From IMG/VR virus record IMGVR_UViG_3300046787_000286, positions 150,007-214,006 of that record: a stretch of DNA of 64,000 nt. One strand, given 5' to 3'. The notes beneath the pieces were generated by a model. It made no database searches, was not told where the DNA came from, and was given only the letters and a program-made list of their open reading frames with translations. Numbering within the stretch: position 1 is the stretch's first letter; every line of letters begins with the position of its first letter. The translations under genes were made by a program, and so were the position numbers. Below are positions 1 through 64,000 of the stretch, one piece after another.

Positions 1-389
1 CCTGGACTAGACCATTGCTAGACGTATTACGTGAGTATTATCGTCCGCAAGAAATTGCAGCAATGATCGAAGATCAAGTAATAGAGATAGCACCTCTAGC
101 ATTCATGCGTGGAAGAACTTTCAAACACTCATGGATTATCGCTGATGAAATGCAAAACGCCACACCAGCACAAGTAAAAATGCTAATGACAAGAATCGGA
201 TCAAACAGCAAGATCATTATCACCGGAGACGTGGAGCAGGCCGATCGCCAAAATGGCGACAATGGCTTAATGGACCTCTGCGAAAGGTTGCAGAAGGGAG
301 GTGTTAATGGAATTGCTGTGTGCCACTTAGATGGCCGTGATATTCAGCGGCACAAGATCATTGGATCTGTGTTAAAGTTGTATCAGTAA
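1..389 (+). CDS. phoH: PhoH-family ATPase, 5'-truncated by window edge
   Basis: Motifs FMRGRTF, IIADEMQN, MTRIG, ITGDVEQAD, IQRH. Confidence 0.95.
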   Translation, partial: WTRPLLDVLREYYRPQEIAAMIEDQVIEIAPLAFMRGRTFKHSWIIADEMQNATPAQVKMLMTRIGSNSKIIITGDVEQADRQNGDNGLMDLCERLQKGGVNGIAVCHLDGRDIQRHKIIGSVLKLYQ

Positions 390-960
390 TTAAGTCATAG
401 GCTTCGCGCCAATTTTTGACTACCGGATACGGGCACTCATGATTCATGTTGTGCCCGTGTTCCATTAATACGCTCCGTAAACCCATTGCATGGCCAACAT
501 CGGCATTTTCGGGCTTGTCCTCAAACCACCAACATCCTGATCCTGCATACTCTTCTAGTGCATAGTTCTTGTCTGCACCGGTATCCAAGCACACAATTTT
601 CTCAAATGCAGTAGCACCAAACAACTTGTTCAAGTTCATTTCACGCAGACGTTGTGCATTAATATCTCGGCTCAGACTTGTGATACAGTGAAACACATAG
701 CCATGCTCTTCATGCAAGCGTTTGATGTAATACATTGCATCACGGTGCGGGGGAAGAAATCCAATTGCAGCTGATTCGTTAAACATACGGATCAGCTTCT
801 TGGCCTGTGGTTTGTCGATGTTGTAACGTTCGCCAATATCGTAGATGAATTGGCCGCCTTCTATTTTAGAGAAGCCGTGCTCTTCCATCCAAATAGCAAA
901 CGCATACTCCCAATTCAAACACACTCCGTCCGCGTCTACTAAGATTAATTTATTTTTCAT
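358..960 (-). CDS. HAD-superfamily phosphatase (5'(3')-deoxyribonucleotidase-like)
   Basis: ILVDADGV DxD motif, ITSL, FEDK; start moved to MKNKLIL at 960. Confidence 0.8.
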   Translation of the reverse strand: MKNKLILVDADGVCLNWEYAFAIWMEEHGFSKIEGGQFIYDIGERYNIDKPQAKKLIRMFNESAAIGFLPPHRDAMYYIKRLHEEHGYVFHCITSLSRDINAQRLREMNLNKLFGATAFEKIVCLDTGADKNYALEEYAGSGCWWFEDKPENADVGHAMGLRSVLMEHGHNMNHECPYPVVKNWREAYDLITDTTLTQIQ

Positions 961-1228
961 TTTTTTCCAAGTTAACTTCGTAACCGTTTTCGTTAAACAA
1001 TCGAGTGATAATGTTTTCGTAGTGTTGCATATAGTAAGCAACAATAGTATCAAAGTTCTTGACTACATCCAATCCGCTCATTGAGGCTTTGGTTACTTCT
1101 AGCTTTTTAAAGTCCAAAATAACATTGGCAGTTTGGATGTCACGTGTTTTTAGATTTTTTGACACAGCCATTGCTTCGTCGATTTGACCGTTGGCTTTTT
1201 TATAATAAGTGATTACTAGATATCTCAT
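950..1228 (-). CDS. hypothetical phage protein
   Basis: 92-aa ORF, ATGA-coupled to clamp loader. Confidence 0.7.
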   Translation of the reverse strand: MRYLVITYYKKANGQIDEAMAVSKNLKTRDIQTANVILDFKKLEVTKASMSGLDVVKNFDTIVAYYMQHYENIITRLFNENGYEVNLEKNEK

Positions 1229-2148
1229 TGTAGTTGGCTCAATTCAATTAATGTTGCACTAAGGTTGATCTCGGGGTCTGCAACCATAGTATTGTTTACT
1301 AAACCATTGCGAATAATCACAATAGCTTGGTCTTGTTGTTCAGTTGTTTTACCAAACAAGTTCACGTTGTCGTACATCCAACGGAACACATCTTCTGCTT
1401 CTTCGGGACTTGCGCTTTGGCACAATAACTTGCGAGCTTCTAGCACACGACCATGCTTGAACAAGTCCACACAGTCCAGTTTCCAGTCACGAGTGCTTCG
1501 GTCAGCTTCACTGGGAGGTACTAGTTTGTTACTCTGAGAGTTAAGTTGAATCAAATTCAAACACTTGCGCAAGTCTGGATAAGTTGCTTTGACATAACTG
1601 TCTAGTGTATCTAAGTCAAACTCCACGCCTTCTGTTACTAACACAGTAGCAGCTCTAGCAGTAAATTCTGTTTGATCTGTTTTGGTAATGTGAAAGCCTT
1701 GACAACGTGAATGCAATGGCGGGATAATCTTGTTGGGATAGTTACAAGTTAGAATAAAACGCACACTCTGACTGTAGTCTTCCATCAAGTTACGCATGGC
1801 AGGCTGAACTGAGTTAGGGTTTAGATAGTCAGCTTCGTCAATCAGCACAACCTTGAACTTGCCAAACGGCATGGTTTGACAGAAGCTAATCAGCTTGTCT
1901 ACCCATTCAATCTTGCGACCTTCTTTGGATCCGTTAGCAAACATGATATCATATTCGTCTACGCCCAATTCATTGATCAGCATCTTGGCAAGAGTTGTCT
2001 TGCCTGTGCCTGGCGATCCTGACAACAACAAATGCGGAATTGATCCGTCCTTGATCCAGCTTTGTACTTGATCTCTCTGTGCTTCGTCTACAAACACATA
2101 ACCGTCTACTGTGTTAGGACGGTACTTTTCTACCCATAATTCTTTCAT
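1225..2148 (-). CDS. sliding-clamp loader AAA+ subunit (T4 gp44 / RFC small subunit-like)
   Basis: LWVEKYRP, GSPGTGKT, LIDEAD, SRC motif. Confidence 0.95.
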   Translation of the reverse strand: MKELWVEKYRPNTVDGYVFVDEAQRDQVQSWIKDGSIPHLLLSGSPGTGKTTLAKMLINELGVDEYDIMFANGSKEGRKIEWVDKLISFCQTMPFGKFKVVLIDEADYLNPNSVQPAMRNLMEDYSQSVRFILTCNYPNKIIPPLHSRCQGFHITKTDQTEFTARAATVLVTEGVEFDLDTLDSYVKATYPDLRKCLNLIQLNSQSNKLVPPSEADRSTRDWKLDCVDLFKHGRVLEARKLLCQSASPEEAEDVFRWMYDNVNLFGKTTEQQDQAIVIIRNGLVNNTMVADPEINLSATLIELSQLQ

Positions 2149-2396
2149 TGGTATCTGCTTCCTGGTTGTCCGGGGTCATTACTTCCGGTGCATGCTAAGT
2201 TATGATTAGTTGATTTGGGGCAACGCTTGTTGCCGCAATCTGGACACACAATAAACGTGGTGTAAGTTTTTTTCCACCCGTGTTCATCTGTAATCTTGTT
2301 TAAACAATTATAACACCAACAGGTGTAATTGTTAACCTGCTGTGTTGCCAGATTGCTCTGTCCGATTAAATTCTTCCAAACGCTTTTGATATTCAT
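2145..2396 (-). CDS. small Cys-rich metal-binding protein (start uncertain)
   Basis: CWCYNC...CPDCGNKRCPKSTNHNLAC. Confidence 0.6.
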   Translation of the reverse strand: MNIKSVWKNLIGQSNLATQQVNNYTCWCYNCLNKITDEHGWKKTYTTFIVCPDCGNKRCPKSTNHNLACTGSNDPGQPGSRYQ

Positions 2397-2559
2397 CTTC
2401 TGTTAATCCGTGCCAACCAATACACTTGCCTGTTGGGCTGCGTCCGCAACCGCACTTGCCAAAATCTTCACCGTTGTCTTTTGTTCTTGGTGTCATACGA
2501 CTCTTTCTATTCATTCTTTCCAAACTATTACTAAATTCTTCTTTACTCATCTTCGTCAT
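2332..2559 (-). CDS. CDGSH-like iron-sulfur domain protein
   Basis: CGCGRSPTGKCIGWH resembles the 3Cys-1His CDGSH motif. Confidence 0.65.
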   Translation of the reverse strand: MTKMSKEEFSNSLERMNRKSRMTPRTKDNGEDFGKCGCGRSPTGKCIGWHGLTEDEYQKRLEEFNRTEQSGNTAG

Positions 2560-2839
2560 CTATTACTTCTTCTAGCTCTTCGAAACCTTCGCAATTGTGA
2601 AGATTGTATTCTATGTTGCCTACACGCCAACTCTCTGTCCATACGTGCTGATTGTTTGATTGCTCTCCGGGCCCTAATAAACGTAGCATGGTTAACACTT
2701 GCTCACGTTCTTCGCCCTGAAGTGATCTACGCTTTTTAAGTAGTCCTAGCCCTTTTAAAAATCTTCTAGCTGTTTCGGGATCTTTTGTTACGTCTCTGGC
2801 AACGGCTCGAATCTGCTCTAAGTATTCTGCATGAGTCAT
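2543..2839 (-). CDS. hypothetical protein
   Basis: 98-aa ORF in tight operon. Confidence 0.6.
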   Translation of the reverse strand: MTHAEYLEQIRAVARDVTKDPETARRFLKGLGLLKKRRSLQGEEREQVLTMLRLLGPGEQSNNQHVWTESWRVGNIEYNLHNCEGFEELEEVIDDEDE

Positions 2840-2840
2840 T

Positions 2841-3077
2841 TTATTCTTCGTATGCAGGGTTAGGGAATTCTAATTCAAACACATGCCATTTGGGCTTGGA
2901 GTTTCCTGATGTGGTATCTTTCAACAACTCTAGTGTACGGTTGTGTTCGGCTTCGTGCAAGGTGGAGTAAAATCCAACGCCGAGCGTTGCACCTACTCCG
3001 CCGTAGCTAAATGTCAACCCAGTTTGCTTGACCAGTTGATACACTTTTAGTGTTTTAGGTGCCTTGATTGGTTCCAC
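2841..3077 (-). CDS. hypothetical protein
   Basis: 78-aa ORF in tight operon. Confidence 0.6.
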   Translation of the reverse strand: MEPIKAPKTLKVYQLVKQTGLTFSYGGVGATLGVGFYSTLHEAEHNRTLELLKDTTSGNSKPKWHVFELEFPNPAYEE

Positions 3078-3546
3078 GTAACAGTTCCTTTTCTACTTCG
3101 GCAGCAACCACACGCTTGCGAAGGCTTGAGCTGGAGAATGAGTGATCCCTGCCATTGAAAATAATTTCAATGCCGCGCTGCTTACATTCCCACATTCCAG
3201 AGAAATCTTTATCTGCGTATTCTATTCCAAGCACACGAACATCCAAGGGCAGGATTAGCAGAAGGTCAACAAGATCTTGTTCTGTTTGATACACAACAAC
3301 TTCATCAACATAACGGCATGCGGAAAGCTGTATTTGTCGCTCAACAATAGATTGTATAGGGCGATTTTTAGTGTCAGGACGATCGATAGTTGGGTCTGTC
3401 TGGAGCCCACAGATGAGGTAGTCACAGTGATTCTTGGCTTCCGAGAGCATAGCAATGTGGCCCGCGTGGAGCATGTCAAAGGTTGAGAAAGTGATGCCAA
3501 TTCGTTTACCTTCTGACTTGAGTTTTTTAATGTGATTAAAAATCAT
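3055..3546 (-). CDS. cytidylyltransferase (TagD / glycerol-3-phosphate cytidylyltransferase-like)
   Basis: TFSTFDMLHAGH (HxGH), YVDEV, FSSSSLRK. Confidence 0.88.
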   Translation of the reverse strand: MIFNHIKKLKSEGKRIGITFSTFDMLHAGHIAMLSEAKNHCDYLICGLQTDPTIDRPDTKNRPIQSIVERQIQLSACRYVDEVVVYQTEQDLVDLLLILPLDVRVLGIEYADKDFSGMWECKQRGIEIIFNGRDHSFSSSSLRKRVVAAEVEKELLRGTNQGT

Positions 3547-3752
3547 AGGCTGAATTCACTTAGTGCTGCTTTGATGTTGGCAAGATCACTTGGCTCTAGG
3601 CACAAGTCAAAATGCACACGCTCATCTTCGGGATGTTTAGATCCATCATATGTAGTAGTGATTCGCAAATGAGTTAAGCCAGCTACAGCCTCAACTGGTT
3701 TGATTTCCAGAAATGTGTTCATGCCGCCAGTGGTACTAATTAGTTTTTTCAT
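3543..3752 (-). CDS. hypothetical protein
   Basis: 69-aa coupled ORF. Confidence 0.6.
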   Translation of the reverse strand: MKKLISTTGGMNTFLEIKPVEAVAGLTHLRITTTYDGSKHPEDERVHFDLCLEPSDLANIKAALSEFSL

Positions 3753-3981
3753 TTAGTCTTTTCCAAACAAGTTGTTTATCAAGTTGATCTATAAACTCTT
3801 GTTCACCTTCAAACGTTGGTGAACCTCTTAGGAGTTCGTCTAACTGATATTTTACTATAAGCAAGTCTTGTTTGCAATGCCATTGGGTAAATCCGTCATT
3901 GTAATAGTTGTTCATGTTTGCCGAACAGGCAGAGAGTTGACGTTGAATGTCTCCAACGTCCCATCGCTTTTGGAAACCCAT
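3736..3981 (-). CDS. hypothetical protein
   Basis: 81-aa coupled ORF. Confidence 0.6.
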   Translation of the reverse strand: MGFQKRWDVGDIQRQLSACSANMNNYYNDGFTQWHCKQDLLIVKYQLDELLRGSPTFEGEQEFIDQLDKQLVWKRLNEKTN

Positions 3982-3984
3982 TTG

Positions 3985-4362
3985 TTAGCCCGAAACTGCG
4001 TTGGACATGGTGTCATCCACGCCCGGCTCTTCATCAGAAACTAGCAAAATGTCCTTGTGATCAATACGGCGAATAGTGTGTTCACCGGATTCGTCTTCTA
4101 TTTCTACACCACGAGTCCATCGACCGTGTGCAACACAGATCCACTGACCTGTTTTGATTTCACTTTGGTCAGGGCCCACTGCATAAACTTGTGCCCAGCG
4201 TGGGCGAATACCGCCTGCTTTACCGTTGTCGTTGAGCATGATAATCCCCGAGCTTAGTTGACGCCCAGTAAAGTTCATATCCTTGACAATCACATGATCG
4301 TTCAGTGGCTTGAATTGTTTCTTTTCAAATCGATGTGGTGCAAATGCAAGTTTTTGGGTCAT
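3985..4362 (-). CDS. groES: GroES-like co-chaperonin
   Basis: KPLNDHVIV, SSGII, VYAVGP, DILLV. Confidence 0.8.
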   Translation of the reverse strand: MTQKLAFAPHRFEKKQFKPLNDHVIVKDMNFTGRQLSSGIIMLNDNGKAGGIRPRWAQVYAVGPDQSEIKTGQWICVAHGRWTRGVEIEDESGEHTIRRIDHKDILLVSDEEPGVDDTMSNAVSG

Positions 4363-4363
4363 A

Positions 4364-4789
4364 TTAAATCTTTTTCACTCCTGCGGATTTAGCAGCTTGT
4401 TTAGGTGGGGTTAGTTTAGTTTGTTGAACTGTTTTGGCTTTGGCGATGGCAGCAGCAAGGCCACCTTGTAATGCCGGTGCTTCTTCTTTGACAAAATCAT
4501 TATCGTCAGGCAAATCAGTAAATGTATCCATTGGATCTACTGGCATTTCAACTTCTTGAGATTTAGTTGATTTTGTAACCTGTGGTTTGCTAGACACATT
4601 AGTGTGCTTTTTATTTTGTCGTTTGATCTGTTGAGTCTTTTTGTCAATAACTTTGTTGGCGCTGTTTAATTTGTCACCTTTGGCATTAACATGCATATTG
4701 CCAACTGCTCGCACGCCTTCGTTTTGAAGCATCAAGGCTCCCATATCAACAACTTTGCCCATTGCTGTTCGGTATTGTTTTCTAGTCAT
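4364..4789 (-). CDS. hypothetical protein (late promoter upstream)
   Basis: 141-aa ORF, AGGAG RBS, TAAATA at 4807-4812. Confidence 0.7.
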   Translation of the reverse strand: MTRKQYRTAMGKVVDMGALMLQNEGVRAVGNMHVNAKGDKLNSANKVIDKKTQQIKRQNKKHTNVSSKPQVTKSTKSQEVEMPVDPMDTFTDLPDDNDFVKEEAPALQGGLAAAIAKAKTVQQTKLTPPKQAAKSAGVKKI

Positions 4790-4809
4790 AATTTTCTCCT
4801 GTGTGGTAT

Positions 4810-5328
4810 TTAACGCAAGAACTCGTGTGGGTCTAAATCATAGAACATACTGTCAATGCGGTGTACTCCTAGCAAGTATAACACATAACTGGCTACACTA
4901 GAGCCACGACCTACACCCCAGATAACATTATTTTCTTTTAGTACGTTAACCAAATAGTGCAGATAACGTAGTAAATTAAATAAGTCTCGTTCTTGATACA
5001 ATAGTAGTTCTTCGCCTACCCGTTGTAGTTCTGCATCGGTTTTGCAAAGACCTAGAATGTGTTCTGCAATATCTAGGTCTTGGTATTGTTGTGGCATTTT
5101 CCAATTGTTTTGGCAACGGTGGTCAAAGTCTTCAGTTGAGCCCGACTCTGCCAATTCATTGTAACGAATAAACAACGGAACGTCTTCAATGATCGACACT
5201 GCAACTTCTAGATCTACAGTTTGATCTACAATTACATCTTTTAGTGCGGTAATGTCTCTGCCTTGCATTAGAAGATTACATAGGTCTTCCTCGGCAAAGA
5301 TCATCTCACCATTAGTGTTTTGTCTCAT
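4810..5328 (-). CDS. dnaE: stand-alone fragment of DNA polymerase III alpha (family C palm region)
   Basis: RVGEEL...WGVGRGSSVASYVLYLLGVHRID...EFLR; ends before the PDxDxD catalytic motif. Confidence 0.85.
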   Translation of the reverse strand: MRQNTNGEMIFAEEDLCNLLMQGRDITALKDVIVDQTVDLEVAVSIIEDVPLFIRYNELAESGSTEDFDHRCQNNWKMPQQYQDLDIAEHILGLCKTDAELQRVGEELLLYQERDLFNLLRYLHYLVNVLKENNVIWGVGRGSSVASYVLYLLGVHRIDSMFYDLDPHEFLR

Positions 5329-5932
5329 TCTCAGTATGTCCAAAATTAGCAAATACAACTTGGCCTAAGTCAGTTGTAACTTCTGCATGTGTCCAGCCTA
5401 ATTCCTGATCTTCCCAATCTGTGTTGGCGCCAATAGATACAACATTTTCGGCACCCTCGTCGTCATCAAACTCAATGTTGCTATGAGAAAGGGTAGCATC
5501 ATGCCACCAGCCTGTTTCGGGAAATAACTCAGTGTGTTCAGTCTCGTTGTGGAAGTATTCAATCCCATCGCCGGCTTCGCTACTCATTACTAGTTCAGTA
5601 ATTTTCATTCTACCTTCCATGATGGCATTGAGCTTGTGGTATAGCATGATACAAACAACTTGATCAACTGGCTCTTCGGGCAATGTTGTAACATTCAACC
5701 CAACGTCGGCAAATGCTTCTGCTCGCTCTACATCTGCTTGATTAATAAACACAGTGCTATGAAGTTCGTTAATCAAGAAATACTTAACACGATCGAGCGC
5801 AATGTTTTGATCTTGCGGGTCCAGAGTCTGTGTTAGAAAGTTAAGAGCTAACGTATAGTTGGTCATCATTAACTCATCGTCAAACCATACGGCGGCTGGA
5901 AAAGTAATATTGTATCGTAGTCTAACGTTCAT
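5312..5932 (-). CDS. hypothetical protein, possibly degenerate QueD/PTPS T-fold
   Basis: Hydrophobic pattern resembles PTPS; Zn-binding His residues not evident. Confidence 0.55.
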   Translation of the reverse strand: MNVRLRYNITFPAAVWFDDELMMTNYTLALNFLTQTLDPQDQNIALDRVKYFLINELHSTVFINQADVERAEAFADVGLNVTTLPEEPVDQVVCIMLYHKLNAIMEGRMKITELVMSSEAGDGIEYFHNETEHTELFPETGWWHDATLSHSNIEFDDDEGAENVVSIGANTDWEDQELGWTHAEVTTDLGQVVFANFGHTENETKH

Positions 5933-6171
5933 TGTATGTTAATCTTATCGTTAAGATTTTTGCCAAGATCTTTGTTAGCAGCTTGGTAAATTTCTTGTAG
6001 TCGTTGGGAATGTTTTGCTTGATAACTTTCGATAGCCATTCTAATTTGATTGCAGAGATGGCCATTGCCCATGCTCTGGGCAATTCGAAGTTTGTTGTTT
6101 AGTTCAGAGATTTTAGCCCCCAACTCGTCAATTTTAAGTTCGTCGAGATTGGGGATTAGAGGATGTTCCAT
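5929..6171 (-). CDS. hypothetical helical protein (predicted leaderless)
   Basis: 80-aa ORF, ATG 6 nt after a -10 box. Confidence 0.7.
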   Translation of the reverse strand: MEHPLIPNLDELKIDELGAKISELNNKLRIAQSMGNGHLCNQIRMAIESYQAKHSQRLQEIYQAANKDLGKNLNDKINIQ

Positions 6172-6177
6172 GTATAT

Positions 6178-6206
6178 AGTTTATAACATACACGAGATGT
6201 TGTCAA
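6178..6206 (-). promoter_or_regulatory. sigma70-type promoter
   Basis: TTGACA-17-TAAACT. Confidence 0.7.
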
Positions 6207-6215
6207 TGCTTTTGG

Positions 6216-7130
6216 TTAGGCAAGTGTTGGGAATGTATCGCTTACACCTGGGCCAACACCAGTAACAAACCACTTTGAGTTAATATACATTAGGGTTGCA
6301 GTTTGACCAAACTCAGTAAATGTCACTGTACCTGTGCCCGAAGATTTCCAGCCAGCGTTTGTTACTGTAACAATTCGTGTGTCGCTTGAGTTGCCTTCGG
6401 CATAATACGCTAGCACTTTTACTTGACCGTTTACGCCAGCGGCTAGAGTGTTAGTTTCACCTGTGCCAGCTGTGGTAAAGTATTCGGTAGTCAGTGCCAA
6501 GTTAGATGCACCTGACGCTGCAATAGTTGCTGAACTGTTGTTAAATGGTGCAAGTTCTTTGTTTGATTCTACCACTGTAATAGTTGTGCCACCATCGCTA
6601 GTGATGAATTGGAACAGATATGTTCCAGTAGCAGCAAAAGTAATTACGTTAGTTGACGTATTAAGACCTTGAATACCTTGAGCATTTACGCTAACGGCCG
6701 AAGGTAATGTCAGTGTGTAACTTGTGCTAGCTACTCCGACTTGAACATACACAATACCCACTGTGCCAGCAGCTGGGAAATTACTAAATCCCAAGCTAAC
6801 CGATGCACCAGTTGTTAGTGTATGAAAATGCCCTAGTGCATAGTTAATAGTTTGGCTACCGCTAACAGTGCCAAGTGCAACTCTAGAAAGTCCAAAGTCT
6901 GCTATAACACCATTGTATACCAAACTACCGAGCATGTTGTTGTCTAAAGTAGTTCCGGCAAGTGCTGCCTTGAGAATTGCGTTTGATTGCAAATCTGTAA
7001 TTTCGTCAGATGCATACTGGAAATTGGTTTTTGTGTTTGTGAAATTATCACGGAACCCTTGTGAGTTATTGTCCTGCCCTGCTACTGGGTAGGTTCCGTC
7101 GATGTTATTCGGGTTAATATTACTTGTCAT
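6216..7130 (-). CDS. virion structural protein (baseplate/fibre-associated)
   Basis: Thr/Gly/Ser-rich beta protein, N-terminal GQDNNSQGFRDNF, inside a structural operon. Confidence 0.7.
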   Translation of the reverse strand: MTSNINPNNIDGTYPVAGQDNNSQGFRDNFTNTKTNFQYASDEITDLQSNAILKAALAGTTLDNNMLGSLVYNGVIADFGLSRVALGTVSGSQTINYALGHFHTLTTGASVSLGFSNFPAAGTVGIVYVQVGVASTSYTLTLPSAVSVNAQGIQGLNTSTNVITFAATGTYLFQFITSDGGTTITVVESNKELAPFNNSSATIAASGASNLALTTEYFTTAGTGETNTLAAGVNGQVKVLAYYAEGNSSDTRIVTVTNAGWKSSGTGTVTFTEFGQTATLMYINSKWFVTGVGPGVSDTFPTLA

Positions 7131-7133
7131 AGT

Positions 7134-10007
7134 TTATCCTAAAATTGTTTGTTTGGGAAATACAAGATATTTATCGTATATCTGTGTATTGGTATACATA
7201 TCTACCGGCGCAATGAATCTCACGCTTTGGCCGTCGAACGTTGTTTCATCTTCGCCGACTACTTCTATATCCCAGGTAGCCCCAGAACCTGTACCAGTAA
7301 CGTTTGTGCCGGCTATGTTGTAATAGACATTGCCTACACTAAACATCGGTGCAGTTCCTTGGCAAAATACTTGCTCAATAGTTCCGTTTGTGTCAACTAC
7401 TGCCACAGTTAATGTTATATCGTTTAGCGTATTAGTGCCGCCCACTTGCGATCCGTTGATGCGAATGACATCACCAACTGCATATCCTGTTCCGCCGACA
7501 AATACAAAACTTGAATCATTTGGCACAGGTAATTGATAGTGTGCATTGTAATCGAATGTGGTTTCTGCAGGGGTCGGTTCCCAGGCACCAGTACTGCTGT
7601 CAGCAATCGGATCCCAATTCTTGCTGAGCAAGCGGTCTAACTCATATCTATCAACTTCAAAATCAATTAGGTTCAAACGCTCACCAAACTTGGTTTTGAT
7701 ATAATAAGCTATCTGATCGCCTTTGCCTGGCTTGGCATAAGCTAATACCCAAGAAGGAGTGAACCCGAGCACTTTTCCGTCGGCTTGTTTTGATGTCATC
7801 CACAATGGTAATACATCGTCGACTTCGCCAACTGTATCAATAACTTGATCTCTCATGTTGATCAGGCTGTTTGGGTAAACTACAGATACTTCTGTAGAAT
7901 CATCTTCGTTAATCGGGTATGGCAACGTAACTTGCTTGCTAACGCTTTCGCCTTCGTTGTTTAATAAATTGTCAATCACACGGCTGTAAATTACTTCGTA
8001 AATCACTACGCCTGCTGTGTTGCGAGCTTGGGCAACACTAACTTCGCCTAGTGTTAGATTTTTCCAGTAATGATTTTCATACAGGCTGCTAACATATTCG
8101 TCGTATGTGGCTGCTGTTAATCCAAACGCATGATCATAAACAACTTTTGTAGCTCTTCCAAAATTTGGATCGGTGGGGCGATACAATAAGTCAGGCTGGA
8201 ATATGTCTGCATTCTGTAATAAATCTTGTATTAACGCACGATCATTTTCTGGTGGCATTGCCTCAATGTAAAGATTATCGTAAGGCTCGTTATACAAGCG
8301 TTTTACTGTGACACTAAATTCTTTAGATACATTTACCAATCCATTTGAACTAAATGCTCGAACTGTGAACACATGGGTCATGTCAAATGTTGTTTCAGTG
8401 TCTTGTCCTGTGATTGACAAGTCGTTCATGGTAACGTCGAATGTTGTTGTGCCTAAGTCCAGTGCAAATGTATCAAAGCTCACACGACCTGCAATATCGC
8501 CCGAAGGCAATAACGCTAATCCTTGTGGCAAACTTGATGTACTTCCGTTTAGCAATTCATATTGCAACGGAATACCGGCTGTGTTATAAGCAGCGACATA
8601 TAGTGTGCTGGTTGCGCCATTAACAATAGTGCCCAAATCTGCGTCAACTAGCCAGGTAATTTCTGTATCAACTGCACCAATGATTGACAGGCTGTAGCTA
8701 TATTCGTTGCTAATCAGCGGATCAATGTCTTTGCTAATTCTAACACTAAATGTATATTCACGTTCGGTTAATCCCAAGTTTGGAATATATCCGTATAACC
8801 ATCCAGAGTTTTGATCTAGTGTGAGCCCAGGGATGCCCGAACTGTCGCCTGCATCGTATATCAATTCAAAATCAACTTGGTCGCCGTCAAGGTCGAGCCC
8901 GATGAATTGATAAGCGAACCAGTTGTCATTTCTAACTGTGCCAATTGTTCCTTCGGGGTTGGTAATAATTGGTGGGCGAATTGGTGTTACGTCTGCTGTG
9001 ACAAAAGTGTTGTCAGCAGTGATATCTGTAGTATCTGCACTCAAGCTATCCTTGCTGTAAACGTAGATACTAAAGGTTCGTAAATCACTATATACCCCGT
9101 CAGAGATTTCCAATGTAAATTCGTAATTGGAATTGTAACTCATGGTGCTAAAGTCGAAACTATATTCGTCGTAACCTTGCCCATCGCGGCCAAACCCAGC
9201 TTCTGCATCGTTTGATGCAAGTGGTGTAATGAACCCTGAAATTAACCCCGTGCTCGATATACCAAGACCTTTGGGTAAAGTTCCACCTACTAGTTTAACA
9301 ACTACTTCGGCATTGGGGTCCACATCAGTATATTCAATTTGTAAACCTGCAACTAAACTGCCGTCGTAGTATTGTGCAATTTGCCCACTAGGTGTGGTAA
9401 ACTCAGGAGGATTAGGTCCTGTAACAGTTAATGTAAATGTTCTATCACGGATTTGATCTACAACGTAATTGCTGCCGACATATTTTTTTGTATAAGCTCT
9501 AACAGTAAACTTGCTAGTTACGTCTACTGCAACTTGTGTAGGGACGCCCTGAATACTTGCAACAGCTTTTGGTGTGCCGATAATTAACCCGTTATCAGCT
9601 ACTTGAATTCCAGAAGGAAGCTGACCAGCTTGTAGATTAAAAAGAATGTGCTGTTTAAATTCTGCAGGCATTGTGCCCGATGCAGTTGTTAGCGTAATTG
9701 GGGTAGTTGTAAATTCTGATGTTGTAATGGAAAATTGTGTGCTGTTGTACACATCCAGCACAAAGTATCTTGTTAGGGCACTTATGCCACCGTACACTAA
9801 CCCGGTGGTTCCGCCAAACATTACGTTTAGCCCAGGGTAAATATTTGCTGTACTATCACACGTGATTCTGTTTGTAGTACCGCTTGTGGCTGTGCAAGTT
9901 ACATTAGCTACAACAGGTGTGTCGGCCAACATGGCCAGCTGATAAAACACCCCTTCCGGGATGCTACCTAAAGTGCCTGCGGGCGTGATCCAGACCGGTT
10001 GCGACAT
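7134..10007 (-). CDS. large virion protein with repeated Ig-like (putative Ig) domains, probable baseplate component
   Basis: Repeated W-x-T-P-x-G-x-L-G and G-x-LP-x-GL...G-x-I-x-G motifs; 957 aa. Confidence 0.8.
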   Translation of the reverse strand: MSQPVWITPAGTLGSIPEGVFYQLAMLADTPVVANVTCTATSGTTNRITCDSTANIYPGLNVMFGGTTGLVYGGISALTRYFVLDVYNSTQFSITTSEFTTTPITLTTASGTMPAEFKQHILFNLQAGQLPSGIQVADNGLIIGTPKAVASIQGVPTQVAVDVTSKFTVRAYTKKYVGSNYVVDQIRDRTFTLTVTGPNPPEFTTPSGQIAQYYDGSLVAGLQIEYTDVDPNAEVVVKLVGGTLPKGLGISSTGLISGFITPLASNDAEAGFGRDGQGYDEYSFDFSTMSYNSNYEFTLEISDGVYSDLRTFSIYVYSKDSLSADTTDITADNTFVTADVTPIRPPIITNPEGTIGTVRNDNWFAYQFIGLDLDGDQVDFELIYDAGDSSGIPGLTLDQNSGWLYGYIPNLGLTEREYTFSVRISKDIDPLISNEYSYSLSIIGAVDTEITWLVDADLGTIVNGATSTLYVAAYNTAGIPLQYELLNGSTSSLPQGLALLPSGDIAGRVSFDTFALDLGTTTFDVTMNDLSITGQDTETTFDMTHVFTVRAFSSNGLVNVSKEFSVTVKRLYNEPYDNLYIEAMPPENDRALIQDLLQNADIFQPDLLYRPTDPNFGRATKVVYDHAFGLTAATYDEYVSSLYENHYWKNLTLGEVSVAQARNTAGVVIYEVIYSRVIDNLLNNEGESVSKQVTLPYPINEDDSTEVSVVYPNSLINMRDQVIDTVGEVDDVLPLWMTSKQADGKVLGFTPSWVLAYAKPGKGDQIAYYIKTKFGERLNLIDFEVDRYELDRLLSKNWDPIADSSTGAWEPTPAETTFDYNAHYQLPVPNDSSFVFVGGTGYAVGDVIRINGSQVGGTNTLNDITLTVAVVDTNGTIEQVFCQGTAPMFSVGNVYYNIAGTNVTGTGSGATWDIEVVGEDETTFDGQSVRFIAPVDMYTNTQIYDKYLVFPKQTILG

Positions 10008-10010
10008 GAT

Positions 10011-10277
10011 TTACCAAGGTGTGGTGTCAAACGCCACACGTCTCCAAATTTCAGTTGATGTATCGTAGTTCGACAAACATACGTACAAATACTGATCATC
10101 AAACGCAATCATTCCTGCTGCGTCGCCGTTGGTTCCGGCAGGGCTAGCAGGTGGTGCTTCTTGAACTCGGCTGTAAAGTTCGGCGAAATTGTCGTTACAT
10201 TTAATGTAGGCTGTGCGTATTGCATCGCCTTGCCCGTCATTTGGGGTAGTTCCTACATTGATTACTTGTAATGTCAT
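10011..10277 (-). CDS. small structural protein with T4 gp9/gp10-like N-terminal module
   Basis: QVINVGTTPNDGQGDAIRTAYIKCNDNF; TAAATA at 10297-10302 and RBS upstream. Confidence 0.75.
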   Translation of the reverse strand: MTLQVINVGTTPNDGQGDAIRTAYIKCNDNFAELYSRVQEAPPASPAGTNGDAAGMIAFDDQYLYVCLSNYDTSTEIWRRVAFDTTPW

Positions 10278-10323
10278 TATTGAATCCTCTGGCAAGTATT
10301 TACCAGAAATTCAAAAGGACAAG

Positions 10324-10866
10324 TTACAGACGTTCGTTGCAAACGTCCCAGTTGATAATTTTCCAGATATTATCTAGGTACTTTTCTTTATCGCTTTGGT
10401 AGTCTAGCGCCCAGGCATGCTCCCACCAGTCTACTAGCACTGCAATATCTGTGCGAACTTGGTGATTTGGGATTGTTTTGATAGCACCACTAGTGCTCAA
10501 GTAGACCCACCCGGAACCTTGGATTTTCATTGCTTCTTCTTTGAACGCAATCTTGAAATCTTCGTAGGTTTTAAAGTGCTCTTCGATTAGCGTGAGTATT
10601 GCACCACGGGGTTTGTTTGCGCCCTTAGGAGCCCTAAGCTGAGGGAAGAACTTATTGTGTAAAAAACTGCCAGCACGATTAAAATTCGCATTACCTTCTC
10701 CTGCGTTATAACGTTTTGCATAGCCCTTGGCTAGATGCTCATAGTGATAGTCAATTGTTTCTGCGCTCATTACAGGGTCAAGGTCTTTGACACCGTAGGG
10801 CAGGGGAGTGGTTTCCAGTTTTGCTGGACGGGTACTTGCTTCGATTAAGTCAATTTGTTCACGCAT
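10324..10866 (-). CDS. sod: Fe/Mn superoxide dismutase
   Basis: LPYG..LDP, YHYEH, FLHN, GSGW, DWWEHAW. Confidence 0.92.
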   Translation of the reverse strand: MREQIDLIEASTRPAKLETTPLPYGVKDLDPVMSAETIDYHYEHLAKGYAKRYNAGEGNANFNRAGSFLHNKFFPQLRAPKGANKPRGAILTLIEEHFKTYEDFKIAFKEEAMKIQGSGWVYLSTSGAIKTIPNHQVRTDIAVLVDWWEHAWALDYQSDKEKYLDNIWKIINWDVCNERL

Positions 10867-10873
10867 CTAATAT

Positions 10874-11092
10874 TTAGCGTCTACGTGTAATACGCCCTTT
10901 AGTAAGGTCGTAAGGTGAAAATTCTAGCTCAACTCGATCGCCCAAAAGGACTTTAATGTTGTGTTTTCTCATGCGGCCCGATAAGTGGGCTAACACCAAT
11001 GTTTCTACGTTATCTAATTTTACACGAAACATAGTAGCGGGTAGCACCTCAAGGATCTTGCCCTCCATGTTAATAATATCTTCTTTTGCCAT
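10874..11092 (-). CDS. infA: translation initiation factor IF-1
   Basis: MAKEDII..EG...LP..MFRVKL...LAHLSGRMR...[14 protein letters not shown]. Confidence 0.97.
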
Positions 11093-11098
11093 AAGCAA

Positions 11099-11476
11099 TT
11101 ACTTAGTCTCAAAAGAGATAGAAGCTCCGACTTTTTGCAGTCGATCAAAGCGGAAACTGCGCCACTCGTTTTTGTCTAAATCGAATACACGGATACTTTC
11201 GGGATCCGGTGCTTTACGCTGTTTGCTTTCCTTTACAATCCCGTCCACTGGACCAGTTGGCACAGGAGGTGGCGGCAGTTTGTCGGGATTTAGTGTGCAA
11301 CGCATTTCGCGCACAGTGCCATCTGCTTTTGTAAATTCTACATTTACTTCAGTAACGTGCAACAAACTCTTTACCCAGTCCCGGATAATAACTTTGTTCA
11401 CATCATCAGCTTCCTGATAGCTAGTACCAGGTTTGTTTTTAAGAATACGAAATACTTCTTGTTGTTCCCATGTCAT
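11099..11476 (-). CDS. WYL-like / Sm-SH3 beta-barrel protein common in T4-type phages
   Basis: VEFTKADGTVREMRCTL...VFDLDKNEWRSFR. Confidence 0.8.
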   Translation of the reverse strand: MTWEQQEVFRILKNKPGTSYQEADDVNKVIIRDWVKSLLHVTEVNVEFTKADGTVREMRCTLNPDKLPPPPVPTGPVDGIVKESKQRKAPDPESIRVFDLDKNEWRSFRFDRLQKVGASISFETK

Positions 11477-11489
11477 GATATTTTTCCTT

Positions 11490-11957
11490 TTAACTAATAC
11501 GATTCATTGCTGCCCACATGTCAATCTGCTCTTTGAGTTTGTCATTTTGCTTTTTGACTTGATTAATTTCTTCTTGAGCTTGTTGCACTTTGGCAGTGGC
11601 ACTTTTCTTTTCCTGCCACACTTCTTGCACAAAGTCCATGATACTTCGAGTTTTAAGTTCGTTGTATTTGTCTTCGAGCTCGTGGTGATCGTCTTGCAAC
11701 CAGCTAAGGGTTGATTGAACTTCCTCAAGATCACCACGAAGCTTTTGAATGTAGTCCCCTGGATACATACTCTGCCAGTCAGTTTCGAACTGCCAGGTAT
11801 GTGGGTCCATGCCTGCTGCTTCGAGATCAGTGATTAGACCACCGCGAGTGTTTGATAAAAAGTTAACTAGTCTACGTATTACCGGATCTTCTGAGTGGAG
11901 ATCCAGATAGTGCAGTAGCTCAAAATCTGTCATTGAGTTATAGTTCACATCAGCCAC
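11490..11957 (-). CDS. hypothetical coiled-coil protein
   Basis: Probable GTG start at 11957; heptad-rich C-terminus. Confidence 0.65.
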   Translation of the reverse strand: MADVNYNSMTDFELLHYLDLHSEDPVIRRLVNFLSNTRGGLITDLEAAGMDPHTWQFETDWQSMYPGDYIQKLRGDLEEVQSTLSWLQDDHHELEDKYNELKTRSIMDFVQEVWQEKKSATAKVQQAQEEINQVKKQNDKLKEQIDMWAAMNRIS

Positions 11958-12342
11958 GGCGCATCTTTGAAATTTCGATTGCTTCTTCGTCACTGAACAC
12001 AGGCACAGCGTTTGACTTGTGCATGGTTGCAATGCCTTTTACTTTGGTACCAGTGTATACTTTTGGTGCTGCCATTGTAGCGTTACCACCTGTATTCACA
12101 CTTGGGATATGATGCGTGTTGCTACGACCAACCGGTGTGGTCAGTTTGTATTGCAACGGTTCGGCTTTCATAGCACGGCTACGGCGCTTTTCGTCAGCAT
12201 CCACTTCCCACTTCTTTTGCAGTTCTTTCCAGGCAGCATCAAGCTCACGTGCTTTCTTTGCTTCTTCTGCATTACGGAATTTAACTTTGCCCTTGCGCTT
12301 GCCGTTGTAGCTCAAGCTAGGGTGATGTAAGTGCATGCTCAT
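11950..12342 (-). CDS. conserved hypothetical phage protein
   Basis: YTGTKVKGIATMHKSNAVPV motif familiar from T4-like phages. Confidence 0.75.
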   Translation of the reverse strand: MSMHLHHPSLSYNGKRKGKVKFRNAEEAKKARELDAAWKELQKKWEVDADEKRRSRAMKAEPLQYKLTTPVGRSNTHHIPSVNTGGNATMAAPKVYTGTKVKGIATMHKSNAVPVFSDEEAIEISKMRRG

Positions 12343-12575
12343 TGTAGTGTGCGAGGTTCGTTGTTGAGTGTTTGTTTGAGGATCTCGATTTCCTCTTCAG
12401 AGAGATTGTCCCAGTCAACTGGCTTGCTCGCGGCTTCAAGTTCTTCAGGGCTCATGTTACTAAACATGTCCATGATTTCTGCCATCATCTGATCAAGCTC
12501 TTCTTGCGTTCCATCAAAATGATCAAACGCACCAGGTGCAAATTCTATTTCTAACGGTTTTTTAGTATCAGTCAT
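12339..12575 (-). CDS. acidic hypothetical protein
   Basis: 78 aa, FDGTQEELD; ATGA-coupled. Confidence 0.65.
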   Translation of the reverse strand: MTDTKKPLEIEFAPGAFDHFDGTQEELDQMMAEIMDMFSNMSPEELEAASKPVDWDNLSEEEIEILKQTLNNEPRTLQ

Positions 12576-12796
12576 TTCTTCATTAACTCCCAGGTGTATT
12601 CTTCGTTACGTAAGTTAGCAACAGGCTGGACCCAACCCTTGGCAATAGCAAAGTTAACCTTGTCACGTATCTCGGCAGGGCATTGTTCCAAGATCTCAAC
12701 ATGAGCTCGTGGAACAACACTGATACCGTCGGGACAAAACATAAAGTTATCTTGTCCGCGGTATATAGAAACATACGATCGATTTTGCTTGAACAT
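12572..12796 (-). CDS. hypothetical protein (predicted leaderless)
   Basis: ATG 6 nt after TATAAT. Confidence 0.7.
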   Translation of the reverse strand: MFKQNRSYVSIYRGQDNFMFCPDGISVVPRAHVEILEQCPAEIRDKVNFAIAKGWVQPVANLRNEEYTWELMKK

Positions 12797-12802
12797 GAGT
12801 GT

Positions 12803-12831
12803 ATTATAGCAGATTAGGATTTATTGGTCAA
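12803..12831 (-). promoter_or_regulatory. sigma70 early promoter
   Basis: TTGACC-17-TATAAT. Confidence 0.85.
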
Positions 12832-13220
12832 TAGTAAGACAATGCCTCTAGCGGCTCGCCTTTAAGGATCATCCAAGTTTCTTGCTCTTCGGAAAAGACA
12901 AGATCCCGCTCTACTAAAAATTTTCGGCGGTCGTCGTCTCTCATTTTCATCCAAGCATTAACCTTTTCATAACTGCCCTTGGCTGATACGGGCATGCAGT
13001 TAAGCATCCATTTGGATAGATCTTTGAGAGATTGAACTGCGTTAGCAGGATGACTATGAATGATTGCCATAGCATCACCAGCATACCATCCTTTAAAGAA
13101 GCTACCGGGCTCAATCCCAAACACTAGGTAGTTATACATAGGATCTGCAAAGTCTTTGGCCACACGCCAATGGGCCATTGACTTCCGTAAACGGTGTTCA
13201 CTGTATGTTGATAGCTTCAT
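12828..13220 (-). CDS. hypothetical protein
   Basis: 130 aa, YLVFGIEPGSFF; GGAGG RBS. Confidence 0.7.
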   Translation of the reverse strand: MKLSTYSEHRLRKSMAHWRVAKDFADPMYNYLVFGIEPGSFFKGWYAGDAMAIIHSHPANAVQSLKDLSKWMLNCMPVSAKGSYEKVNAWMKMRDDDRRKFLVERDLVFSEEQETWMILKGEPLEALSYY

Positions 13221-13231
13221 GCTACCTCCGA

Positions 13232-13741
13232 TTAGTCGTTGAACAGTTTCACTAGTTCTTGTGCTAGGGCGTTGTTGCCCAGCACAGGGCTGAGTGCGGA
13301 ATGTTCGTCTCGGTACATGTTGTATAAACCCATTTTCTTTTCTGCTTTAGAAGCACTTGCATTCGAAAGACGGTCTGCTGACTTCACAAAGTCTGCACCC
13401 GGAGTACGAGCAATTTTTTCAATTACATTGGACATTTTTTCAGCACGGTCGCTGCCGTGTGCTGTTACAGCCCAAACCATGTCTGCTACATTAGTGCCGA
13501 ACATTTTGCGGATGTCGTCAATTGTGACTTCCGGGCTGTCTTCTACTGTGTCGTGCAACCAGGCAGCGGCAATAATTTCAGGGTCGTCGGTGATTTGCTT
13601 CACACGGCGCACCACATCTTCCAAGTGAACTGAGTATGGCTGCTCGCCATACTTTTGATCTTTGTGTGCGGCACGAGCAACAAGCTCGGCGCGATGGACT
13701 AGACTGTTACCAATAGTTGCGTTTACTTCGTTAATTTTCAT
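13232..13741 (-). CDS. HD-domain (p)ppGpp hydrolase-like protein (small alarmone hydrolase / Mesh1-type)
   Basis: AHKDQ..PYSVH, AAWLHDTVED, VKSADRLSN. Confidence 0.85.
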   Translation of the reverse strand: MKINEVNATIGNSLVHRAELVARAAHKDQKYGEQPYSVHLEDVVRRVKQITDDPEIIAAAWLHDTVEDSPEVTIDDIRKMFGTNVADMVWAVTAHGSDRAEKMSNVIEKIARTPGADFVKSADRLSNASASKAEKKMGLYNMYRDEHSALSPVLGNNALAQELVKLFND

Positions 13742-13769
13742 GGTGCCCTTTTTTTTACTCTATGTACAT

Positions 13770-13826
13770 ATTATAGCAAAAGGGCAATAATTGGTCAACC
13801 AGTAAAAAGTAGTACTCAAGTATTAC
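13770..13826 (-). promoter_or_regulatory. early promoter cassette with 18-bp palindrome
   Basis: TTGACC-17-TATAAT (13770-13798); GTAGTACTCAAGTATTAC at 13809-13826. Confidence 0.85.
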
Positions 13827-14155
13827 AGTTGATCGGGCCAGTCACGGAACAGTGCATGCTGGATATCCCCTGCTACAAACTGGTTGAACGACTTGTGTTT
13901 TGTTTCGAGCTCGCCTTCTAGTGGTGCAACACGTTTGAACGCAGAGTCCATTTGCGCCATGTCCTTGAATTCCATGAGTATCATCCATTCAGGCATGTCA
14001 GCAATCGAACGGAATCCCATTTTGCATCTTGTGATACGATAGCTTTCCATACGACCTTCGGATACCAAATGATCAAAGAATCCCTTCATGCCATTTACCC
14101 ACTCGAGGTCAGAAATGTCGCCTTGTTTATTTGCCCAAATTGTATAAATGTCCAT
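13823..14155 (-). CDS. dimeric alpha/beta-barrel-type protein (DUF6614-like)
   Basis: MDIYTIW...YRITRCKMGF...MEFKDMAQMDSAF...FRDWP; family recalled from motif. Confidence 0.6.
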   Translation of the reverse strand: MDIYTIWANKQGDISDLEWVNGMKGFFDHLVSEGRMESYRITRCKMGFRSIADMPEWMILMEFKDMAQMDSAFKRVAPLEGELETKHKSFNQFVAGDIQHALFRDWPDQL

Positions 14156-14583
14156 TAGCAAGGTCCCAGTAGTTCGTAGCCGTCAAATTGTGCTTTGTAG
14201 TTGGCACTTTCGCCCAGGTACAAATACTTGTATCCTGATGATTTGTAATATGCACACTCATGTTCCAAGCTACGGCGACCTAGTTCCAGACTAGGGGTCT
14301 GATAGTCCCATGCAAATTGCATGCTCTCTACGTTGTATTCATCCCAGCGACGACATAAACTCCATGCAACAATTTGATCGTTGTGATAGTAAATGTGAAT
14401 ATCGTTTGCTTTGTCTTGAAACTGACTCAAGAAAAGTGGCATCACACTCATAAATTGTTTGTGAGCACAATACTGCCTATAAATCTGCTCAAACGGTTCT
14501 ACACTAGATGCCCAGGTCCATCTAGCTGTTTCAGGGTACTCATTATAGTTTGTATGAGCTAGTTTAATTCTACAAAATTTCAT
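14155..14583 (-). CDS. stand-alone ATE_C / Bpt-like aminoacyl-tRNA-protein transferase domain (GNAT fold)
   Basis: IYRQYC, WDY...LGRRSLEHEC..K..GYKYLYLG...YKAQF...E.L matches the ATE1/Bpt C-terminal signature. Confidence 0.72.
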   Translation of the reverse strand: MKFCRIKLAHTNYNEYPETARWTWASSVEPFEQIYRQYCAHKQFMSVMPLFLSQFQDKANDIHIYYHNDQIVAWSLCRRWDEYNVESMQFAWDYQTPSLELGRRSLEHECAYYKSSGYKYLYLGESANYKAQFDGYELLGPC

Positions 14584-15077
14584 TTTTCATAACGCCAAGT
14601 AACTACATCGTCTAGAGACTTTTGATCCCATGTATCATAGTAGCCTTGCGATTTTAATTTGTCTGCGGCATTATTTAACTTGCTTAATTTCTGAATTACT
14701 AAAAGCCCGCACAAACCAAAATTCATGTTTACTCGGTTAACATACTCTGGCGCATCGGGATGGTCTTCGAGTATAACATAGTTTATGGGTATTAGTGTTT
14801 GATTCATGTTACTAACCCATTCCTGCAAGGATACTGGATCAATTGTGCGGTGATCAAAACACACTACTACAACATCTTTATGTTCTAGCATGCTAATACT
14901 TTCACGAATTACATCTGAGAATTCAAACACTTCGCAAAATATTGTACTGATCATGTCAGACAGTCTTGCAGCTCGAGCATACGGACAAGGTGCCCAGTTG
15001 GCCAGATCAGGATGTTCGACTTCTACAAACTCGATCATCCATTGATCAAGTTCTGCCTTGATTTTTACTTGGTCCAT
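14580..15077 (-). CDS. DUF1415-like protein
   Basis: W..FVE...PCPYAR, DHP, C-terminal GYY..W. Confidence 0.55.
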   Translation of the reverse strand: MDQVKIKAELDQWMIEFVEVEHPDLANWAPCPYARAARLSDMISTIFCEVFEFSDVIRESISMLEHKDVVVVCFDHRTIDPVSLQEWVSNMNQTLIPINYVILEDHPDAPEYVNRVNMNFGLCGLLVIQKLSKLNNAADKLKSQGYYDTWDQKSLDDVVTWRYEK

Positions 15078-15391
15078 TACTTAAACAATATCAATGCCAT
15101 GCAACTAGCTTGTAGAATAAACCCAATACCGATTGTAATAATGTTAAGCATGTCTTTGAGTACAACTGCTCGCATAAACAACAAAATCAACCCACCCCAG
15201 AGAAACAGGATCATGTCTAGGCCAGGAGTCTTGTCGCTTAGACCCGACATCAGTGCTAGGAAGCTAGGCAGTGTTGCACAATGCAACACAATTGCTGATA
15301 GCCATCCCAGTGTGTCTGCTGAAAGTTTAGCAAGGCTGTCTGTAAGGAATTCACGGATAGCAATAATTGTCATTGGAAATTTAAAAGGCAT
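15077..15391 (-). CDS. 3-TM membrane protein
   Basis: Three hydrophobic segments; follows the cell-wall hydrolase. Confidence 0.7.
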   Translation of the reverse strand: MPFKFPMTIIAIREFLTDSLAKLSADTLGWLSAIVLHCATLPSFLALMSGLSDKTPGLDMILFLWGGLILLFMRAVVLKDMLNIITIGIGFILQASCMALILFK

Positions 15392-15393
15392 TG

Positions 15394-15966
15394 TTATGCT
15401 CCGTAAAAAATGTGACGACCAATTTTATCAATCTTGGGCTTTTTCCAACCTGGACTGACATAATCCGCATGGTAAAATAATGCTTCTTTAAGTCCCGGCA
15501 GTCGGAAGTTTTCTAGCAAAACTTTTTTAGCCACTTCCTCAGACTCTCGCCATAGTGGTGTATGCACTGGACGAACTTTATGTGTAGTTTCGCATACCCA
15601 GCTAAACTGACAGATCAGTTTTTCATATATAACATTCTTTTGATAAACAACTCCGCACACTGAATCAGCAAAGCGGCCGGATTCAACTCGGTTCATTGTT
15701 ACCTGGGCTACAGCTACTTTGCCTTCGAATGATTCCGATGCAGCTTCCCAATAAATGTTTCGTGTCAAGCAATCAAGTTGCTTGATTTTCTCTGTTGTAC
15801 TGACATAACCCGCGGGCATGCTTTCGATGTCAGAACGAAGATCGTTGAGTTTGTGGTTACTAACAGCAATAACTGCTAGTGCCACTAACCAAAGTCCGGC
15901 AGCTTTTAATGCTCGCGAACTCCACGTTGTAATTTGATTATTAATGTAGTTTACTTGTGCTTTCAT
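15394..15966 (-). CDS. cell wall hydrolase, SleB/CwlJ (Hydrolase_2) family, with N-terminal anchor
   Basis: CLTRNIYWEA.SE...VAQVTMNRV...VCGVVYQ...CQFSW...FYHADYV.P.W...IGRHIFY. Confidence 0.92.
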   Translation of the reverse strand: MKAQVNYINNQITTWSSRALKAAGLWLVALAVIAVSNHKLNDLRSDIESMPAGYVSTTEKIKQLDCLTRNIYWEAASESFEGKVAVAQVTMNRVESGRFADSVCGVVYQKNVIYEKLICQFSWVCETTHKVRPVHTPLWRESEEVAKKVLLENFRLPGLKEALFYHADYVSPGWKKPKIDKIGRHIFYGA

Positions 15967-16046
15967 GGTAGTTTTACTTACTCAATTGGACTACGAACCA
16001 GTGAGTTACTGGTTCAAACGAATGCTTTTTGTCGTTATGTTAGCCG

Positions 16047-16439
16047 TTAACGGTTATCTTTGTCTTGAGCTTGAAGTTTGTTCCAAGTTTCAAGTTTATC
16101 CTTGATTCGTTGTTCCAACTCACGATATTGGTTGCCCAACTCCCGGAGTTCTTCCCACTCAGATTCAAGTTTGTGATTTACCGTTAAGAGATTGATGCGC
16201 TCTTCGATGCGCTTTAACATTGTTACAAGGCTCTCGCCGTTGATCTCAATGTCGGCACCCTCGCCCTGCAAACTTATTTTACCTGATGGATTTACATTGA
16301 GTGGCGAGCTAATTCTATAGTCGACTCCAGAGGTAACCCAAGGCGATGCCATTGTGTATGATGTGCTTGACGCAGAACCTATTGTTAGATTAGCGTCAAG
16401 ACTTGAGAGCGATACTGTTGGTGATACAGTATAAGTCAT
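16047..16439 (-). CDS. hypothetical protein
   Basis: Ser/Thr-rich N-terminus, coiled-coil C-terminus. Confidence 0.7.
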   Translation of the reverse strand: MTYTVSPTVSLSSLDANLTIGSASSTSYTMASPWVTSGVDYRISSPLNVNPSGKISLQGEGADIEINGESLVTMLKRIEERINLLTVNHKLESEWEELRELGNQYRELEQRIKDKLETWNKLQAQDKDNR

Positions 16440-16640
16440 TTACTTTGCAGCCAATGCCTCTTTTTCAGCAGTGATTTCTTTGCGGCGTTCTTTAATGCCC
16501 TTGCTCATTTCTTGAAGAGCTTTGCGAGCGCGAGCTGCCGATGCCTTTACACCTTTTGCTGTAAACTTTTCGTTTTCGGCAATGTATGTTTCGTAAGCGG
16601 TAACAATTTGTTCGTGTTGTGTAGGTGTTGGTGATGTCAT
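16440..16640 (-). CDS. histone H1-like (Hc1-family) small basic protein
   Basis: ENEKF..KGVKASAARARKALQE...RRKEI; AAGGAG RBS; promoter at 16667-16694. Confidence 0.75.
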   Translation of the reverse strand: MTSPTPTQHEQIVTAYETYIAENEKFTAKGVKASAARARKALQEMSKGIKERRKEITAEKEALAAK

Positions 16641-16700
16641 AATATTCTCCTTGATAGACAAAAGTAATTATAACACTTTCCGCACACTTGTCAAATTTCT

Positions 16701-16970
16701 TTAGTCCAGATAGATATGACGTCTGCTCCAGGTGTCCCAGATCGTGACGTTACTCCAGCTTCCATTCCAAGTTACTTGAAAAAGATTTAGGCTGTTCTGA
16801 CTATAAAGACTCATCTTGTTGTTGGCCAAATGAACGTCCTGCTTGTTCTTGGTTGCCCAATTTTTTAGTAGTGCGTTGGCTTGTGAGTCTCGAAGAATTA
16901 TAATATACAGGGCTTCGCCTGACTTCGAATGGTATGTACTCATTGTTTTTATTTTACTTAGCACACTCAA
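16701..16970 (-). CDS. hypothetical protein
   Basis: 89-aa ORF. Confidence 0.55.
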   Translation of the reverse strand: MSVLSKIKTMSTYHSKSGEALYIIILRDSQANALLKNWATKNKQDVHLANNKMSLYSQNSLNLFQVTWNGSWSNVTIWDTWSRRHIYLD

Positions 16971-16987
16971 TTAAAAAGGCCAAAAGA

Positions 16988-17007
16988 AAAGCGGCCGAAG
17001 CCGCTTT
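16988..17007 (-). terminator. intrinsic terminator
   Basis: AAAGCGGC-TTCG-GCCGCTTT followed by a T-rich tract on the minus strand. Confidence 0.8.
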
Positions 17008-17027
17008 GTAGAAGAAGCACAAGCTGA

Positions 17028-17372
17028 TTAGGCTTTTGCGGCCTCGAGCACTTGCTCGGCAGTAACTTCTTTCTTGGCAGGCTTGGATGCCTTGACCTTG
17101 ACTTCGCCCTTCTTAGCGAGCTTGGCTTTTTCTGCCAACTTGTTGGCAACAGCAAAACCTGCATCACCTTCGGTGATACCTTGCTCTGTTAGATACTGGA
17201 GACATTCCAGCTTGGTCATTGCATGTGGCAACTCAACCAAGTTAATATCAGTGCAACCTGCTTTGTTGAGGATCTTAATACGAGCTACCAGGTCGTTTGC
17301 AAAACGTGCCTTAACGGTGCCATCGGAGTTTTTAGCGGTACCAGCCACGGTAAAAGTTTTTTCTGCTGTCAT
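17028..17372 (-). CDS. hypothetical protein with Lys/Ala-rich tail
   Basis: FTVAG...KARFAND..RIKIL.K.G; own promoter at 17441-17469. Confidence 0.75.
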   Translation of the reverse strand: MTAEKTFTVAGTAKNSDGTVKARFANDLVARIKILNKAGCTDINLVELPHAMTKLECLQYLTEQGITEGDAGFAVANKLAEKAKLAKKGEVKVKASKPAKKEVTAEQVLEAAKA

Positions 17373-17440
17373 TTTGTGTTGCCTTAAAAGTTGATTTAGA
17401 GAGTTAAAAAATGTTTTGCATTACTGCTCAACATATCAAT

Positions 17441-17469
17441 ATTATAGCAAAAGATGATATTTAGGTCAA
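17441..17469 (-). promoter_or_regulatory. sigma70 early promoter
   Basis: TTGACC-17-TATAAT. Confidence 0.85.
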
Positions 17470-17506
17470 CCATTTTCTGCAATAATTTTGATTTGGTTTG
17501 CCCGTT

Positions 17507-17635
17507 TTACTGGGCGAGTTCTTTGCTTTGCGTTTGGATCGTTTGGACACCTTTGTCCATAATGCGAGCAATTCCTGAGAAGCCCACGGTAGTGACTACT
17601 ACACCTAAAACAAACCCAATAACTAGATTACGCAT
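17507..17635 (-). CDS. 42-aa single-TM peptide (not in ORF track)
   Basis: MRNLVIGFVLGVVVTTVGFSG..., AAGGA RBS, promoter TTGACG-17-TATAAT at 17666-17694. Confidence 0.65.
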   Translation of the reverse strand: MRNLVIGFVLGVVVTTVGFSGIARIMDKGVQTIQTQSKELAQ

Positions 17636-17729
17636 TCGATTTCCTTTTGCAGTTTTGATAAGTTAATTATACCAGATTTAGGGTTTTTCGTCAACCGTTT
17701 TTGTATAGAAAAAAGTTAGTACTTAACAC

Positions 17730-19256
17730 TTACTTGTTGATCAGGTGTCGCACAGCTTCTAATTCAGGAATGTAGTCACCAAGTTGACTGTTTCTGGCTG
17801 CGTCCAATTTATCATTGAATTCAAAAAACTTACGCAACTTCTCTACATCAAAGGTAGGATTTGTTTTGTAATACTCGTACATAGAATCAATTGCGCTCTT
17901 GTTAGATTTGCCATCGCTCATGTACATATTGGTTTTCATACACCTAGACAAACTGTCTAACGCCATCTCAACATTGGGATGGATAAACGGGCTTTGATGT
18001 TCGACATAATTTATCTGTACGTACACCGAAGTGTCTGGCAATTCTCGATCTAAAAATTCATAAAGCAAATGTAAGTTCGTAACATTGTAAATTCCTGGAA
18101 CACAGTTGATAGATATACGATGCCCATGGCTTTTTAATAATTTTATATTTTTAATAATAGTATCAAAGTTACTGCCCCAACGCCAATAATCGTTCACACG
18201 CCCGTATCCGTCTAAACTTATGCTGAAATTTACTACAGAAAAGTGATTGCACAGATTTAAAAAGCGTTGACTAATTTTTTGTCCGTTTGTGCCAAACGTG
18301 AGTTCAAAATCTGTTTTGTTTGCTGCTATACATCTTTCCATGAAAGTGAGAACTTCCGGGATAACAGTTGGATCGCCACCGGTCAAGTATATCCGTGACA
18401 ATGGTGACAATGTATTGATGTCGATCCTATCAATATTGGAATATTGGTACTGCTCGGTATCATTTACCCACTTACTAAAAGTGATGTTGTGCTGTTTAAA
18501 TTCAGCTTCAATCCGATGACTGTATGCTGGACGGCAACCTCTGCACATTAGATTGCACTTGTTGCTCAGTCGCAATTCATATAGATAAGGATGAGTAATC
18601 TTGTCGAGATCCTCAAACGATTGGATGTTTAATTTATTAATCCAATCCCGAGTTTCAAATTGCCGATAGCTCTCAATACCTTTATCTTCGTATTCTTCGT
18701 AGCAAAACCCGCAGTGCTCAGGTATGCGTTCTCCTGCTAACATTTTTTGTCTAATAGCCTGATAATCAGGATTGGTCTTCCAGTCAACAATTTTATCAGG
18801 GGTTGTTACATTTGCCCTGGCTCTGGGACAAAGGCGTGTGGTGCCATTTTCCTCAGTGAAATTTATCCATGGGTAAATGCAAAAACTTTTATTCTCGGTT
18901 GTTAGTTTGTCAATTGAGTGAGCAGCTAGCACATTGGCATTGTCTTTGTATACTACATCATAGCCGCGTTGGTCAATCTCTTCCATGATCTTTATAGTAC
19001 TCAACAATGGCTTCCAATTAGTCCATTGACTAATCGGCTGATCTAATAGAACAATTTGATCAAAGTAATCAGCCAACTTGACTATAGCGCCAAACGGTAT
19101 GTCTAAAACAGTAGTATGATAAAATCCATCATGGGCAGGCACAAAGTCTGCCTGACTAATAAGACCGTGATTAATTGTGTTATGCGTTGCGGCCAACACA
19201 CTTACACGACGATCGGTATCTTCATCGTTGTTTCCTAAATATAAAACTTTGTTCAT
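17730..19256 (-). CDS. radical SAM enzyme with N-terminal twitch/SPASM-like Cys cluster
   Basis: CIYPW...C...CGFC; CNLMCRGC; GGDP; TNG; SLDG. Confidence 0.9.
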   Translation of the reverse strand: MNKVLYLGNNDEDTDRRVSVLAATHNTINHGLISQADFVPAHDGFYHTTVLDIPFGAIVKLADYFDQIVLLDQPISQWTNWKPLLSTIKIMEEIDQRGYDVVYKDNANVLAAHSIDKLTTENKSFCIYPWINFTEENGTTRLCPRARANVTTPDKIVDWKTNPDYQAIRQKMLAGERIPEHCGFCYEEYEDKGIESYRQFETRDWINKLNIQSFEDLDKITHPYLYELRLSNKCNLMCRGCRPAYSHRIEAEFKQHNITFSKWVNDTEQYQYSNIDRIDINTLSPLSRIYLTGGDPTVIPEVLTFMERCIAANKTDFELTFGTNGQKISQRFLNLCNHFSVVNFSISLDGYGRVNDYWRWGSNFDTIIKNIKLLKSHGHRISINCVPGIYNVTNLHLLYEFLDRELPDTSVYVQINYVEHQSPFIHPNVEMALDSLSRCMKTNMYMSDGKSNKSAIDSMYEYYKTNPTFDVEKLRKFFEFNDKLDAARNSQLGDYIPELEAVRHLINK

Positions 19257-20035
19257 TAAATAATGCTTACGCGATTGAGTTGGGTTTTGCCATCTTTGTG
19301 AGATTTAACAGTTCCTATAACTGTATGTTTCGACCCATTTGATAGCTCTGGGCGATAACTGAAAAATACAGCATGGTTGTCAGGGGTGATTGCAGTTACA
19401 AAATTTACGTTCCAGTTTTTACTAAACACGGTTTGGATAACTTCGATATCCAGTTTAATTTTGTCGCCTATGTTGCTGATGTATTTACCTGTGGTCTCTG
19501 CAAGCCGGTCTTGAACAGTCTCGCGAGTTTTTGCTCTAAAGAAGGAGTTGGGCAAGGCAGCGATTACAGCAAGTTCGTAACGATGTCCCACTGAGTAGAA
19601 TTTGTCCTTTACAGCAAGACATTTCTGTGCCGCTGAGTCAAATTCAGTGAGTTGGCTTTTAAGGGCACGGAACGTCAAGTCATTGTTTAGCCAGCGCCGA
19701 AGCTCTTCGCCGGTTTCAACATCGCCTACTGTGAGCCGGTCAGGATTTTGTAAAAACTCCAACATAACATCTCGATTTCGAAGTTGCACACTTAACACCC
19801 GCCCAGGATTTTCAGGATCTGCAATAGGTTTAGTTTCTTTTCGATATTCGCCGTTTACACGGTGCGCGGCACAGGCTGCGGCCCACACATCGCTTACAGA
19901 GTAGCCAACTTGATGTACAGGATGTGAGGTTTTACGGAAACCATAACGTTGTGGCTCCTCATCATAGTCATCGGCATGGCCCATGCGTCGAACTTCTTCG
20001 CTTGTCATATTTGATACGTCAACAAAACCAGGCAT
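19256..20035 (-). CDS. hypothetical protein with C-terminal OB-fold
   Basis: C-terminal IGTVKSH...TQLNRV; similar to 28732-29427. Confidence 0.7.
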   Translation of the reverse strand: MPGFVDVSNMTSEEVRRMGHADDYDEEPQRYGFRKTSHPVHQVGYSVSDVWAAACAAHRVNGEYRKETKPIADPENPGRVLSVQLRNRDVMLEFLQNPDRLTVGDVETGEELRRWLNNDLTFRALKSQLTEFDSAAQKCLAVKDKFYSVGHRYELAVIAALPNSFFRAKTRETVQDRLAETTGKYISNIGDKIKLDIEVIQTVFSKNWNVNFVTAITPDNHAVFFSYRPELSNGSKHTVIGTVKSHKDGKTQLNRVSII

Positions 20036-20044
20036 AACGATTCC

Positions 20045-20398
20045 TTAGACCAGCACAGAGGACATGTTGCTGGAGTAGCTAGCAATGAAATTTTCGCCAA
20101 CATCCAGGCTCACATAAGTGTCGCCTTGCATGCCTTGCTCAGAGTAGCCAACATCGCTATCGTCAAGGCCCATGGCAGTCAACAATTCTTTCAAGTCTTT
20201 TTCAAATTGACGATCTGTATAAATCAATCCGTCTTTGTTTACGTCCCAAGACTTGGTGTCAAAGTAAACACGGAGTTCGCCAAAGTCTTGCTCGTCATTA
20301 ACATACGCTAGGTTAATGCCAGTGACCTTAACGTCCTTGGCAACTTCTGACCAGTAGCCGCATCCGTTTGTGGACAAAATTGCAGTGACTTTACGCAT
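20045..20398 (-). CDS. hypothetical early protein
   Basis: GYWS...GELRVYF...IYTD..F...YSEQGMQG; AAGGAG RBS. Confidence 0.75.
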   Translation of the reverse strand: MRKVTAILSTNGCGYWSEVAKDVKVTGINLAYVNDEQDFGELRVYFDTKSWDVNKDGLIYTDRQFEKDLKELLTAMGLDDSDVGYSEQGMQGDTYVSLDVGENFIASYSSNMSSVLV

Positions 20399-20427
20399 TC
20401 GAACTCCTTTTGTTTCTGTATGTGTAT

Positions 20428-20507
20428 ATTATAGCAAATTGGGCAATTCTGGTCAACCAAAAAAATACCCTGCCAACTAGCAGGGTTTTGTAACACTTTG
20501 GGTTTAA
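20428..20507 (-). promoter_or_regulatory. palindrome-terminator-promoter cassette
   Basis: TTGACC-17-TATAAT (20428-20456), hairpin 20467-20486, degenerate palindrome 20490-20507. Confidence 0.85.
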
Positions 20508-20875
20508 TCTGTAAACTGCTGATTTTGCAGTTGTTGCCCTAGACTCTTTTGGGTTTTGATGTTGGCGTTGTTGCCTGTGCCCGAGTCCTTGTGACTAAAA
20601 ATACCATACAAATTAAACACAGTTGGATCTCTACCGCTGAGTGTGTAAAACACCGAAAGGTCTTGTGTTAGGTGAGCATGCTTGATACCGGGCACAGCTC
20701 TACCTAATGGGCCAGCTGATACCATTTGAGTATCACTTTTGCCAAACTGCTGGATTGGATTGTTAGTTTTAGTACCAACAAAATCTGCAAACTTTGCAGC
20801 CAGTCCCGGAACTGCCTGAGTCTTTTCAGCATAAGTTTTTTTAAACAACGGGCTCATCATGAACCGAACACTCAC
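20504..20875 (-). CDS. RelE/YafQ-like ribosome-dependent ribonuclease homolog
   Basis: S..FKK.Y N-terminus; HAHLTQDLSVFY...LYGIFSH; GTG start overlaps the upstream stop. Confidence 0.65.
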   Translation of the reverse strand: MSVRFMMSPLFKKTYAEKTQAVPGLAAKFADFVGTKTNNPIQQFGKSDTQMVSAGPLGRAVPGIKHAHLTQDLSVFYTLSGRDPTVFNLYGIFSHKDSGTGNNANIKTQKSLGQQLQNQQFTD

Positions 20876-21045
20876 TTTAGACTCTCCAGTAATTGTTCGC
20901 CTGTCATGGGCTCGCTCCATTCATTGGCTTGATGGGTGCGAACTACCTTAACTAAATCTTCAGTTAGGTAGCCGGTGTTGTTTTCAGCATCAATGCTTTC
21001 AAACAATGCTCGATCAGATGGTTGTTGGACTTCGTTAATACGCAT
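20872..21045 (-). CDS. 57-aa acidic protein, candidate antitoxin (not in ORF track)
   Basis: MRINEVQQPSDRALFESID...WSEPMTGEQLLESLK; TAAATA 4 nt upstream; GTGA overlap with the RelE-like gene. Confidence 0.6.
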   Translation of the reverse strand: MRINEVQQPSDRALFESIDAENNTGYLTEDLVKVVRTHQANEWSEPMTGEQLLESLK

Positions 21046-21048
21046 CAG

Positions 21049-21450
21049 TTATTTACTCTTTTTGGCTGCTTTGTTTTCTGCGTCTGAGGACTTTAGCACA
21101 CGCATCATTTCTGCTTGCTCAATTTCCTTTTTAACTTTGGCTTGGTATGCACGAACTTTAACTTCGCACTTTTCACGCTTGTTCTTGTCGGACACTTTGA
21201 TCAAGAAGTCGTAGTCACGTGCCCACTTTACACCAGCCAGCCATTGCTGGAGCTCTGTAATAGAACCGTTGAACAACATAGCATCTCGTGCGTAGGCAGG
21301 CAGTTCTTCGTCCTGGGGGAACACAGCTACAGTATCGCCGAATTTGCCGTCGCCCCAGCTGCCATGCTTGTCGTAGCCCCAACGCATGCCCAAGTCATGC
21401 AGTTGCTTTTCCAAGGCTTGGATTTTGAGAATTAGTGCATATCCGCTCAC
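21049..21450 (-). CDS. hypothetical protein
   Basis: 133-aa coupled ORF. Confidence 0.7.
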   Translation of the reverse strand: MSGYALILKIQALEKQLHDLGMRWGYDKHGSWGDGKFGDTVAVFPQDEELPAYARDAMLFNGSITELQQWLAGVKWARDYDFLIKVSDKNKREKCEVKVRAYQAKVKKEIEQAEMMRVLKSSDAENKAAKKSK

Positions 21451-21674
21451 GACAACAAATCTTTCATAATATTGATCCCCTCTGGTGGCAAGTTAACCAG
21501 GAGATACATCATTTGCGATTCTTCAACAACCACTTCTTCGTCGGGCCCGTTGGGATTAGATGCAATCTTTTCGTTGATAAACTTTGCCTGTACACTTTCT
21601 TCACCAAAGAAGATGTTGCACAGTTTCAAGTAACTGCCCAGGGTAGAGGGCTGACCGGTGCTGAGAGTAATCAT
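21447..21674 (-). CDS. hypothetical protein
   Basis: 75-aa coupled ORF. Confidence 0.65.
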   Translation of the reverse strand: MITLSTGQPSTLGSYLKLCNIFFGEESVQAKFINEKIASNPNGPDEEVVVEESQMMYLLVNLPPEGINIMKDLLS

Positions 21675-21982
21675 AATGTTTCCTTGTATTCAGGGTGAGA
21701 GGATTTGGCTTTTTCTGCACGCCAAGATTCTTGTTGTTCTTCATATTCACGAGTGGTACGAGCAATCGTTAGTTCCACCCAGAGCCATGTGCCAGATGCA
21801 ACGATAAGCATCACTGCCAGGCTCTGCAAGAAAAAGTGAGCCATAAGGTACACTACTGTGCCTAACACAGCAAGACCTACTACCGTTGCGGTTGCTACTT
21901 TGACTGCCATGATTGCAAAAAATACAATACCGTGCCCAATTTCTTTGAGTGCAAGTTTCAAATCCTGTTTGGTAAATGTCAT
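21671..21982 (-). CDS. membrane protein
   Basis: Two long hydrophobic segments; ATGA-coupled start at 21982. Confidence 0.65.
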   Translation of the reverse strand: MTFTKQDLKLALKEIGHGIVFFAIMAVKVATATVVGLAVLGTVVYLMAHFFLQSLAVMLIVASGTWLWVELTIARTTREYEEQQESWRAEKAKSSHPEYKETL

Positions 21983-22170
21983 TCTGTGTAGTCCTTTTTC
22001 AATGCTGTCCACGTTGCATTGTGCTGTTCTGCGATGTAATGTTGTGCCACTTTGAGCATAAACACAGCATGTTCATAACTTACTGGTATCACAACTTTAT
22101 CGCCGCACTCGATTTCTTTAAGAAGCTCAAGACGTTCCCAATCAGTATGAGGGAGCATTATTTGCCCCAC
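21979..22170 (-). CDS. hypothetical protein
   Basis: 63-aa coupled ORF. Confidence 0.55.
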   Translation of the reverse strand: MGQIMLPHTDWERLELLKEIECGDKVVIPVSYEHAVFMLKVAQHYIAEQHNATWTALKKDYTE

Positions 22171-22394
22171 AACAGTAAAAAGCGCCAGATTACGATTTCA
22201 TACATGGTCTGACCCTTCATGTTACGCACTTTACCAAAGTGCAAGTAGTCAGTCTTTTCATTTTCACGATCTGTAATATGCGTCCAACAATCGTTGGCCC
22301 AGTTTACTGAAAACAAGTAACCAAACAGGGTAAAGTACTTGGGTTCGTTAGGACATGGATATGTTTTGAAATATTCTCTTGCTCGTTCACTCAT
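22158..22394 (-). CDS. hypothetical protein
   Basis: 78-aa coupled ORF. Confidence 0.6.
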   Translation of the reverse strand: MSERAREYFKTYPCPNEPKYFTLFGYLFSVNWANDCWTHITDRENEKTDYLHFGKVRNMKGQTMYEIVIWRFLLLWGK

Positions 22395-22624
22395 TCTTCA
22401 ACTCCGAAATGTTTTAAAATATCAATACCAGCCCAAGAGCGACCTGAATTGTAATCTGAAGTATCACCATCTTCTTTTTGCACGGCGACTCGGAAACATT
22501 CTTTCACAATCAACTCGGCGAACTTTTCCATTAATTCGTGAAGTTGTTTGGCTTCTTCCATCTTAAATGTGTAGCCTATATCTTTATTAGCCTTATTAGC
22601 AAGGGATAGAATTTGTTCGTTCAT
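22391..22624 (-). CDS. small protein, FAELIV.EC/FGVEE family
   Basis: Paralog of 51480-51698 and 51695-51922. Confidence 0.75.
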   Translation of the reverse strand: MNEQILSLANKANKDIGYTFKMEEAKQLHELMEKFAELIVKECFRVAVQKEDGDTSDYNSGRSWAGIDILKHFGVEE

Positions 22625-22848
22625 TTTTGTTGCAGTAAAAAAGCAGTTAAATCCGGGCCTTCAACTTTTACAAGTTGCGAACCTTCTTGAAGCAGGGTTT
22701 GCCATTTGTGCTCTCCCCAGCGAATACGAGCTTTGCCCGACTCAGTGAATGCGTAGATCTTTGCCAGGCGGAGTCGGCGATAGTGTTGTTCCATAAACAC
22801 CACATGGTCGTCAATTTCTAGCGGGCGGAGCAAATAGTCTTTGGTCAT
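22621..22848 (-). CDS. hypothetical SH3/KOW-like protein
   Basis: D.L.RPL.IDD.VV pattern. Confidence 0.6.
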   Translation of the reverse strand: MTKDYLLRPLEIDDHVVFMEQHYRRLRLAKIYAFTESGKARIRWGEHKWQTLLQEGSQLVKVEGPDLTAFLLQQK

Positions 22849-23318
22849 TCTGCAGCCACCGACATTTCATTTTGCTCAATCACTTCGTCGGCAAGTGCTT
22901 CTGCCAACAGCACCAACTTGCCACCCAGCTTGTCATCGGAACCGTATGTAGTGCCCACATACCACTCACCGTCTTTCATGATGTAGTAATACTCGGCACC
23001 GCAGTCATCACATAGATTGATGAACTCTTCAAAAGTAGAAGTTGTTTTCCACTCAGTGCCAGTCTCGCCACGATCGCGACCGTAAAAAACACAGATGTCT
23101 TCTGCTGGCTTTTCAAATGAGTGCTCAACACCTTCTGCAACAAGCACATCAGGACGCAGGCTACTCAAGTCACCTAGTGCCACAAGGAAGTTGGCTTTGG
23201 TGCTGTCGTAGTGCTCTAACAAGAGACGACCGTTAAAGTCCAAATAACCATCCCAGTGACAATAAACACTTTTGCAGTTGCTACCGTGCATAACGCCAAT
23301 ACGTGAACGAGTTCCCAT
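22845..23318 (-). CDS. conserved hypothetical phage protein (YCHWDGY family)
   Basis: MGTRSRIG...SVYCHWDGY...FYGRDRGE...EYYY; AAGGAG RBS. Confidence 0.8.
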   Translation of the reverse strand: MGTRSRIGVMHGSNCKSVYCHWDGYLDFNGRLLLEHYDSTKANFLVALGDLSSLRPDVLVAEGVEHSFEKPAEDICVFYGRDRGETGTEWKTTSTFEEFINLCDDCGAEYYYIMKDGEWYVGTTYGSDDKLGGKLVLLAEALADEVIEQNEMSVAAE

Positions 23319-23328
23319 GTTTTTCTCC

Positions 23329-23532
23329 TTAAGCAGTAAAGTCGTAAGCAAATTCGTCGCCCACTTTGCTTGGGCTAACTTTGAAGTCGTATTCTTTGCA
23401 GAGCATAGAGAACACTCGGCGAGCTTGTTTTTCTTCCGCCTGGACAAACAATGTACCTTGGAAGAAATATGCTTGTGTGCCAGTTTTAAGAACAGTTGCA
23501 ACCTTGTCGAGCACTACTTTTTCAAACGCCAT
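23329..23532 (-). CDS. hypothetical early protein
   Basis: 67 aa after promoter and AAGGAG RBS. Confidence 0.7.
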   Translation of the reverse strand: MAFEKVVLDKVATVLKTGTQAYFFQGTLFVQAEEKQARRVFSMLCKEYDFKVSPSKVGDEFAYDFTA

Positions 23533-23554
23533 TTCAAACTCCTTTTGTTTCTTT

Positions 23555-23596
23555 ATGTGTATATTATAGCAAATCGGGCAATTTTGGTCAACCAAA
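23555..23596. repeat. 42-bp exact repeat containing a sigma70 promoter (copy 1)
   Basis: ATGTGTATATTATAGCAAATCGGGCAATTTTGGTCAACCAAA, identical at 23823-23864 and 52111-52152. Confidence 0.95.
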
Positions 23597-23824
23597 TGCT
23601 TTAACTAATCCTGTGAGTCCAAGTCCCAAGGCCACAAGATTCACTGCCATTTGTGGTTTATTTGCAACACGAACAGTCCATGTCAGGAACAATATTGTGC
23701 CTACAAAAAATGCAAGAATATTGTAAGGATAGGCTGCAGGTCCCACAGCGTTGAGACTGTGCCCTGCTATGATAAACACAGCACCGGCCCACTGTAAAAT
23801 TTCGTTTGTATCTAATTTCTTCAT
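23588..23824 (-). CDS. 3-TM small membrane protein (predicted leaderless), bounded by direct repeats
   Basis: ATG lies in repeat copy 2; TGA lies in the -35 box of copy 1. Confidence 0.75.
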   Translation of the reverse strand: MKKLDTNEILQWAGAVFIIAGHSLNAVGPAAYPYNILAFFVGTILFLTWTVRVANKPQMAVNLVALGLGLTGLVKAFG

Positions 23825-23911
23825 GTGTATATTATAGCAAATCGGGCAATTTTGGTCAACCAAAAAAATACCCCGCATTTCTGCAGGGTTAATGTAACAC
23901 TTGAGTATTAC
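23823..23911 (-). promoter_or_regulatory. palindrome-terminator-promoter cassette (contains repeat copy 2)
   Basis: TTGACC-17-TATAAT, hairpin 23870-23889, GTAACACTTGAGTATTAC at 23894-23911. Confidence 0.9.
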
Positions 23912-24117
23912 TTTTTAAACTCGTGTTCCACGTAGTACTTGACTAGGCTTTGCTGGCACATAGTAATCAAGTCACCGTGGGAGTCCGGCACAATGAAACG
24001 ATATGGGCATCGTCCCCAAGTGCCATGTTTTGTAAATTGCGAATACCAACGTCGATGTTCTTTGTTGGCAGGATCAAATACTGTCCAGGGACGGGCTTTG
24101 AAATGCAATACGCTCAT
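23908..24117 (-). CDS. hypothetical protein
   Basis: FDPANKEHR...WGRCPYRF; AAGGAG RBS. Confidence 0.7.
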   Translation of the reverse strand: MSVLHFKARPWTVFDPANKEHRRWYSQFTKHGTWGRCPYRFIVPDSHGDLITMCQQSLVKYYVEHEFKK

Positions 24118-24125
24118 GCTACTCC

Positions 24126-24686
24126 TTAGTTGATTACAAGATGTTTAAAATATTCAAAATGTTGTTCTAGTGTCCATGTTTCTGGGTCAATGGCGGTACC
24201 GTCATGTGTTTCAAACTTGGCCTCAAACACTTGACTGTATCGACGGAATGGCAACCACATGTCTGGTGTATGACTTGCCCAACCTGCTTCCTTGAGTTGT
24301 GCATGTTTTGCACGGCTCAATTTCACCGTAGGAGCGTTCAGTGCTTGCTCTACAGAGATAACACCGGCCAACAAAAGGTCACGGATACGTGCGGCAGGAA
24401 TTAGATGCTCAAAATCTGTTTCTGCGTCTGCACCTTGCTCATGATAGTGAGCGCCCATGCTGTCACGTTGCTTGATGCAGTACTCGTGATATCGACGAAG
24501 TTTTTCGTCAATGTCGTTGCGAAGCTCTCGCAACAGTTGCTGATCATTGCGCACAGCCTTGTATTCATCAACCAAGCGAGTTAGATGATTGGTACAGTGT
24601 TGAGACACAGTTTTGTATGTAGCAGTACTGCGTTGAGTCTTGCCGTACACAGGAGCAGTAAATTGTTGGAGAGATTCTTTTAACAT
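24126..24686 (-). CDS. hypothetical protein with HNH-like EH-x-I-P motif
   Basis: DFEHLIPA...H..L..AGW...P....PFRRY. Confidence 0.65.
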   Translation of the reverse strand: MLKESLQQFTAPVYGKTQRSTATYKTVSQHCTNHLTRLVDEYKAVRNDQQLLRELRNDIDEKLRRYHEYCIKQRDSMGAHYHEQGADAETDFEHLIPAARIRDLLLAGVISVEQALNAPTVKLSRAKHAQLKEAGWASHTPDMWLPFRRYSQVFEAKFETHDGTAIDPETWTLEQHFEYFKHLVIN

Positions 24687-25102
24687 TAGATAACCTCAAA
24701 AAGATTTGGGTCCAGGTCAACAACATTTGAATAACGATTGTGTTGATGCCCACTGTCTACTGTTACACGAGCATGGCATACTCGGCACAAACATTCAATG
24801 TTACTAGGATCAGTATTCATCTTATTGCCATCAATGTGATTCACGTCAATTTGAGAAGGATGAGTAATTGTAGTAGTGCAAGCAAATCCATGATGCGTGT
24901 CTCGATTCTCGCAACCACGCTTTAATTTCCAAGCATCAAACTCTGCTTTACGAGCTCCTCGATGGTCAGGGCAAGCCTGCATCCATTTAAAGCCGGGTCC
25001 TCCGTGGTTTAACTTAGAATACTTTTTATGGTAAGATACAAGATTATTGCATCCATCCATGACACATTTTGGTGCCCAGTTCTTTGAAATAGTTGCCTTC
25101 AT
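24686..25102 (-). CDS. HNH endonuclease
   Basis: IDVNHIDGNKMNTDPSNIECLCRVCH; additional Cys pairs. Confidence 0.85.
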   Translation of the reverse strand: MKATISKNWAPKCVMDGCNNLVSYHKKYSKLNHGGPGFKWMQACPDHRGARKAEFDAWKLKRGCENRDTHHGFACTTTITHPSQIDVNHIDGNKMNTDPSNIECLCRVCHARVTVDSGHQHNRYSNVVDLDPNLFEVI

Positions 25103-25103
25103 G

Positions 25104-26150
25104 TTACGCCTCAGGGAAAAGACCGTCTGCAATATTGCCAGCCTCGACACCCATTTTAGCACCTTCGCCGTGGTAGGGCAAGTTCAATGAGCCACCGTTG
25201 CGTAAATGCAACTCACGCAAGAAGTTTGCCATTGCGCTGGGCGCTGACCAAGTTGCACCTGGGTTCACGTGTTCCCACTGTACTTTGGCTTTGGCGTGGA
25301 TCAAGGCACTTGACTTGAATGTGGGCTTGATGCTTTCCAGCAAAGTCTTCATCCAACCTGCAGGCAGTTTTTCGTTGGGGTTTGTGCTAGAGATGCGGTG
25401 CAACTCATACAAGCCAATAAAACAACCCTGATCAATTTCTTCTTGCAGTGGGAAAGTGTCTTTGATTGCGCTGAGAATGTTGAACAGCACTGTGCCGCTT
25501 TCGTCTACTTCGATGCCTTTTTGTGCATACTTAAAGTGACTCATAAAGTAGTCATTGTCGCCACGCAGGTTGTCACTAGCACGAGAGCCTTTGTCTTGTA
25601 AGTCAATGCCGCAAGCATCAAATTGATCTTGCATTGTGCGAGCACGAACGTTTTTAATGTCACGGCTACCGTTTTTATAGCGCACCAGAGCATTACGATG
25701 CAAATCGCCAGGGCCTAAGCGTTTGACGCCGGTGTCGTTGAGCATTTCGAATGCATAACTTGCAAAGTTAGGGTCGTTAGTTTCCACCACAGCACAAGGA
25801 ACTTCCGCAAAGCCCAGGATAGCCGAGGCAATAGTACGATGTTGACCATCATATGTATCCGTTTGCTTTTTACCGTTCAGGCGGCATGCGCTTACAGGTG
25901 AGCAGATACGTGGATCCCACTTTTTCATGATGTTGATAATATGCTTGTGCAATACATCACGTTGAACTTCGTAGTCAATACTCAGTTCATCAATAGGAAC
26001 CATTGCAGTATTAGGGAAGGCAAACTTGCTGGCTTTGGCTGCTGCTCGCCATGTATCGAGTTCTTTTTGTGTCACACCATAGTGTGCTTTGAGCTGGGCT
26101 TCAACTTCGCGAGCCACATCAATGAGTTTACGAGTAAGGCGTTTTGCCAT
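25104..26150 (-). CDS. ParB/Srx-fold protein with DGQHR motif
   Basis: IDYEVQR...YDGQHRT...F..LN..G.K. Confidence 0.8.
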   Translation of the reverse strand: MAKRLTRKLIDVAREVEAQLKAHYGVTQKELDTWRAAAKASKFAFPNTAMVPIDELSIDYEVQRDVLHKHIINIMKKWDPRICSPVSACRLNGKKQTDTYDGQHRTIASAILGFAEVPCAVVETNDPNFASYAFEMLNDTGVKRLGPGDLHRNALVRYKNGSRDIKNVRARTMQDQFDACGIDLQDKGSRASDNLRGDNDYFMSHFKYAQKGIEVDESGTVLFNILSAIKDTFPLQEEIDQGCFIGLYELHRISSTNPNEKLPAGWMKTLLESIKPTFKSSALIHAKAKVQWEHVNPGATWSAPSAMANFLRELHLRNGGSLNLPYHGEGAKMGVEAGNIADGLFPEA

Positions 26151-26226
26151 GATAATTTCCTTTTAAATGATGCACAATGCATCGGGTTGTAAGCTGCCTA
26201 GTACCATACTTGGCTTGCTTATGAGT

Positions 26227-26284
26227 ATTATATAGCAAATACCCTATGCTGTCAACCTCTAAATGTGTAGTACTATCGTATTAC
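26227..26284 (-). promoter_or_regulatory. early promoter with palindrome
   Basis: TTGACA-17-TATAAT; GTAGTACTATCGTATTAC at 26267-26284. Confidence 0.85.
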
Positions 26285-26635
26285 ACGTTCAGTAGTTTCT
26301 CTGTGGCTCACATACATGTGGCCAATACGTCGAATTGTGTCTGCGGCATTTTGCGGGTCTGCTTCGAACATATCACGTATGTGATCTTCGCTGATACCCG
26401 GTGTGGCAGTAATGATGTAGATTTCGTAGTTGCGTTGAGGATTGAAACGTGCTCGCAGTTCCCACATGTTGATGTTAGGCATTGCTGGTGGCTCAACCCC
26501 TTTTAGCAGTGCAAAGGTGGTGTCAGCAGGGTCGGGACATCGTGCCACGGCTTCAAGTCCGTTGCAGTCCCACATGATAGCGAACATGCCATTGCGGCGA
26601 TCTTCTGCTTCTTCGTCGTCCCAGTCTTCAATCAT
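26273..26635 (-). CDS. hypothetical protein
   Basis: MWDCNGLE...LRARFNPQRNYEIY. Confidence 0.7.
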   Translation of the reverse strand: MIEDWDDEEAEDRRNGMFAIMWDCNGLEAVARCPDPADTTFALLKGVEPPAMPNINMWELRARFNPQRNYEIYIITATPGISEDHIRDMFEADPQNAADTIRRIGHMYVSHRETTERVIR

Positions 26636-26796
26636 TTTGGAACTCCAACTGCTACACAATGTTGATCTCGCGGTAATGATTTTTCACAATGTTTAATTGC
26701 CTGCCGATACTTTTCAGCATCGGCAAACGGCATGGTGTGTAGTATAGAACAGATAAAGAATCCCAACACAATGCACCACATGTTGTCTTTTGTCAT
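26632..26796 (-). CDS. 54-aa membrane-anchored peptide (not in ORF track)
   Basis: Hydrophobic N-terminus, CEKSLPRDQHC; ATGA overlaps on both sides. Confidence 0.6.
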   Translation of the reverse strand: MTKDNMWCIVLGFFICSILHTMPFADAEKYRQAIKHCEKSLPRDQHCVAVGVPK

Positions 26797-27017
26797 AACA
26801 TGAACTTTTTCAATACTAAATTGGCTTCAGTAAGGTCTGAATCTTCAAGTGCATCCAACAATTCTTGTTCCTGGATTATGTTTAGCAGTCGTGCGGCTTG
26901 AATGAGCTCAATTGCATACTTGATGTCGTCGCTGGGAAGGCTCATGGCCCAGGCGTCAAACTCCTGGTCCGAAAGACTCATGATAAAGTTTAGTTGATCT
27001 TGATCATACGGGTTCAT
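26793..27017 (-). CDS. hypothetical acidic protein
   Basis: AAGGAG RBS; promoter TTGACC-17-TATAAT at 27044-27072. Confidence 0.7.
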   Translation of the reverse strand: MNPYDQDQLNFIMSLSDQEFDAWAMSLPSDDIKYAIELIQAARLLNIIQEQELLDALEDSDLTEANLVLKKFML

Positions 27018-27068
27018 TGCTACACTCCTTAGAACATAGCCATATTATAGCAAATGATTAATTAATGG

Positions 27069-27308
27069 TCAACCGCCCCATTTTAGCAGAAAAGCACAGT
27101 AATCACGCTCGTTGTCGAAGTAAAATAGGTAGCGACCATCTGCGTGATCCGAACTAACTTGTATCAATTGCCAACGCCATTCGCCTTGCATTTCTGATTC
27201 CTTGCACCAGGCGATCACTGAGTCCAGGCCGCCAAATGGTTGATGGATTTCGACTGCATGTTTAAAACTATCTTTTGCTCTTACAACTAGGTTGTCTAAA
27301 ACATTCAT
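27069..27308 (-). CDS. dispersed member of the F-x-L-[RK]-W small-protein family
   Basis: VIAWC...W.W...FYFDNERDYCAFLLKW. Confidence 0.8.
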   Translation of the reverse strand: MNVLDNLVVRAKDSFKHAVEIHQPFGGLDSVIAWCKESEMQGEWRWQLIQVSSDHADGRYLFYFDNERDYCAFLLKWGG

Positions 27309-28129
27309 AAGTTAGGGGTTAGTTCCATTTCTGGTAGCTGGTTATCTATAACATGATTATACATAACCTTCTCAACTGTGCGTATACGGTCTTGTTTTGT
27401 TTGGGACCCTAATACCACAATAATGTATTGTTGTTGCTTTTGTTCAACTACTAATCCCAAACAAAAACCTGCTCGAGACGTGAATCCAGTTTTGCTCACA
27501 ACAATGTTATCAAACTCAAACAGCAACGGAGAATTTGTATTTTTTAAATTTACAGTTCTAACACGTTTTTTAAATTGAGCTTCAACAGCCACTTGCTTGC
27601 GTGTGGTTACTTCTTGAATAATCCAATATCCTGAAGCAGTTTCCATCATGCTAACAACTTCTGTTGCTGTACTTATATTGTTAGCACTGAGGCCAGTAGG
27701 ATCTTCGAATCGAGTGTTCTTCATGCCCCATTCACGGGCTTGTTGATTCATTGCTGCAATAAACGCAGATCTCCCGCCTGGGTAATCGTTTGCTAGTGTT
27801 TCAGCCGCAGCATTGTCCGATCTAACCAGCATGGCTTGTAGCAGTTGCCAGCGATTATAAGTTTGTTTGGGCAAATGACTGCCCACACGACCATCTAACT
27901 TTAACCTGCGTTGTAGATTTTTATCGTAGTCCAACGCAACCATTGCGGTCATAATTTTAGTCACTGATGCAATTGGGCGAACTGCATCTTTGTTATGCGA
28001 GTATTCAATACGATCTTTTGCCGAATTGTAAACAATTACACTGGGTTCTGCTTTTTGAACTCGAGGTTTTGCTACTGCTGTGCCTGCTACTAAAATTAGT
28101 GTTATGAAGAAATATTTTATTATGCCCAT
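27305..28129 (-). CDS. D-alanyl-D-alanine carboxy/endopeptidase (peptidase S11, PBP7-like)
   Basis: Signal peptide; IASVTK (SxxK), SDN (SxN), KTG. Confidence 0.93.
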   Translation of the reverse strand: MGIIKYFFITLILVAGTAVAKPRVQKAEPSVIVYNSAKDRIEYSHNKDAVRPIASVTKIMTAMVALDYDKNLQRRLKLDGRVGSHLPKQTYNRWQLLQAMLVRSDNAAAETLANDYPGGRSAFIAAMNQQAREWGMKNTRFEDPTGLSANNISTATEVVSMMETASGYWIIQEVTTRKQVAVEAQFKKRVRTVNLKNTNSPLLFEFDNIVVSKTGFTSRAGFCLGLVVEQKQQQYIIVVLGSQTKQDRIRTVEKVMYNHVIDNQLPEMELTPNL

Positions 28130-28347
28130 TTTAACCTGTAAAAACTAGCCATAGCTGGATCTGCAAACTCAAATATAACTTGGCTATCAGATTCCGGGGT
28201 CGAGCTAAAACTATCGCTGTATTTAACGGGCTGAAATCTCCATGTATAATCCTGATCTACTACTAGACCTGTCCGATCCAGATCTATCTTTAATGCAATA
28301 GCTTCAGCAGCGGATAGTTTAGTAATAGTAAGAGAGTTCAGTGTCAA
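28120..28347 (-). CDS. dispersed member of the F-x-L-[RK]-W family (start uncertain)
   Basis: DYTWRF...VIFEFADPAMASFYRLKWA; probable TTG start. Confidence 0.65.
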   Translation of the reverse strand: MTLNSLTITKLSAAEAIALKIDLDRTGLVVDQDYTWRFQPVKYSDSFSSTPESDSQVIFEFADPAMASFYRLKWA

Positions 28348-28735
28348 AATCTTGTACCAAATGATCAAACGGTTGATTGAAATATCTATACACAGAACGA
28401 ATGTCATCCACATAACACTTGCTAGGGTTGCCTTCGCGAAAGGATGCCATTTCGTAAAAGAAAAACTTTTGCTTGCTTTGGCGCATTTGGCGCTTGGTGT
28501 AGTAAGATGGAAAACCTTCAAACGAATCCAGTGAGCGCTCGCATTCAGGAGTAATATCCCACAGGATTCCCCAAACAGATTCGCCAGGGCTAGGCTCCAC
28601 TGTTGCATGAGAGTAGAACTTTAGTTTCCAGCCTTGCAAAACAAACGGGCGTGGATTAGTGGCACCAGGGCAACGGCGTGCCATGCTAGCTTGACTCATA
28701 TTTGCCCCGTAGGCAAAATACAATTTCTTGGTCAT
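28319..28735 (-). CDS. gamma-glutamylcyclotransferase (AIG2-like)
   Basis: YFAYGANM...RCPGA...LDSFEGFP..Y. Confidence 0.88.
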   Translation of the reverse strand: MTKKLYFAYGANMSQASMARRCPGATNPRPFVLQGWKLKFYSHATVEPSPGESVWGILWDITPECERSLDSFEGFPSYYTKRQMRQSKQKFFFYEMASFREGNPSKCYVDDIRSVYRYFNQPFDHLVQDFDTELSYYY

Positions 28736-29427
28736 ACTAATCTTAAATTTCCCAGTTGTATGTAATTGAATCCTCGACGACCTTGCATGCCTTTGTAGTA
28801 AGCAGTGGCTGTGAATTCTCTAGGTGTTGTTAATACACTTTCTACTAGTGATCGTAATACGTCGTCGGACTTGGCTACCAGCTTGTAAAGATATGGGGAT
28901 CCTTCTTGCTTTAACCAGTAATAGTAATACTCGCCGTTGCGACGACTTCGCAACATTCTTTTATGCAAAGAGAACACACCCCGGAGTTCTTTGTTTACTG
29001 ATACTTCCACGCTTTTGAATTCTGATACCATTTGATCAAGTGCAAGATCTTCTTCGTACAAATACGGTAGTCGATGCAACAAACCAATATCGTCTTTGGT
29101 ATACTCGTGACAGCCTGTGGCAATAGCATAGAGCTTTTGTCTAAATGTTGTTTTAATTCCTGTGCCTTTAAGTGCAGCAAAGGTCATTTGACCAGCGTAG
29201 TATTTTCTCAACTCATTGGCACGAACTCTATCTTCATCTTGTGCAGTTGTGTTCTCCAAGTCGGTCCAGCGAATTCCTGTGTGCAACCAAATACGATAAC
29301 TGGCCATTGCCAGTGCCACTGGATCGTCGGGCAGTTTCAGCGGCACTGATTCAGGCTTGGGTCGGTTTGCTAACCAAGCTCCAAAGTCAAACTCGTCGTT
29401 AGATTCTATAATATTCACAGTTGTCAT
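28732..29427 (-). CDS. hypothetical protein, paralog of 19256-20035
   Basis: Shared ELR..Y/W...TF.ALK...T.F and LP motifs. Confidence 0.7.
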   Translation of the reverse strand: MTTVNIIESNDEFDFGAWLANRPKPESVPLKLPDDPVALAMASYRIWLHTGIRWTDLENTTAQDEDRVRANELRKYYAGQMTFAALKGTGIKTTFRQKLYAIATGCHEYTKDDIGLLHRLPYLYEEDLALDQMVSEFKSVEVSVNKELRGVFSLHKRMLRSRRNGEYYYYWLKQEGSPYLYKLVAKSDDVLRSLVESVLTTPREFTATAYYKGMQGRRGFNYIQLGNLRLV

Positions 29428-29471
29428 GTTAATCCCATAGTCCTTTATACGTTAAAATCATAAATAAAAGT

Positions 29472-30041
29472 ATGATACCATACACATACTTGATCGGTTG
29501 GAGTAAAGAAAATAAATTTTATTACGGAGCGAGATGGGCAAAAAATTGCCACCCCTCTGATCTGTGGAAAACATACTTTACCTCTTCAACACATGTTAAA
29601 AAATATCGCAATCTCTACGGTGATCCTGATATTATTCAAATTAGAAAAACATTTAGTGACGTCGATCAGTGCAGAATTTATGAGCAAAAAACTCTACGTC
29701 GAATTAATGTATTATACAATAATAAATGGTTAAACAAGAACATAAACGGAAGATTCCTTCCGTATGGTCCTCAAACAGAAGAACACAAAGCTGCGAGATC
29801 GATTGCCCTTAAAGGCCATGCACCAACATTCACTAGAAAACATTCAGCAGAATCCTTAGAAAAAATGCGTTTAGCTCAACTTGGAAAACCTAAGTCTGCG
29901 GAGCATATCCTTGCTATGCGTAGCCGTCCTCAAGATACTGCGAAACTTGTTTGTCCACATTGTGGTAAAGAAGGCGATTATAAGAATATGAAACGTTGGC
30001 ATATGGACAGGTGCAAACATCAATCCCAGAGGCCGGAATAA
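29472..30041 (+). mobile_element. free-standing homing endonuclease (GIY-YIG-like with NUMOD3 repeats and C-terminal Zn ribbon)
   Basis: YTYLI..FYYG.R..YFTSS; HSAESLEKMR; CPHCGKEG..NMKRWH..C; antisense insertion with TAAATA promoter. Confidence 0.8.
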
Positions 30042-30646
30042 TATTTTCCGAACAATCGATATCCGTTTGCCTTACGTGCAGTGTGGGCATCTAGACCTGC
30101 ACGATCAACTTTCATCTGGTTAATTTGTTGATTGAGACTGGCACCAGATTGAACTCCGGAATGATCGTAAAACTGAGCATCATCGTCGTCTTTGAGTTTT
30201 TGTTCAAATGCCCAGATCATTTCGTCCATGATCCAGTTCCAGCGATCATGCACAGTTTCGTCATCGTAATTGTTGTGAGGACCAGGTGCCACCTTGGGGT
30301 GCAGATGTTCAGGAGTATCTTCAAGGTCTGTCATGGGACTGCCATGTTTGGTAGCCTTGAGCTGCTTTAGCATAGGCACAATAATATGTGCCAGGGTATG
30401 ATCCATGCTCCATGTGTCGTGGTAGTCGACCTTGACATATCTGAGGGGAGGATGAATCCAATCCAAGAAGTCACGCAACTTTTCACAAACAGGCGCTAAA
30501 CGAAGGGCCCACTTTTCAATCCAGGGATCATCTTCAAAACTTTCATTATCGTCGTCACGCGGAATCACTCGCCAAAAACACACACGCTGAAGGATAGTGT
30601 ATGGCGAGATCCAGTGGTCGCGATAAGGTGATAGATATACTTTCAT
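30020..30646 (-). CDS. conserved hypothetical phage protein
   Basis: DTWSMDHTLA..I.PML.QL...WIMDEMIWAFE...LFGKYY..LWD. Confidence 0.8.
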   Translation of the reverse strand: MKVYLSPYRDHWISPYTILQRVCFWRVIPRDDDNESFEDDPWIEKWALRLAPVCEKLRDFLDWIHPPLRYVKVDYHDTWSMDHTLAHIIVPMLKQLKATKHGSPMTDLEDTPEHLHPKVAPGPHNNYDDETVHDRWNWIMDEMIWAFEQKLKDDDDAQFYDHSGVQSGASLNQQINQMKVDRAGLDAHTARKANGYRLFGKYYSGLWD

Positions 30647-30882
30647 TTTACAGGTTGCATGCTTTCTGTTGTATAGTCAAGGAAATCGCCAGCTTCACTG
30701 CGGATAAAAGCAGCATGTGGATCGATAATTACTACTTCGCAATCGTGGTTGGTAATTTCGTAATCTGTAAACGAATGATCCTTGGACCCTTCGTGATATA
30801 CACGAAACCAAATCTCGTTGTCAAGCCCGCGAATTAAAAATCCTCGTTGTCCGATTGCGAGAGCTTCTTCCGTATTTCCCAT
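30643..30882 (-). CDS. hypothetical protein
   Basis: FRVY...FTDY...DY pattern. Confidence 0.6.
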   Translation of the reverse strand: MGNTEEALAIGQRGFLIRGLDNEIWFRVYHEGSKDHSFTDYEITNHDCEVVIIDPHAAFIRSEAGDFLDYTTESMQPVK

Positions 30883-31022
30883 GTACCGTCTCCTCTGTCA
30901 TACCATTCTAAATTATCGCCAGGTTTCCAGCCCACTTCGTCTAGCATTTCCTGGGGAAAGGGAAGAATTAAATCTTCGCCTTCCTCTTCGATCATTACAC
31001 TCCATGTTTTGACTTTTGTCAT
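30834..31022 (-). CDS. AbrB/MazE/SpoVT-type DNA-binding protein
   Basis: DLILPFPQEMLDEVGWKPGDNLEW. Confidence 0.75.
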   Translation of the reverse strand: MTKVKTWSVMIEEEGEDLILPFPQEMLDEVGWKPGDNLEWYDRGDGTWEIRKKLSQSDNEDF

Positions 31023-31903
31023 ACTTCCACCGTTAGCAGTTCAAAGTCAATAGCACGTTGTTCATGTCCAGTGTAGCCACGTGGGTTGCAAACAACTCGA
31101 GTTTCCCCAACCATATAATCAAACACATGATGAGTATGGCCGTGTGTCCACAATTTAATTTGCGGGTGATCCACAATAAACTCGTCTAGGTCTGAACTAT
31201 ATCCGCCGTTCATGATAGTGTCATCGGCATACATTGGATGTGTTGACTGCTTGCTGGGTGAGTGATGGCCGCACACAACAAACTTTTGATCAAACTTGCC
31301 TTCAACAATTTGCTGAATATAGCCCTTCATCTTTACATGCTCTTCAAACGCATCCTCGGGCTGAAACTTAGCTGTACGAGTTTTAAAGATTGGCTTTTCA
31401 CGATTGTCGACACCGTTGATTTGTTCGTAAGCCTTGTAGTTTACAACACGGTTAGAGTTTTCGACAACACGGAAATCGTTCATCATAGCTTTCATATGAT
31501 ATAAAGTTAACGTGTCACCGTTGTTCATGTCAGTCCACAATGTGCCACCGATAAACGTAACATCATCGATAACTTTGACTTCCTTTTCCAACACGTACAC
31601 ATTCTTCAAGTAGCCAAGCACATCCTTCAAGTGTGTTTCTGTCTTGGCAAAGTCGCCGTTGTAGTGTTCGTGGTTGCCCATCACGTAGATAACATGTGGG
31701 AACAGGGCAGAGCAGCGTTGCATAAAATCATGGTAACGATTACTACGATACTCTGTGCCCATTACGCCGTAAGGGTCACGCTGTGTTATATCTCTAGCAA
31801 CAAGAATGTCGCCTGATAAAATTAAAACGTCTGCTTGATCGGTGTTGTTGATTTCTAAGTCGCCAAACTCAAGATGCAGATCCGATGCTATTGCTATTTT
31901 CAC
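31019..31903 (-). CDS. calcineurin-like metallophosphoesterase
   Basis: SDLH, GD, GNHE, HH.P, HGHTH, NPRGY. Confidence 0.92.
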   Translation of the reverse strand: MKIAIASDLHLEFGDLEINNTDQADVLILSGDILVARDITQRDPYGVMGTEYRSNRYHDFMQRCSALFPHVIYVMGNHEHYNGDFAKTETHLKDVLGYLKNVYVLEKEVKVIDDVTFIGGTLWTDMNNGDTLTLYHMKAMMNDFRVVENSNRVVNYKAYEQINGVDNREKPIFKTRTAKFQPEDAFEEHVKMKGYIQQIVEGKFDQKFVVCGHHSPSKQSTHPMYADDTIMNGGYSSDLDEFIVDHPQIKLWTHGHTHHVFDYMVGETRVVCNPRGYTGHEQRAIDFELLTVEV

Positions 31904-32288
31904 GATTGTCTTTCAGTTGTTGTCGCAGTACTGCTAATGCAGCCTCGTCGCCGGAATTAAAAAATGCGTTGAGTCCCGGGAAACGTTGTTGAAACTGATC
32001 AGTAAGTTCTTTTACATCTGATCCTTGACAAACAAATTGGTTTGTATTGCTATTATAGCAGTAATACAAATTGTTTTCAACCTCTACGGTTAGTGGGATA
32101 ATCTTGTCCGAAGCAAGTGCTTGTTCTTTGGACACCGAAGTTGTGGTTTTTCCAGACTCATCTGCTAATGCTTCTTCTAGCAACACTCGAAGACGCTCTG
32201 CCCACCGGCGAACAAAGATCGCCATGACCCAAACAGCAACGACCATTCCAACTACAAATGCCAAAAACAATTCGCCCCATCCAAACAT
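31869..32288 (-). CDS. membrane-anchored hypothetical protein
   Basis: N-terminal TM; FVCQG. Confidence 0.65.
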   Translation of the reverse strand: MFGWGELFLAFVVGMVVAVWVMAIFVRRWAERLRVLLEEALADESGKTTTSVSKEQALASDKIIPLTVEVENNLYYCYNSNTNQFVCQGSDVKELTDQFQQRFPGLNAFFNSGDEAALAVLRQQLKDNRENSNSIGSAS

Positions 32289-32289
32289 A

Positions 32290-32580
32290 TTAACCTCGCA
32301 TTGCTTCTAAAGTGATCAACTTGCCCAACTCGCGCTCAAAATCCCGATCATCTGGGATAAGGTAAACTTGATTGTTACTGCGGTCACTTTTACGATCGTA
32401 TTTACGAAACGTTACAATACGCCCGCCGTGTGCCGAGTGAACTTGGATATTGAGTCCATCGCCCCAGTCACTTTCGGGTGACATACTGACTTTGGCACTT
32501 GACATGCTTCGATCATATAGTTCAGGCTCATTACCGATGTCACGCATCTTTTTAAACAAATAACGCCAAATAAACTTCAT
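32290..32580 (-). CDS. hypothetical protein
   Basis: AHGGRIV...YDRKSD; ATGA-coupled. Confidence 0.7.
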   Translation of the reverse strand: MKFIWRYLFKKMRDIGNEPELYDRSMSSAKVSMSPESDWGDGLNIQVHSAHGGRIVTFRKYDRKSDRSNNQVYLIPDDRDFERELGKLITLEAMRG

Positions 32581-33041
32581 ACTTTTGCCTTTCGATTTTT
32601 TAAATAATCTTCCCACTGCACCCACTTGTTTTTAACAAGGAATCCCCAGTCACGTTGTTTAGCGCCTGGCATGAACAAGGTCCAGCATGTTACTTCGGGG
32701 TCGAGCTCAATACGGTGGAGGCTTTTCGCCCCAGCCATCCGGAAGCTGCCCGGACCGCACCACCGAGCAATCTCGCCAATTTTCTTTCCATCGCTCCCAA
32801 ACTGCGGAGTCCATTCATAGTAGCCACCTTTTAAAATAAGTGTAGCAAAGGGCCAGGGATGATCGTGTAAGTCATCAACATCTGATTTCAAAAACTTGTG
32901 CAGGAACACGTTAAACGGAAAGTTCTCTCGATCTTTAAGAAACAAGTAGTACCGTTCCAGATATGGTTCATTGTCTACACGGTCATAAACAATGCGTTTA
33001 CGCCCACGGGCTTCCAAAAACTTTAGAAATTTTGAGAACAT
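32577..33041 (-). CDS. cupin-fold protein
   Basis: LHDHPW...LKGGYYE...HRIEL...WTLF. Confidence 0.8.
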   Translation of the reverse strand: MFSKFLKFLEARGRKRIVYDRVDNEPYLERYYLFLKDRENFPFNVFLHKFLKSDVDDLHDHPWPFATLILKGGYYEWTPQFGSDGKKIGEIARWCGPGSFRMAGAKSLHRIELDPEVTCWTLFMPGAKQRDWGFLVKNKWVQWEDYLKNRKAKV

Positions 33042-33061
33042 GCTAACTCCTTTACACCTGT

Positions 33062-33131
33062 ATTATACAGGGTTTTTATTTGCTGGTCAAGAGAAACCCG
33101 CCACTTGGGCGGGTTAATACTTTGGGTTGAC
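33062..33131 (-). promoter_or_regulatory. palindrome-terminator-promoter cassette
   Basis: TTGACC-17-TATAAT (33062-33090), hairpin 33095-33115, degenerate palindrome 33114-33131. Confidence 0.8.
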
Positions 33132-33140
33132 CTAAGTAAC

Positions 33141-33407
33141 TTAGACCAAGCCCATTGCCAAAGCGCGATAGCCTGCGGCGATCAACTTGCGTGATGGCTT
33201 GCCAATTTGGTACTCGGTGACCTTGACACCGTTGCCTGCAACGCGGCTGTTGGAGTAAACGCAGAAACCAGCAGCGCGAACGCGACTGACTTCAGCACTC
33301 AAGTTACCAACGCCGAAACGCTTTTTGGCTTCAGATGGGGTTAAAGTTTCGCCATTGTGCAAGGCTGTAAAGACTTTAAAAGTTTTGGATTTAGGATTAA
33401 AACGCAT
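33141..33407 (-). CDS. winged-helix DNA-binding protein
   Basis: L..GETLT..EA..RFGV.NL.AEVS..R..G..VY; promoter TTGCAT-17-TACAAT at 33455-33483. Confidence 0.75.
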   Translation of the reverse strand: MRFNPKSKTFKVFTALHNGETLTPSEAKKRFGVGNLSAEVSRVRAAGFCVYSNSRVAGNGVKVTEYQIGKPSRKLIAAGYRALAMGLV

Positions 33408-33507
33408 AATATTACCTTTCATGTAAGTTAGCTGTTTGCGTACAGCATATGACTATTGTATGCGAGTATAACACAAAATGCAACGGCTTTTGGATGCAGT
33501 TTAGCCA

Positions 33508-33513
33508 TAAATA
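33508..33513 (+). promoter_or_regulatory. T4-type late promoter
   Basis: ATAAATA about 22 nt upstream of the fibre gene. Confidence 0.65.
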
Positions 33514-33535
33514 ACAAAAAAGGTAGAGTTCTCAC

Positions 33536-36500
33536 ATGGCAAACCAAATTAACATTGATATCGGTGCAGCAGCAAATGACGGCACAGGCGATCCGTTACG
33601 CACCGCGTTTAATTACGTAAACAACAACTTTTCTAACGTTTGGAATACAGGATTACCTAACTCAAACGTTCAATTTTCTGACAATAGAATTTTAACAGTT
33701 AACACCAACGCTAACTTGGTGTTGGCACCTAATGGCATTGGCAAAGTTGCATCCAACGTTGATATTGTGCCTAACACAGCTAATGTATTTGCGCTAGGTG
33801 GGGCAAGTCGTCGTTGGAACACAGTTTACGGACAGTATTTAGATTTATCGCACAATGCAGTTATTGGCGGGAATTTAGTTGTTACAGGTAACTTATCAGC
33901 AGGGAATATCAGTTACACATCTAATGTATTTGTTGGCGACCTAGAAGGATCAGTGTTCGACGGTGCTAGTTCGATTGTGTTGGATGTAATTGACAGTACC
34001 ATTTACGTAGACAACTATCGTTATGCAAATGGCGTTCCTGTTTCTTTTGGCGGCAATTATAGCAATGCAAACGTGGCAGCATATTTGCCAACTTACACTG
34101 GCAATCTCAGTGCTAATAATATCACAGCTGGCAATGTGTTCACTGCACAGACAGTAACAGCAAATGATGCATACATTAACACTGGCACCTTTGCCGGGGA
34201 TGAGAATACCGGAGACGCTGCAATGTACGTTGGATCGCCAACGTTTACTAACCTGGGCTCAGATATCATGGCCCAGTTTACAGGCAACGTAACAACCTAC
34301 GCTCAAATCAACTTGCAGAACTGGAGTAATGCTGCCACTGCATCCGGCGATTACATTTTAACAGCAGACAACGGCAACGACTCTACTCACTTCCTGGATA
34401 TGGGTATAACCAGTTCTACCTGGGACGGTACACAAACAAACGTCTTAACCGGTCTCAATCCAAACAACGGTTACTTGTATGTACAAGATGGCAACTTAAC
34501 ACTGGGCACAAGAGCAGGCAACGTAAGTTATAGCTGGAAGTTTGATACCACAGGCAACTTAACTGTGGCCGGAAACGTTATCCCCACAGGCAACAACACA
34601 CAGAGTTTAGGTAGTGCAACCCAGCAATGGAATGACTTGTATTTGTCCAATGCTACAATTTACATGAACTCTGTGCCGATCAGTTTGACTGCCGACAATG
34701 TGCTCACAGTCAATGGTGCAGATGTTGTAACAACCAACAGTGAAGGACAGGCAAACATTGGTAACCTTGACATCAACGGCACTGTTATTCAAATTGCAGA
34801 AGGTGCTTCAGAAACTCTAATCAATATTACTCCTAGTGGACCTACCGCAGGTTGGGCATATTTACAACTTCCCACAAATGGCACTGCAAATACAGCCAAC
34901 ACACGCTTGCATAACGATGCCGGCAATATAGAATTTGGTACAGGAGATTTTTCAACAGGTAGCACCAACTATACTTGGACATTTAACAACACCGGAACCT
35001 TGGTTTTTCCTGCCAACCCTAATGGTCAAATCTATGGTGGCCAAGACAACGATTTTATCATCACCACCTCCAATGCCAATGCTGCCACATACTATTTTAC
35101 TTTCAGTCAGTTAGGCGATCTCACAGTTCCTATCAATCTCAATGTGTCGGGCAATGTCTATACAAATGATATTGTAGGAGCAGGAGCTGGCAACATCACA
35201 ATCACAGCTAACACACAGTCATGGTTATTTGATGACACTGGCATGTTGACTTTGCCCAGCGAGGGTCAGATTAGATCTGTGGCCAACACTGGCATGAGAC
35301 TCAGTGCTGGTGCCAGCGATGTCACTGGCTTGTTGTTAAACAACACTGGCGATGCTGAACTCTATGCTAATGCCAATGTATCCGTATACACTGACTCTGG
35401 AAACACCGGCTGGACGTTTGACACTGCTGGTAATCTAACACTTCCTGGTAACGCTGGTGCAAACAATGCAAGCATTTCAGCAACAGTCAATGGTAGTATT
35501 CTAGGCCTAAACAGTCAGGCTAATGGTTCAGTAAGATTGAGAGCATATGGCAGTGCTGCCAACCTGGTTGCTGGCATGGCTGTGTTTGGTGAAGACGGTG
35601 AAGTTGATCGTGTTCAAATCAGCACTTATAACCCTGGCATTGATGATAACAACGCTTGGGTATTTAACACTAGTGGCGATTTAACCACGCCAGATGGTAA
35701 CATATTCTTTGGCACAGGCGCTAATAGTGCTGTTATTGTGCCAGCAGGTAATTCTGTTAAAATAGCCGCAGATCGCGGAAATACTTCAAAAAATTATATT
35801 GATATAACCAGCAGTGGAATAACCATTGATGCACTAGGTGGTTCCACTGCTGACATTAGAATAAGAGCCGCAGATGATATTTTTGTGCAAGGCGGGGACA
35901 AAACAAGTGCTCCGGGACAACGCGGTGGTGATATCAATATTGATGGTGGCCAAGGTGGCCCAGACAATGGTGTCAATGCAGGCGACGGCGGCGACATTGC
36001 CATTCAAGGTGGCCTGGGCGGCGAGATATTAGCAGGTGGATCAGGCGACGGCGGCGATGTGACACTGCTTGGTGGTACAGGTAGCACCGCCAACGTTGCT
36101 AATTTACTAGGGGCAGGCCGCGGCGGCCTGGTGGTGATACAAGGTGGTCAAGGTGGCGATCAAGCAGGCAACACTTCTCTATCAGAGCGCGGCGGCAACG
36201 TTGACATCTACGGCGGCCAAGGCAGTTTTGACTTTGCGAACACTTTGCCAAGTGGTCTTCCAGGCCATGTTAACCTCTATGGTGGCAACTGGGGATTTGT
36301 CAATGCTCCAAGTGGCAACATCTATCTCAATACCTATGACGGAACAAACTTCAAGACATTGACCTACGATACTGCTGGCAATGTCACAATGGCCGCTGGT
36401 GGTGCATTAAACATGGTGGGATCAAGTTCGGGCATTGTTCAATCGCCAAACAATGATTTGATTGTCACAGTTCAAGATGATGACAATGACGATTGGGCAT

Positions 36501-37540
36501 TATACAATCGAATCACTGACACTGGCGCAACATTGGGCGAAACAAGACTACGCCGTGGCGATTTTCGAATTGATTTTCCTGGTGTGTCAAAGACCTTTAC
36601 CTTTGATGATAGTGGTGTACTTAGTTTACCCGGTGATATTGCTTCTAGCACTCAAGGCGGAGATATCAGTCTTTATGCAATCGACGATGGCGACAGTGGA
36701 TCTGCAGAGATAAAAACTATCAGTTTTGCTGGTAGTACGCTAGGTAGTAATGTCAGAGTAACCCAAAGCAACGCCACTATTTCGACCAGTAACGCTGCAT
36801 ACACCTGGACATTTGATAACACTGGTAATCTAACAGTTCCAGGAAACACCATTGTTTCCACAGCCAATGCCACAGGCGGTCTAGGTGGTAAGAGCGTAAG
36901 CATTACTGCTGGCGCCAGTGACGCAGTTACTTGGAATTCAAACCCAGGTGGCAATGTAAACATCACAGGCGGATACGGCTCGTTTGGCGGCGGCGGCGGC
37001 GGTCCTGGTGGTAATGTTAATATCACAAGTGGTGGTAGTTCAGATAGCCATGCAGGCAATGTAACTATCAATTCCGGCGCTAATGCATGGAACTTTGATT
37101 ACACCGGTAATTTAGACGCCCCGGGTAATATTACATCCACTAACTTTGTCGGCAACGGCGCAGCATTGACCAATGTTGCTACACAAGTAACAGGTTCCTG
37201 GACATTAGCCGCAGGGACAAACACTGCAAATATTACAGTTCCGCCAAACGGTACTTACACAATCTGGGTCAATGGAAACATTCCAAACGGTATTGCAGTA
37301 TGGAACGCTACTGTAACTATTACCAACAATAACGTGCCAGTAATTGGACAACAATTTGCTTGGAATTATTCTGGTAATGCGTTGGTGATTACTTCAATTC
37401 CATCACAGATCATTGGAACAGCAGGTGCTATTAGTAATGCATCACCGGCTGTTGGCACAACTACCAATGTGTTTGAGTTCAGCATTGACAACAACAGTGG
37501 TAATAGTCAGACTGTGGACTACGGATGGACTAAACTTTAA
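33536..37540 (+). CDS. long tail fibre / adhesin-like virion protein
   Basis: gp9/gp10-like N-terminus (IGAAANDGTGDPLRTAF), ten W-x-F-D-x-x-G-x-L-T-like repeats, Gly-rich repeats; 1334 aa. Confidence 0.85.
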   Translation: MANQINIDIGAAANDGTGDPLRTAFNYVNNNFSNVWNTGLPNSNVQFSDNRILTVNTNANLVLAPNGIGKVASNVDIVPNTANVFALGGASRRWNTVYGQYLDLSHNAVIGGNLVVTGNLSAGNISYTSNVFVGDLEGSVFDGASSIVLDVIDSTIYVDNYRYANGVPVSFGGNYSNANVAAYLPTYTGNLSANNITAGNVFTAQTVTANDAYINTGTFAGDENTGDAAMYVGSPTFTNLGSDIMAQFTGNVTTYAQINLQNWSNAATASGDYILTADNGNDSTHFLDMGITSSTWDGTQTNVLTGLNPNNGYLYVQDGNLTLGTRAGNVSYSWKFDTTGNLTVAGNVIPTGNNTQSLGSATQQWNDLYLSNATIYMNSVPISLTADNVLTVNGADVVTTNSEGQANIGNLDINGTVIQIAEGASETLINITPSGPTAGWAYLQLPTNGTANTANTRLHNDAGNIEFGTGDFSTGSTNYTWTFNNTGTLVFPANPNGQIYGGQDNDFIITTSNANAATYYFTFSQLGDLTVPINLNVSGNVYTNDIVGAGAGNITITANTQSWLFDDTGMLTLPSEGQIRSVANTGMRLSAGASDVTGLLLNNTGDAELYANANVSVYTDSGNTGWTFDTAGNLTLPGNAGANNASISATVNGSILGLNSQANGSVRLRAYGSAANLVAGMAVFGEDGEVDRVQISTYNPGIDDNNAWVFNTSGDLTTPDGNIFFGTGANSAVIVPAGNSVKIAADRGNTSKNYIDITSSGITIDALGGSTADIRIRAADDIFVQGGDKTSAPGQRGGDINIDGGQGGPDNGVNAGDGGDIAIQGGLGGEILAGGSGDGGDVTLLGGTGSTANVANLLGAGRGGLVVIQGGQGGDQAGNTSLSERGGNVDIYGGQGSFDFANTLPSGLPGHVNLYGGNWGFVNAPSGNIYLNTYDGTNFKTLTYDTAGNVTMAAGGALNMVGSSSGIVQSPNNDLIVTVQDDDNDDWALYNRITDTGATLGETRLRRGDFRIDFPGVSKTFTFDDSGVLSLPGDIASSTQGGDISLYAIDDGDSGSAEIKTISFAGSTLGSNVRVTQSNATISTSNAAYTWTFDNTGNLTVPGNTIVSTANATGGLGGKSVSITAGASDAVTWNSNPGGNVNITGGYGSFGGGGGGPGGNVNITSGGSSDSHAGNVTINSGANAWNFDYTGNLDAPGNITSTNFVGNGAALTNVATQVTGSWTLAAGTNTANITVPPNGTYTIWVNGNIPNGIAVWNATVTITNNNVPVIGQQFAWNYSGNALVITSIPSQIIGTAGAISNASPAVGTTTNVFEFSIDNNSGNSQTVDYGWTKL

Positions 37541-37752
37541 GCCCACCGTAAGTTAAACCAGGCACGGTCTTGGTCGTTGAGCACTCGCCACACGTCAAAA
37601 CCACCAAGTGTGCCTTGGTATTCAATTGTGATGCTATTCTCACCTGCCCACTCATACACTTCTTGACGCTTTGAGTACGGTGTTGCAATATCACGAGCAT
37701 CACTCATGAACACATATCCACGATCGTCACGAGCAAACTCTTTGAGTGCCAT
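37537..37752 (-). CDS. array member 17 (71 aa)
   Basis: Ends NDQDRAWFNLRWA. Confidence 0.8.
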   Translation of the reverse strand: MALKEFARDDRGYVFMSDARDIATPYSKRQEVYEWAGENSITIEYQGTLGGFDVWRVLNDQDRAWFNLRWA

Positions 37753-37973
37753 TACTGCCACCTCATTGCAAACACTGCGGCTTTTTTAGAGCAGTCGAAT
37801 TTCCACTCTGGATTACCGATCCATCGCGGATCGTGCCATCCGTCGTCTACACAAGGGCCAAAGTTCTTTTGACACCATTCAAACATCTCCATGTAGTGGT
37901 GCCAGTCTCGTGTGGGTACATTAATAATGTATTTCCACTTTCGTCGATCTTTTCTACGTTGATGACTATTCAT
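37752..37973 (-). CDS. array member 16 (73 aa)
   Basis: MNSHQRRK...EWCQKNFG...AAVFAMRWQ. Confidence 0.8.
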   Translation of the reverse strand: MNSHQRRKDRRKWKYIINVPTRDWHHYMEMFEWCQKNFGPCVDDGWHDPRWIGNPEWKFDCSKKAAVFAMRWQ

Positions 37974-38203
37974 TTCCATCTCAGCAAGAACATTGTGTAG
38001 GATTTTTCATCCGGGAACTCAACCATCATTTCCTTGCTCAAGCCATACTTGCCGCCAAACGAGCCAGCACGAACTTTGCGAGCACCGTAGTCACGGGCTA
38101 GCACATCCCAGATACTCATGTGGGTACCGTTGGCGGGTTGATCAAACTTTTCCCAATACCAGTCGGCAATTTTTTTAAAATAGGGTTCGATGTTTACTCT
38201 CAT
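37970..38203 (-). CDS. array member 15 (77 aa)
   Basis: Ends FPDEKSYTMFLLRWK. Confidence 0.8.
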   Translation of the reverse strand: MRVNIEPYFKKIADWYWEKFDQPANGTHMSIWDVLARDYGARKVRAGSFGGKYGLSKEMMVEFPDEKSYTMFLLRWK

Positions 38204-38595
38204 GACGTATATTTTAACGCAATCATCATAGCGTCCCTTTCATCGTTTGTTGCCACAAATACTTTATCTCTATCACCCATTCCGTTAATGTCCCATTCCC
38301 CAGTCCATTGGTTCCACATGACTCGTTCAAATTGCCAAACGCAAGTGTTAGTAACTGGACGCTGTGGCCAAAAATATTGCCTAGCATCTTCGCATGGCAC
38401 ATAAGCAAATGGTTCGCATATATCAAAGAACTTGTTTGGGCTGACTATGATAACATGTTTAAAGTTTTGGAACATGTTAGGGATTGTGCTAGCACGATAG
38501 ACTACATTCTCTTCGTACCACGCTTCCCACTCTCGTGTAGCCTTGTCCTTACCGGTACGCCAGGTTAGCCACCGGTCTTTGATCCATTCAATCAT
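38200..38595 (-). CDS. array member 14 (131 aa)
   Basis: Ends NDERDAMMIALKYTS. Confidence 0.75.
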   Translation of the reverse strand: MIEWIKDRWLTWRTGKDKATREWEAWYEENVVYRASTIPNMFQNFKHVIIVSPNKFFDICEPFAYVPCEDARQYFWPQRPVTNTCVWQFERVMWNQWTGEWDINGMGDRDKVFVATNDERDAMMIALKYTS

Positions 38596-38774
38596 GACCA
38601 TTTCAACTTATATACGATGTAAATATCTTCGTCCATGTAGATATTGTCTAGCCCGTAGTCATACTGTGTACCCCAACGACGACCTTCTGGACCAAAGTTG
38701 AGCCCTAGCCAATGTCGTACCTCACTCTTACGAACTGCTGGCCAGTTCTCAATTGCTATTCCGTATTGCTTCAT
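38592..38774 (-). CDS. array member 13 (60 aa)
   Basis: WLGLNFG...EDIYIVYKLKWS. Confidence 0.8.
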   Translation of the reverse strand: MKQYGIAIENWPAVRKSEVRHWLGLNFGPEGRRWGTQYDYGLDNIYMDEDIYIVYKLKWS

Positions 38775-38775
38775 G

Positions 38776-38997
38776 TTACATCTTTAACAAAAACATCATG
38801 TAGTCCTTTTCTTCTTTGAACACAATGTAGTTCTTGTCTTTGCGCCAACTAAACTCTTGGTCACCGTTGTACTCTGCTTTAACAAACTGCCAAAAGCTCT
38901 TGCTGTACACGCCCTTGCCGCGACTAAGCATTGCATCAACGATTCTTGCACTGTATTCCTCTGCAAGTACCCTGTGTTTTTTGCGGAATACGTTCAT
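38776..38997 (-). CDS. array member 12 (73 aa)
   Basis: Ends FKEEKDYMMFLLKM. Confidence 0.8.
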   Translation of the reverse strand: MNVFRKKHRVLAEEYSARIVDAMLSRGKGVYSKSFWQFVKAEYNGDQEFSWRKDKNYIVFKEEKDYMMFLLKM

Positions 38998-39281
38998 AGC
39001 CATTTCAACTTTATAAACGTCATCAAGTCCTCGCGCACATGATAGATAGCACGATGTCGCTCACCGGAGGCTTCCCATTGTTCATCTTTAGTGCCATTAG
39101 CTTCGATCCAGTCTCCGAACCAGTAACTGCAATTTAAGCGATACCAAAGGATCCCGTCATTACGATCGTGTGGGTAGAAACCGACTTCTCCCCCGAGCTC
39201 GTAGTGATATAACTTGTCGCCGTATAGCGGATCACCTTCAATCGGACGCTTTCTGTAAACCCATTTTTGAAAATCTCCCAT
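38994..39281 (-). CDS. array member 11 (95 aa)
   Basis: Ends EDLMTFIKLKWL. Confidence 0.8.
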   Translation of the reverse strand: MGDFQKWVYRKRPIEGDPLYGDKLYHYELGGEVGFYPHDRNDGILWYRLNCSYWFGDWIEANGTKDEQWEASGERHRAIYHVREDLMTFIKLKWL

Positions 39282-39481
39282 TATGCAAACCTCAACTTAA
39301 ACCACATTAGATCTTTCTTGCGCTTGAAGTAGATTTCATCACTAAAGTGATAGTAGTGCCAATTTTTACGCAGGAAGTTTTCGTTGCAAAAAGCAAAGTG
39401 CTGTTCTCTTTCGGTAGGGTGTGTTGGCACACAATGCTTGAACTTTTCTTCATACGTGCCGTAATCAACAATCAGTGTCAT
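39281..39481 (-). CDS. array member 10 (66 aa)
   Basis: Ends YFKRKKDLMWFKLRFA. Confidence 0.8.
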   Translation of the reverse strand: MTLIVDYGTYEEKFKHCVPTHPTEREQHFAFCNENFLRKNWHYYHFSDEIYFKRKKDLMWFKLRFA

Positions 39482-39708
39482 GACCACTTCAGTGCAAAGT
39501 ACACTGCATCTTTTTGCTCACTAAATTTAAACTCAGCGTGAGACCACCCATTCTCGTTTTTCCAACTGCCTTTGCAATTTTTCCTACACCAACGAGCTGC
39601 TAGTTCAACCTTTTGGTCATGCTCGAAGTAGCGTTTTTGTTCGGCAGTGCGAAGTGTGATAATGTGAGGATGCTCACGTTTTGCTTTGCGTCTTTGTGCT
39701 GAATTCAT
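39478..39708 (-). CDS. array member 9 (76 aa)
   Basis: MNSAQRRK...WCRKNC...QKDAVYFALKWS. Confidence 0.8.
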   Translation of the reverse strand: MNSAQRRKAKREHPHIITLRTAEQKRYFEHDQKVELAARWCRKNCKGSWKNENGWSHAEFKFSEQKDAVYFALKWS

Positions 39709-39953
39709 GATGCCCACTTTAATACAAACGCGGTATGACTGGATTCTTTATCCCACCGCAAATACCAACCTTGTGTTTTTGTGATAACAAGTTTGCCCCC
39801 AAGCGGCCTAAGTTGATAGTTCATAACAGTTGCAGTAGACCAGCCATTTGTACGAGCAATCCCTTGGCAATGTTCCAAGAAGTTATCAAACCACTTAGGG
39901 CTGTCATCTTTCCAATAGCTTTTTAAAATAGTAACACGAAATTTATCAGGCAT
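39705..39953 (-). CDS. array member 8 (82 aa)
   Basis: Ends ESSHTAFVLKWAS. Confidence 0.8.
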   Translation of the reverse strand: MPDKFRVTILKSYWKDDSPKWFDNFLEHCQGIARTNGWSTATVMNYQLRPLGGKLVITKTQGWYLRWDKESSHTAFVLKWAS

Positions 39954-40147
39954 TATTTCCACCTCAACATAAACCACTCTGCGTCTTGTTTACGCTCAAA
40001 CTTAACAGCCGTGCTTGAGCGATGAATATGATACATACCTTTGCTGTCGTGTGTCCGCAACCATTCCCACTGGTCGTTATTCAACGGCCGTTTTAACAGA
40101 ACATTCGTCCAGTCTTTTGTATTGTGCGAATCTGGCGTGTGAATCAT
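39953..40147 (-). CDS. array member 7 (64 aa)
   Basis: Ends FERKQDAEWFMLRWK. Confidence 0.8.
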   Translation of the reverse strand: MIHTPDSHNTKDWTNVLLKRPLNNDQWEWLRTHDSKGMYHIHRSSTAVKFERKQDAEWFMLRWK

Positions 40148-40602
40148 GACCACTTCAACTTATAAAACACAAAATCTTTTTCATCGCGGAAGTGAATTTC
40201 TCCGACACCAACCCACCAACGACTCCACGCATCTGGTTTGTCGGGGTGCTTTCCGAACTGCTCGGTACACCATTCGATGATTTCGTTATACTCACGGCCT
40301 AGACGCCAGATGCCATTGCCAATGTCAACAGTGTGCCACTTAGCACGGCTAAATTGGTATTTGGGTTTTGTAACAGGATGCATTGGCAAGAAAATTTCCT
40401 TACATAAGTTAGAACCCATTACAGAAACGCTTCGCTGTTTCAATGCTGAATAGTAGTATAAAGAAATCAGACTCTTACCAGTTTGTCGACCACCGGAGAA
40501 AATCATCATTTCACTAGGATGAATACCGCCAGTAGTATTACTTAATACCGTTGGCGTCAGGGCGTCCCAAGCTTCGAGATCAACTATTGTTTTATTTTTC
40601 AT
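40144..40602 (-). CDS. array member 6 (152 aa) with N-terminal helicase-like P-loop remnant
   Basis: TGGIHPSEMMIFSGGRQTGKS ... EWCTEQFG...FRDEKDFVFYKLKWS. Confidence 0.8.
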   Translation of the reverse strand: MKNKTIVDLEAWDALTPTVLSNTTGGIHPSEMMIFSGGRQTGKSLISLYYYSALKQRSVSVMGSNLCKEIFLPMHPVTKPKYQFSRAKWHTVDIGNGIWRLGREYNEIIEWCTEQFGKHPDKPDAWSRWWVGVGEIHFRDEKDFVFYKLKWS

Positions 40603-40811
40603 GACCACCTCAGTATAAACCAATTGCGTGTTTTTTCATCGGGAAATGCCACCACTATTTGCTGGCTGGCTGCGCTGCCAAAGGTGTGGCTAATACCATA
40701 CTCGCGGTCAAGCCAATCCCAGATACTAACATTGGACTTGTATGGGTTATCCCAATAGTGATTAGCGACCTTCTTGAAGTAGGGATAGATGTCTGCATAG
40801 ATTTTAGTCAT
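40599..40811 (-). CDS. array member 5 (70 aa)
   Basis: Ends FPDEKTRNWFILRWS. Confidence 0.8.
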   Translation of the reverse strand: MTKIYADIYPYFKKVANHYWDNPYKSNVSIWDWLDREYGISHTFGSAASQQIVVAFPDEKTRNWFILRWS

Positions 40812-41020
40812 GACCACCTCAGTACAAATAACACAGCATCCTGTTTGGATCTAAAATGCCACACAGTTTGGTCCCGGCGAAACATAGCACCCCTGTAGTC
40901 TTCTTGACAGTTTTGTTTGCACCACACAAACCTCTCGTCCTTGCCCCATACCCAACCACCTGAATGTGGTACTTCCACACGATGCTGGAGATCTCGGCTG
41001 CGACTGTATTTTGCTGTCAT
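40808..41020 (-). CDS. array member 4 (70 aa)
   Basis: WCKQNC...FRSKQDAVLFVLRWS. Confidence 0.8.
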   Translation of the reverse strand: MTAKYSRSRDLQHRVEVPHSGGWVWGKDERFVWCKQNCQEDYRGAMFRRDQTVWHFRSKQDAVLFVLRWS

Positions 41021-41202
41021 AACCACTTCAATGCAAACATTGTAGCATCTTTTTCATGTTGAAAGTTAAATGTAACATACTGTCGTTTATCAATAACTTC
41101 CCATGTGCGATTAAGCAAGTTCATGCCATGCTCTTGTGCCCATTCCTGGCGCTCTGACACTTCAATGATATTGCGACATGCAACAGTTACAGGATACCAC
41201 AT
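41017..41202 (-). CDS. array member 3 (61 aa)
   Basis: Ends FQHEKDATMFALKWL. Confidence 0.8.
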   Translation of the reverse strand: MWYPVTVACRNIIEVSERQEWAQEHGMNLLNRTWEVIDKRQYVTFNFQHEKDATMFALKWL

Positions 41203-41393
41203 TACGACCACCTCAATGCAAATAGCACAGCACTCGCTTGCTCGTTAAACTTGAAAATAAAATCTGCTTTTCCAGCAGCCATGCCATAAGTCCAATCTCT
41301 TTGCCATTGAAAATCGTTGTCTACTTCGAGCCAGTCAAATACATCGGGTAACACTTTGTCCCGTGGGAGCTTGATTGAAACATCGTAAGTCAT
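41202..41393 (-). CDS. array member 2 (63 aa)
   Basis: Ends FNEQASAVLFALRWS. Confidence 0.8.
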   Translation of the reverse strand: MTYDVSIKLPRDKVLPDVFDWLEVDNDFQWQRDWTYGMAAGKADFIFKFNEQASAVLFALRWS

Positions 41394-41632
41394 GACCACC
41401 TCAACAAAAACAATGTGTAGTCTTTTTCATTTTCAAAATAAACAGTTTCGTTCCGCCAAAACCAGTATACATAACCAAAGGCGTCACGGCACCATTGAAC
41501 TATTTCGTTAAATGGCGCAGAACCGTTATACTGCCAAACGTATACTTTCGACGTGCTTACAGCCCCCACGGAACCGGAAGCCGGAACAAGTGCAGTTGAA
41601 ATTTCCACTATTCTCTGTGACTTTGTATTCAT
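41390..41632 (-). CDS. array member 1 (start uncertain, overlaps SWIM gene)
   Basis: QWCRDAFG...FENEKDYTLFLLRWS. Confidence 0.75.
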   Translation of the reverse strand: MNTKSQRIVEISTALVPASGSVGAVSTSKVYVWQYNGSAPFNEIVQWCRDAFGYVYWFWRNETVYFENEKDYTLFLLRWS

Positions 41633-41882
41633 CGCCTTTGCTACCTTTCACAACCCACATACGACCTAGGGGCTCATCCTCTTTGAGTTTTGTTTTAAAC
41701 TGCACAGGATTCACAATAAACTTGCGGCCACGAGTTTCAATCTTGATGGGATTCCGGAACACTTTGATGTCGCCTGTGCCCCGGGGTTTGAAAGCATACA
41801 TCTTGACCTTGGCATCATCCAGCAAGTAGATACCGTTGGGAACAGAGTCCTTGTAGTCAGTTGTTTCAGCAAACCATTTCAT
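41526..41882 (-). CDS. SWIM zinc-finger protein
   Basis: V.GSKG..Y.V...CTCSGF.FRG.CKH. Confidence 0.85.
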   Translation of the reverse strand: MKWFAETTDYKDSVPNGIYLLDDAKVKMYAFKPRGTGDIKVFRNPIKIETRGRKFIVNPVQFKTKLKEDEPLGRMWVVKGSKGDEYKVTENSGNFNCTCSGFRFRGGCKHVESIRLAV

Positions 41883-42085
41883 TCTTCAACTCCGACTATT
41901 TCAAGGAAATCACTGCGGTAAAGTTCCTCTATCTCTTTAGCAAACTCTTTGTTGCCAAACTCATGCGTGAATACAGGTCGACCCAGACGCTTCTCAACAT
42001 CGCCGTGAAAGTCACTAAATTTACATGCCAACTTACCAGTAAAGCCGGTAATCACAATAGCCTGTTCTTTAGAAAGTTTTTTCAT
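41879..42085 (-). CDS. hypothetical protein
   Basis: EKRLGRPVFTHEF; ends GVEE. Confidence 0.7.
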   Translation of the reverse strand: MKKLSKEQAIVITGFTGKLACKFSDFHGDVEKRLGRPVFTHEFGNKEFAKEIEELYRSDFLEIVGVEE

Positions 42086-42213
42086 TTTGCCATTACCTTT
42101 GCTAACACTTCGCGGGCTAAAGTCAAATCTACAATTTCTGGTTCCTGTTCAACAGGCCATGCTTCGTAAGTTTGAGTCCAAACAATGCGATACAGTTCGT
42201 TGTCTTTGTTCAT
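42082..42213 (-). CDS. 43-aa hypothetical protein (not in ORF track)
   Basis: Fills the gap exactly, with TAATG and ATGA overlaps. Confidence 0.55.
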   Translation of the reverse strand: MNKDNELYRIVWTQTYEAWPVEQEPEIVDLTLAREVLAKVMAK

Positions 42214-42485
42214 TACACTGCCTCTAACATGTTAGCAGGAACGTTGAACACCGAACTACCAGTCTTGACAAGAACATACTTGATTTTAACCTTGTTTACT
42301 GTGCCAGTGTACGTGATACCATTGCGATTGCTGGTAAATTTCACAGCATCGCCAACACGGAATGAACGAGTCTTTTGTTTGGTCATTTGTGCGCGAGCAT
42401 ATTTTACTGCTTCGACTACACTGTTGATTTCGTCGTTGGTGAGATTACCAAACATGATTGCAGAGTTGATGTCTTTGATGTCCAT
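42213..42485 (-). CDS. small KOW/SH3-like protein
   Basis: FRVGDAVKF...GTV.KVK.K.V.V...VPA.ML; AAGGAG RBS. Confidence 0.7.
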   Translation of the reverse strand: MDIKDINSAIMFGNLTNDEINSVVEAVKYARAQMTKQKTRSFRVGDAVKFTSNRNGITYTGTVNKVKIKYVLVKTGSSVFNVPANMLEAV

Positions 42486-42515
42486 TTGGGGCTCCTTTTT
42501 ACTGTCTATGCGTAT

Positions 42516-42544
42516 ATTATAGCAAATCGGTAATTTTTGGTCAA
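42516..42544 (-). promoter_or_regulatory. sigma70 early promoter driving the operon that contains the array
   Basis: TTGACC-17-TATAAT, close variant of the 42-bp repeat. Confidence 0.85.
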
Positions 42545-42545
42545 C

Positions 42546-42812
42546 TCAATTTACCACTTTGTAGCTGTCTTTTTCGAAGAACAACCCGTATACTTTAGTA
42601 TTAACTCTGCGTTCTGTTCCCACACGCCAATCTGAGCAGTGATGGGTTCCGCCTGACCCAGCCCAAGCACCGCAGTAGGAGTAGGATACTGTATAGGGCT
42701 CGCTTACAACTTCGTAAGTGCCAAACACATCATTGACAATGCTAGTACCCACAATTCCAAAAACTGTTAGTACACAAGCCACGATGCAGAAGTTTGTTTG
42801 TTTTGCTGTCAT
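42546..42812 (-). CDS. membrane-anchored protein (predicted leaderless) between two promoter repeats
   Basis: N-terminal TM, C...C pair; ATG 6 nt after TATAAT. Confidence 0.65.
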   Translation of the reverse strand: MTAKQTNFCIVACVLTVFGIVGTSIVNDVFGTYEVVSEPYTVSYSYCGAWAGSGGTHHCSDWRVGTERRVNTKVYGLFFEKDSYKVVN

Positions 42813-42818
42813 GTGTAT

Positions 42819-42876
42819 ATTATAGCAAAACGGAAAATTCTGGTCAACCAAGCAAAATGTAATACTTTTGTAATAC
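42819..42876 (-). promoter_or_regulatory. early promoter with palindrome
   Basis: TTGACC-17-TATAAT; GTAATACTTTTGTAATAC at 42859-42876. Confidence 0.85.
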
Positions 42877-42925
42877 TAGTGTTTATACTGAGATATTTCC
42901 TCCAATAATATGTGTAAATATTTGT

Positions 42926-43303
42926 ATGAACTCCAGAGAATACGCAAAATTTAAAAGACTGTTTGTTGGGCCAATTATGCCAAGAAAAGTAGTCAAAGAA
43001 AGATTTTATAGTGTAATGCCTACAAAATCAAATCCTCGGCCCTTGTTAGAAAAGGGAGATGTTAGAAAGTTGTGGGACAGAGCCGCGGTGCGTAGATATG
43101 CTACTCCTTCTTGGGCTGACAAAAATCAAATTGATCAACTATACACTGAGGCTAGAAAACTAACACTAGAAACTGGAATACCACACGAAGTTGATCATAT
43201 TATACCTGTCAAGCATCCTTTGGTATGTGGGCTACATGTAGAAACTAATTTACGTATTCTATCAGGAACTGTAAACAATAAAAAATCAAATTTTTATAAT
43301 TAA
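42926..43303 (+). CDS. HNH endonuclease
   Basis: ATPSWAD...HEVDHIIP...VCGLHVETNL...N.KKSN; TAAATA 5 nt upstream. Confidence 0.88.
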   Translation: MNSREYAKFKRLFVGPIMPRKVVKERFYSVMPTKSNPRPLLEKGDVRKLWDRAAVRRYATPSWADKNQIDQLYTEARKLTLETGIPHEVDHIIPVKHPLVCGLHVETNLRILSGTVNNKKSNFYN

Positions 43304-43364
43304 TAGGGTTCCTTCTTATGGTTTCTACTGAGTATCATGGTAAATACTACGAAGGAAAAATATC

Positions 43365-43520
43365 ATGAAATTACTACAATGGATCAAAAGTCTGTTTGCA
43401 GCACCGTCTTATCAAGACCAGCTAGACAGTTTCGTAGCTAGCAAACGCCCAACATCAACTGCCGAAGTTGAACATTGGCTCAGAGTCTACGATCAACATC
43501 AAAAAGGATGCACACTATGA
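43365..43520 (+). CDS. 51-aa hypothetical protein (not in ORF track)
   Basis: TAAATA at 43341, AAGGA RBS; MKLLQWIKSLF...AEVEHWLRVYD. Confidence 0.6.
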   Translation: MKLLQWIKSLFAAPSYQDQLDSFVASKRPTSTAEVEHWLRVYDQHQKGCTL

Positions 43521-43612
43521 AAAAGTTTTTAACAGCAGTTTGGGATTTTTTTGTCGAGTGGGGCGAGTATCGCTACCAAGTGGCCAAACGTCGTGGCTTC
43601 ATGACTTACTGA
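43517..43612 (+). CDS. 31-aa peptide (not in ORF track)
   Basis: ATGA-coupled, AAGGA RBS; MKKFLTAVWDFFVEWGEYRY. Confidence 0.5.
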   Translation: MKKFLTAVWDFFVEWGEYRYQVAKRRGFMTY

Positions 43613-43854
43613 GGTTCTAACAACCAACCCTGCCCGCTTGCTCGATGATACCAGCGGTAAAAAGGCTCAGATATAATTAATTTTCCATCTACAGCCATAT
43701 ACGAGTATTTGGGCAGTATTTCTATTCTATCTATTACAACCGCATCGTTGGCAGAAAATGATAATATATCGTGAAGGCCAGCTTCATGTTCTATTCCATT
43801 TATAACAACAGTTAACGTTGGCTCAGTAGCCAGCAGTTCTGAAAAGTTCTTCAT
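43606..43854 (-). CDS. hypothetical protein
   Basis: PFYRWYH..SGQGWLL.P; coupled to the radical SAM gene. Confidence 0.65.
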   Translation of the reverse strand: MKNFSELLATEPTLTVVINGIEHEAGLHDILSFSANDAVVIDRIEILPKYSYMAVDGKLIISEPFYRWYHRASGQGWLLEPQ

Positions 43855-45094
43855 ATTCGGGTAGGTAGGTTAAGACAGAGTTTCCTCTGTTGGATTCAAG
43901 CTGCTTCAAGTATTTGACCAAGTCTGGCAAGCGCCAACTTTCATCTGGTTCAGTACTTAGATAATTTACGTAACTTTGTAAGTCTTGCACCAATTGTGCT
44001 TGCACAGTGTTGGGATTTCTAATGTTCACTATTTGATCGCTTGTGATCATATGAGCATCGATCCAGGCTTGCATTTTATCTATAATCTGTTGTCTATAAC
44101 TCATTGGCAATACTGAAGGTTTTAGAACTTCCGGTCTATATAAAAAATTACAGCTTTCAACGATAATGCTATGTGCTAGTGCATAATCGTATATAGGAAG
44201 CAGTGTATGAACAGTCAAACAAGTAGGCGTTGTTCTAAATTGCATTAACCATTTGAGTTCATTGGCTACTGTTTTCCATCGTTCTAGATTTTCAAACACT
44301 GTTGGCAAGCATACTGGCCAACGAACATAGTCGTTGATAATGCTAAAACTTTCAACACTGAATCCAAGATTAACACCCTTGAATTGTTTAAGTAAATCAA
44401 CAATATCATTGTCCCATACTGACAGATTAGTAGTGAACCCAATGGTTGCATTTGTGTTTAGCCCTGCGTCAACTAGTGCTTGTAGGATAATTCTAAACGC
44501 CGGGGTAATTAATGTTTCGCCGCCAATAAAGTGCAAATACTGTATATGTGGACTTTGCTTTAATGTGTTGATAAATTTCTGAACTAATAAAGGATCATCG
44601 CTCCAGTTAGCAGGTGGCATCTCAGTGATGAACCCAATTTTTTTCCATTCAGCAGCAAGGCGTGAACTTGACTCTGGTCTGCAAAAGACGCAGGCACTGT
44701 TACAAAAATTTCCCAAATCTATTTGCCAATCTTGTGGGTACTGGCTACACTTACTGTCGCCAAATGTAGACACCCATGGGCTGCTTGCTAACGTTTTTTC
44801 AAACTCATCTAGTCTAACTCCAACTTTGAGTAACTGTTTTTGCCTGCCGCTGATTTTATCATGCTTTTCCATGCTGCGACAAGTGTGGCATCCTGCAGGG
44901 CTTGCGCCTTGCAGTAACTCATTTCTCAGGGGTTGCATTATTGTTTGAAAATAATCAACTGGATCAATATCTCTAATATTGTGAGTGCGCGGGGATTGGG
45001 CCCAGCGACAATACTCAAAATCACCAGAATTTGTTATTCTCATGTGAATCCAAGGGCTTGAGCAAAAGTTATTTTTGATATTGTTCTCTGACAT
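43823..45094 (-). CDS. radical SAM enzyme with twitch-like domain
   Basis: CSSPW...YC...CHTC; CNSACVFC; GGET; TTN. Confidence 0.9.
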   Translation of the reverse strand: MSENNIKNNFCSSPWIHMRITNSGDFEYCRWAQSPRTHNIRDIDPVDYFQTIMQPLRNELLQGASPAGCHTCRSMEKHDKISGRQKQLLKVGVRLDEFEKTLASSPWVSTFGDSKCSQYPQDWQIDLGNFCNSACVFCRPESSSRLAAEWKKIGFITEMPPANWSDDPLLVQKFINTLKQSPHIQYLHFIGGETLITPAFRIILQALVDAGLNTNATIGFTTNLSVWDNDIVDLLKQFKGVNLGFSVESFSIINDYVRWPVCLPTVFENLERWKTVANELKWLMQFRTTPTCLTVHTLLPIYDYALAHSIIVESCNFLYRPEVLKPSVLPMSYRQQIIDKMQAWIDAHMITSDQIVNIRNPNTVQAQLVQDLQSYVNYLSTEPDESWRLPDLVKYLKQLESNRGNSVLTYLPEYEELFRTAGY

Positions 45095-46028
45095 AAATTT
45101 TAAATCTGTTTTGATTGTACAGTAGTTTTTCTTGAAGTTGCAAAAATTTCATTTGCAAATAATCAGTTGGTTGTTTACACAATTCTGTTAAAAATACAGG
45201 AATATTATATGGTGCTGTTAGATCTGCATCAGTGATATCTTCAAAATCATCAACGTATGTTTCGAATCCCCGACTGTGCAAACATTCCACGCCCCCATTG
45301 GGTGCATAAAGTAAAAAAGGTCTTAGCCCTAGTATAGGCTTAAATGTTTTTTCACTTAGGAAATTACTAGGCTCAATGTCCCAGATAGTTTCAGTGATAA
45401 TGTTAACAAAATGTCGTTTCCAATTGCTGATGTTTCCCAAACTCACGATGTCATTGCCAATTCCGTATTGTTCAGTTCCGCCATTGGGTGCAAGATCTTG
45501 CCCCGGACTATCTTCATTAAGTAGTCTCAGTGGTGGCGTACCGCCCATGCTTACAAATCCACAATCTAGTAGCCCTGCTGCTTCTAACCCTTGATATAAT
45601 CTCATTCGATGTTGATGCGGCTTTCTATTCAAGCACATGTATGCCGTATCTATCATGTCATGAGTTAGTAAAAGAGACTGATCAACCGGCTGATAAAAAT
45701 GCTCCATAAACAATGGAAAATAATCAACATACCCCTGGCCTGAATAATACCCAATGCCATGCACTTCACAATTTAATTCGTCAAACCAATCGAGTTGAAC
45801 AATCGGAGGATCTAACATTGCAACAACAAAAATATGACTGGGTTGTATCTTGCGTAATTCTGCCATCACCTGTTGATGATAATCACCTGTGTACCAGACA
45901 CTGTTGATTATCACTGCTCTGCTATCGTCAGCGTAATACTTTGATAACTTAGTCTTGATGATTTGTCGCTCAAGTTGCTTCATGGGCCAATTTGTGCCCC
46001 AGCCTATGTCATACTCCTTTAAAATCAC
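45069..46028 (-). CDS. glycosyltransferase-like protein (SEK..KPI family, GT10-like C-terminus)
   Basis: CLNRKP..HR, NIITET, FLSEKTFKPI, GFETY. Confidence 0.6.
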   Translation of the reverse strand: MILKEYDIGWGTNWPMKQLERQIIKTKLSKYYADDSRAVIINSVWYTGDYHQQVMAELRKIQPSHIFVVAMLDPPIVQLDWFDELNCEVHGIGYYSGQGYVDYFPLFMEHFYQPVDQSLLLTHDMIDTAYMCLNRKPHQHRMRLYQGLEAAGLLDCGFVSMGGTPPLRLLNEDSPGQDLAPNGGTEQYGIGNDIVSLGNISNWKRHFVNIITETIWDIEPSNFLSEKTFKPILGLRPFLLYAPNGGVECLHSRGFETYVDDFEDITDADLTAPYNIPVFLTELCKQPTDYLQMKFLQLQEKLLYNQNRFKIYVREQYQK

Positions 46029-46986
46029 GAATTTTCTTTCTTACTATACTTCTATTATGTCGAGTGATATTAGCAGCCTGGTTGATAATTTCTTGCCACT
46101 GAGCATCAGGCAGGTTTGCTAACGTATCAATTAACTTTGATATCGCTGACCAACGAGCAACACCCTCAAGTTGATCATAACTTTCGTCCCAAAGATCGCT
46201 AAATGTTTGAAAGTTATCCTTCTTTAAATTATTTAAGTAATTTACAGGGCCGTAAACTATAAAGGGCTTGTTGCCCACAATTGGACGTATTGTTTTTTCT
46301 GTAGGGAAAAAAGTATCACCTAATGTATACGTTTCACAAACAAGTTCGATATTAAACATGGGATAATACTGGAACAAACTTCTTGCCATATCTCCTGAAC
46401 TGATTTCGGGCACACGATATTGATCTTGTATCACATGATTATCAATACTGCACACTGGCGCAGTACCAAGCCAGGCTACAGCTTGTTCTGCATCGTCAAA
46501 CCAGTCGTTTACATTTTCACAATGTGATGCGTGTGGCGATAATTTCATGCCCCAGTTATCTCCATGCAGACTAGACATTTTGCTTACTAGAAATTTCCCG
46601 GGCCACTTGTGGAATGTATCGTATAAAATACGGTTTCTACTTGGACATCCGCGGCCTTGGAACAACCCAAAACGGGAATCTGTTGGAGATGTATTTTCAA
46701 TTTCATCTACCCAATAGTGCCAACTCATTGGAAAAAAATGACTGTGACTATTGCAATAATTTCGTTTGTACGGCACAGATTCAATGCCGTTAGACCAGCG
46801 TGTAACCCATACATCTAAGTCGTAGTTACTGATCAAATCAGTTACTCCTAGTTTTTTTAAACTAGGGCCTTCGGAACAGAGATCTAGCATTATACTCTGC
46901 CCCGGTTGCGTTTGATCTAACAGTTGTTTTGCAGTGTCTCTGTTGTTCCAAATGTCGCCAGAAACTTGTATAGGTATTGTAATCAT
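46009..46986 (-). CDS. glycosyltransferase-like protein (TEK..RPI family)
   Basis: ELVCET...FFPTEKTIRPI..KPF...FQTF..WDESYD. Confidence 0.6.
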   Translation of the reverse strand: MITIPIQVSGDIWNNRDTAKQLLDQTQPGQSIMLDLCSEGPSLKKLGVTDLISNYDLDVWVTRWSNGIESVPYKRNYCNSHSHFFPMSWHYWVDEIENTSPTDSRFGLFQGRGCPSRNRILYDTFHKWPGKFLVSKMSSLHGDNWGMKLSPHASHCENVNDWFDDAEQAVAWLGTAPVCSIDNHVIQDQYRVPEISSGDMARSLFQYYPMFNIELVCETYTLGDTFFPTEKTIRPIVGNKPFIVYGPVNYLNNLKKDNFQTFSDLWDESYDQLEGVARWSAISKLIDTLANLPDAQWQEIINQAANITRHNRSIVRKKIRDFKGV

Positions 46987-47003
46987 GTAGATAAGTATAT
47001 ATT

Positions 47004-48572
47004 ATGATGCGCGACTTACTTAACATTCTTGACAAAATAACCCTTACTGAAGGTGTGGGATTAACTAACCGTAAACCTGGCGAAAAATTCAAAAATCATG
47101 TGGATGACATTGTGTCGTACCAGAACATGGAATTTTATCCAGACTCAGGCCGATACGAAACCCCAGACGAACTAGCACAGGCCAAAACCTCAGTTGAGCA
47201 GTCTGGTAGAAACATACACTGGATCAATCAACCTAACTCATCAACTGGTGGATTCATGATTGCCACGTTCACTGGCGAAGATGGAAAAGAATATTATCTA
47301 GGCAAATGGGTCAAAGCAATTAGTCCAAACAAGGCCCTGAACAATTTTGCGCACAATGAGATTCCCGGTGGATTCAAGTTCCAAAGCAAGGCAGGGCAAA
47401 AGGAAAACTCTGGACTCAAGCCCAGTGAGTGGTTAGAGCAATATCAAAACAACACTCCACAAACAATTTTAGATCAAGCCCGCAAGGCATTTGGACCAGA
47501 CAGCGCAGAAGCTCAAGCACTGGCAACATTTATTAACGGAGATATTCCAGTGGAAGTTGCCCGTGGTAACATGAACGCTACTGCCTTCCGCGATTACTTT
47601 GCTGAGGTACTACAGCCTATTGCACTAGTGCTAGGTAAAAAAGTATCCGGTAATGCCGCAGAAGCGGCTCAAATCTTCTTTGGTCCAGGTGCTGATTACT
47701 CAGATTGTACAATTAGTTTCAACAACAATACCATTGGTGGCCTGTACGATTCCTTGTTGGTTAACCCCGAAGGTAAACAGATCAAGCTGTCGAGCAAAGG
47801 TAAAGATGGCGCTAACGCATCAGTTACTAACTTGATTAAATCTGTACAAGAACTTGAAAAAGTACCTGCAGGTAAAAAGCTCAAGGCCACATTTGCCGAA
47901 GAAATAGAAATGTTGACCAACATTGAAAAACTGGGACACTTCGGTGCTCCTATTGCTATTGCCGAAAAGTACGGAATTATCGACCAAGGCGACGGAGCAA
48001 GAGTTATGCAGTTAAAAAATCTGGGTCCCAACGATGATGTTACTGGTATCTTGAGCAAGAAGCTACAGGCGTTGTACAATGACCGCAAAGCCAAGGACAT
48101 GGGACGCATTATCCCGGCTGAACACATGATTGCTGCCATTGCTTACAAAGTTGCCGATTATGTTAACAAGAACACACGCTTTGGCGAAGCAGCTTCTTCT
48201 ATCCTAAACAACGCGGCACTGGTACAAATGTATACAAACACTACCGACACTGCTGATACAATTACTATTACTAAACTAGAAGCAGTATACCCATCGCAGA
48301 CAGTTACAGGTGTGCTGCTAGATGCTACCAAGGCTTACATGAGCACACAAGGCAAAGGTAACTTTACATTTAAGATCTTGAAGAATGGTGCCAAGCCAAC
48401 TGATGTAAACGACATCGACGGAATGGATAGTTTAGAAGAGCCCGGGGTAGATACATCTAATCCAGACGAGTTAGACGCTGCTACACAACGTAGAAGTTCT
48501 GTAAAAGCAGCTGGAGCAGCACCTGAGAAATTAGGGTCTAAACAAAGTTTAGGTAGAGCACGTCAACGCTGA
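47004..48572 (+). CDS. 522-aa protein with PD-(D/E)xK-like nuclease motif; probable late/virion protein
   Basis: FAEV..P...LYDS...IKLSSK; TAAGTA upstream; leader ending LTE. Confidence 0.6.
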   Translation: MMRDLLNILDKITLTEGVGLTNRKPGEKFKNHVDDIVSYQNMEFYPDSGRYETPDELAQAKTSVEQSGRNIHWINQPNSSTGGFMIATFTGEDGKEYYLGKWVKAISPNKALNNFAHNEIPGGFKFQSKAGQKENSGLKPSEWLEQYQNNTPQTILDQARKAFGPDSAEAQALATFINGDIPVEVARGNMNATAFRDYFAEVLQPIALVLGKKVSGNAAEAAQIFFGPGADYSDCTISFNNNTIGGLYDSLLVNPEGKQIKLSSKGKDGANASVTNLIKSVQELEKVPAGKKLKATFAEEIEMLTNIEKLGHFGAPIAIAEKYGIIDQGDGARVMQLKNLGPNDDVTGILSKKLQALYNDRKAKDMGRIIPAEHMIAAIAYKVADYVNKNTRFGEAASSILNNAALVQMYTNTTDTADTITITKLEAVYPSQTVTGVLLDATKAYMSTQGKGNFTFKILKNGAKPTDVNDIDGMDSLEEPGVDTSNPDELDAATQRRSSVKAAGAAPEKLGSKQSLGRARQR

Positions 48573-49135
48573 GTTAGGTCTGAAATGTAATTGCAGATTC
48601 TCAATTGAACTGCTTCTTCTGCACTAAGGTAAACATCTTGTGGAGGAAGCAGTTTTTCTTTTATAGTTTTTTCGTCTAGTCCAGTTGCCAACTTGTAATG
48701 TGCTAGCATGCGTTCGTGAACTAAATTAAACTCTTTTGTAACTGCCCATAGTTCGTGGTGCTTGCCTTCGCTTCCCCAGGAGTACTGGTGGCTTAGTATA
48801 CTGGTATTTGGTGTTAATATGCGGGGCTTGCCTGCTAAGAATATCATCAATCCTGCTGATGCAATTTGCCCTAGTCCCACAGTTTTAACAGGAATCAAGC
48901 TGCTTCGTATTACATCGATTAGTGCAAATGCAGATTCGAGCTCCCCGCCTGAGCTGCAAATCATTAACAGTAATTCTTTTTTCTTCTTTTTAACCACATG
49001 ATTCTCTGCCAGAATCCACTCTATAATAGGCTGTATTGACTCTTCGTCAACTTCGCCCATGAAGACATACATCCCGTTGTCTTGCAGTTGTTCCGAATGT
49101 GATCTTGATTCTGGTAGGTCTTTTTCTTGTGGCAT
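48563..49135 (-). CDS. clpP: ClpP protease subunit
   Basis: ICSSGG, GQIASAG (Ser), SHQ (His), DVYLSAEEA (Asp). Confidence 0.92.
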   Translation of the reverse strand: MPQEKDLPESRSHSEQLQDNGMYVFMGEVDEESIQPIIEWILAENHVVKKKKKELLLMICSSGGELESAFALIDVIRSSLIPVKTVGLGQIASAGLMIFLAGKPRILTPNTSILSHQYSWGSEGKHHELWAVTKEFNLVHERMLAHYKLATGLDEKTIKEKLLPPQDVYLSAEEAVQLRICNYISDLTQR

Positions 49136-49170
49136 AATAAGTAACCGGTTACCCAATTACTTATCATGTA

Positions 49171-50178
49171 TCACAGAGAACGACATTGCGAATTTGTTAC
49201 AACTTCCACTAAAATGTTGTCAGTTTTTGCCATCGCCGCAACATCTTGCCCTAGATTCACACTTGCACGGAATCGATGTGCCCCATTCTGCAATCGAAGA
49301 CTATTCCCGTAATAAGAATAAAATTCAACATTGTGCAAATAACAAACACGCTTGACTGGCTGTCCGTAAATGTTTTGCACTTCGACCATTACAGTAGGGG
49401 ACGATGATCTAAAGTACTGATCAATATCAACCAGCTTTTGGATGTCATAAAACTCACGATCTTGAATAAAGTAACGCAAGTCTGCACAACCAAACCTACA
49501 CATTTTGTTGCCAGTTTTTTCTGCGGCATCATTAAATGCATTTACAAACCGTTCGTCCCAGCTAATTGTTATTGGGATGGACACCTGGGTGTTTCGGTAT
49601 GCATCCATGTATACATCAGGGGTCTCCATTTTTACACGAAATGCGCGACGAGGGAAATCACGCAGTACAGCACGAAAAATGTCATCTCCTCGGCTTCGCT
49701 CGTCCAGGATGCTTTCTGCACGAGTGCTTAATGCACCGCCGTCGATCCCTTTTTCAGTAGCACTTTTGGCCAATAACCGTTGTGCCATTACACTTTCTGT
49801 AATCCAAACATCCATGGTCAACTTTACAAACCCTGCACCGTTGTAGCGTTCAACGATTTTGTATTCGTCAATTAGCCCAGAACTGTAAGTAACGATTTCA
49901 TCACGGGTTAGTTTGCTGTTACGCAGTTCGCTTTCGCTTAGGACCACAGTTCCTGCAACTTGCTCACTTGCTAAACGGAATGCTTGTTTCTTTGCTTTTT
50001 CAAAATCCGGTGCTTGGGATTCTACACGAATGTAGTATACCTTCTTTTGGTCTTTCAAATAAGACTTAACTGCAATAACCACACCTAGCGGACTAGGTGT
50101 AATCAATACTGACACCGGTGGTACTGCTAGGGCATTAAAACTCAATGCCACTAGCAGAGTAGCTACTAGCTGTTTCAT
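49171..50178 (-). CDS. exported protein with LPP20/FlgT-N-like motif
   Basis: Signal peptide; AKKQAFRLASEQVAG.VV.SE. Confidence 0.65.
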   Translation of the reverse strand: MKQLVATLLVALSFNALAVPPVSVLITPSPLGVVIAVKSYLKDQKKVYYIRVESQAPDFEKAKKQAFRLASEQVAGTVVLSESELRNSKLTRDEIVTYSSGLIDEYKIVERYNGAGFVKLTMDVWITESVMAQRLLAKSATEKGIDGGALSTRAESILDERSRGDDIFRAVLRDFPRRAFRVKMETPDVYMDAYRNTQVSIPITISWDERFVNAFNDAAEKTGNKMCRFGCADLRYFIQDREFYDIQKLVDIDQYFRSSSPTVMVEVQNIYGQPVKRVCYLHNVEFYSYYGNSLRLQNGAHRFRASVNLGQDVAAMAKTDNILVEVVTNSQCRSL

Positions 50179-50849
50179 TGCTGAACACGCCACTTATTGC
50201 GGAAGAACTCGCTAGCACGTTCTGAATCTTTGTCCCAACGAATTGTAACCTGCACAGTTTGGCGATCCACAATCTTCTCGTCAACTGCACGAACTCCACG
50301 CAAGATGCCTGCGGCATTGATACGCACAGTTTCTGTCAAGGTTTGCACAGTGTCATTGGTGTTTTCGCGAATGGCCCAGTTTGTTTCTTTAGTGGCCTCG
50401 TCGTCAGTCATGCTAACTTCTTCGTTGGCATTGATACGTTGTTTAATACGATCATTTGCCTTTTCAATGTTCTTAGCAATCACAGTTTTAACCTGCGAGC
50501 TAGACACGTCTTCTTGGATGAAGTGACGCAGTTTGGCCTTGGCTCGCATTTCTGCGACACGGAACGCCTGTTCACGGTTGTTTTCAGAGTTGCCGTAGCT
50601 TGGTGCATAAGCAGTAACTTCGATTGCTTTGATATCAGTCTTGCTACACATAGCATCTGTCATGCCAAATGCACCAGTGCCAAATGCACAATCATATTCT
50701 AGCTTGATACCTTTTCGGGTAAAGTTGCTAGACAGTTTCTGCGAATGGATAGGTGTCATGGACCCGGGGTTTTCTGCTTTGTTTAATTTAACAGAGCTAC
50801 ATGCACTCAATGTCAGTGCAATCGCGGTAACTAAAAGAACACGTTTCAT
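50175..50849 (-). CDS. lipoprotein (LPP20-like)
   Basis: Lipobox LSAC; A...AEMRAK..L..F...GILRGV; promoter at 50886-50914. Confidence 0.75.
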   Translation of the reverse strand: MKRVLLVTAIALTLSACSSVKLNKAENPGSMTPIHSQKLSSNFTRKGIKLEYDCAFGTGAFGMTDAMCSKTDIKAIEVTAYAPSYGNSENNREQAFRVAEMRAKAKLRHFIQEDVSSSQVKTVIAKNIEKANDRIKQRINANEEVSMTDDEATKETNWAIRENTNDTVQTLTETVRINAAGILRGVRAVDEKIVDRQTVQVTIRWDKDSERASEFFRNKWRVQQ

Positions 50850-50885
50850 ATGGCCTCCTTAGCCTGAAAGTTTGTTAATGTGTAT

Positions 50886-50914
50886 ATTATAGCAAAATGG
50901 AAATTATTGGTCAA
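50886..50914 (-). promoter_or_regulatory. sigma70 early promoter
   Basis: TTGACC-17-TATAAT. Confidence 0.85.
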
Positions 50915-51101
50915 CCGATTCCACATCCTGCAAGATACGCTTGAGTTCGTCGATGTTGACTTCCAACATCTTGACAACAGCATAGGCCATCATACGCACA
51001 TGGGCATCTTCTGATTTACGATTCTCGTTTTCACGAGCCAAGTATGCTTCCTTGCCGGCGATTGTGTTACGCAGATTTTCTGCTACGGTTTGGATGTTCA
51101 T
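50904..51101 (-). CDS. hypothetical protein
   Basis: 65 aa, ATGA-coupled. Confidence 0.65.
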   Translation of the reverse strand: MNIQTVAENLRNTIAGKEAYLARENENRKSEDAHVRMMAYAVVKMLEVNIDELKRILQDVESVDQ

Positions 51102-51307
51102 TTCAATTCCTTTACAACCCAAGGTTCAGGTTTAACTTTCCAATGATCCTTGTTCCAGATACCATGAACATTTTCTTCCCACAATCCAATGATTGCGTTC
51201 ATGTTAACGGCATGTGCTTCTGCATCCTCTTTGGTGTAAAACTTCATAGGAACTGGACTTGGATCATTGGGACTCATTGCCCCGTGTGTGAATTTTGGTT
51301 CGTTCAT
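51098..51307 (-). CDS. hypothetical protein
   Basis: 69 aa, ATGA-coupled. Confidence 0.6.
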   Translation of the reverse strand: MNEPKFTHGAMSPNDPSPVPMKFYTKEDAEAHAVNMNAIIGLWEENVHGIWNKDHWKVKPEPWVVKELK

Positions 51308-51483
51308 TTTGATTCTTTCAATCGTTTTACATTCAAGAAAATTCGTTGTTCATGCAAGCCAACAGCGGCCTGTCGCAGTTCTCTCAATCTTGCTTCGCTT
51401 TGATTTTCTTTGGATTTATTGTGTTCTACGATAAACTGATCCTTGACTAATTGTAGCAAGATTTCAGTTGCTTCCCAGTTCAT
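51304..51483 (-). CDS. 59-aa hypothetical protein (not in ORF track)
   Basis: ATGA overlaps at both ends. Confidence 0.55.
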   Translation of the reverse strand: MNWEATEILLQLVKDQFIVEHNKSKENQSEARLRELRQAAVGLHEQRIFLNVKRLKESK

Positions 51484-51698
51484 TTTTCAACTCCAAACTG
51501 TTTCAACATATCATACGCATTGTCATCATCGACAACAAGACTGGCACATTCTCGCACAATCAACTCAGCGAACAAGTCAAGGTCAAAGTGACGGGTCACT
51601 GATACTGACTTGATAGTAGGATCAACCACAGAACTAAAATATTCTTGTCGGCGTTCTATATGAGCCTGCTCATACAGTTTTTTAATTCGTAGGTTCAT
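51480..51698 (-). CDS. FAELIV.EC/FGVE family protein
   Basis: LFAELIVREC...KQFGVEK. Confidence 0.75.
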   Translation of the reverse strand: MNLRIKKLYEQAHIERRQEYFSSVVDPTIKSVSVTRHFDLDLFAELIVRECASLVVDDDNAYDMLKQFGVEK

Positions 51699-51922
51699 TC
51701 TTCAACTCCGAAATCTTTGTTAATAGCACGGATGTAATCTTCCGATGTTGGTACTTGCCCTTTTTCTTCCATTACCACATCTGTAATTAGAATACTTGCA
51801 ATTACCTTACGGTGCATATCTTGCATAATCAACTCAGAGAACTTTCGCTTGTCAAGATACCGAAAACCATCGTGCTCTTCGGTAGTGGCTTGTTCGGCTA
51901 GTTGTTTAATCGGTTCGTTCAT
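51695..51922 (-). CDS. FAELIV.EC/FGVEE family protein
   Basis: MNEPIKQLAEQA...KFSELI...FGVEE. Confidence 0.75.
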   Translation of the reverse strand: MNEPIKQLAEQATTEEHDGFRYLDKRKFSELIMQDMHRKVIASILITDVVMEEKGQVPTSEDYIRAINKDFGVEE

Positions 51923-52089
51923 ACCATCTCTACCTTGCCGTTGAGTTGTTGTGCAACTTTGTCAGCTTGGGCACGGCTACGGTATGTTTGGGGCTGACGC
52001 ACGAAAGAAATCTTACCACTGCGGTCGTATTCGTTACGGCCAATTGCAAATTTCTCGTCGCTTTGATCCAGGGCAATCACATAAAACAT
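51919..52089 (-). CDS. 56-aa early protein (not in ORF track)
   Basis: AAGGA RBS after promoter; ATGA overlap. Confidence 0.55.
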   Translation of the reverse strand: MFYVIALDQSDEKFAIGRNEYDRSGKISFVRQPQTYRSRAQADKVAQQLNGKVEMV

Positions 52090-52110
52090 ACTCGGTCCTT
52101 TTTGCTGTCT

Positions 52111-52197
52111 ATGTGTATATTATAGCAAATCGGGCAATTTTGGTCAACCAAAAGAAAAGCCCCTTGCGGGGCTCAAAATGTACTACTTGAGTATTAC
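52111..52197 (-). promoter_or_regulatory. palindrome-terminator-promoter cassette (contains repeat copy 3)
   Basis: 42-bp repeat 52111-52152, hairpin 52158-52173, GTACTACTTGAGTATTAC at 52180-52197. Confidence 0.9.
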
Positions 52198-52460
52198 TTT
52201 TTGAAGCTGAACTTTTCTGCCATGTCAGCGTATGCTTTGTTGAAGTCATACTTGGTAGCTTCTTGAGCTGTCTTTACTGCTTCGCTTGTGAGTGAAGTGA
52301 AAGTGTCCATGCCAACCTTAGCTGCCTTCTTTGTGTAGTCGGCTTGTGCATCAATGAACTTGATCAATGGTGCTTTGACTGCTTCGTTTGTTACGAATGT
52401 GTTGATGAAAGTCTTTTTTGCAGTTTGAACTGCGTCGATGGTTGCGTCTGCTGTAAACAT
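52194..52460 (-). CDS. phasin-like amphipathic helical protein
   Basis: Ala/Thr/Lys-rich helices, IDAVQTAKK..FV, FIDAQ..YTK. Confidence 0.5.
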   Translation of the reverse strand: MFTADATIDAVQTAKKTFINTFVTNEAVKAPLIKFIDAQADYTKKAAKVGMDTFTSLTSEAVKTAQEATKYDFNKAYADMAEKFSFKK

Positions 52461-52516
52461 AATGTTCTCCTTAAATAAGCAAGTTTGCTACAAGACCCGG
52501 CCTATCCAGCGTCTCA
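52455..52516 (-). ncRNA. ROSE-like structured 5' UTR (putative RNA thermometer)
   Basis: 5' hairpin, then CUUGCU pairing with AGGAG with a bulged G. Confidence 0.45.
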
Positions 52517-52567
52517 TAGTATATTATATATGATCTATATATTGAAGATCAATGGGTTTTTGTATGT

Positions 52568-53743
52568 TTAGTGACGACTCACTAAATCTGCAACCTTTTT
52601 ACCTGTAGCCGGGCCTAGTGTCCATCCCAAATGTCCGTGTCCTGTGTTGTAAAACACATTTGGGGTAGATACACTTTGGCGAATAATTGGCATCATGTCT
52701 GGTGTCATTGGACGCAAACATGCATACTGAGTGTAATCATGTGTGTTAATGTTTGGGAAATTAGTATGCACCCATTTCAACAACGGGTCGATTCGATCTC
52801 TAGTGATGTCGTAGTTTTCACCTGCCAGCTCTGCTGTGCCTGCAACACGGAAACGATTGCCTAATGTTGCTGTAACAATTTTTGCTTCGTCATCTAATAA
52901 ACTCACTCGAGGCAAATACTTAGGATCGACATTGTTGATTGTGATAGAGTAACCCTTGACTGGGTATACATCAATTGTGTCTCCCGCTGTCTTGGCCAAT
53001 GCTCGACTGCCAACTCCGTTTGCAATCACAATAGCATCGTAAAAGGAAAGTTCTTCCACATGTCCAATTTTCCAGTTGTAGTGAAATTCAACTCCGTACT
53101 TGGTCTCTAAGATTTCTGCAAGGCTATAACAGAACTTGTGAATGTCTCCTGTCCAATCTTCCTTGGTCCATGTGCCACCGATAATATTCTCAATATCACC
53201 TAGTGCAGGATCCATTGACTTTACATGTTGACTGCTTTGTAGCAAATCCCAACTGCATCCGTTGGCATTATAAAGTTCTTTAATATCTTGTGCATTTTTC
53301 CAATAGTCGGGATTCTTGTAAAAATGCAAGATGCCGCAATCGTTACGATCAAAATCGATATTCTCATCGCTACAAATCTCATCGTATAGCTGTCTGCTTT
53401 GAATACCCATCTGAACAGTCGAACTAGAGTTGCGATAACAAACATCGTTGACTGTTGCTAACAAAAATTTAAACACCCAACGCCACATTGCCCAGTCTAG
53501 TCTCCAACGAAACTTTAACGGAGCGTCTTTCTTGAACATCCATTTGAAGCCTTTCTTGACATTGCTCCATGTTGTCCATGTTTCTGAATTACTAACTGAT
53601 ATTTGTCCACCGTTGGCAAAACTTGTTTTCATGCCAGCATAACGTTCAGCTTCGTATACTCTAACTTTGTGACCGGACTTTGCCAGATAATACGCTGAAC
53701 ATAGTCCCGTAATGCCTGCGCCTACTACTGCTACTTTTTTCAC
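52568..53743 (-). CDS. dadA: D-amino acid dehydrogenase (FAD-dependent)
   Basis: GAGITG, TSFANGGQIS, YPVKGYS, RVAGTAE, LRPMTPD, NTGHGHLGWT. Confidence 0.93.
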   Translation of the reverse strand: MKKVAVVGAGITGLCSAYYLAKSGHKVRVYEAERYAGMKTSFANGGQISVSNSETWTTWSNVKKGFKWMFKKDAPLKFRWRLDWAMWRWVFKFLLATVNDVCYRNSSSTVQMGIQSRQLYDEICSDENIDFDRNDCGILHFYKNPDYWKNAQDIKELYNANGCSWDLLQSSQHVKSMDPALGDIENIIGGTWTKEDWTGDIHKFCYSLAEILETKYGVEFHYNWKIGHVEELSFYDAIVIANGVGSRALAKTAGDTIDVYPVKGYSITINNVDPKYLPRVSLLDDEAKIVTATLGNRFRVAGTAELAGENYDITRDRIDPLLKWVHTNFPNINTHDYTQYACLRPMTPDMMPIIRQSVSTPNVFYNTGHGHLGWTLGPATGKKVADLVSRH

Positions 53744-53815
53744 TGTTAATTCCTTAAGACAAACTATTTATAAGGTACCATTAACCACCTACTAAATAAA
53801 ATCGGAGGATATCAC

Positions 53816-54085
53816 ATGATACGATTTTTTAAAAACTTATTCAAAGGCAAGGAACCTATTCCTGCGCCCGAAGCACCTTACAAGGTAGAAACGCCAGTTA
53901 CTAAAGTTGCCGCAGTAAATGCACAACCTGTTGTTGCCGAGGTAGTAACTGCCAAGGCTGTTACCAAGGCACCTGCTAAGAAACGCACGTTTGTTAAACG
54001 TGAAGAAGGTGGCGTTGCCAAAGTAGCACCTGTCAAAGCAAAGCCCAAGGCACCTGCAAAACCCAAGGCACCTAAAGCAAAATAA
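53816..54085 (+). CDS. Lys/Ala/Pro-rich low-complexity protein
   Basis: TAAATA and GGAGG upstream; APYKVETP, KAPAKPK repeats. Confidence 0.7.
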   Translation: MIRFFKNLFKGKEPIPAPEAPYKVETPVTKVAAVNAQPVVAEVVTAKAVTKAPAKKRTFVKREEGGVAKVAPVKAKPKAPAKPKAPKAK

Positions 54086-54107
54086 AAAGCCCCGAAAGGG
54101 GCTTTTT
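54084..54107. terminator. bidirectional intrinsic terminator
   Basis: AAAAAGCCCC-GAAA-GGGGCTTTTT between convergent genes. Confidence 0.9.
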
Positions 54108-54409
54108 TATTGAAATATCATTCTGGCTAGTGCTACACTATCTATGCTGACTAACAAGAAGTAGTTGGCTAACATACCTAGACTCTTTCGTGTCCATGCC
54201 GCCCATGCAAAGATAACGCATTGTGTAATGAACAATGGGTATAGGATCAAGAAAGGCGGATTAGGAACAGTTAGCATCATAGTAAATGAGCATCCGATAC
54301 TCAAGAACCATGCCAAGATTTCTAATCCACAACGTAGAGGATTACTGCGCCAGTCCTCCCGTATCCATGCAACAATATTAAGCAGTAAATTGTTCATACA
54401 GTTGTTCAC
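54107..54409 (-). CDS. 3-TM membrane protein
   Basis: Hydrophobic segments, PPFL.LYP. Confidence 0.7.
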   Translation of the reverse strand: MNNCMNNLLLNIVAWIREDWRSNPLRCGLEILAWFLSIGCSFTMMLTVPNPPFLILYPLFITQCVIFAWAAWTRKSLGMLANYFLLVSIDSVALARMIFQ

Positions 54410-55400
54410 TTGCTAGATTCTTGCTCTTGGCCTCGCACTGAATATCAAAGTTGTCAGCAAAGCCTAACACCCAGTCATTACAAGCTGTATTCCACATCAT
54501 ATCAGAGTGTGCGCGGAGCTTTTGCTTTTTAAAACCTCCAGCAAGAAGTTGATCAAGGTCTGGTCGAACTCCTGTATCATGACCAACCAAAACATCTTCG
54601 CGGCTAACAGAGTAGTGAAGAGTAGGACGCTGGTCGCGCCAAGACTCAATAACCCGCATCGTGCGAGCGTCCTTGGGATCGATGTACTCGCCGGAATTAA
54701 TCCAATGGTGGTGAACGTCCAGAACAAGAGCAACATGCTCAGCCACAAGTAAAGTACTATCAAGTCCATTTGTCATCTCGTCGTTTTCGATGGAAATTAA
54801 GTTCCTGGCCTCTGGAGTGAGACGACCTAGTGTCTTCAGGAATTTAGTGGCACCACCTTTGCCACTCAAATGCACGTTTATTTTAAATCCATGATCATGC
54901 CAACTTGAACCGTAACCCATCCAGCGAGCCATGTCCGCGTGATACTCAAATTCGAGTATCGAACGTTCCACGATGTCGTCGGACTCACTAGCCAGTACAC
55001 AGAATTGCCCAGGGTGAAACGACAATCGAACACCAAGTTCTCGAGCACGAGCACCAATCGGAGCAAAGATTCGGGCACAGTGATCTTGAACATCTTGCTG
55101 TTGCCAAAACGGAATCCAATCTTCATGTGTGTATCCTTGTAGCATTTCTGAGCCCAGGCGCACCATGCGGCGGCCTTCGGGCATGGCACCCACACGTTCC
55201 ACCATAAGCAGAGCCGCACGAGCATTGTGATTCATAATGTCCCACTGACGCTGTTCTGCTTCGCTCTTGTGTTCGCGAAGCCAGCGCATTGTAGTAGAAC
55301 GCCCGTTTAGTTCACGGCTCTCAACTGTGGGCTTGCGACCCGCAGTTTCAGAGGGATGATCGAGCCATTTGCAGCAAAAGCCAATTCGAGGTGTATTCAT
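54378..55400 (-). CDS. uvsE: UV-damage endonuclease (predicted leaderless)
   Basis: RIGFCC, RLSFHPGQF, INVH, IENDE, LDVHHH, HYS, HSD, EAKSK; TTGACA-17-TATAAT at 55407-55435. Confidence 0.93.
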   Translation of the reverse strand: MNTPRIGFCCKWLDHPSETAGRKPTVESRELNGRSTTMRWLREHKSEAEQRQWDIMNHNARAALLMVERVGAMPEGRRMVRLGSEMLQGYTHEDWIPFWQQQDVQDHCARIFAPIGARARELGVRLSFHPGQFCVLASESDDIVERSILEFEYHADMARWMGYGSSWHDHGFKINVHLSGKGGATKFLKTLGRLTPEARNLISIENDEMTNGLDSTLLVAEHVALVLDVHHHWINSGEYIDPKDARTMRVIESWRDQRPTLHYSVSREDVLVGHDTGVRPDLDQLLAGGFKKQKLRAHSDMMWNTACNDWVLGFADNFDIQCEAKSKNLASEQLYEQFTA

Positions 55401-55417
55401 GATGTAATTATACAACA

Positions 55418-55972
55418 TTACGAAAATTGTGTCAACACGTTATCTAACTTGTCAAACAACAAATTTGGTAAATCTTTGAACATTTTTTCAATTTGATCTG
55501 GGTGGTCCAAAATAACCCATTGGATTGTAGGGTTATCTTTTACAAGATGTAATACATATTGCTTATAATTGTGCCACTTATGGATAGCCAATTTATCTGT
55601 GCCAAGATCCTTGGGCTGCAAATCAAACCCAACTAACAATACAATATCGCTATTAGAAGTTGACAAGTGCATACTCACAATATCATCTGGATGGTCTACT
55701 ATTTCGTGAAAGTCACCTTGATATAACTTAACACCCGGTGGCCTACCAATTGACTGATATGCAGAATTAGGCACATACAAATTGCATCTTGTATGGAAAC
55801 TTCTATTAACTAAATCCTGTGCCTCTGGCTCGGAGTGACATATGACATTGTCAGTTGCGTAACTGCGCCAGGTGCGCCAGCCACCCCAAAATGGACCAAC
55901 GCTTTTGAGTCGTTCTATATCTATAGTTGGATGTATAGTTGCAGCATCGGCTAGTACCCAGGATATTTTCAT
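55418..55972 (-). CDS. Maf/DUF115-like or sialyltransferase-fold protein (degenerate)
   Basis: G..WG.....S..TDNVIC ... IVLLVGFDL pattern. Confidence 0.45.
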   Translation of the reverse strand: MKISWVLADAATIHPTIDIERLKSVGPFWGGWRTWRSYATDNVICHSEPEAQDLVNRSFHTRCNLYVPNSAYQSIGRPPGVKLYQGDFHEIVDHPDDIVSMHLSTSNSDIVLLVGFDLQPKDLGTDKLAIHKWHNYKQYVLHLVKDNPTIQWVILDHPDQIEKMFKDLPNLLFDKLDNVLTQFS

Positions 55973-57231
55973 TCAACTGCCTTGATTAATTTCCATTTAA
56001 ACCCGCCCAAGCATTGCCACGCAAACACCGGGTTCTCAACAGTAGGGTTAGCATTAAAAACAATATCACCTTTGGTTCCAGAATAGTTCGGAACTTCGGT
56101 TCCGTGACTGACTTTATGAATTCCCACTTGCAATTGCTTGATTGATGTAAGGCCAACATCACTAATTTCAATAGCAGGGGTTTTGTTAACGCCGATCGAC
56201 AATGCTTGTTTTCTAGTTGTGCCAATGAATCCAGTTTGGTTTTTAAATTTACCAGCAGAAATAGTAACTTCTTCATCCCATATACTCAGTGCCATGTCCG
56301 GATCAGCAGTATTGATACCAACACGTCTTTTTGTAACACTCATTGTTTCAGCTAAGTTAGTTTCGCCTGTTACTGTTAATTTTGATAGCACACCAACTGA
56401 CTGTAAATTACTTTCCGTGATAGTACGTGCTAATTTACCCGAATCAACCAGCAGCTCTCCGCTGATTTTAACTTTATCAAAATCAATTCCTTGATCTGTA
56501 ATAGCTTCTTTAACTTGCTTTACTAATGATTCTTTCCACTTAGCATCAAGTTTTTCAAATGTTTTTGTACCAACATTGTTTGCTAGCTCTTGCCAGGCGT
56601 AGTTGTCTGTATTGATAGACCCTTTGACTACCAGGTCCTTGACAGTCAATGAGTTTACAGCCGAAATATCTTTTGCTGTGAAATTGTTTTCAACTACAAC
56701 ATGAGCATCAAGCACTGTTAGCTCAACTGATTCTGAGTTAGACTGTATTCCTTTAAAGACTGAGGTGTTTAGATTTTTTACAGTCTCTTCTATGCTTTGT
56801 TTGATGATAGGACGAATATCAGTGCTTGACAAACTTGCCAACACACGTTGAGTGGCATGTTGATTGACCACTGTTTCAATTTTTTCAAGCCACACAGGAT
56901 CTAATGTTAGTTCTGAAATAGCTTGCTTAATCAAATCCTGTGTACTGTCATTAATGCTACGAGTAATAAATCCGTAATCAATATATTGGGCCAATCCAGG
57001 AATCTTGCCACTGTGAAACAAGTCCTTTACTGAGGACTTAACTGCATCAATGAGCTCTGGCATTGCTTCGCTGTTAGCAAACTTTGCAACAACTCGATCT
57101 TGAATAAACTTAATAGCATCTGCTTCTACAGTCTTGAGCCATTCTTCAGACATTGTTTGCTGGATTTTATCAGCAACTTCTTTTTTAACTTGTTGTTCAA
57201 CTAATTGTTGTAATGCATTGGAATCAAGCAT
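55969..57231 (-). CDS. helical N-terminus plus fibre-like beta C-terminus, probable virion-associated protein
   Basis: SNLQSVGVL, RVGINT.DP, KGDIVFN..P....W.CLGG..W. Confidence 0.6.
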   Translation of the reverse strand: MLDSNALQQLVEQQVKKEVADKIQQTMSEEWLKTVEADAIKFIQDRVVAKFANSEAMPELIDAVKSSVKDLFHSGKIPGLAQYIDYGFITRSINDSTQDLIKQAISELTLDPVWLEKIETVVNQHATQRVLASLSSTDIRPIIKQSIEETVKNLNTSVFKGIQSNSESVELTVLDAHVVVENNFTAKDISAVNSLTVKDLVVKGSINTDNYAWQELANNVGTKTFEKLDAKWKESLVKQVKEAITDQGIDFDKVKISGELLVDSGKLARTITESNLQSVGVLSKLTVTGETNLAETMSVTKRRVGINTADPDMALSIWDEEVTISAGKFKNQTGFIGTTRKQALSIGVNKTPAIEISDVGLTSIKQLQVGIHKVSHGTEVPNYSGTKGDIVFNANPTVENPVFAWQCLGGFKWKLIKAVE

Positions 57232-58144
57232 GTTCTCTCCATAAATCTAACGTAACACAATGAAATCCGCCGCCCAGTGTACGACTGTGACGTAGTGTTA
57301 GAGGAATAACCGTGAATCCCCGTTTCTCCAAACTAGCGTGAAGCCCTGTTTGTTGAGCGTCACATATAACAGTTTGGGGGTCCACAACGAGCATATTAAG
57401 GGCGATCCATTTACTAGCATACGGGTACTGGTAAAAATCTTGAGGTTCAACGTCATCCACATAAATCTTCTCCCAATCCTGGAAAACTCTTGGACAATTT
57501 TCTTCTGTAACTCGGCTTCCATTTAATAATACCAACCCTTCTCTCAAAGGAACAATTGTGCTGTCAATATGCACACCTGCATAGAAGTTGCACAGCTCAA
57601 TTTTAACATCAGGCAATATATTACACAACCAATCGTATGCAGCCCGATTACCCGACGACGACTCCAAGAATAGCATTTTGTCTTTGCCTAGTCGACACAC
57701 ATTAGCAGCATCTAACACAAAGCCTTCGTTACGTGGCATAAAATGATACTGGGTTGCTGCATCAACAATATCGTGGTAACATTGCAATTCCATGTCACGA
57801 CAAGGATACATCATGGCAGGATTTACAATAGTATCTCCATGTACAAGCAATCGGTCACGAGGGCAATAATTGTACAGGCCATCATGCACCTGAAAGTTTA
57901 AAGGATCTGGACGAACTACATCTACCCCAAGACTGACCAATGTACTACATAACTTTTGTAGGTCCTGTTCAGTTTCGTCAATAATCCACTGAGGTACCGG
58001 ACCGCTCGGTAACGGAGTTTCTTTCCATAACGTGTTTTGTTCTTCTGCTCTAAATATTTTGTCATGTACTGGCCAATTTGCATGCTCGGCTGTTCCTACA
58101 ACAACCTTTTTAAGTGGATCCCACTCGTTATAACTTGATATCAT
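57224..58144 (-). CDS. amidinotransferase (glycine / inosamine-phosphate amidinotransferase family)
   Basis: NEWDPLKKVVVG, CPRD, DAAN, HIDST, GGGFHCVTLD (catalytic Asp/His/Cys). Confidence 0.92.
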   Translation of the reverse strand: MISSYNEWDPLKKVVVGTAEHANWPVHDKIFRAEEQNTLWKETPLPSGPVPQWIIDETEQDLQKLCSTLVSLGVDVVRPDPLNFQVHDGLYNYCPRDRLLVHGDTIVNPAMMYPCRDMELQCYHDIVDAATQYHFMPRNEGFVLDAANVCRLGKDKMLFLESSSGNRAAYDWLCNILPDVKIELCNFYAGVHIDSTIVPLREGLVLLNGSRVTEENCPRVFQDWEKIYVDDVEPQDFYQYPYASKWIALNMLVVDPQTVICDAQQTGLHASLEKRGFTVIPLTLRHSRTLGGGFHCVTLDLWREHA

Positions 58145-58659
58145 ATATGCCCTGTAATCTGAAGAGTATATCTATCTTCTATCCCAATGTTTGCAGCCAT
58201 ATGTGGCTCATCATATACCCATTCAACGGTATCTCCTGCACGCCAACATGTGTATGGTTTTCCTGCCACTTCGAGATAGTGTCCGGATTTCCAATCTTCC
58301 AACAACACTAACGAACGTCTAATAGTTGTTTCTTTGCCTTGTAAATTAAACAGCTCAATATACCGCTTGTATAGGTCTCTATGAACTGGCATCACTGTGC
58401 CAGTTGGCATACGATAAAACGCAAGCCCGACATCTTGCCAGCCTTGCTGTTCGTATATGTTAATAAACGTCTTTGCCCAGGCAGGTAATCGATGGCGCAT
58501 ATCGCACAGGTCACCAGTAATTTTATTTTGGTAACCTTGCGAGATCCAGAGTTCAACACTGCTTGGATCATTGAACGGTTCCTGGATGTAATCTAATGTT
58601 TTAAACTCATCATCCCAAAACCGTTCTATACGATATTTAAGCGGCACGTGTATTGCCAT
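58141..58659 (-). CDS. 2OG-Fe(II) oxygenase (Asp/Asn hydroxylase-like)
   Basis: MPVHRD (HxD), PHMAAN, RYTLQITG. Confidence 0.8.
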   Translation of the reverse strand: MAIHVPLKYRIERFWDDEFKTLDYIQEPFNDPSSVELWISQGYQNKITGDLCDMRHRLPAWAKTFINIYEQQGWQDVGLAFYRMPTGTVMPVHRDLYKRYIELFNLQGKETTIRRSLVLLEDWKSGHYLEVAGKPYTCWRAGDTVEWVYDEPHMAANIGIEDRYTLQITGHI

Positions 58660-59878
58660 AGTGGACAACTTCGATCTTGTCTGTTGATTTGAGTTTGCGC
58701 CATGGGTCAACAATCATTGACCCATCTGGGATAGCACAATACGGCTGTGTCTTGTCTTGGTCGCCTGTGTATTCGTAAGTAATTTGGCGGTCATGTGCCC
58801 ACAAGATGATGCTTGCTTGTTCAATGCTGTCAACTACTTTATCCTTGTTATCAGCTAGTGGATCAATATAAACAACTGACTTGCCTTCTTGCTCAATATA
58901 ATGACCTACCAATGTTGAGTAACTACCGATACAGTACTCAACATCTGGCTTGTATGCTTTGCCATGGATCACAATCGGCATGTTATCGTGCATCACACTC
59001 AAGTCCAGCAAGAACATTGCAAGGTTCTTTGCTTGGATTTCACGAGCATGCATAACTGTGTCGAACAAGTCGTAACCAATGTTGTATTCCTGTGCTAGCC
59101 AACGTAGAGCAATATTGTCTCGTGGGTGGCAAGCACCTGCATCGCCCATGCCAGCAGTCATGTACTTGGGTCCCATGATACGCATAGTGCTTCGTGCCAA
59201 GGCATTTGTAACAACATCAACATCGATATTACCAATACGCAAAGCAAAGTCTTGAATCATGTTCACTAAGCCAACTTTAGCACTGATGAATGTGTTGTAA
59301 AAGATTTTAATTGCTTCGCATTCGTCCCAGGTGCCAATTTCGTAGCGAGGATTGTTCTGCATAACAGTATCATACAATGCACGAAGCTCACCTGCTAATG
59401 CATTAGGATTTCCGTCCTCGGTACCAATCATAATCATCTCAGGATTAACCATGTCCCACTTAACTGATCCCATAGCAATCAAATAAGGGTTGTACAAGAA
59501 TTGATGTTTCTTGTCCAGCAACGGGTAAAAGTGTTTGCGAGTTGTGCCTGGTAATACTGTAGAGATTAGTACAACTTTTTTAGAGTCTTTGGCATATTTG
59601 TTAATGTTGTTAATAGCATCGAGCACAGCATCTCGGCCAAAATCTCGTGGTTCCATGTGCGAGCTAGGGACTGATCCGTCATATCCTTCTGCATGCGGAG
59701 TTGGCACAGCGATAAAAATCCATTCGCTTTCGTTCACAAGCTCTTCAATCTCACAAACTTTTACCGAGTCGCTTGTGCGTGGGTAAATATCGTAGCCCCA
59801 AACTTCGTGCTTTTCTGCCATAACTTCAGCGCAATCGAGGCCAAGTTTTCCAATTCCAATAAAACCAATTTTTGACAT
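58637..59878 (-). CDS. ugd: UDP-glucose/GDP-mannose dehydrogenase family
   Basis: GIGKLG, IAVPTP, STVLPGT, K..YN.F, GACHPRD, YKP. Confidence 0.88.
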   Translation of the reverse strand: MSKIGFIGIGKLGLDCAEVMAEKHEVWGYDIYPRTSDSVKVCEIEELVNESEWIFIAVPTPHAEGYDGSVPSSHMEPRDFGRDAVLDAINNINKYAKDSKKVVLISTVLPGTTRKHFYPLLDKKHQFLYNPYLIAMGSVKWDMVNPEMIMIGTEDGNPNALAGELRALYDTVMQNNPRYEIGTWDECEAIKIFYNTFISAKVGLVNMIQDFALRIGNIDVDVVTNALARSTMRIMGPKYMTAGMGDAGACHPRDNIALRWLAQEYNIGYDLFDTVMHAREIQAKNLAMFLLDLSVMHDNMPIVIHGKAYKPDVEYCIGSYSTLVGHYIEQEGKSVVYIDPLADNKDKVVDSIEQASIILWAHDRQITYEYTGDQDKTQPYCAIPDGSMIVDPWRKLKSTDKIEVVHYGNTRAA

Positions 59879-59881
59879 ATT

Positions 59882-61171
59882 ATGAGTATTCCTTTAGATC
59901 GTCTGTATCACCACATAGAAAATTTAAGCGGTGATAATATATTAATTTATCGCTGGGTGCCACATGGCTCAAAAAAAATCAGCGATCTGCAACCGTTGTA
60001 TCCAATTGACCGTGTTGCCCAATGGGACAAATTTATAACTTCGTTGCCAATAATCTGTCACGACCAAGAACCGTTAACACATGATTCGCACACCAGTGAC
60101 GAACTTTTAAAAATCATTATGATACAGGAACCGTTCCATAATGTAGCAGAAGATGCAGCATTGTTTATCAGAGACATAAAGCAAAAGATGCACATATATC
60201 GAGTTTACGCTTCGTCATTGTCAGTGTACGATCGATTGCTGTTGTGTCATTCAGAAAAAAACAGTGTAGAACTTGCAAAATTTGAAGCTAATGGATTTAT
60301 AGGGGTTTATTACTGGTCACATGCTCTGATTGCAAGGGACTGGTTTAGATTTGCCGAGCACGATAACTCTATTGCAAACCCTGCATTTAAATTTGCAAAT
60401 GACTTTTTGATTTACAATCGTGCTTGGCAAGGCACAAGAGAGTATAGATTAAAATTTACAGAATTATTATTAAAAAATAGTTTAATACCTAACAGCAATA
60501 TAAAATTTAACCCGCACGACAACGACATGCATTACACTCAGCACACATTTACAAATCAAAGTTTTGCTGTGACCAATGAACGGATGGAAAGATTAATTCA
60601 AATAAACGATTCGTCAAGTTCATGTAGTGCTGATTATGTAAGCACTGATTACCACGATGCCGGGTTAGAAGTTGTGCTAGAAACATTGTTTGACGATAGT
60701 CGGTTGCACTTAACTGAAAAATCTCTAAGGCCTATCGCCTGCGGGAAACCATTTATATTAGCTGCTACTCCAAACAGTCTTCAGTATCTCAGAGACTACG
60801 GATTTAAAACATTTGATGGGTTAATTGACGAATCGTATGATACTATTCAAGACCCGCTAGCTAGACTAGTTGCAATTGTTACAGAACTCAAACGTATTGC
60901 TAGCATGCCCTTTGCCGAAAAACAAAAACTTTGGGAAGACCTACATTCAATAGCTGACTATAACAAAAAGTTGTTTTTCTCAAAAGAGTGGGAATCTACA
61001 ATTTCCGACGAACTCAAAGCTAACTTAGCCGCAGCCCGCGCAGCAGCGGATCAATATTGTGCCGGAACATACTGGAGAAAAATACACACAGAATTTAAAA
61101 ACGAACGAGGTACTTCTCAAGGCAAACGATTTTTAGACAACTGGCTTAGTCAACGTGGGTACGGGTATTAA
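59882..61171 (+). CDS. glycosyltransferase-like protein (TEK..RPI family)
   Basis: HDQEPL, YNR..R.YR, VVLET...LTEKSLRPI..KPF...GFKTF..IDESYD. Confidence 0.6.
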   Translation: MSIPLDRLYHHIENLSGDNILIYRWVPHGSKKISDLQPLYPIDRVAQWDKFITSLPIICHDQEPLTHDSHTSDELLKIIMIQEPFHNVAEDAALFIRDIKQKMHIYRVYASSLSVYDRLLLCHSEKNSVELAKFEANGFIGVYYWSHALIARDWFRFAEHDNSIANPAFKFANDFLIYNRAWQGTREYRLKFTELLLKNSLIPNSNIKFNPHDNDMHYTQHTFTNQSFAVTNERMERLIQINDSSSSCSADYVSTDYHDAGLEVVLETLFDDSRLHLTEKSLRPIACGKPFILAATPNSLQYLRDYGFKTFDGLIDESYDTIQDPLARLVAIVTELKRIASMPFAEKQKLWEDLHSIADYNKKLFFSKEWESTISDELKANLAAARAAADQYCAGTYWRKIHTEFKNERGTSQGKRFLDNWLSQRGYGY

Positions 61172-61525
61172 TTATCGTTCAACTACACCGTCCCAGTCGT
61201 CGCTGGGTTCGTTGTCAACGTACTCTTGAATTCTTGTGCGAAGGATATCATAAAATGTATCTACTTCATGACCCCAAAATCCAGTCAGATGCTCCAATGC
61301 CTGAATGCAATAGTTCCAATCGCGCTTTTTATATTCAGCCAGTAAATTGCTGTGCAAATTTTTCATGCTCTCGAGTTTTGGCATGTCTAGGATAGGCATG
61401 GATTCAATTACGCAGAATGCAGTAATTTCAGTGTTTGTAGGCTTTACTCTAATTGTGTCTAGCTCTAACACAGTATATCTTTCACCAAGTGCTAATGCCT
61501 GGTCTCTTCCAAAAATTATGTTCAT
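61172..61525 (-). CDS. C-terminal fragment of a class III adenylate/guanylate cyclase with TPR-like tail
   Basis: LELDTIRVK...Y...DW......FY..L..RI.EY...P..WDGV. Confidence 0.55.
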   Translation of the reverse strand: MNIIFGRDQALALGERYTVLELDTIRVKPTNTEITAFCVIESMPILDMPKLESMKNLHSNLLAEYKKRDWNYCIQALEHLTGFWGHEVDTFYDILRTRIQEYVDNEPSDDWDGVVER

Positions 61526-61550
61526 CTCTTAATCCTTTTAAATATGTATC

Positions 61551-62339
61551 ATGGAATTTACTTTTGATTTAATTTCTGACTTACATGTCGAAACCTGGGA
61601 CAAATTTGACTGGACCAATCAGGCCACCAGTCCTTACTGTGTTGTTGCAGGTGATGTAAGTACAGATAGAAAACGGTTAACAGAGACCCTAAAACATTTG
61701 GGTAGCTGTTACCAGGGTGTGTTTTACATCGACGGCAATGATGAGCACAGAAATAATTTAGAGAACCTAGGGCAAAGTTACAAAGACCTAAGTCACTATG
61801 TTGATAAGTTTAAAAATGTAGTGTTTATGCAAGACAATGTGGTAGTAATCAATGGTGTTGCATTCTTGGCTGCAAATGGGTGGTATAGTTTCGACCTTGA
61901 CCCTAGTGTTGATTACATAAAGAGCACCGAGTGGTTTACCGAACGCTACGGGGTAAATTCAACTGTTGCTCCTGTTGTTTCGAACTTAGCAATTACTGAT
62001 GCAGCGTACTTAAAAAACAGTGTTCGTAAACTACAAATGCATCGAGATGTCAAAGCTATTGTCATGGTCACACATACTGTACCAGATTACCGGTTAGTGT
62101 CACATGATCTAGAGTTAGAAAATCACTACAGAATGAACACTACTGGAAATCCTCACTTGCAGATTGCATTAGACGAAGATTCTGAAAATAAAATCAAGGC
62201 TTGGTGTTTTGGACATTATCATAGATCAATTGATCGTACTATTGACGGCATCCGTTATGTAAACAACTGCAAAGGAAGGGGTAATACACCCTGGAGTCAG
62301 GCAGCATATTACCCCAAACGAATTACAATAAATTTTTAA
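61551..62339 (+). CDS. calcineurin-like metallophosphoesterase
   Basis: ISDLH, AGD, DGNDEH, THTVP, FGHYH. Confidence 0.88.
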   Translation: MEFTFDLISDLHVETWDKFDWTNQATSPYCVVAGDVSTDRKRLTETLKHLGSCYQGVFYIDGNDEHRNNLENLGQSYKDLSHYVDKFKNVVFMQDNVVVINGVAFLAANGWYSFDLDPSVDYIKSTEWFTERYGVNSTVAPVVSNLAITDAAYLKNSVRKLQMHRDVKAIVMVTHTVPDYRLVSHDLELENHYRMNTTGNPHLQIALDEDSENKIKAWCFGHYHRSIDRTIDGIRYVNNCKGRGNTPWSQAAYYPKRITINF

Positions 62340-62644
62340 ATAGTGTCAGGTCTGATTTCGATTTGCAAAGGATAATTTTGTTTCCTTGCGCTATGCAAAA
62401 CTTCGTGACCTTTTTGTTCTGCAATTTCAAATGGCAATACTGCTACAGTAGCTTGCCCGCCTGTGTGAATGTCTTCGGTAATCTTGAGTGCTGTCTCAGT
62501 ACTGTAATCAAAAAATTCAATCAAACTTTCAATTACAAATTCCATAGTAGTTTGGTTGTCGTTTAAGTAAATGACCTTGAACATCGAAGGTTCCTTGATC
62601 GACTCGTTGATTTTAATTTTTGTTGCGGCGTCAGCTTGCGACAT
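62336..62644 (-). CDS. clpS: ClpS N-degron adaptor
   Basis: FKVIYLNDNQTTMEFVI..L...IHTGG...EIAEQK...YPL. Confidence 0.93.
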   Translation of the reverse strand: MSQADAATKIKINESIKEPSMFKVIYLNDNQTTMEFVIESLIEFFDYSTETALKITEDIHTGGQATVAVLPFEIAEQKGHEVLHSARKQNYPLQIEIRPDTI

Positions 62645-62674
62645 ATCCAGTCCTTAAAAAATACAATTACAAAG

Positions 62675-62697
62675 CAGTGGGAGATTGACTCCCACTG
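62675..62697. terminator. GC-rich hairpin (terminator or leader structure)
   Basis: CAGTGGGAG-ATTGA-CTCCCACTG between hsp20 and clpS, next to TAAATA at 62698-62703. Confidence 0.55.
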
Positions 62698-62713
62698 TAT
62701 TTACACTATTATA

Positions 62714-63157
62714 TCACTTTTGATAAGTGATTGCAATAGATTTTGGCTTCTTCTCTTCAGGAACAATGCGTTCCAGTTTGATTGACAAGATACCATTGGT
62801 CATTTCTGCATTAGTAACTTCTACATATTCAGCTAGTGTGAATGTGCGTTCGAAATCACGCATGCTAATACCGTGGACTAGGTATTCGCCTTCAGAATCG
62901 CGAGTAGTGCCGCCTTGGATAGCAAGGACATTCTTCTCCAAACGGATATCGATTTCACCTTCTGCAAATCCAGCCACTGCCAAGTCAATCACAAAATGAT
63001 CTTCATCAATTTTGCGAACGTTGTGTGGGGGATAATTAGTTTGTTGCTGTGAAGTCACACGCATGAGTTCGTCAAGCATGTTGTCAAAGCCGATACCAAA
63101 CTTGTGAAGTTGTGGAATATCGAAACTGCGAAGAGTGAGGGTTTTGTTTTGTGTCAT
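62714..63157 (-). CDS. ibpA: small heat-shock protein (Hsp20/IbpA)
   Basis: IGFD, YPPHN, LAVAGF, GIS.RDF.RTFTL, NGILSI, PEEKKPKSIAI. Confidence 0.93.
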   Translation of the reverse strand: MTQNKTLTLRSFDIPQLHKFGIGFDNMLDELMRVTSQQQTNYPPHNVRKIDEDHFVIDLAVAGFAEGEIDIRLEKNVLAIQGGTTRDSEGEYLVHGISMRDFERTFTLAEYVEVTNAEMTNGILSIKLERIVPEEKKPKSIAITYQK

Positions 63158-63218
63158 GTTATTCTCCTTATAGCAAGATATGACTAGTATGTGGGCCCAA
63201 CCATTGGCACCCACATAC
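63153..63218 (-). ncRNA. ROSE-like RNA thermometer in the hsp20 5' UTR
   Basis: Hairpin 63187-63218, then UCUUGCU-AUA-AGGAGA, with GUCAU/AUGAC pairing over the start codon. Confidence 0.65.
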
Positions 63219-63242
63219 ATATTTATGACCTCAAAGGGTCAT

Positions 63243-64000
63243 TTACATGCCCATTCCCATGTGTGGCATGCCTGGTGCAGTGTCACCTTTCGACGGAATC
63301 TCTGCAATAGAGCAATCCGTAGTAAGGATCAAGCCTGCAATCGATGCAGCATTAACTAATGCTGTTTTTGTTACTTTGGTTGGGTCAATAACACCTGCGT
63401 CAACCATGTCACCGTAAGTGTGGTTGCCTGCGTTATAACCATAGTTGCCAGTGTTAGCTGCAATTTGATTAATTACAACATCAGCAGAGTCGCCGGCATT
63501 GCTGGCAATGCAGCGAGCTGGTGCATCCAATGCACGTAGCAAAATATTCCACCCTGCAAATTGGTCGTCGTTGGCTGGACGGTTAGGTGCAGCTTGGAGA
63601 GCTTGGCGAACACGAATTAGTGCAACACCACCGCCTGCAACAATGCCTTCTTCTACAGCAGCGCGAGTTGCATGGAGAGCATCGTCGATGCGATCTTTCT
63701 TCTCTTTCATTTCTACTTCTGTAGCGGCACCAACTTTGATAACTGCAACACCGCCTGCTAGTTTAGCCAAGCGTTCTTGTAGTTTTTCACGGTCGTAATC
63801 ATTGGTAGCTTGATCACACTGTGAGCGAATTGCCTTAACACGAGCTTCAATAGCTGCTGACTCGCCTGCGCCGTTGATGATGATAGTGTTTTCTTTATCA
63901 ATCTCTACTCGAGCTGCCATGCCAAGATGTTCAACTGTTGCTTTTTCAAGTGTTAATCCAACTTCGTCGGCAATAACAGTAGCACCTGTCAAGATAGCAA
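63243..64000 (-). CDS. groEL: chaperonin GroEL, C-terminal part (5' end outside window)
   Basis: [52 protein letters not shown] tail. Confidence 0.97.

What the first reader, a model, noticed from the sequence alone, without database searches (positions are those of the whole stretch)
24126..26255. DGQHR-ParB plus HNH plus EHxIP operon resembling a split GmrSD/Dnd-type module
Seen: under its own promoter, a 348-aa QR...DGQHR protein is followed with 1-nt spacing or overlap by an HNH nuclease and an FEHLIP protein. Established: GmrSD type IV restriction enzymes pair a ParB/Srx DGQQR domain with an EHxxP HNH domain, and DndB-like proteins carry DGQHR. Inference: a phage-borne modification-dependent nuclease or competitor-exclusion system; the middle HNH may be a later homing insertion.
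Basis: partly seen in the sequence, partly recalled or inferred. Interest (0 to 1): 0.6.

Follow-up and report, generated by a model that had tools for sequence, protein, structure and literature searches.

The report
Phage nuclease gene pair split by homing endonuclease
A freshwater giant phage carries a strongly conserved pair of genes that looks like a very distant, two-protein relative of the GmrS/GmrD DNA-cutting enzymes. The small HNH gene between them is a selfish homing endonuclease, one of at least nine unrelated genes found at this same junction in related phages.

Summary
A perfect sigma-70 promoter is followed by a 348-aa QR/DGQHR protein, a 138-aa HNH and a 186-aa FEHLIP protein (P3), with 1-nt spacing and then a 1-nt overlap.

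The 348-aa protein has a ParB/Srx fold (KorB Z 8.2) and all three DGQHR/DUF262 motifs. It passes no curated family threshold.

P3 belongs to an orphan phage family with invariant H94, R149, Y150 and H176. Its best profile alignment to real GmrSD proteins puts FEHxIP on the GmrD catalytic (E/D)HxxPQ motif (E 0.003, probability about 10%). Its best solved-structure neighbour is an HNH nickase (Z 5.0). This support is suggestive, not decisive.

The two genes are adjacent in 63 of 67 related phage contigs and in marine phages where P3 identity is only 20-25%.

The HNH is not part of the module:
- 15 of 63 loci have the pair abutting.
- 48 of 63 carry one of at least 9 unrelated inserts.
- Insert type changes at least 32 times on a 60-tip tree.
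- Metagenome contigs skip the HNH region.

Verdict: a divergent split GmrS/GmrD-like module that is a core gene pair of huge phages, plus a homing-endonuclease hotspot. Modification dependence and the biological role are untested.

The parts
26227..26255 (-). Sigma-70-type promoter TTGACA-17-TATAAT in front of the operon
   Evidence: 12 of 12 consensus match. An SD-like AAAAGGAAA precedes the ATG at 26150.
25104..26150 (-). 348-aa ParB/Srx-fold protein of the DGQHR/DUF262-like kind (GmrS-like subunit). Residues 47-143 form the ParB/Srx core; residues about 160-330 are helical with no known match.
   Evidence: AF2 pLDDT 79. VIA: KorB Z 8.2, sulfiredoxin 7.6, PadC 7.5. Foldseek probabilities 0.87-1.0 to ParB/Noc/KorB/Srx. 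Invariant QR, D-x-QHR and FxxxN. hhalign to GmrSD_N gives E 1e-4 on FEMLNDTGVKRLGPGDLHRN.
24686..25102 (-). 138-aa free-standing HNH homing endonuclease inserted in the junction between the two conserved genes
   Evidence: HNH_3 and HNH sub-threshold. 13 HNH PHROGs. ZorE-type HNH 1e-6. Absent from most relatives. Only 5 homologue clusters; the two whose contigs were looked up lie in this same junction.
24126..24686 (-). 186-aa P3: orphan phage family, an N-terminal helical hairpin plus a beta-alpha-alpha-beta-alpha core with the FEH94LIP motif. Candidate His-Me (GmrD-like) nuclease subunit.
   Evidence: AF2 pLDDT 86.6. Invariant H94, R149, Y150, H176. hhalign places FEHxIP on the GmrSD_C xEHIxPQ motif, E 0.003. 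Top solved-structure neighbour is the T5 SciA HNH nuclease, Z 5.0.
23908..24117 (-). 69-aa ORF, probably the last gene of the transcription unit; function unknown
   Evidence: Starts 8 nt after P3 with its own AAGGAG. Lies within about 20 nt downstream of P3 in 8 of the related loci and elsewhere or absent in the others. No family hit.
23870..23889 (-). Intrinsic-terminator-like hairpin plus T-run that ends the unit
   Evidence: 8-bp stem with 5 GC pairs, then ATTTTTTTGG. It is directly followed by the next repeated promoter element.

Best explanation
The locus is an early transcription unit driven by a host-type promoter. Its conserved core is two genes, not three.

The 348-aa protein has a ParB/Srx nucleotide-binding fold with the QR, DGQHR and FxxxN motifs that define the DGQHR/DUF262 (GmrS, DndB, SspE) branch. 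The 186-aa P3 has an (E)H-x-x-P motif at the end of a beta strand inside a beta-alpha-alpha-beta-alpha unit. This is the layout described for the GmrD/DUF1524 His-Me nuclease domain.

I infer that the two proteins form a complex. The ParB/Srx subunit would bind DNA and an NTP and gate the complex. P3 would cut or nick DNA using H94 (general base), E93 with D/H128 (metal ligands), and R149, Y150 and H176. In other words, a very divergent split GmrS/GmrD-like nuclease. Because it is a core early gene pair of this lineage, its likeliest job is to attack non-self DNA: the host chromosome or co-infecting phages.

The 138-aa HNH between the two genes is a free-standing homing endonuclease. It has invaded the junction, rides on the operon's transcription and translational coupling, and is one of at least nine unrelated insert families that occupy this site.

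Shown: gene structure, fold of the first protein, motifs, synteny, and mobility of the HNH. Inferred: the complex, the nuclease chemistry of P3, NTP control, and the biological target.
For: Anatomy.

ParB/Srx fold: the top 8 VIA hits are all ParB/Srx proteins, Z 8.2-5.2 over residues 47-143. Foldseek agrees. The three DGQHR-domain motifs named in PMC4619093 are invariant here.

hhalign against 24 natural GmrSD proteins:
- FEMLNDTGVKRLGPGDLHRN aligns with IFEtLNxRGxxLsxxDLlKN: score 42.1, E 1e-4, probability 58%. The maximum of 60 block shuffles was 30.5.
- A second alignment puts YDGQHRT on IDGQQRLT, E 0.01.
- A marine homologue gets a sub-threshold PF03235 hit.

P3:
- The model is confident, pLDDT 86.6.
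- The invariant residues are polar and catalytic in type (H94, R149, Y150, H176; E93 and P97 at 90% or more).
- hhalign aligns FEHxIP with xEHIxPQ and LSKxxD with GNLxLLxxxN of GmrSD_C: score 28.3, E 0.003. This is above the reversed control (16.1) and all 60 shuffles (maximum 25.5).
- The top hit among 48,161 PDB representatives is the T5 SciA HNH endonuclease: Z 5.0, 93 of 121 residues aligned. The ScoMcrA HNH region scores Z 3.6.

Partnership:
- The genes are adjacent and co-oriented in 63 of 67 loci. In insert-free loci the gap is -8 to +4 nt.
- They are still adjacent in marine contigs where the ParB-like protein is 33-39% and P3 about 20-25% identical.
- Complex prediction gives ipSAE 0.32 against a best control of 0.00. 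This is 'weak support': 58 of 80 solved complexes and 2 of 110 mismatched pairs reach the mark. At 0.60 or under, only 7 of those 80 solved complexes and both mismatches passed. The runs agree in at least 70% of contacts, and partner pLDDT is 90.

HNH mobility:
- 15 of 63 loci have no insert; 48 of 63 have one of at least 9 unrelated ORF families, all co-oriented.
- Insert type needs at least 32 changes on a 60-tip tree. Well-supported sister pairs carry different inserts.
- There are only 5 homologue clusters for the HNH, against about 1000 for each flank.
- The two HNH homologues looked up lie in the same junction.
- In three other freshwater metagenomes summed contig depth is 0-5 over the HNH against roughly 20-400 on the flanking genes. 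Contig joints skip 24680 to 25100-25129.
Against: No curated model recognises either conserved protein as GmrSD, DndB, ParBc or HNH:
- Pfam, NCBIfam and PADLOC give nothing relevant at E <= 1.
- PF03235 and PF07510 find nothing in the genome at E <= 10.
- None of 60 diverse P3 relatives hits any nuclease family.

For P3 the profile-profile probability is only 9-10%. Single GmrSD sequences give nothing. N117 and H128, which would complete an H-N-H/N triad, are not conserved in distant members. The GmrD motifs L(G/A)NLxLLxxxN and NxxFxxKK are not recognisable.

The structural evidence for P3 is below the level the tool calls reliable: Z 5.0, with helical-hairpin matches at Z 4.5-4.8 just behind it. 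Foldseek found nothing.

No ParB-P3 fusion protein exists among 145 family representatives.

In 4 fragmentary contigs P3 has no ParB-like gene nearby.

No DNA-modification genes were found that would give the phage a self/non-self mark, but the record is only 62% complete.

The complex prediction is weak.
Confidence: 0.5

Rival explanations
1. The pair is an NTP-dependent DNA-binding or regulatory module, not a nuclease. The ParB/Srx protein would act as a clamp or switch, like KorB, Noc or the DndB regulator. P3 would be a small partner that locks or modulates it, as KorA does for KorB, controlling phage early/middle transcription or DNA organisation.
For: The closest solved structures are KorB, PadC, ParB and Noc. 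P3 has a long helical hairpin typical of dimerising adaptor proteins and no significant match to any nuclease family. The unit sits among early genes behind a host-type promoter. DndB, the classic DGQHR protein, is a regulator (PMC4507180 title and abstract).
Against: The invariant residues of P3 are His, Arg, Tyr and Glu rather than a hydrophobic interface. The best profile alignment falls on the catalytic motif of GmrSD_C, not elsewhere. No HTH or ParB-type C-terminal dimerisation domain was detected in the 348-aa protein. Its sequence motifs match the DUF262 branch, not the GERR CTP-clamp branch.
Confidence: 0.25
2. The pair is a helper for DNA modification. The ParB-like ATPase would assist a DNA-modifying enzyme, as DpdB does for DpdA or DndB for the dnd genes, and P3 would be a new modification or recognition subunit.
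For: From my own knowledge, DGQHR-type ParB proteins occur in the Dnd and Dpd modification systems; the Dnd link is stated in PMC4619093. In marine relatives a Methyltransf_24/TylF-like gene lies two genes downstream. Two radical-SAM genes lie in the window.
Against: The 214-kb record has no TGT/DpdA, no N6/N4 methyltransferase and no C5 methyltransferase. Its thymidylate-synthase homologue scores like an ordinary ThyA, 353 bits. The methyltransferase neighbour is not conserved in the freshwater clade.
Confidence: 0.1
3. All three genes (ParB-like, HNH and P3) form one three-component system in which the HNH is the working nuclease.
For: Tight spacing and overlap within one operon. The HNH is the only gene here with recognisable nuclease signatures.
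Against: The HNH is absent from 52 of the 63 related loci that keep both flanking genes. Fifteen of the 63 have the two genes abutting, and other loci carry unrelated ORFs in its place. Very close sister genomes differ in the insert. Natural populations mostly lack it.
Confidence: 0.03

Closest known systems
GmrS/GmrD of the E. coli CT596 prophage and fused GmrSD (type IV modification-dependent restriction; DUF262 + DUF1524; PMC4619093)
   Same: Two separate proteins in the same order: ParB/Srx-fold subunit first, (E/D)HxxP His-Me-like subunit second. QR, DGQ(Q/H)R and FxxxN motifs are present in the first. The second has the (hydrophobic)(E/D)H(I/L/V)xP motif and a beta-alpha-alpha-beta-alpha layout. 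Phage-borne. Profile alignments fall on the homologous motifs.
   Different: Neither protein reaches any curated GmrSD threshold. The roughly 110-residue helical insert between DGQQR and FExLN is missing. P3 lacks the NLxLLxxxN and NxxFxxKK motifs and has its own invariant R149, Y150 and H176. Here the pair is a conserved core gene pair of lytic-looking huge phages rather than a sporadic defence gene. Modification dependence is untested.
TgvAB of Vibrio cholerae (two-gene GmrSD-like type IV system; PMC11014532)
   Same: Two overlapping, translationally coupled genes that are both required in TgvAB. The first is DUF262-only. The 8-bp overlap resembles the -8 to +4 nt junctions of insert-free loci here.
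   Different: TgvB carries both DUF262 and DUF1524, whereas P3 has no ParB/Srx part. TgvAB is a bacterial island system with demonstrated activity against glucosyl-5hmC phages.
DndB / DGQHR-domain proteins (TIGR03187, PF14072)
   Same: The motif triad QR, DGQHR and FxxxN on a ParB/Srx fold.
   Different: No HMM hit. No dnd genes nearby. The partner is a candidate nuclease rather than a sulfur-modification complex.
Free-standing homing endonucleases between conserved genes of T4-like phages (seg, mob and HNH genes; intronless homing) - from my own knowledge
   Same: A small nuclease ORF is wedged between two highly conserved genes and co-oriented with them. It shows presence/absence polymorphism among close relatives, and its phylogeny is incongruent with the backbone.
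   Different: The number of unrelated families at one junction is large: at least 9, and two loci have two in tandem. They include window-type HNH, EndoVII-like HNH, an MvaI/BcnI-like ORF and several with no recognisable domain.
Phage T5 SciA HNH endonuclease (PDB 9qgx)
   Same: Best solved-structure neighbour of the P3 core: Z 5.0, rmsd 3.4 A, 93 of 121 residues aligned, model residues 54-157. The deposited mutant is H42A, presumably the catalytic His.
   Different: Only 10% identity, and Z is below the tool's reliability range. No sequence relation was detectable.

Membership tests
GmrSD_N / DUF262 (PF03235) | ParB/Srx fold | tested here: met
   VIA Z 8.2-5.2 to KorB, Srx, PadC, serine kinase, pNOB8 ParB, Atu1540 and SbnI over residues 47-143. 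Foldseek probabilities 0.87-1.0.
GmrSD_N / DUF262 (PF03235) | QR pair, (I/V)DGQQR and FxxxN motifs (PMC4619093) | tested here: met
   Q63-R64, D101-G/A-Q-H-R105 and F134-E-M-L-N138 are invariant or nearly so in 15 homologues. The variant is DGQHR/DAQHR, not DGQQR.
GmrSD_N / DUF262 (PF03235) | Score above the curated Pfam threshold | tested here: not met
   No hit at E <= 1. No match in the genome at E <= 10. A marine homologue reaches only 15.6 bits against a cut-off of 33.2.
GmrSD_N / DUF262 (PF03235) | Profile-profile similarity to natural GmrSD proteins | tested here: inconclusive
   hhalign score 42.1, E 1e-4, probability 58% on the FExLN...DLxxN motif. A second alignment on DGQ(H/Q)R gives E 0.01. 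The maximum of 60 shuffles was 30.5.
GmrSD_C / DUF1524 (PF07510), His-Me finger | (I/L/V)(E/D)H(I/L/V)xPQ motif | tested here: met
   F-E93-H94-L-I-P97, with H94 invariant and E93 and P97 at 90% or more in 60 members. The Q is absent.
GmrSD_C / DUF1524 (PF07510), His-Me finger | L(G/A)NLxLLxxxN and NxxFxxKK motifs (the two Asn of E/D-H-N-N) | tested here: not met
   N117 is conserved only in close relatives. Position 128 is H, D or N. No NxxFxxKK motif is present.
GmrSD_C / DUF1524 (PF07510), His-Me finger | Score above the curated threshold, or any nuclease HMM hit | tested here: not met
   Nothing for P3, for 60 relatives, or in the genome at E <= 10.
GmrSD_C / DUF1524 (PF07510), His-Me finger | beta-beta-alpha-Me core with His at the end of the first strand | tested here: inconclusive
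   The model has strand 90-94 ending in E-H, helices 98-106 and 112-116, strand 120-124 and helix 125-133. This is the same order as the GmrD prediction. The best PDB neighbour is an HNH nuclease, but at Z 5.0. Model coordinates could not be inspected.
GmrSD_C / DUF1524 (PF07510), His-Me finger | Metal-dependent DNA cleavage | not testable with these tools
   Needs biochemistry.
DGQHR domain / DndB (TIGR03187, PF14072) | HMM match and association with dnd genes | tested here: not met
   No Pfam or NCBIfam hit at E <= 1. No dnd-like neighbours.
Chromosome/plasmid ParB (ParBc PF02195, CTP clamp) | ParBc HMM, GERR CTP motif, HTH and C-terminal dimerisation domain, ParA partner | tested here: not met
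   No PF02195 hit; only phrog_1033 at 1.9e-5. The motif is DGQHR, not GERR. The C-terminal half has no ParB-like match. No ParA-like neighbour.
HNH endonuclease (middle gene) | HNH motif and HMM | tested here: met
   NHIDGN...N...CxxCH is present in the sequence. HNH_3 scores 21.5 bits against a cut-off of 24.8, so sub-threshold. 13 HNH PHROGs down to 1e-5. ZorE-type HNH 1e-6 and homing-endonuclease models 1.4e-5 in PADLOC.
Free-standing homing endonuclease gene | Presence/absence at one site among close relatives, next to conserved genes, distribution incongruent with the backbone tree | tested here: met
   Found in 11 of 63 loci. The two homologues whose contigs were looked up lie in the same junction. 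10 changes for 11 carriers on the tree. Metagenome contigs skip it.
Free-standing homing endonuclease gene | Cleaves the insert-free allele near the insertion site | not testable with these tools
   Needs an in vitro cleavage or co-infection assay.

The most novel reading that the evidence does not exclude
The ParB/Srx protein and P3 together form a previously unrecognised, sequence-orphan branch of NTP-gated two-subunit nucleases. A whole lineage of freshwater huge phages, and distant marine relatives, would use it as a core early weapon that tells host or rival DNA from its own by a cue other than the known GmrSD/SspE modifications. Its high conservation would then explain why its internal junction is such a crowded homing-endonuclease landing site.
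Probability: 0.2. Interest if true: 0.7.

Novelty: new variant of a known kind. Interest (0 to 1): 0.52.

Why it matters
GmrSD-type enzymes are known as bacterial or prophage defences against modified phage DNA. A remote two-protein relative kept as a core early gene pair by environmental huge phages would point to an offensive or housekeeping use of this chemistry. It would also add an annotation for two large orphan families: about 1000 clusters at 90% identity each, labelled 'hypothetical' where a source gives any name.

The junction is also a clean natural experiment in selfish-gene ecology. At least nine unrelated inserts compete for one 0-4-nt site, with turnover nearly as fast as random on the backbone tree. 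This offers candidate site-specific nucleases and a model for intronless homing outside T4-like phages.

Tried and rejected
Searches that found nothing useful:
- Megablast and tblastn of the region and of both conserved proteins, of the 1334-aa neighbour, and of marine P3 and ParB homologues against 50,697 phage records. There was no match, except that a marine ParB homologue hit the early 'ParB-like partition protein' genes of Staphylococcus phages 85 and StB12 at 28-31%.
- PDB sequence-profile searches with both families gave only noise.
- Foldseek PDB search for P3 returned only helical-hairpin noise. The pdb_via search returned the same, apart from the ScoMcrA HNH region at Z 3.6.
- ESM Atlas feature and shape searches returned only unnamed phage clusters.
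- The BAR-domain hit of P3 (E 5.7e-4, below threshold) covers the helical hairpin. I rejected it as coiled-coil-like noise.
- A3 against single GmrSD sequences by hhalign gave nothing.
The genome-contig scan for the UTI89 GmrSD gave only 2 loci.
- Short contigs of remote P3 members were uninformative.
- A search for a ParB-P3 fusion among 145 representatives found none.
- A search for a second copy of the HNH in the genome found none.
- A terminase (PF03237) was not found in the record, so the phage group could not be placed.
- No RNA run holds the locus, so expression is untested.
- The 382-aa ORF downstream of P3 in L060 is not ParB-like.
- The P3 profile finds nothing in Synechococcus phage S-T4, despite a BFVD fold hit.

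Complex prediction gave only 'weak support': 0.32 against a best control of 0.00. The calibration counts are given under Best explanation.

No alternative genetic code was used.
Full report
**Context.** The window is the last 64 kb of a 214-kb linear IMG/VR virus record, estimated 62% complete, from a freshwater metagenome. Relatives reach 330-347 kb, so this is a huge-phage lineage. No cultured relative was found in 50,697 phage records.

**1. The observation.**
- A 12/12 consensus promoter, TTGACA-17-TATAAT, lies at 26255..26227.
- It precedes a 348-aa ORF (26150-25104) with Q63-R64 and D101-GQHR105.
- One base after that ORF's TAA comes the ATG of a 138-aa HNH ORF (25102-24686).
- The HNH TAA shares one base with the ATG of a 186-aa ORF, P3 (24686-24126), which carries F-E-H94-L-I-P.
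- I add a 69-aa ORF (24117-23908) and a terminator-like hairpin (23889-23870). The unit is therefore probably four genes.

**2. The 348-aa protein.** Curated libraries barely see it. Pfam, NCBIfam and PADLOC give nothing relevant, and PHROGs gives only phrog_1033 'ParB-like partition protein' at 1.9e-5.

An AlphaFold2 model built from 15 homologues (pLDDT 79) has a ParB/Srx core at residues 47-143. The eight best of 48,161 PDB representatives are all ParB/Srx proteins:

| Match | Z |
|---|---|
| KorB | 8.2 |
| Sulfiredoxin (A. thaliana, 6ky4) | 7.6 |
| PadC | 7.5 |
| Sulfiredoxin (human, 1yzs) | 6.7 |
| Free serine kinase | 6.5 |
| pNOB8 ParB | 6.2 |
| Atu1540 | 5.4 |
| SbnI | 5.2 |

These come, and Foldseek agrees. 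The C-terminal helical half has no match.

The three motifs that Machnicka et al. give for the DGQHR domain and GmrS are a QR pair, DGQ(H/Q)R and FxxxN (PMC4619093). All three are present and invariant here.

I built an alignment of 24 natural GmrSD proteins. They came from E. coli UTI89 and from genomes in which PF07510 rings. hhalign then places FEMLNDTGVKRLGPGDLHRN on the DUF262 signature IFEtLNxRGxxLsxxDLlKN, with score 42.1, E 1e-4 and probability 58%. A second alignment places YDGQHRT on IDGQQRLT at E 0.01. The reversed control scores 17, and 60 block shuffles reach at most 30.5.

So this is a ParB/Srx protein of the DGQHR/DUF262 branch, below every curated threshold. It lacks the long helical insert that DUF262 has between the two motifs.

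**3. P3.** This is an orphan.
- No family hit was found for it or for any of 60 relatives.
- Atlas neighbours are all unnamed phage clusters.
- A profile search of 1.84 billion representatives finds only 145 members, nearly all stand-alone proteins of 180-200 aa, with no ParB fusion.
- Across members down to about 20% identity, the invariant residues are H94, R149, Y150 and H176. R64, Y81, E93, P97 and P119 are conserved at 90% or more. This is an enzyme-like pattern.

The model (pLDDT 86.6) is a helical hairpin (21-72) followed by strand 90-94 ending in E-H, two helices, strand 120-124 and helix 125-133. That is the same beta-alpha-alpha-beta-alpha order predicted for GmrD.

The best solved-structure neighbour is the phage T5 SciA HNH endonuclease (Z 5.0, rmsd 3.4 A, 93 of 121 residues aligned). 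The HNH region of ScoMcrA appears at Z 3.6. Both values are below the range the tool calls reliable.

hhalign of the P3 family against the GmrSD alignment puts FEHvIP on tIEHIlPQ and LSKxxD on GNLtLLxxxN of GmrSD_C. The score is 28.3, E 0.003, probability 9-10%. The reversed control scores 16.1, and 60 shuffles reach at most 25.5.

Against this reading: N117 and H128 are not conserved in distant members, the other GmrD motifs are absent, and single GmrSD sequences give nothing.

I rate 'P3 is a His-Me-type nuclease subunit' at about one in two.

**4. Linkage of the two conserved genes.** Each has about 1000 clusters (at 90% identity) of homologues in metagenomes; the 120 best listed for each are 76-100% identical.
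- In 67 viral contigs that encode P3, the ParB-like gene lies directly upstream on the same strand in 63.
- It is 57-83% identical, against 28-71% for the upstream neighbour.
- In insert-free loci the stop and start are -8 to +4 nt apart, which indicates translational coupling.
- The pairing persists in marine Tara-type contigs. There P3 is only about 20-25% identical and the partner 33-39% (hhalign E 1e-43 to 1e-57), with 7-14-nt overlaps or two small ORFs in between.
- In four fragmentary contigs (12-31% complete) no ParB-like gene was found.
- A complex prediction gave ipSAE 0.32 (runs 0.37, 0.32, 0.21) against 0.00 for three controls. The tool calls this 'weak support': the mark is reached by 58 of 80 solved complexes and 2 of 110 mismatched pairs, but at 0.60 or under only by 7 of the 80 and by both mismatches. 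The runs agree in at least 70% of contacts, and partner pLDDT is 90.

**5. The HNH.** It has HNH signatures, but it is not part of the conserved module. Of the 63 loci that keep both flanking genes:
- 15 have the two genes abutting.
- 48 have a 345-1120-nt insert with one ORF (two in L005 and L009), always co-oriented.

The inserts fall into at least nine families with no detectable similarity to each other:

| Insert family | Loci |
|---|---|
| Window-type HNH | 10, plus the window |
| EndoVII-like HNH (phrog_3322, 1e-23) | 12 |
| Unknown family c2 | 10 |
| Unknown family c3 | 9 |
| Family with weak 'endonuclease' PHROG hit (phrog_681) | 3 |
| Unknown family c9 | 3 |
| Family with weak 'endonuclease' PHROG hit (phrog_1111) | 2 |
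| MvaI/BcnI-like ORF (PF15515, 2e-8) | 1 |
| Singleton (L053) | 1 |

On a tree of the concatenated flanking proteins (60 tips), insert type needs at least 32 changes. The minimum possible is 9 and the shuffled mean is 39.5. Strongly supported sister pairs differ in their insert: L047/L049, L034/L042, L044/L048, L006/L028 and L016/L033. Recombination that accompanies homing could blur this tree, but the sister-pair contrasts stand.

The window's HNH has only 5 homologue clusters, and the two whose contigs I looked up lie in this same junction. There is no second copy in the genome.

Contigs from three other freshwater metagenomes cover both flanking genes at roughly 20-400 summed depth but the HNH at 0-5. 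Their joints run from 24680 to 25100-25129, skipping the HNH region. This is the signature of free-standing homing endonucleases competing for one site.

**6. Mechanism and role.** My best reading is a two-subunit, NTP-gated nuclease of GmrS/GmrD type.
- The ParB/Srx subunit would bind DNA and nucleotide.
- P3 would cut.

It is transcribed early from a host-type promoter and kept as a core function. I could not find a self-mark. There is no TGT/DpdA, no N6/N4 methyltransferase and no C5 methyltransferase, and the ThyA looks ordinary. The record is incomplete, however.

Host-DNA degradation, exclusion of co-infecting phages and a non-nuclease regulatory role all remain open. The regulatory rival is the strongest at about 0.25. 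A DNA-modification helper role is less likely, about 0.1.

**7. Comparison and novelty.** The closest known systems are the split GmrS/GmrD of the CT596 prophage and TgvAB. The resemblance lies in fold, motifs, gene order and coupling. Membership by any curated model is not met. I file it as a new variant of a known kind.

The homing hotspot belongs to a known class of phenomenon (T4-like seg, mob and HNH genes). What is unusual is the number of unrelated occupants.

No toxin, effector or animal-virus sequence was involved.

Noticed in passing
window 20420-20465, 23555-23600, 23823-23868, 42811-42856, 52111-52156 (all minus strand): A roughly 40-nt promoter element, GGTTGACCAAAATTGCCCGATTTGCTATAATATACACAT (extended -10), recurs five times in the window with 0-6 mismatches. 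In four freshwater metagenomes the bin holding the 23823 copy has summed contig depth 736-4750, against roughly 10-400 in the other bins, and many loose ends. It is therefore a highly repeated early-promoter cassette across this phage lineage.
   Followed up: partly
window 29472-30041 (+): A 189-aa ORF on the opposite strand to its neighbours has a sub-threshold SegE_GIY-YIG hit (E 1.2e-4, 22.7 bits against a cut-off of 25) and repeated NUMOD3-like KHSxES/KSAEH motifs. It is probably a second free-standing homing endonuclease.
   Followed up: partly
L005:2859-3925 and L009:4870-6005: Two related loci carry two different insert ORFs in tandem between the ParB-like gene and P3: EndoVII-like plus family c2 in L005, and family c11 plus c2 in L009. 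Successive invasions of the same junction apparently occur.
   Followed up: no
L040, L066, L060, L061: In four fragmentary contigs P3 (58-75% identical) has no ParB-like gene upstream or anywhere in the contig. L040 and L066 have a 760-nt stretch without any ORF of 70 aa or more in front of P3. L060 and L061 have an HNH upstream and an unrelated 382-aa ORF downstream.
   Followed up: partly
L073-L078 (marine contigs): Distant homologues of the pair sit in marine phage contigs near ribonucleotide reductase small subunit, a PAAR-like protein, DNA ligase, SufBD, ribosomal protein L12 and Vut_1 genes. One member is deposited as 'Rickettsiales bacterium' MAG protein MAI83595.1, which is probably a mis-binned phage contig.
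   Followed up: no
window 17730-19256 and 43823-45094 (-): Two large radical-SAM proteins (508 and 423 aa; phrog_14086, PF04055) of unknown role lie in the same early-looking region.
   Followed up: no
window 27305-28129 and 28319-28735 (-): The phage encodes a Peptidase_S11 (D-Ala-D-Ala carboxypeptidase-like, with an N-terminal signal-like segment) and a GGACT gamma-glutamyl cyclotransferase-like protein, a few genes upstream of the operon.
   Followed up: no
P3 model against BFVD: The best viral fold match of P3 is an uncharacterised 175-aa protein of the cultured cyanophage Synechococcus phage S-T4 (A0A385EHB6; probability 0.91, TM 0.45-0.47). The P3 family profile finds nothing in the S-T4 genome at E <= 1, so any relation lies beyond sequence detection.
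   Followed up: partly
NC_007050.1 32126-33767 and NC_020490.2 2686-4414: The only cultured-phage sequence hits, found with a marine ParB homologue, are early genes of temperate Staphylococcus phages. These carry two ParB-like genes near each other right after the cro-like repressor: adjacent in phage 85, one small ORF apart in StB12.
   Followed up: no

Follow-up and report, generated by a model that had tools for sequence, protein, structure and literature searches.

The minus strand of the window (here the whole 64,000-nucleotide stretch that was analyzed, IMGVR_UViG_3300046787_000286:150007-214006), DNA of a jumbo phage, carries, at 37537–41632, 17 contiguous genes of one family that encode proteins of 60–152 amino acids, with no unrelated gene between them in the ORF listing. 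Sequence comparison shows that these genes make up one translationally coupled run and that their products are members of a single domain family that is restricted to phages and arrayed in many related giant phages. The family protein most likely serves as a scaffold without enzymatic activity, and we tentatively propose, as the best explanation of the array, that this binder scaffold has been expanded into a coupled library, transcribed by host RNA polymerase, for host takeover or counter-defense.

Results

Layout of the array

An earlier sequence-only reading of this DNA had described 17 consecutive small paralogs of 60–152 residues, and the ORF listing bears this out when the true ATG starts are taken at the ATGA overlaps. 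The genes and nearby features are listed below (E, leave-one-out HMM E value unless stated otherwise; percentages, identities; L numbers, related loci).

42819–42847 (−): second sigma70-like promoter, same motif; 11/12 matches plus TG extension
42516–42544 (−): sigma70-like extended −10 promoter, nearest upstream of the array-containing operon; 11/12 matches plus TG extension
41526–41882 (−): SWIM-type zinc-finger ORF, 118 aa, directly upstream; shares 107 nt with gene 1; synteny kept in L001 (83%) and L004 (46%)
41390–41632 (−): array gene 1, 80 aa; E 5.5e-8; overlapped at its 5′ end by the SWIM-type ORF; orthologs P0001 (84%) and L001 (65%)
41202–41393 (−): array gene 2, 63 aa; E 2.1e-5; start ATGA-coupled
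41017–41202 (−): array gene 3, 61 aa; ORF plus leave-one-out HMM; ortholog in L009 (94–98%, dN/dS 0.03)
40808–41020 (−): array gene 4, 70 aa, WC..NC type; E 2.3e-10; orthologs in five loci (78–89%, dN/dS 0.10–0.17)
40599–40811 (−): array gene 5, 70 aa; 39% identical to its paralog, gene 15
40144–40602 (−): array gene 6, 152 aa; widest conservation of all members; family domain at residues 86–152
39953–40147 (−): array gene 7, 64 aa; E 3.4e-6
39705–39953 (−): array gene 8, 82 aa, divergent; E 0.19; F-V-L-K-W end kept; orthologs in the L007 and L008 arrays (60–69%)
39478–39708 (−): array gene 9, 76 aa, pI 9.9; E 2.1e-8
39281–39481 (−): array gene 10, 66 aa; C terminus LRFA; ortholog in L001 (78%, dN/dS 0.08)
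38994–39281 (−): array gene 11, 95 aa, divergent; E 0.012; orthologs in the L007, L008, and L010 arrays (48–53%)
38776–38997 (−): array gene 12, 73 aa; E 4.2e-6; C terminus LLKM
38592–38774 (−): array gene 13, 60 aa; ORF plus leave-one-out HMM; ortholog in L008 (70%, dN/dS 0.09)
38200–38595 (−): array gene 14, 131 aa, 10 Trp; most divergent, internal insertion; E 0.34
37970–38203 (−): array gene 15, 77 aa; E 6.5e-6
37752–37973 (−): array gene 16, 73 aa; source of the first structure prediction
37537–37752 (−): array gene 17, 71 aa, last of the array; terminal Arg is CGG, not AGG; no start after it
28120–28608 (−): possible dispersed member; HMM E 0.011; only the C-terminal part family-like; end F-Y-R-L-K-W-A
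27069–27308 (−): dispersed family member, 79 aa; HMM E 5e-7; joined by an ATGA overlap to the S11 carboxypeptidase gene that precedes it; L004 and L011 orthologs at 55–58%

A strict F-x-L-[RK]-W end is found in 14 of the 17 array genes, and the other three have degenerate ends (Y-K-L-K-W in genes 6 and 13, I-A-L-K-Y in gene 14); in all 17, the terminal motif is followed by 0–2 residues and then the stop codon. In the leave-one-out HMM test, 11 of the 17 score at E ≤ 2e-5, one further gene in the range of 3.4e-6 to 6.5e-6 is grouped with these strong members, three lie at E 0.0025–0.012, and genes 8 and 14 are the weakest. The divergent genes 8 and 11 have orthologs within the arrays of other phages at 47–69% identity. 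The predicted pI of the array members runs from 4.5 to 9.9, and no surface feature that would point to one class of partner is shared among them. Two dispersed members had also been claimed; the one at 27069–27308 is clear, and that at 28120–28608 is a weak match only. The 3′ end of the array is convergent with a 1334-aa plus-strand ORF (33536–37540), the two stops overlapping at 37537–40, as had been noted earlier, but the tail-fiber label that came with that observation is without database support.

Coupling and transcription

The last-helix codons (TTG AGG TGG xCA TGA) serve at the same time as a ribosome-binding site and the overlapping start of the next gene. Part of the constancy of the C terminus at the DNA level therefore arises because these codons double as a Shine-Dalgarno site and an ATGA start. 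Among 516 family junctions, 304 have the ATGA overlap and 81 a TAATG or TGATG overlap. AGG makes up 2.7% of the Arg codons in the window, whereas 7 of 10 terminal Arg codons in the array are AGG, as are 79% of those across 367 coupled family ORFs. Even gene 14, with the C terminus D-E-R-D-A-M-M-I-A-L-K-Y-T-S, has an ATGA-coupled junction.

Between 37.5 and 41.6 kb, there is no strong promoter (≥10/12 matches) and no terminator signal, and the region-wide counts are at chance (16 promoter-like sites against 13.9 expected; 5 terminator-like sites against 5.8). Near the array, the repeated promoter motif is confined to the upstream positions 42.5 and 42.8 kb. These are the two sites that had been called early sigma70 promoters. 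As consensus matches to strong, host-type sigma70 promoters they are present, but the motif has 19 copies in the window against 1.7 expected and also precedes many other minus-strand genes; thus, the attribute "early" does not single out the array.

The conserved domain

The family unit is a compact domain of ~60 residues, predicted to be a two-layered beta-alpha-beta-beta-alpha fold in the 2 of 17 members that were modeled (genes 6 and 16), and it is for these two that the proposed shared fold is upheld. The model of gene 16 has a pLDDT of 82, with strands at 17–20 and 58–61 and helices at 26–40 and 64–74. The family signature is ..W-C-x-x-x-F-G..W..F-x-F-x-x-E-x-D-A-x-x-F-x-L-[RK]-W-x-stop. 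The sequence-only reading had recognized the W-C...F-G segment and the terminal helix; both are there, but they are not separate modules, and the whole ~60-residue domain is conserved. Conservation is limited to core aromatic and aliphatic positions (W, W, F, F, L, W) plus two polar exceptions, the [RK] just ahead of the last Trp (92%) and, at lower conservation, the Asp of the E-x-D-A turn (68%). Among the conserved positions, there is no candidate for a catalytic constellation, and the protein is therefore most likely a non-enzymatic scaffold. Conservation of core residues only is also what would be expected of a binding scaffold.

The F-x-L-[RK]-W end had been taken for a docking or oligomerization tag. 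In both models, however, the last 11 residues are the final helix of the fold (pLDDT about 91–93). The domain itself is always found at the very C terminus; of 652 family ORFs, 567 have no more than one residue between its end and the stop. We also considered and rejected an ssrA-like degron or docking tag, which would be a short, unstructured, separable peptide; the models predict a terminal helix, and its F, L, and W are core-type residues.

The family has no assigned function, as had been supposed. Neither the array members nor the family sequences match PHROGs v4, NCBIfam, or PADLOC. The 17 members and 118 family sequences give only single, chance-level matches in Pfam-A (best E 0.016), a PDB profile search gives at best a YdhG-like protein at E 0.72, and Foldseek against the PDB gives a nonsignificant best E of 0.5. 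The matches from a viral structure library are all uncharacterized phage proteins (top E 1.5e-4, TM 0.78).

Relatives in other phages

The family HMM hits 652 ORFs across 65 loci, each on the array strand, with zero off-strand false positives, and metagenomes hold ~984 family clusters at 50% identity. There are 59 non-redundant related loci, many on contigs of 100–374 kb, with up to 27 copies per 20 kb, and the cultured jumbo phage Phosso of Sinorhizobium has at least 13 family members. Phages related to the array carriers have T4-type capsid and helicase sequences.

The content of the array is not invariant among relatives. Related loci hold 11 to 27 members each, in shuffled order and differing membership, between flanks of 60–90% identity; L001, for example, has 11 members against the 17 in the window, with flanks at 66–89%. 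Between the window and L009, dS is 0.20, 0.42, and 1.08 for three cassettes. The members had been described as hypervariable, which is misleading: the paralogs are old (14–39% identity), and orthologs are under purifying selection, with dN/dS of 0.03–0.19. Variation in the family lies in the presence or absence of cassettes, which are gained, lost, reordered, and exchanged between phages while being individually kept by purifying selection.

Fusions to pieces of phage core proteins

Two fusions, to a gp23 fragment and to a helicase Walker-A segment, are the sole direct hints at partners. In relatives of the array, a recurrent subfamily carries the fragment of the T4-type capsid protein gp23: of 108 long members, 19 match the Gp23 profile of Pfam (PF07068) at positions 2–56, with E values down to 2e-12; no window member does. 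These positions correspond to residues 74–130 of JSE gp23, and because the match is confined to them, the proteins carry fragments and are not capsid proteins. The fragment spans the segment of gp23 to which Gol maps, presumably T4 residues 93–122, and the exact overlap depends on that assumed position. Gol comprises 29 residues within the first quarter of gp23 and is the most conserved region of the protein; as an isolated peptide, it binds EF-Tu and activates the abortive-infection protease Lit (PMC3014915). The likeness to the Gol/Lit system is thus one of related phages (JSE ~74–130), whereas the window lacks the fusion.

Residues 1–85 of gene 6 are an N-terminal extension that is predicted to be disordered (AF2) and that contains a copy of the Walker-A segment of phage-type replicative helicases (GGIHPSEMMIFSGGRQTGKSLI). 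In at least 17 loci, gp41-like helicases are matched by this arm at residues about 167–209; the similarity is short, extending over some 30 residues (E about 1e-4 to 2e-5). Gene 6 as a DnaB/gp41-like helicase, which would have a full RecA-like ATPase domain with Walker A, Walker B, and arginine finger, was rejected, as only these ~30 Walker-A strand and loop residues are present and the rest of the arm is predicted to be disordered. The gene 6 group has a dN/dS of 0.15–0.19. A further family member, P0053, has a polymerase motif-B-like stretch.

Discussion

What the array may do

In the explanation that we tentatively favor, each cassette would be a small binder that owes its specificity to a variable surface or an N-terminal extension, the array would be a library of such binders translated from host-polymerase transcripts, and the binders would engage host proteins, or host proteins that sense the phage, to bring about takeover or counter-defense. 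The strong purifying selection on orthologs counts against this reading, being unlike what is usual for arms-race proteins. No match to anti-defense homologs was found in PHROGs, which holds some such families.

The recognizable fused pieces all come from phage core proteins (gp23, the helicase Walker-A segment, and the motif-B-like stretch of P0053), and the gene 6 group is the most widely conserved and is itself under constraint. These observations would fit a domain that binds assemblies of the phage itself (capsid protein, replicative helicase, perhaps polymerase), either to regulate or chaperone assembly and replication or to poison the homologous machines in co-infecting related phages (inter-phage exclusion). 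We give this some weight but think it unlikely, as 15 of the 17 window members are without such an extension and a buried P-loop strand would be an odd interaction epitope.

The cassettes could also be largely selfish and prone to recombination, bringing the phage little benefit and using the conserved 15-nt junction (TTGAGGTGGTCATGA) as microhomology when they are duplicated, shuffled, or transferred; the fused fragments would then be by-products of illegitimate recombination. Such cassettes would account for the shuffled order and differing content among relatives, the unequal dS between cassettes of one phage pair, a junction conserved in 516 ORFs, and the joining of internal fragments of other genes to the domain. 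We regard this as distinctly unlikely, because selection at the protein level is strong over the whole dN/dS range given above, there is no nuclease or recombinase domain, and the gp23 and helicase fusions, the only two types that recur, are old, widespread, and conserved, not random debris.

It seems quite improbable to us that the members are small nucleic-acid-binding proteins with an RRM- or ferredoxin-like half fold, such as RNA chaperones or regulators of transcription or translation. The N-terminal tails of genes 4, 9, and 16 are basic (pI 9.4–9.9), and the weak fold neighbors include RRM-like, polymerase-palm, and ribosomal-protein folds, but none of the PDB fold matches is significant, six members are acidic or near neutral (pI 4.5–6.5), and no basic residue other than the [RK] next to the last Trp is conserved. 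Least probable by far is that a constant C-terminal peptide serves phage ClpP/ClpS or a host complex as a docking tag or degron, with the variable bodies as cargo or adaptors: a ClpP homolog does lie nearby (48563–49156), as it does near the arrays in L001, L003, and L004, but the motif is predicted with high confidence to be a helix that packs within the fold, conservation in it falls on core-type hydrophobics, its role as ribosome-binding site and start accounts for much of the constancy of the DNA, ClpS was not found, and nothing links the family to ClpP or ClpS.

Comparison with known systems

The internal-protein (IP) loci of T-even phages also combine a constant short element with very different bodies in cassettes that vary between relatives, and at least one of their products, IPI, is an anti-restriction protein. 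There, the constant element is a peptide at the N terminus that targets the protein to the capsid and is removed by cleavage. We rejected an array of this type, as the N termini of the array proteins are variable, the constant part is the C-terminal helix of the fold, and packaging is not indicated. The host-range families of poxviruses and ASFV, which act on host defenses, are likewise arrays of diverged paralogs whose copy number changes from strain to strain, but these families are unrelated in host, fold, and size, and their genes are not translationally coupled.

In the hyperplastic regions of T4-type phages, small ORFs, mostly of unknown function, lie between core blocks with host-type early promoters and are shuffled by PeSL promoter/stem-loop elements (PMC2839356, PMC4122927). 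In both, content and order vary between related phages. The array ORFs, however, are paralogs of a single domain, and in place of a promoter or stem-loop between ORFs, as in PeSL cassettes, they have stop/start overlaps, with the conserved sequence within the coding region.

Lineage-specific expansions are described in a survey of jumbo phages, in the searched passages of which the array family does not appear; Bacillus phage G, for instance, has about 35 copies of a zinc ribbon (PMC7824862). The two cases are alike in that one small domain is present in tens of copies in a giant phage genome with a proposed binding or regulatory role. The array domain differs in having another fold and no metal-ligand pattern, and the expansion of the array family is clade-wide, with conserved orthologous cassettes.

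Array of small proteins with a common C-terminal domain

The ORF listing gives 17 consecutive minus-strand ORFs at 37537–41632, with no unrelated gene between them. Most of the called starts are GTG codons that lie 2–3 codons 5′ of an ATG, and in most array genes this ATG overlaps the preceding stop codon as ATGA; once the ATG starts are used, the proteins are 60–152 aa long. A form of F-x-L-[RK]-W, with 0–2 residues after it, closes all 17 proteins, which also share a W-[CL]-x-x-x-F-G segment and, in the centre, an aromatic residue. When an HMM built from 16 of the genes was used to score the seventeenth, 11 of the 17 scored at E ≤ 2e-5, four at E 0.0025–0.012 or slightly better, and genes 8 and 14 were clearly weak (E 0.19 and 0.34). 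Orthologs of genes 8 and 11 are present within arrays of other phages. The ORF listing and HMM thus confirm the run of 17 small paralogs with a common C-terminal end that was proposed in the sequence-only reading. That reading also named two dispersed members, of which the family HMM upholds the first and leaves the second doubtful.

Dispersed family members and the gene between them
27069–27308, minus strand: family member, clear
28120–28608, minus strand: family member, doubtful
27305–28129, minus strand: S11 D-Ala-D-Ala carboxypeptidase (Pfam, E 1e-42)

The carboxypeptidase gene has one of these on either side, the stops and starts of all three genes overlap, and the layout is the same in the related loci L001 and L004.

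In a set of 1.84 billion representative proteins, a profile built from the 17 genes matched 984 clusters at E ≤ 1e-3, nearly all of them proteins of 50–160 aa in which the matched part is C-terminal. The consensus of a 118-sequence alignment is W-C-x-x-x-F-G ... W ... F-x-F-x-x-E-x-D-A-x-x-F-x-L-R-W. In 589 sequences of the family, conservation is confined to the columns W (95%), C (60%), W/Y/F (97%), F (89%), D (68%), F (90%), L (96%), R/K (92%), and W (92%), and all other columns are near random. Such a pattern fits a folded scaffold that lacks a catalytic centre. When the sequences were clustered by single linkage at 40% identity, 285 of them fell into a single chained cluster, and the result showed only that there are 137 clusters and 84 singletons.

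An AlphaFold2 model of gene 16 (37752–37973) on the 118-sequence alignment, with pLDDT 82, has the topology strand-helix-(short strand)-strand-helix, and its last helix, residues 64–74, is among the highest-confidence parts. In gene 6 (40144–40602), modeled on an alignment of its own orthologs, residues 86–152 have the same topology at pLDDT 83–92, and residues 1–85 are predicted to be disordered.

The family has no real match in Pfam, PHROGs, NCBIfam, or PADLOC, nor one in the PDB, where a profile search gave nothing better than E 0.72 and Foldseek with the model gave a best E of 0.5; this bears out the earlier statement that no function is assigned. Weak single Pfam matches (DUF3841, Gp11_C, TreK, RII_binding, and others) were discarded as chance, and a YdhG-like/DUF1801 lead, at the nonsignificant E of 0.72, was dropped. 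In a viral structure library, Foldseek matched only uncharacterised phage proteins, with weaker matches in Agrobacterium phage Atu_ph07, rhizobial T4-like phages, and other phages. No description of the family was found in the literature searched.

The conserved end and the gene junctions

The domain stops 0–1 residue before the stop codon in 567 of 652 family ORFs. At the gene end, the DNA reads TTG AGG TGG xCA TGA; in 304 of 516 nonredundant ORFs the stop and the ATG that follows form an ATGA overlap, and in 81 more they overlap as TAATG or TGATG. GAGGTGG stands about 5 bases 5′ of that ATG, the position of a Shine-Dalgarno sequence. The terminal conserved Arg is AGG in 7 of 10 window cases, and AGG makes up 2.7% of Arg codons in 21 long window ORFs. 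Among 367 coupled family ORFs, AGG accounts for 79% of the terminal Arg cases, and the 11 uncoupled cases are too few to split constraint on the protein from constraint on ribosome binding. Gene 17, the last in the array and without a successor, has CGG as its terminal Arg codon and ends GCT TAA.

From the place of the helix in the predicted fold, together with the Shine-Dalgarno-like codons and the ATGA overlap, we take the end motif to be a core helix of the modeled domain, the codons of which also appear to serve as ribosome-binding site and start context of the next cistron. The motif had earlier been called a constant C-terminal tag, and neither its predicted structural role nor its apparent service to the next gene's start agrees with a detachable tag.

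Selection and turnover of the cassettes

Paralogs within the window are 14–39% identical, and orthologs in other phages are 55–98% identical with dN/dS of 0.03–0.19. By these comparisons, the array genes are real and individually constrained. Since giant phages spend several kb on the family and each cassette is under purifying selection, the family must be useful.

Array content and order differ strongly among relatives; the invariant content that would have spoken against the sequence-only reading is not seen. The flanks of L001 are common with the window (radical SAM 66%, SWIM 83%, downstream block 45–90%), and its array has 11 members vs 17 in the window, with only about 6 clear orthologs. 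In the related loci L008 and L009, orthologs of genes 3, 4, and 6 stand in different orders. Measured between the window and L009, the dS of genes 3, 4, and 6 is 0.20, 0.42, and 1.08, respectively, and these unequal values indicate that cassettes are exchanged between phages.

Transcription and neighboring genes

Putative array promoters and adjoining genes
42516–42544, minus strand: TTGACC-N17-TATAAT sequence match with TG extension
42819–42847, minus strand: TTGACC-N17-TATAAT sequence match with TG extension
42926–43303, strand opposite to the array: HNH/endonuclease VII-like gene, just upstream of the array promoters
41526–41882, minus strand: SWIM-type zinc-finger ORF, with C-x-C...C-x-H at its C-terminus
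33536–37540, plus strand: Gly/Asn/Thr-rich repetitive ORF, 1334 aa

Both promoter matches belong to a longer motif with an extended −10, TTGACCAAAATTGCCCGATTTGCTATAAT, of which the window has 19 copies (2307–55435) vs 1.7 expected, nearly all on the minus strand; sites include 12803, 13770, 17441, 20428, 23563, 23831, 27044, 42516, 42819, 50886, and 52119. This motif may be the early-promoter cassette of the phage and as such a counterpart of the promoter portion of T4-type PeSLs. Five small genes lie between the promoters and the array. Since the promoters are upstream and promoter-like and terminator-like sites inside the array are at chance level, the array is probably the distal part of a host-polymerase transcript of about 5 kb, with a timing of expression that we infer.

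One of the five genes, the SWIM-type ORF, shares 107 nt with gene 1 (41390–41632), read in a different frame. L001 conserves both reading frames, at 83% (SWIM) and 65% (gene 1). The depressed dS of gene 1, with dN/dS of 0.63, is of the kind expected where an overlap truly codes in both frames.

At the other end, the stop of the 1334-aa ORF overlaps the stop of gene 17. Searches of Pfam, PHROG, PDB, and a phage database gave no match for this ORF and so no confirmation of the tail fibre that it had been called, and at the same position the syntenic L001 and L004 have a short minus-strand gene or nothing. The window also carries a set of auxiliary genes that is unusual for a phage.

Auxiliary genes of the window
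17730–19256: radical-SAM protein
43823–45094: radical-SAM protein
48563–49156: ClpP homolog
32577–33041: cysteine-dioxygenase-like protein
58637–59878: UDP-glucose dehydrogenase

Distribution

A search with the gene 6 subfamily recovered 60 IMG/VR loci, many on contigs of 100–374 kb, and several further metagenome contigs; all recovered loci have one-strand runs of family genes, up to 27 per 20 kb. The window itself is the final 64 kb of the 214,006-bp contig UViG_3300046787_000286. A near-identity search of the array DNA against 50,697 phage records gave no match, and tblastn with genes 6 and 16 and the consensus-like protein P0130 gave nothing useful. With protein P0059, tblastn gave a single weak match, which led to the cultured Sinorhizobium phage Phosso (PV764938, 469 kb). 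In a 40-kb stretch of Phosso (94297–134449) there are at least 13 members, in small clusters close to Clp-family ATPase, DnaJ-like, and GroES genes; all are annotated hypothetical and end ...A-M-L-F-K-L-T-W-S.

Among 185,579 bacterial and archaeal genomes scanned there was no true match: the sole locus returned, L066 (65% GC, Opitutae MAG), is not a family member, so nothing in these genomes points to a home of the family in cells or prophages. T4 has no member by the family HMM (88% of the genome scanned). The gp23-type fragments and gp41-like helicases of relatives would fit the T4-related "group 2" jumbo phages of PMC7824862, a placement that comes from the relatives' loci, no capsid or helicase gene being identified in the window.

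Fusions to capsid and helicase segments

Among 108 nonredundant members of at least 100 aa, 19 match Pfam Gp23 positions 2–56, with E down to 2e-12 and above the gathering cut-off. PHROG 138, the major head protein, is matched by 18, and these 108 showed no further recurrent fused family.

gp23 chimeras (T4-type major capsid protein fragment of about 50 residues joined to the family domain)
L007, 6306–6719
L008, 8280–8630
L009, 8444–8839
Further loci: L019–L021, L023, L024, L027, L033, L039, L041, L044, L046; also protein P0030

In each of the closest relatives (L007, L008, and L009) there is both a chimera and a gene 6 ortholog; the window has no chimera. By tblastn, the gp23-like segment aligns with residues 74–130 of phage JSE gp23, and it contains the ..GVQPM.. 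motif. We take the Gol peptide to be T4 gp23 residues 93–122. According to a review (PMC3014915), Gol comprises 29 residues within the first quarter of gp23, is the part of that protein that is most conserved, binds EF-Tu, and activates the abortive-infection protease Lit. The fragment in the chimeras spans the conserved segment where Gol maps and recurs in many related jumbo phages.

Gene 6 of the window carries GGIHPSEMMIFSGGRQTGKSLI, a helicase Walker-A-like segment. In at least 17 loci, an HMM of gene-6-type arms alone matched residues ~167–209 of a ~480-aa protein (E 2e-5 to 1e-4), which a match to PDB 8dtp (E 1e-24) identifies as a gp41/DnaB-like replicative helicase. The common pattern, GG[FI]xxGE[LM]xIFxGGxxxGKSL, reaches beyond the P-loop. 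Because there are only two recurrent fusion types, both widespread and conserved, these are not random debris. In one relative's protein (P0053), a K-x-x-x-N-S-x-Y-G stretch matches DNA polymerase B profiles at E ~1e-3.

The Walker-A-like segment is also present in small ORFs at L003:11251–11829, L001:16586–16906, L021:9002–9391, L062:10532–10912, and L036:4861–5211, one of which has it twice and some of which were not detected as family members. These ORFs suggest that the segment moves as an independent module.

Discussion

We conclude that the family is a new, large, phage-only mini-domain, most likely non-enzymatic, whose genes lie in arrays of translationally coupled cassettes with turnover between phages. 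Its roughly 1000 clusters (50% identity) and its tens of copies in a single genome place it among the larger uncharacterised phage families, and its carriers are a clade of giant phages whose relatives have T4-type capsid and helicase sequences. The apparently dual-coded last helix is of general interest because it links the sequence of the protein with the structure of the operon and possibly with the recombination of cassettes.

The old, conserved fusions to short capsid and helicase pieces are the only functional hints and a concrete entry point to function. The reading that we favor, tentatively and at somewhat less than even likelihood, is that the proteins are small binders of host components in infection, for takeover or counter-defence, and that some present peptides copied from conserved phage proteins. 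It is a good deal less probable that the family modulates the capsid or replication machinery, to which the fused pieces belong, of its own phage or of competing phages. Less probable again, the cassettes would be largely selfish shuffling units; the exchange and reordering of cassettes speak for this and the purifying selection on each of them against it. Nucleic-acid binding by the modeled scaffold seems unlikely, and a ClpP-docking tag, given a last helix that is predicted to lie in the fold, is highly improbable.

A further and more novel reading is a modular "bait display" for counter-defence, which we consider rather unlikely. A stable C-terminal scaffold would present to host sensors copies of the phage's own peptides, on disordered N-terminal arms or variable surfaces. 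The peptides would be the most conserved ones of its essential proteins, such as the Gol-containing gp23 segment, the helicase Walker-A segment, and the polymerase motif-B-like stretch. Translated from host-polymerase transcripts at a time when the real proteins have yet to build up, such decoys would occupy or mis-trigger host sensors of those proteins, e.g., Lit-like or other abortive-infection systems. If so, the array would be a record of the sensors met by the phage lineage. Phosso, which grows on the harmless laboratory bacterium Sinorhizobium meliloti, is a usable experimental system, and the small, confidently predicted domain is open to direct study.

Systems of this general kind have been described before: large phages have lineage-specific expansions and hyperplastic regions made up of small accessory genes (PMC2839356, PMC4122927, PMC7824862). 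What is new relative to that kind is the domain itself, absent from curated libraries and from the literature searched, along with its obligatory C-terminal placement with dual-coded junctions and its fusions to capsid and helicase fragments.

What the first reader, a model, noticed from the sequence alone, without database searches (positions are those of the whole stretch)
37741..41410. Array junctions are dual-coded: the L-R-W-S-stop codons are also the Shine-Dalgarno and start of the next gene
Seen on the minus strand: junction consensus TGA(G/A)GTGGTCATGA, with GTGGTCATGA exact at five junctions (41390, 40808, 40599, 40144, 39478). Eleven junctions are ATGA overlaps, four are TAATG and one is a 1-nt gap. 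GAGGTG is complementary to the 16S rRNA 3' end. Seven of the eight Arg-type tails with a downstream partner use AGG, whereas the last gene, which has no partner, uses CGG. Inference: each gene carries the translation start signal of whatever follows, so any cassette inserted at this ~13-nt microhomology is expressed at once. That would give an integrase-free, accordion-like cassette system.
Basis: partly seen in the sequence, partly recalled or inferred. Interest (0 to 1): 0.78.

Follow-up and report, generated by a model that had tools for sequence, protein, structure and literature searches.

The report
Coding junction motif links phage mini-gene cassettes
In an uncultured freshwater jumbo phage, 17 tiny related genes are chained head to tail. 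The last codons of each gene (Leu-Arg-Trp-Ser-stop) also spell the ribosome-binding site and start codon of the next gene, and the same roughly 15-base motif marks where whole genes have been gained, lost and re-ordered between related phages.

Summary
Seventeen minus-strand paralogs (window 41632-37537) are joined by 11 ATGA overlaps, 4 TAATG overlaps and one 1-nt gap. GTGGTCATGA is exact at five junctions. Arg tails with a downstream partner use AGG 7 times and AGA once; the last gene uses CGG.

This is not chance. AGG makes up 3.7% of Arg codons genome-wide. Across about 30 related phage loci it is 46/50 when a start follows 4-9 nt later, against 6/15 when none is detected. GAGGUGGUC can pair over 9 bp with the 16S 3' end, but only about half of the window's junctions have a strong Shine-Dalgarno (SD) sequence.

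Comparative data support cassette behaviour. Copy number at this locus ranges from 0 to more than 30. The g4 cassette has 7 different downstream and 5 different upstream neighbours in 7 genomes. Homology blocks end at the stop codon. One 2.1-kb indel (L005 vs L007) has its crossover inside the motif. No integrase or resolvase was found; relatives encode a RecA/UvsX-like protein.

There are no recent duplicates, so this is shuffling rather than rapid amplification. Translational coupling with an SD inside the upstream gene is textbook. The shuffling logic resembles PeSL linkers of T4-type phages. I rate it a new variant of known kinds. Protein function is unknown.

The parts
42811..42851 (-). 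Promoter-like repeat element (TTGACC-17-TGcTATAAT), upstream copy
   Evidence: 11/12 match with TG; D7; at least 11 copies in the genome, all on the minus strand.
42508..42548 (-). Promoter-like repeat element, the copy nearest upstream of the array
   Evidence: No comparably good promoter or terminator match lies inside the array.
41526..41882 (-). Conserved 118-aa anchor gene just upstream of the array. By eye it has a CxC...CxH motif resembling a SWIM zinc finger; this was not tested against Pfam.
   Evidence: 53 related loci at 50-89% aa identity; no PHROG match.
41390..41632 (-). g1 (80 aa if it starts at the ATG at 41632, which overlaps the anchor gene by 107 nt). Tail LLRWS. Junction TTGAGGTGGTCATGA (ATGA overlap).
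   Evidence: Anti-SD duplex -14.1 kcal/mol. N-terminus MNTKSQ conserved in P0001/P0004 and in L003/L005.
41202..41393 (-). g2. Tail ALRWS. Junction TTGAGGTGGTCGTAATG (TAATG overlap).
   Evidence: Duplex -15.8 kcal/mol.
41017..41202 (-). g3. Tail ALKWL. Junction TTGAAGTGGTTATGA.
   Evidence: Duplex -5.9. 98% aa ortholog in L063.
40808..41020 (-). g4. Tail VLRWS. Junction CTGAGGTGGTCATGA. This is the best-sampled mobile cassette.
   Evidence: Orthologs at 80-89% aa in L003, L004, L005, L061, L062 and L063. Seven different downstream and five different upstream neighbours. Duplex -14.1.
40599..40811 (-). g5. Tail ILRWS. Flanked on both sides by the exact repeat CTGAGGTGGTCATGA.
   Evidence: Absent between g4' and g6' in L003. 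A 92%-nt ortholog in L059/L060 sits among other neighbours, with homology spanning 40821-40599 only.
40144..40602 (-). g6 (152 aa, longer N-terminus). Tail KLKWS. Junction TTGAAGTGGTCATGA.
   Evidence: Orthologs in L003, L005 and L063; in L063 it lies upstream of g3'g4'.
39953..40147 (-). g7. Tail MLRWK. Junction TTGAGGTGGAAATAATG (TAATG overlap).
   Evidence: Duplex -10.3.
39705..39953 (-). g8. Tail VLKWAS. Junction AAGTGGGCATCATGA.
   Evidence: Ortholog in L062 lies after g13'.
39478..39708 (-). g9. Tail ALKWS. Junction CTGAAGTGGTCATGA.
   Evidence: Duplex -7.5.
39281..39481 (-). g10. Tail KLRFA. Junction TTGAGGTTTGCATAATG (TAATG overlap).
   Evidence: An X4 contig joins this tail directly to the g15 start.
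38994..39281 (-). g11. Tail KLKWL. Junction TTGAAATGGCTATGA.
   Evidence: An X4 contig joins g11 directly to g13, skipping g12.
38776..38997 (-). g12. Tail LLKM. The only non-overlapping junction (TAA C ATG).
   Evidence: Duplex -1.6.
38592..38774 (-). g13. Tail KLKWS. Junction TTGAAATGGTCATGA.
38200..38595 (-). g14 (131 aa, divergent member). Tail ALKYTS. Junction ACGTCATGA, no SD.
   Evidence: Widespread homologs of about 133 aa.
37970..38203 (-). g15. Tail LLRWK with AGA. Junction CTGAGATGGAAATGA.
   Evidence: Closest in-array paralog of g5 (42% aa).
37752..37973 (-). g16. Tail AMRWQ. Junction ATGAGGTGGCAGTAATG (TAATG overlap).
   Evidence: Duplex -10.7.
37537..37752 (-). g17, the last gene. 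Tail NLRWA with TTA CGG. Stop TAA, no downstream partner; convergent with the stop of the + strand ORF 33536-37540.

Best explanation
The array is one promoter-distal, probably early, polycistronic block of tiny paralogous genes. Each encodes a small beta-alpha-beta-beta-alpha domain of unknown function that ends in a C-terminal helix ...F-x-L-R/K-W-S/A.

The codons chosen for that helix end (xTG AGG TGG TCA/GCA TGA) read in a second way. GAGGUGGUC can pair over up to 9 bp with the 16S rRNA 3' end, and the ATGA that follows holds both the stop of one gene and the start of the next. Ribosomes finishing one mini-gene would therefore re-initiate, or be recruited, on the next gene without needing any intergenic DNA. 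This is termination-reinitiation coupling assisted by an SD inside the upstream gene.

Because every cassette ends in the same 12-22 nt, that stretch also serves as a short homology. Homologous or short-homology recombination there (relatives encode a RecA/UvsX-like protein) deletes, inserts or exchanges whole cassettes. Any crossover inside the motif keeps both reading frames and the coupling signal, so a new neighbour remains translatable.

Shown here: the anatomy, the partner-dependent codon bias, the spread of the motif across the lineage, the differences in cassette content and order, and breakpoints at the motif.

Inferred: co-transcription, actual coupling, and recombination at the motif as the cause of the breakpoints rather than a correlate.
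For: Anatomy and motif
- Junction anatomy.
- The motif is far above chance in the window.

Codon bias
- AGG is 3.7% of Arg codons genome-wide and 8% inside the array gene bodies, but 7/8 at partnered tails (binomial 7e-10).
- Across non-redundant related loci, AGG is 46/50 when an ATG lies 4-9 nt downstream and 6/15 when no partner is detected (Fisher 7e-5). Several of those 6 have GTG starts or lie at contig ends.
- The Leu third base that completes GAGG is G in 57/64 partnered tails against 16/35 unpartnered (Fisher 7e-6).
- In 96 unique partnered tails, information is high from -11 to +3 and collapses to under 0.25 bit immediately after ATGA.

SD strength and RNA
- Anti-SD duplex is -14.1 kcal/mol for GAGGUGGUC. 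The array junction median is -7.35, against -3.55 for the 70 other overlapped junctions of this genome (Mann-Whitney p=0.003).
- There is no hairpin at the junctions.
- Strong sigma70-like promoter repeats lie upstream at 42.5 and 42.8 kb, with none as good inside the array.

Cassette behaviour
- 0 to more than 30 cassettes follow the same anchor gene in 53 related loci.
- g4 has 7 different downstream and 5 different upstream neighbours.
- Among orthologous cassette HSPs, 11/13 end within -1..+6 nt of the stop (null 3.4%). 9/13 start within 0-30 nt above the previous stop, that is in the preceding tail or at the ATG (null 12.6%).
- Gene order differs in L062 and L063.
- L007 follows the L005 g1' body up to TTGAGGTGGTCA and then follows the L005 C16-tail/C9 junction. 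This is a 2.1-kb indel whose crossover lies inside the motif, and it is seen in three contigs: L007 and L010 are 99.8% identical, and L011 shows the same junction and tail sequences.
- g5 is flanked by an exact 15-nt repeat and is absent in L003.
- Contigs from other freshwater and wetland metagenomes join g10 to g15 and g11 to g13 at cassette borders.
- The exact 15-mer recurs 3-8 times, at spacings of roughly 160-1,300 nt, in many IMG/VR contigs, between cassettes that are at most 40% identical.

Recombinases
- No integrase or resolvase was found. A RecA-like gene is present in 4 relatives.

Literature
- SD inside the upstream gene with ATGA coupling is common in bacteria (PMC6728339).
Against: - Only about 8 of 16 window junctions have a good SD. 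Lys-type tails pair weakly.
- The host and its 16S 3' end are unknown. The anti-SD sequence used is the common bacterial one, taken from my own knowledge.
- No RNA run holds the locus, so co-transcription and coupling are untested.
- Breakpoints at gene borders are also expected from illegitimate recombination followed by selection for intact genes.
- Paralogs share ancestry, so the codon counts are not fully independent.
- No genome pairs above 95% identity with an indel in the array were available.
- Many joints rest on less than 30 nt on one side, with unknown sequence in between.
- No RecA, RecT or ERF was found in the window's own contig, which is 62% complete.
Confidence: 0.6

Rival explanations
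1. By-product only. The motif is simply a conserved C-terminal peptide (L-R/K-W-S) of one protein family, combined with the ordinary tight ATGA packing of phage genes. It has no special role in recombination. Cassette-border breakpoints reflect selection against broken genes after random illegitimate recombination.
For: - The L-R/K-W tail is also kept in singletons and terminal genes that have no partner. It is predicted to be the end of a helix.
- ATGA/TAATG overlaps make up 29% of other junctions in this genome.
- An SD inside the upstream gene is generic (PMC6728339).
Against: - The peptide alone does not explain 92% AGG and 89% xTG at partnered tails, compared with at most 40-46% at unpartnered ones.
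- It does not explain exact 15-mers between cassettes that are at most 40% identical.
- The L005/L007 crossover lies inside the coding motif and produces an in-frame hybrid tail.
- WIN and L004 share an identical 22 nt in front of g4 although the upstream gene bodies are unrelated.
Confidence: 0.2
2. Recombination first. The nucleotide identity of the junction is maintained mainly by frequent crossing-over or gene conversion between tails (concerted evolution of a linker). The SD-like reading is incidental or secondary.
For: - Exact 15-mers are shared across very divergent cassettes and across phages.
- Terminal and singleton genes, which cannot recombine with a following cassette, lack the AGG/xTG bias.
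- RecA/UvsX-like genes are present in the lineage.
Against: - The bias tracks the presence of a start codon at SD-compatible spacing of 4-9 nt.
- The biased bases are exactly those that complete GAGG.
- Array junctions bind the anti-SD more strongly than other overlapped junctions.
- Fifteen nt is short for RecA-type exchange.
Confidence: 0.15
3. Artefact. The apparent shuffling comes from chimeric metagenome assemblies that jump between repeated motifs.
For: - Several related contigs end inside arrays (L002, L003, L050).
- Logan unitigs of the source run break near junctions.
Against: - The exact repeats (15-22 nt) are shorter than usual assembly k-mers.
- The same junction is seen in separately assembled contigs. 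L007 and L010 are 99.8% identical, and L011 shows the same junction and tail sequences.
- L041/42/44/45 are identical to one another, as are L028/29/53.
- Every junction keeps intact frames.
Confidence: 0.03

Closest known systems
Translational coupling of overlapping gene pairs (ATGA/TGATG) by termination-reinitiation with an SD inside the upstream gene (Huber et al. 2019, PMC6728339)
   Same: Co-directional genes overlap by 4 or 1 nt. The downstream start is preceded by an SD encoded in the last codons of the upstream gene. The constraint shows up as codon choice.
   Different: - Here it is iterated 16 times in a row in the window, and more than 30 times in L026.
- The dual-coded stretch is the conserved C-terminus of a single paralog family.
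- As a result, the same 15-mer recurs at nearly every junction, and the amino acid itself (Arg over Lys) is skewed.
PeSL-mediated modular shuffling in hyperplastic regions of T4-type phages (Arbiol et al. 2010, PMC2839356; Comeau et al. 2014, PMC4122927)
   Same: Short conserved repeats flank small non-essential ORFs of unknown function. Indels and replacements between related phages have their breakpoints in the repeat. No site-specific recombinase is involved, and the phage recombination machinery is presumed to act.
   Different: - PeSLs are intergenic promoter plus stem-loop terminator cassettes, so each module is its own transcription unit.
- Here the linker is coding, unstructured, much shorter, and supplies translation signals rather than transcription signals.
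- A separate promoter-like repeat does exist in this genome, but not at the array junctions.
Integron gene-cassette arrays
   Same: Arrays of promoterless cassettes read from an upstream promoter. Each cassette carries its recombination element at its 3' end. Cassette content and order are variable.
   Different: No IntI-type integrase. No attC-like imperfect inverted repeat or hairpin. The cassettes are paralogs of one family rather than unrelated genes.
Conserved boundary ('linker') sequences at gene borders in lambdoid phage mosaics. This comparison rests on my own knowledge and was not checked in the paper library.
   Same: Short homologies at gene boundaries are proposed as sites of exchange between otherwise unrelated modules.
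   Different: Those are sporadic and mostly non-coding. Here the linker is systematic, translated, and doubles as the ribosome-binding site.
Genomic accordions (poxvirus-type tandem gene amplification). This comparison rests on my own knowledge.
   Same: Tandem array whose copy number differs between relatives.
   Different: There are no near-identical recent copies; in-array paralogs are at most 42% identical at the amino-acid level.

Membership tests
Translationally coupled overlapping gene pairs (termination-reinitiation) | Co-directional genes with a 4-nt (ATGA) or 1-nt (TAATG) stop/start overlap | tested here: met
   15 of 16 junctions. Chains of up to about 30 such overlaps occur in relatives.
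Translationally coupled overlapping gene pairs (termination-reinitiation) | SD-like sequence in the 3' end of the upstream gene at a functional distance from the start | tested here: met
   GAGG lies 5 nt before the ATG at 7-8 junctions. Duplex energy is -10 to -16 kcal/mol at 6 junctions, -7 to -8 at 3, and weak at 7. Codon bias depends on a partner.
Translationally coupled overlapping gene pairs (termination-reinitiation) | Downstream translation depends on translation of the upstream gene | not testable with these tools
   Requires reporter assays or ribosome profiling.
Translationally coupled overlapping gene pairs (termination-reinitiation) | Genes lie on one transcript | tested here: inconclusive
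   Strong promoter-like sites occur only upstream (42.5 and 42.8 kb). There is no good promoter or terminator in the array. No RNA run holds the locus.
Integron cassette array | Adjacent IntI tyrosine recombinase | tested here: not met
   PF00589 is absent from G000 and from four relatives, two of them 99-100% complete. PF00239 is also absent.
Integron cassette array | attC site: imperfect inverted repeat or hairpin at each cassette's 3' end | tested here: not met
   No inverted repeats at the junctions. Junction windows fold no better than shuffles, z 0 to +1.3.
PeSL modular shuffling (T4-type phages) | The repeat is an intergenic sigma70-like promoter plus a stem-loop terminator | tested here: not met
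   The junction motif is coding, has no promoter match and no stem-loop. Promoter-like repeats do exist elsewhere in the genome.
PeSL modular shuffling (T4-type phages) | Indel and replacement breakpoints between related phages fall in the repeat | tested here: met
PeSL modular shuffling (T4-type phages) | Excised mini-circles formed by exchange between neighbouring repeats | not testable with these tools
   Only contigs, not raw reads, were available.
Genomic accordion (tandem amplification) | Near-identical recent tandem copies | tested here: not met
   The best in-array pair is g5/g15 at 42% aa. Identity is at most 40% in other arrays, even between exact 15-mers.
Genomic accordion (tandem amplification) | Copy number varies between relatives | tested here: met
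   0 to more than 30 at the locus. Genome-wide counts are 22, 12, 12, 2 and 3.

The most novel reading that the evidence does not exclude
A translated 15-nt 'coupling linker' has co-evolved with the C-terminal helix of one mini-protein family. The same bases serve at once as protein end, strong SD, stop/start, and the homology at which promoterless cassettes are exchanged. This would let a lineage of uncultured jumbo phages build, prune and reshuffle libraries of dozens of tiny early genes without any site-specific recombinase or intergenic DNA. In function it would be an integron-like or PeSL-like system built on translation signals.
Probability: 0.4. Interest if true: 0.7.

Novelty: new variant of a known kind. 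Interest (0 to 1): 0.5.

Why it matters
- It offers a concrete, testable example of how large phages keep big, fluid repertoires of tiny accessory genes. Genes of this kind often turn out to act in host takeover or against host defences.
- Here a short dual-coded sequence could both ensure expression of whatever lies downstream and give recombination a frame-preserving landing pad.
- It is a clean natural case of a translation signal shaping a protein's C-terminal sequence: Arg-AGG is favoured over Lys or other Arg codons only when a gene follows.
- In practice, the exact 15-mer is a simple probe for finding such arrays in metagenomes.
- The design suggests a compact way to chain synthetic mini-ORFs.

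Tried and rejected
- megablast, blastn and tblastn against GenBank phages found nothing for the array, the anchor gene or g14. The lineage is uncultured.
- Pfam and PHROGs gave no family for any of the 17 proteins. The 5.8-billion-protein search gave only unnamed metagenomic hits. The ESM Atlas gave only viral hypothetical proteins.
- The search for related loci with the family alignment failed because no stretch was conserved enough. The anchor gene and single cassettes were used instead.
- The AF2 model (pLDDT 72) has a small beta-alpha-beta-beta-alpha fold. PDB matches have E of 0.3 or higher (RRM- or PII-like shapes), so I draw no function from them.
- RecA, RecT and ERF are not found in the window's own 62%-complete contig.
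- No related loci above 95% identity that differ by an array indel were found. Breakpoints were therefore mapped on relatives of about 80-93% identity.
- The generic all-vs-all analysis of HSP ends was set aside. It is confounded by paralog matches, which necessarily end at the conserved tail. The ortholog-only analysis was used instead.
- An integron reading was rejected (no integrase, no attC). An accordion-amplification reading was rejected (no recent copies).
- Resemblance of GGTGG to E. coli Chi (GCTGGTGG, from my own knowledge; 5 of 8 bases) was considered too weak to pursue.
- No metatranscriptome holds the locus.

Full report
**Source and context.** The window is the last 64 kb of a 214-kb IMG/VR viral contig, estimated 62% complete. 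Its relatives are 250-365-kb uncultured jumbo phages from freshwater and wetland metagenomes. Nothing similar is present among about 50,000 GenBank phage records.

**Observation.** On the minus strand, 17 small ORFs (g1-g17, 57-152 aa) run from 41632 to 37537.
- Their products are about 13-42% identical paralogs with the pattern ...W(C)..N......W......F..EKDA..F.L(R/K)W(S/A/K/L).
- No Pfam or PHROG family matches them.
There are 11 ATGA overlaps, 4 TAATG overlaps and one 1-nt gap. GTGGTCATGA is exact five times. AGG is used at 7 of the 8 partnered Arg tails, with AGA at g15, and CGG is used in the terminal g17.
- The 14-mer with up to 2 mismatches occurs 8 times in the array, against 0.33 expected by chance in the window.

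**Is the dual coding more than a by-product?** Genome-wide, AGG is 3.7% of Arg codons and TTG plus CTG are 35% of Leu codons. Inside the array gene bodies AGG is 8%.
- At the tail position, AGG is 7/8 (binomial 7e-10) and xTG is 12/16 (p=0.001).
- I collected 149 family members from non-redundant related loci. All hits were on the same strand as the anchor gene and none on the opposite strand.
- When an ATG that opens an ORF lies 4-9 nt after the R/K codon, Arg is AGG in 46/50 cases. Without a detectable partner it is 6/15 (Fisher 7e-5), and several of those six have GTG starts or lie at contig ends.
- The Leu third base, which supplies the first G of GAGG, is G in 57/64 partnered tails against 16/35 unpartnered (Fisher 7e-6).
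- Arg is also preferred over Lys when a partner follows: 50 to 17, against 15 to 17 without a partner.
- In 96 unique partnered tails, information content is high from -11 to +3 and drops to under 0.25 bit right after ATGA. Other synonymous sites in the conserved block, such as GAT/GAC and GCN, vary freely.
- GAGGUGGUC can form 9 base pairs, one of them G-U, with GAUCACCUC of the usual bacterial 16S 3' end. That sequence comes from my own knowledge, and the host is unknown. The duplex energy is -14.1 kcal/mol.
- The median for array junctions is -7.35, against -3.55 for the 70 other overlapped junctions of this genome (p=0.003) and -5.0 for spaced starts.
- The claim needs trimming. Six junctions are strong (-10 or lower), three are intermediate and seven are weak, mostly the Lys-type tails.
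- The junction RNA shows no structure (z 0 to +1.3). The SD would therefore be accessible, and there is no attC- or PeSL-like hairpin.

**Transcription context.** Two copies of a roughly 41-nt element carrying TTGACC-17-TGcTATAAT lie upstream at 42811-42851 and 42508-42548. At least 11 copies occur in the genome, all on the minus strand. No comparable promoter or terminator match lies in the array. A single long, probably early, transcript is therefore plausible but not shown, because no RNA run holds the locus.

**Cassette behaviour.**
- The 118-aa gene just upstream (41526-41882) anchors 53 related loci. Downstream of it the number of family genes ranges from 0 to more than 30, almost all chained by -4 or -1 overlaps with the dominant junction TTGAGGTGG(T/G)CATGA.
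- Genome-wide family counts are 22, 12 and 12 in three incomplete genomes, and 2 and 3 in two complete relatives.
- Ortholog clusters are mostly colinear with presence/absence differences. Order also differs in places. In L063, g6' lies upstream of g3'g4'. L062 has g4', g11', g13', g8'. L004 and L026 order their shared clusters differently.
- The g4 cassette (80-89% aa identity in seven genomes) has seven different downstream and five different upstream neighbours. From ATGA onward all copies align. Upstream, only the roughly 20-nt tail is similar. WIN and L004 share an identical 22 nt there although the upstream gene bodies are unrelated.
- For 13 ortholog-level HSPs between the window array and other phages, 11 end within -1..+6 nt of a stop codon (null 3.4%). 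Nine begin within 0-30 nt above the previous stop, that is in the preceding tail or at the ATG (null 12.6%).
- g5 is flanked by the exact 15-mer CTGAGGTGGTCATGA on both sides and is absent between g4' and g6' in L003. Its 92%-identical copy in L059/L060 sits among other neighbours, and homology covers only 40821-40599.
- The most precise case is L007, matched by L010 at 99.8% identity and by L011 with the same junction and tail sequences. It follows L005's g1' up to TTGAGGTGGTCA, and from there follows L005's C16 tail and the C9 gene 2.1 kb further on. That gives an in-frame hybrid tail, with the crossover inside 9-12 shared bases.
- Contigs from other metagenomes laid on the window show the same picture. 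One joins the g10 tail to the g15 start (38203/39286). Another joins g11 to g13, skipping g12 exactly (38774/38993). Most loose ends fall at a stop codon or 20-30 nt above one. Caveat: many of those joints rest on less than 30 nt, with unknown sequence in between.
- The exact 15-mer TTGAGGTGGTCATGA is found in at least 119 IMG/VR stretches, many with 3-8 copies. The cassettes between copies are at most 40% identical. The identity of the linker is therefore not a leftover of recent duplication.

**Enzymes.** No tyrosine integrase or serine recombinase was found in this contig or in four relatives, two of them 99-100% complete. A RecA/UvsX-like gene is present in all four relatives but not in the incomplete window genome.

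**The proteins.** An AlphaFold model of g4, built with a 59-sequence alignment, has mean pLDDT 72. It gives beta-alpha-beta-beta-alpha, with the conserved DAxxFxLRWS as the C-terminal helix. Structure searches return only uncharacterised phage proteins, including some from the jumbo Agrobacterium phage Atu_ph07, and non-significant RRM- or PII-like shapes. Function is unknown. From position and promoter type I infer early accessory genes.

**Interpretation.**
It is an instance of a known phenomenon, SD inside the upstream gene with ATGA termination-reinitiation (PMC6728339). What is unusual is that it is iterated and welded to a conserved peptide.
- The recombination half is supported by comparative breakpoints and one in-motif crossover. 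It cannot be separated cleanly from selection for intact genes.
- Its logic parallels PeSL-mediated shuffling in T4-type phages (PMC2839356, PMC4122927). The difference is that this linker is coding and unstructured, and it carries translation signals rather than transcription signals.
- The array fails the defining tests for an integron (no integrase, no attC) and for amplification-type accordions (no recent copies).
- Assembly chimeras are unlikely: the repeats are shorter than usual assembly k-mers, independent contigs agree, and all frames are intact.

**Verdict.** It is a new variant of known kinds, of moderate interest.

Noticed in passing
window 42508-42548, 42811-42851, 20420, 23555, 23823, 50878, 52111 (plus 4 copies outside the window in G000): A roughly 41-nt element, GGTTGACCAaAAtTgCCCGaTTTGCTATAATATACACAT, occurs at least 11 times, always on the minus strand. 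It has a near-consensus -35 and an extended -10, so these are probably the phage's early promoters. Copies are also conserved in related phages (blastn hits). It may be a PeSL-like repeat, but no attached stem-loop was examined.
   Followed up: partly
window 33536-37540 (+): A 1334-aa ORF rich in 'TGNLT.PGN'-type repeats (fibre- or beta-helix-like by eye) with no PHROG hit. It lies on the opposite strand between the array and the conserved downstream genes, and is absent at this position in L004-L006. Its stop abuts the g17 stop (convergent).
   Followed up: partly
G000:C1 about 50.7-53.3 kb; window 27069-27308, 28120-28608; G000 40959-41240: A second, looser array and several singleton members of the same family. 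Singletons and terminal members keep the L-R/K-W tail but use AAA, CGA or CGG rather than AGG.
   Followed up: partly
window 41526-41632: If g1 starts at the conserved ATG at 41632 (N-terminus MNTKSQ, also seen in relatives), it overlaps the 3' end of the anchor gene by 107 nt in another frame. This is an unusually long overlap, or else the true start is elsewhere.
   Followed up: no
L026:10257-17747: More than 30 consecutive mini-genes, nearly all joined by -4 or -1 overlaps. This is the longest such chain seen here. A few cassettes inside arrays lack the LRW tail yet still use ATGA (for example L005:11443-11760 and L026:12736-13008).
   Followed up: partly
window 17730-19256, 43823-45094, 58637-59878, 31022-31903: Two radical-SAM-like proteins, a UDP-glucose dehydrogenase-like protein and a metallophosphoesterase-like protein (PHROG hits), which are auxiliary metabolic or modification genes of the phage.
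   Followed up: no
L066 (NCBI assembly GCA_013565655.1, contig JACCDU010965521.1): A g14-like 133-aa gene sits in another chain of 18 small co-directional genes in a public metagenome assembly, so the array type is not confined to IMG/VR data.
   Followed up: no
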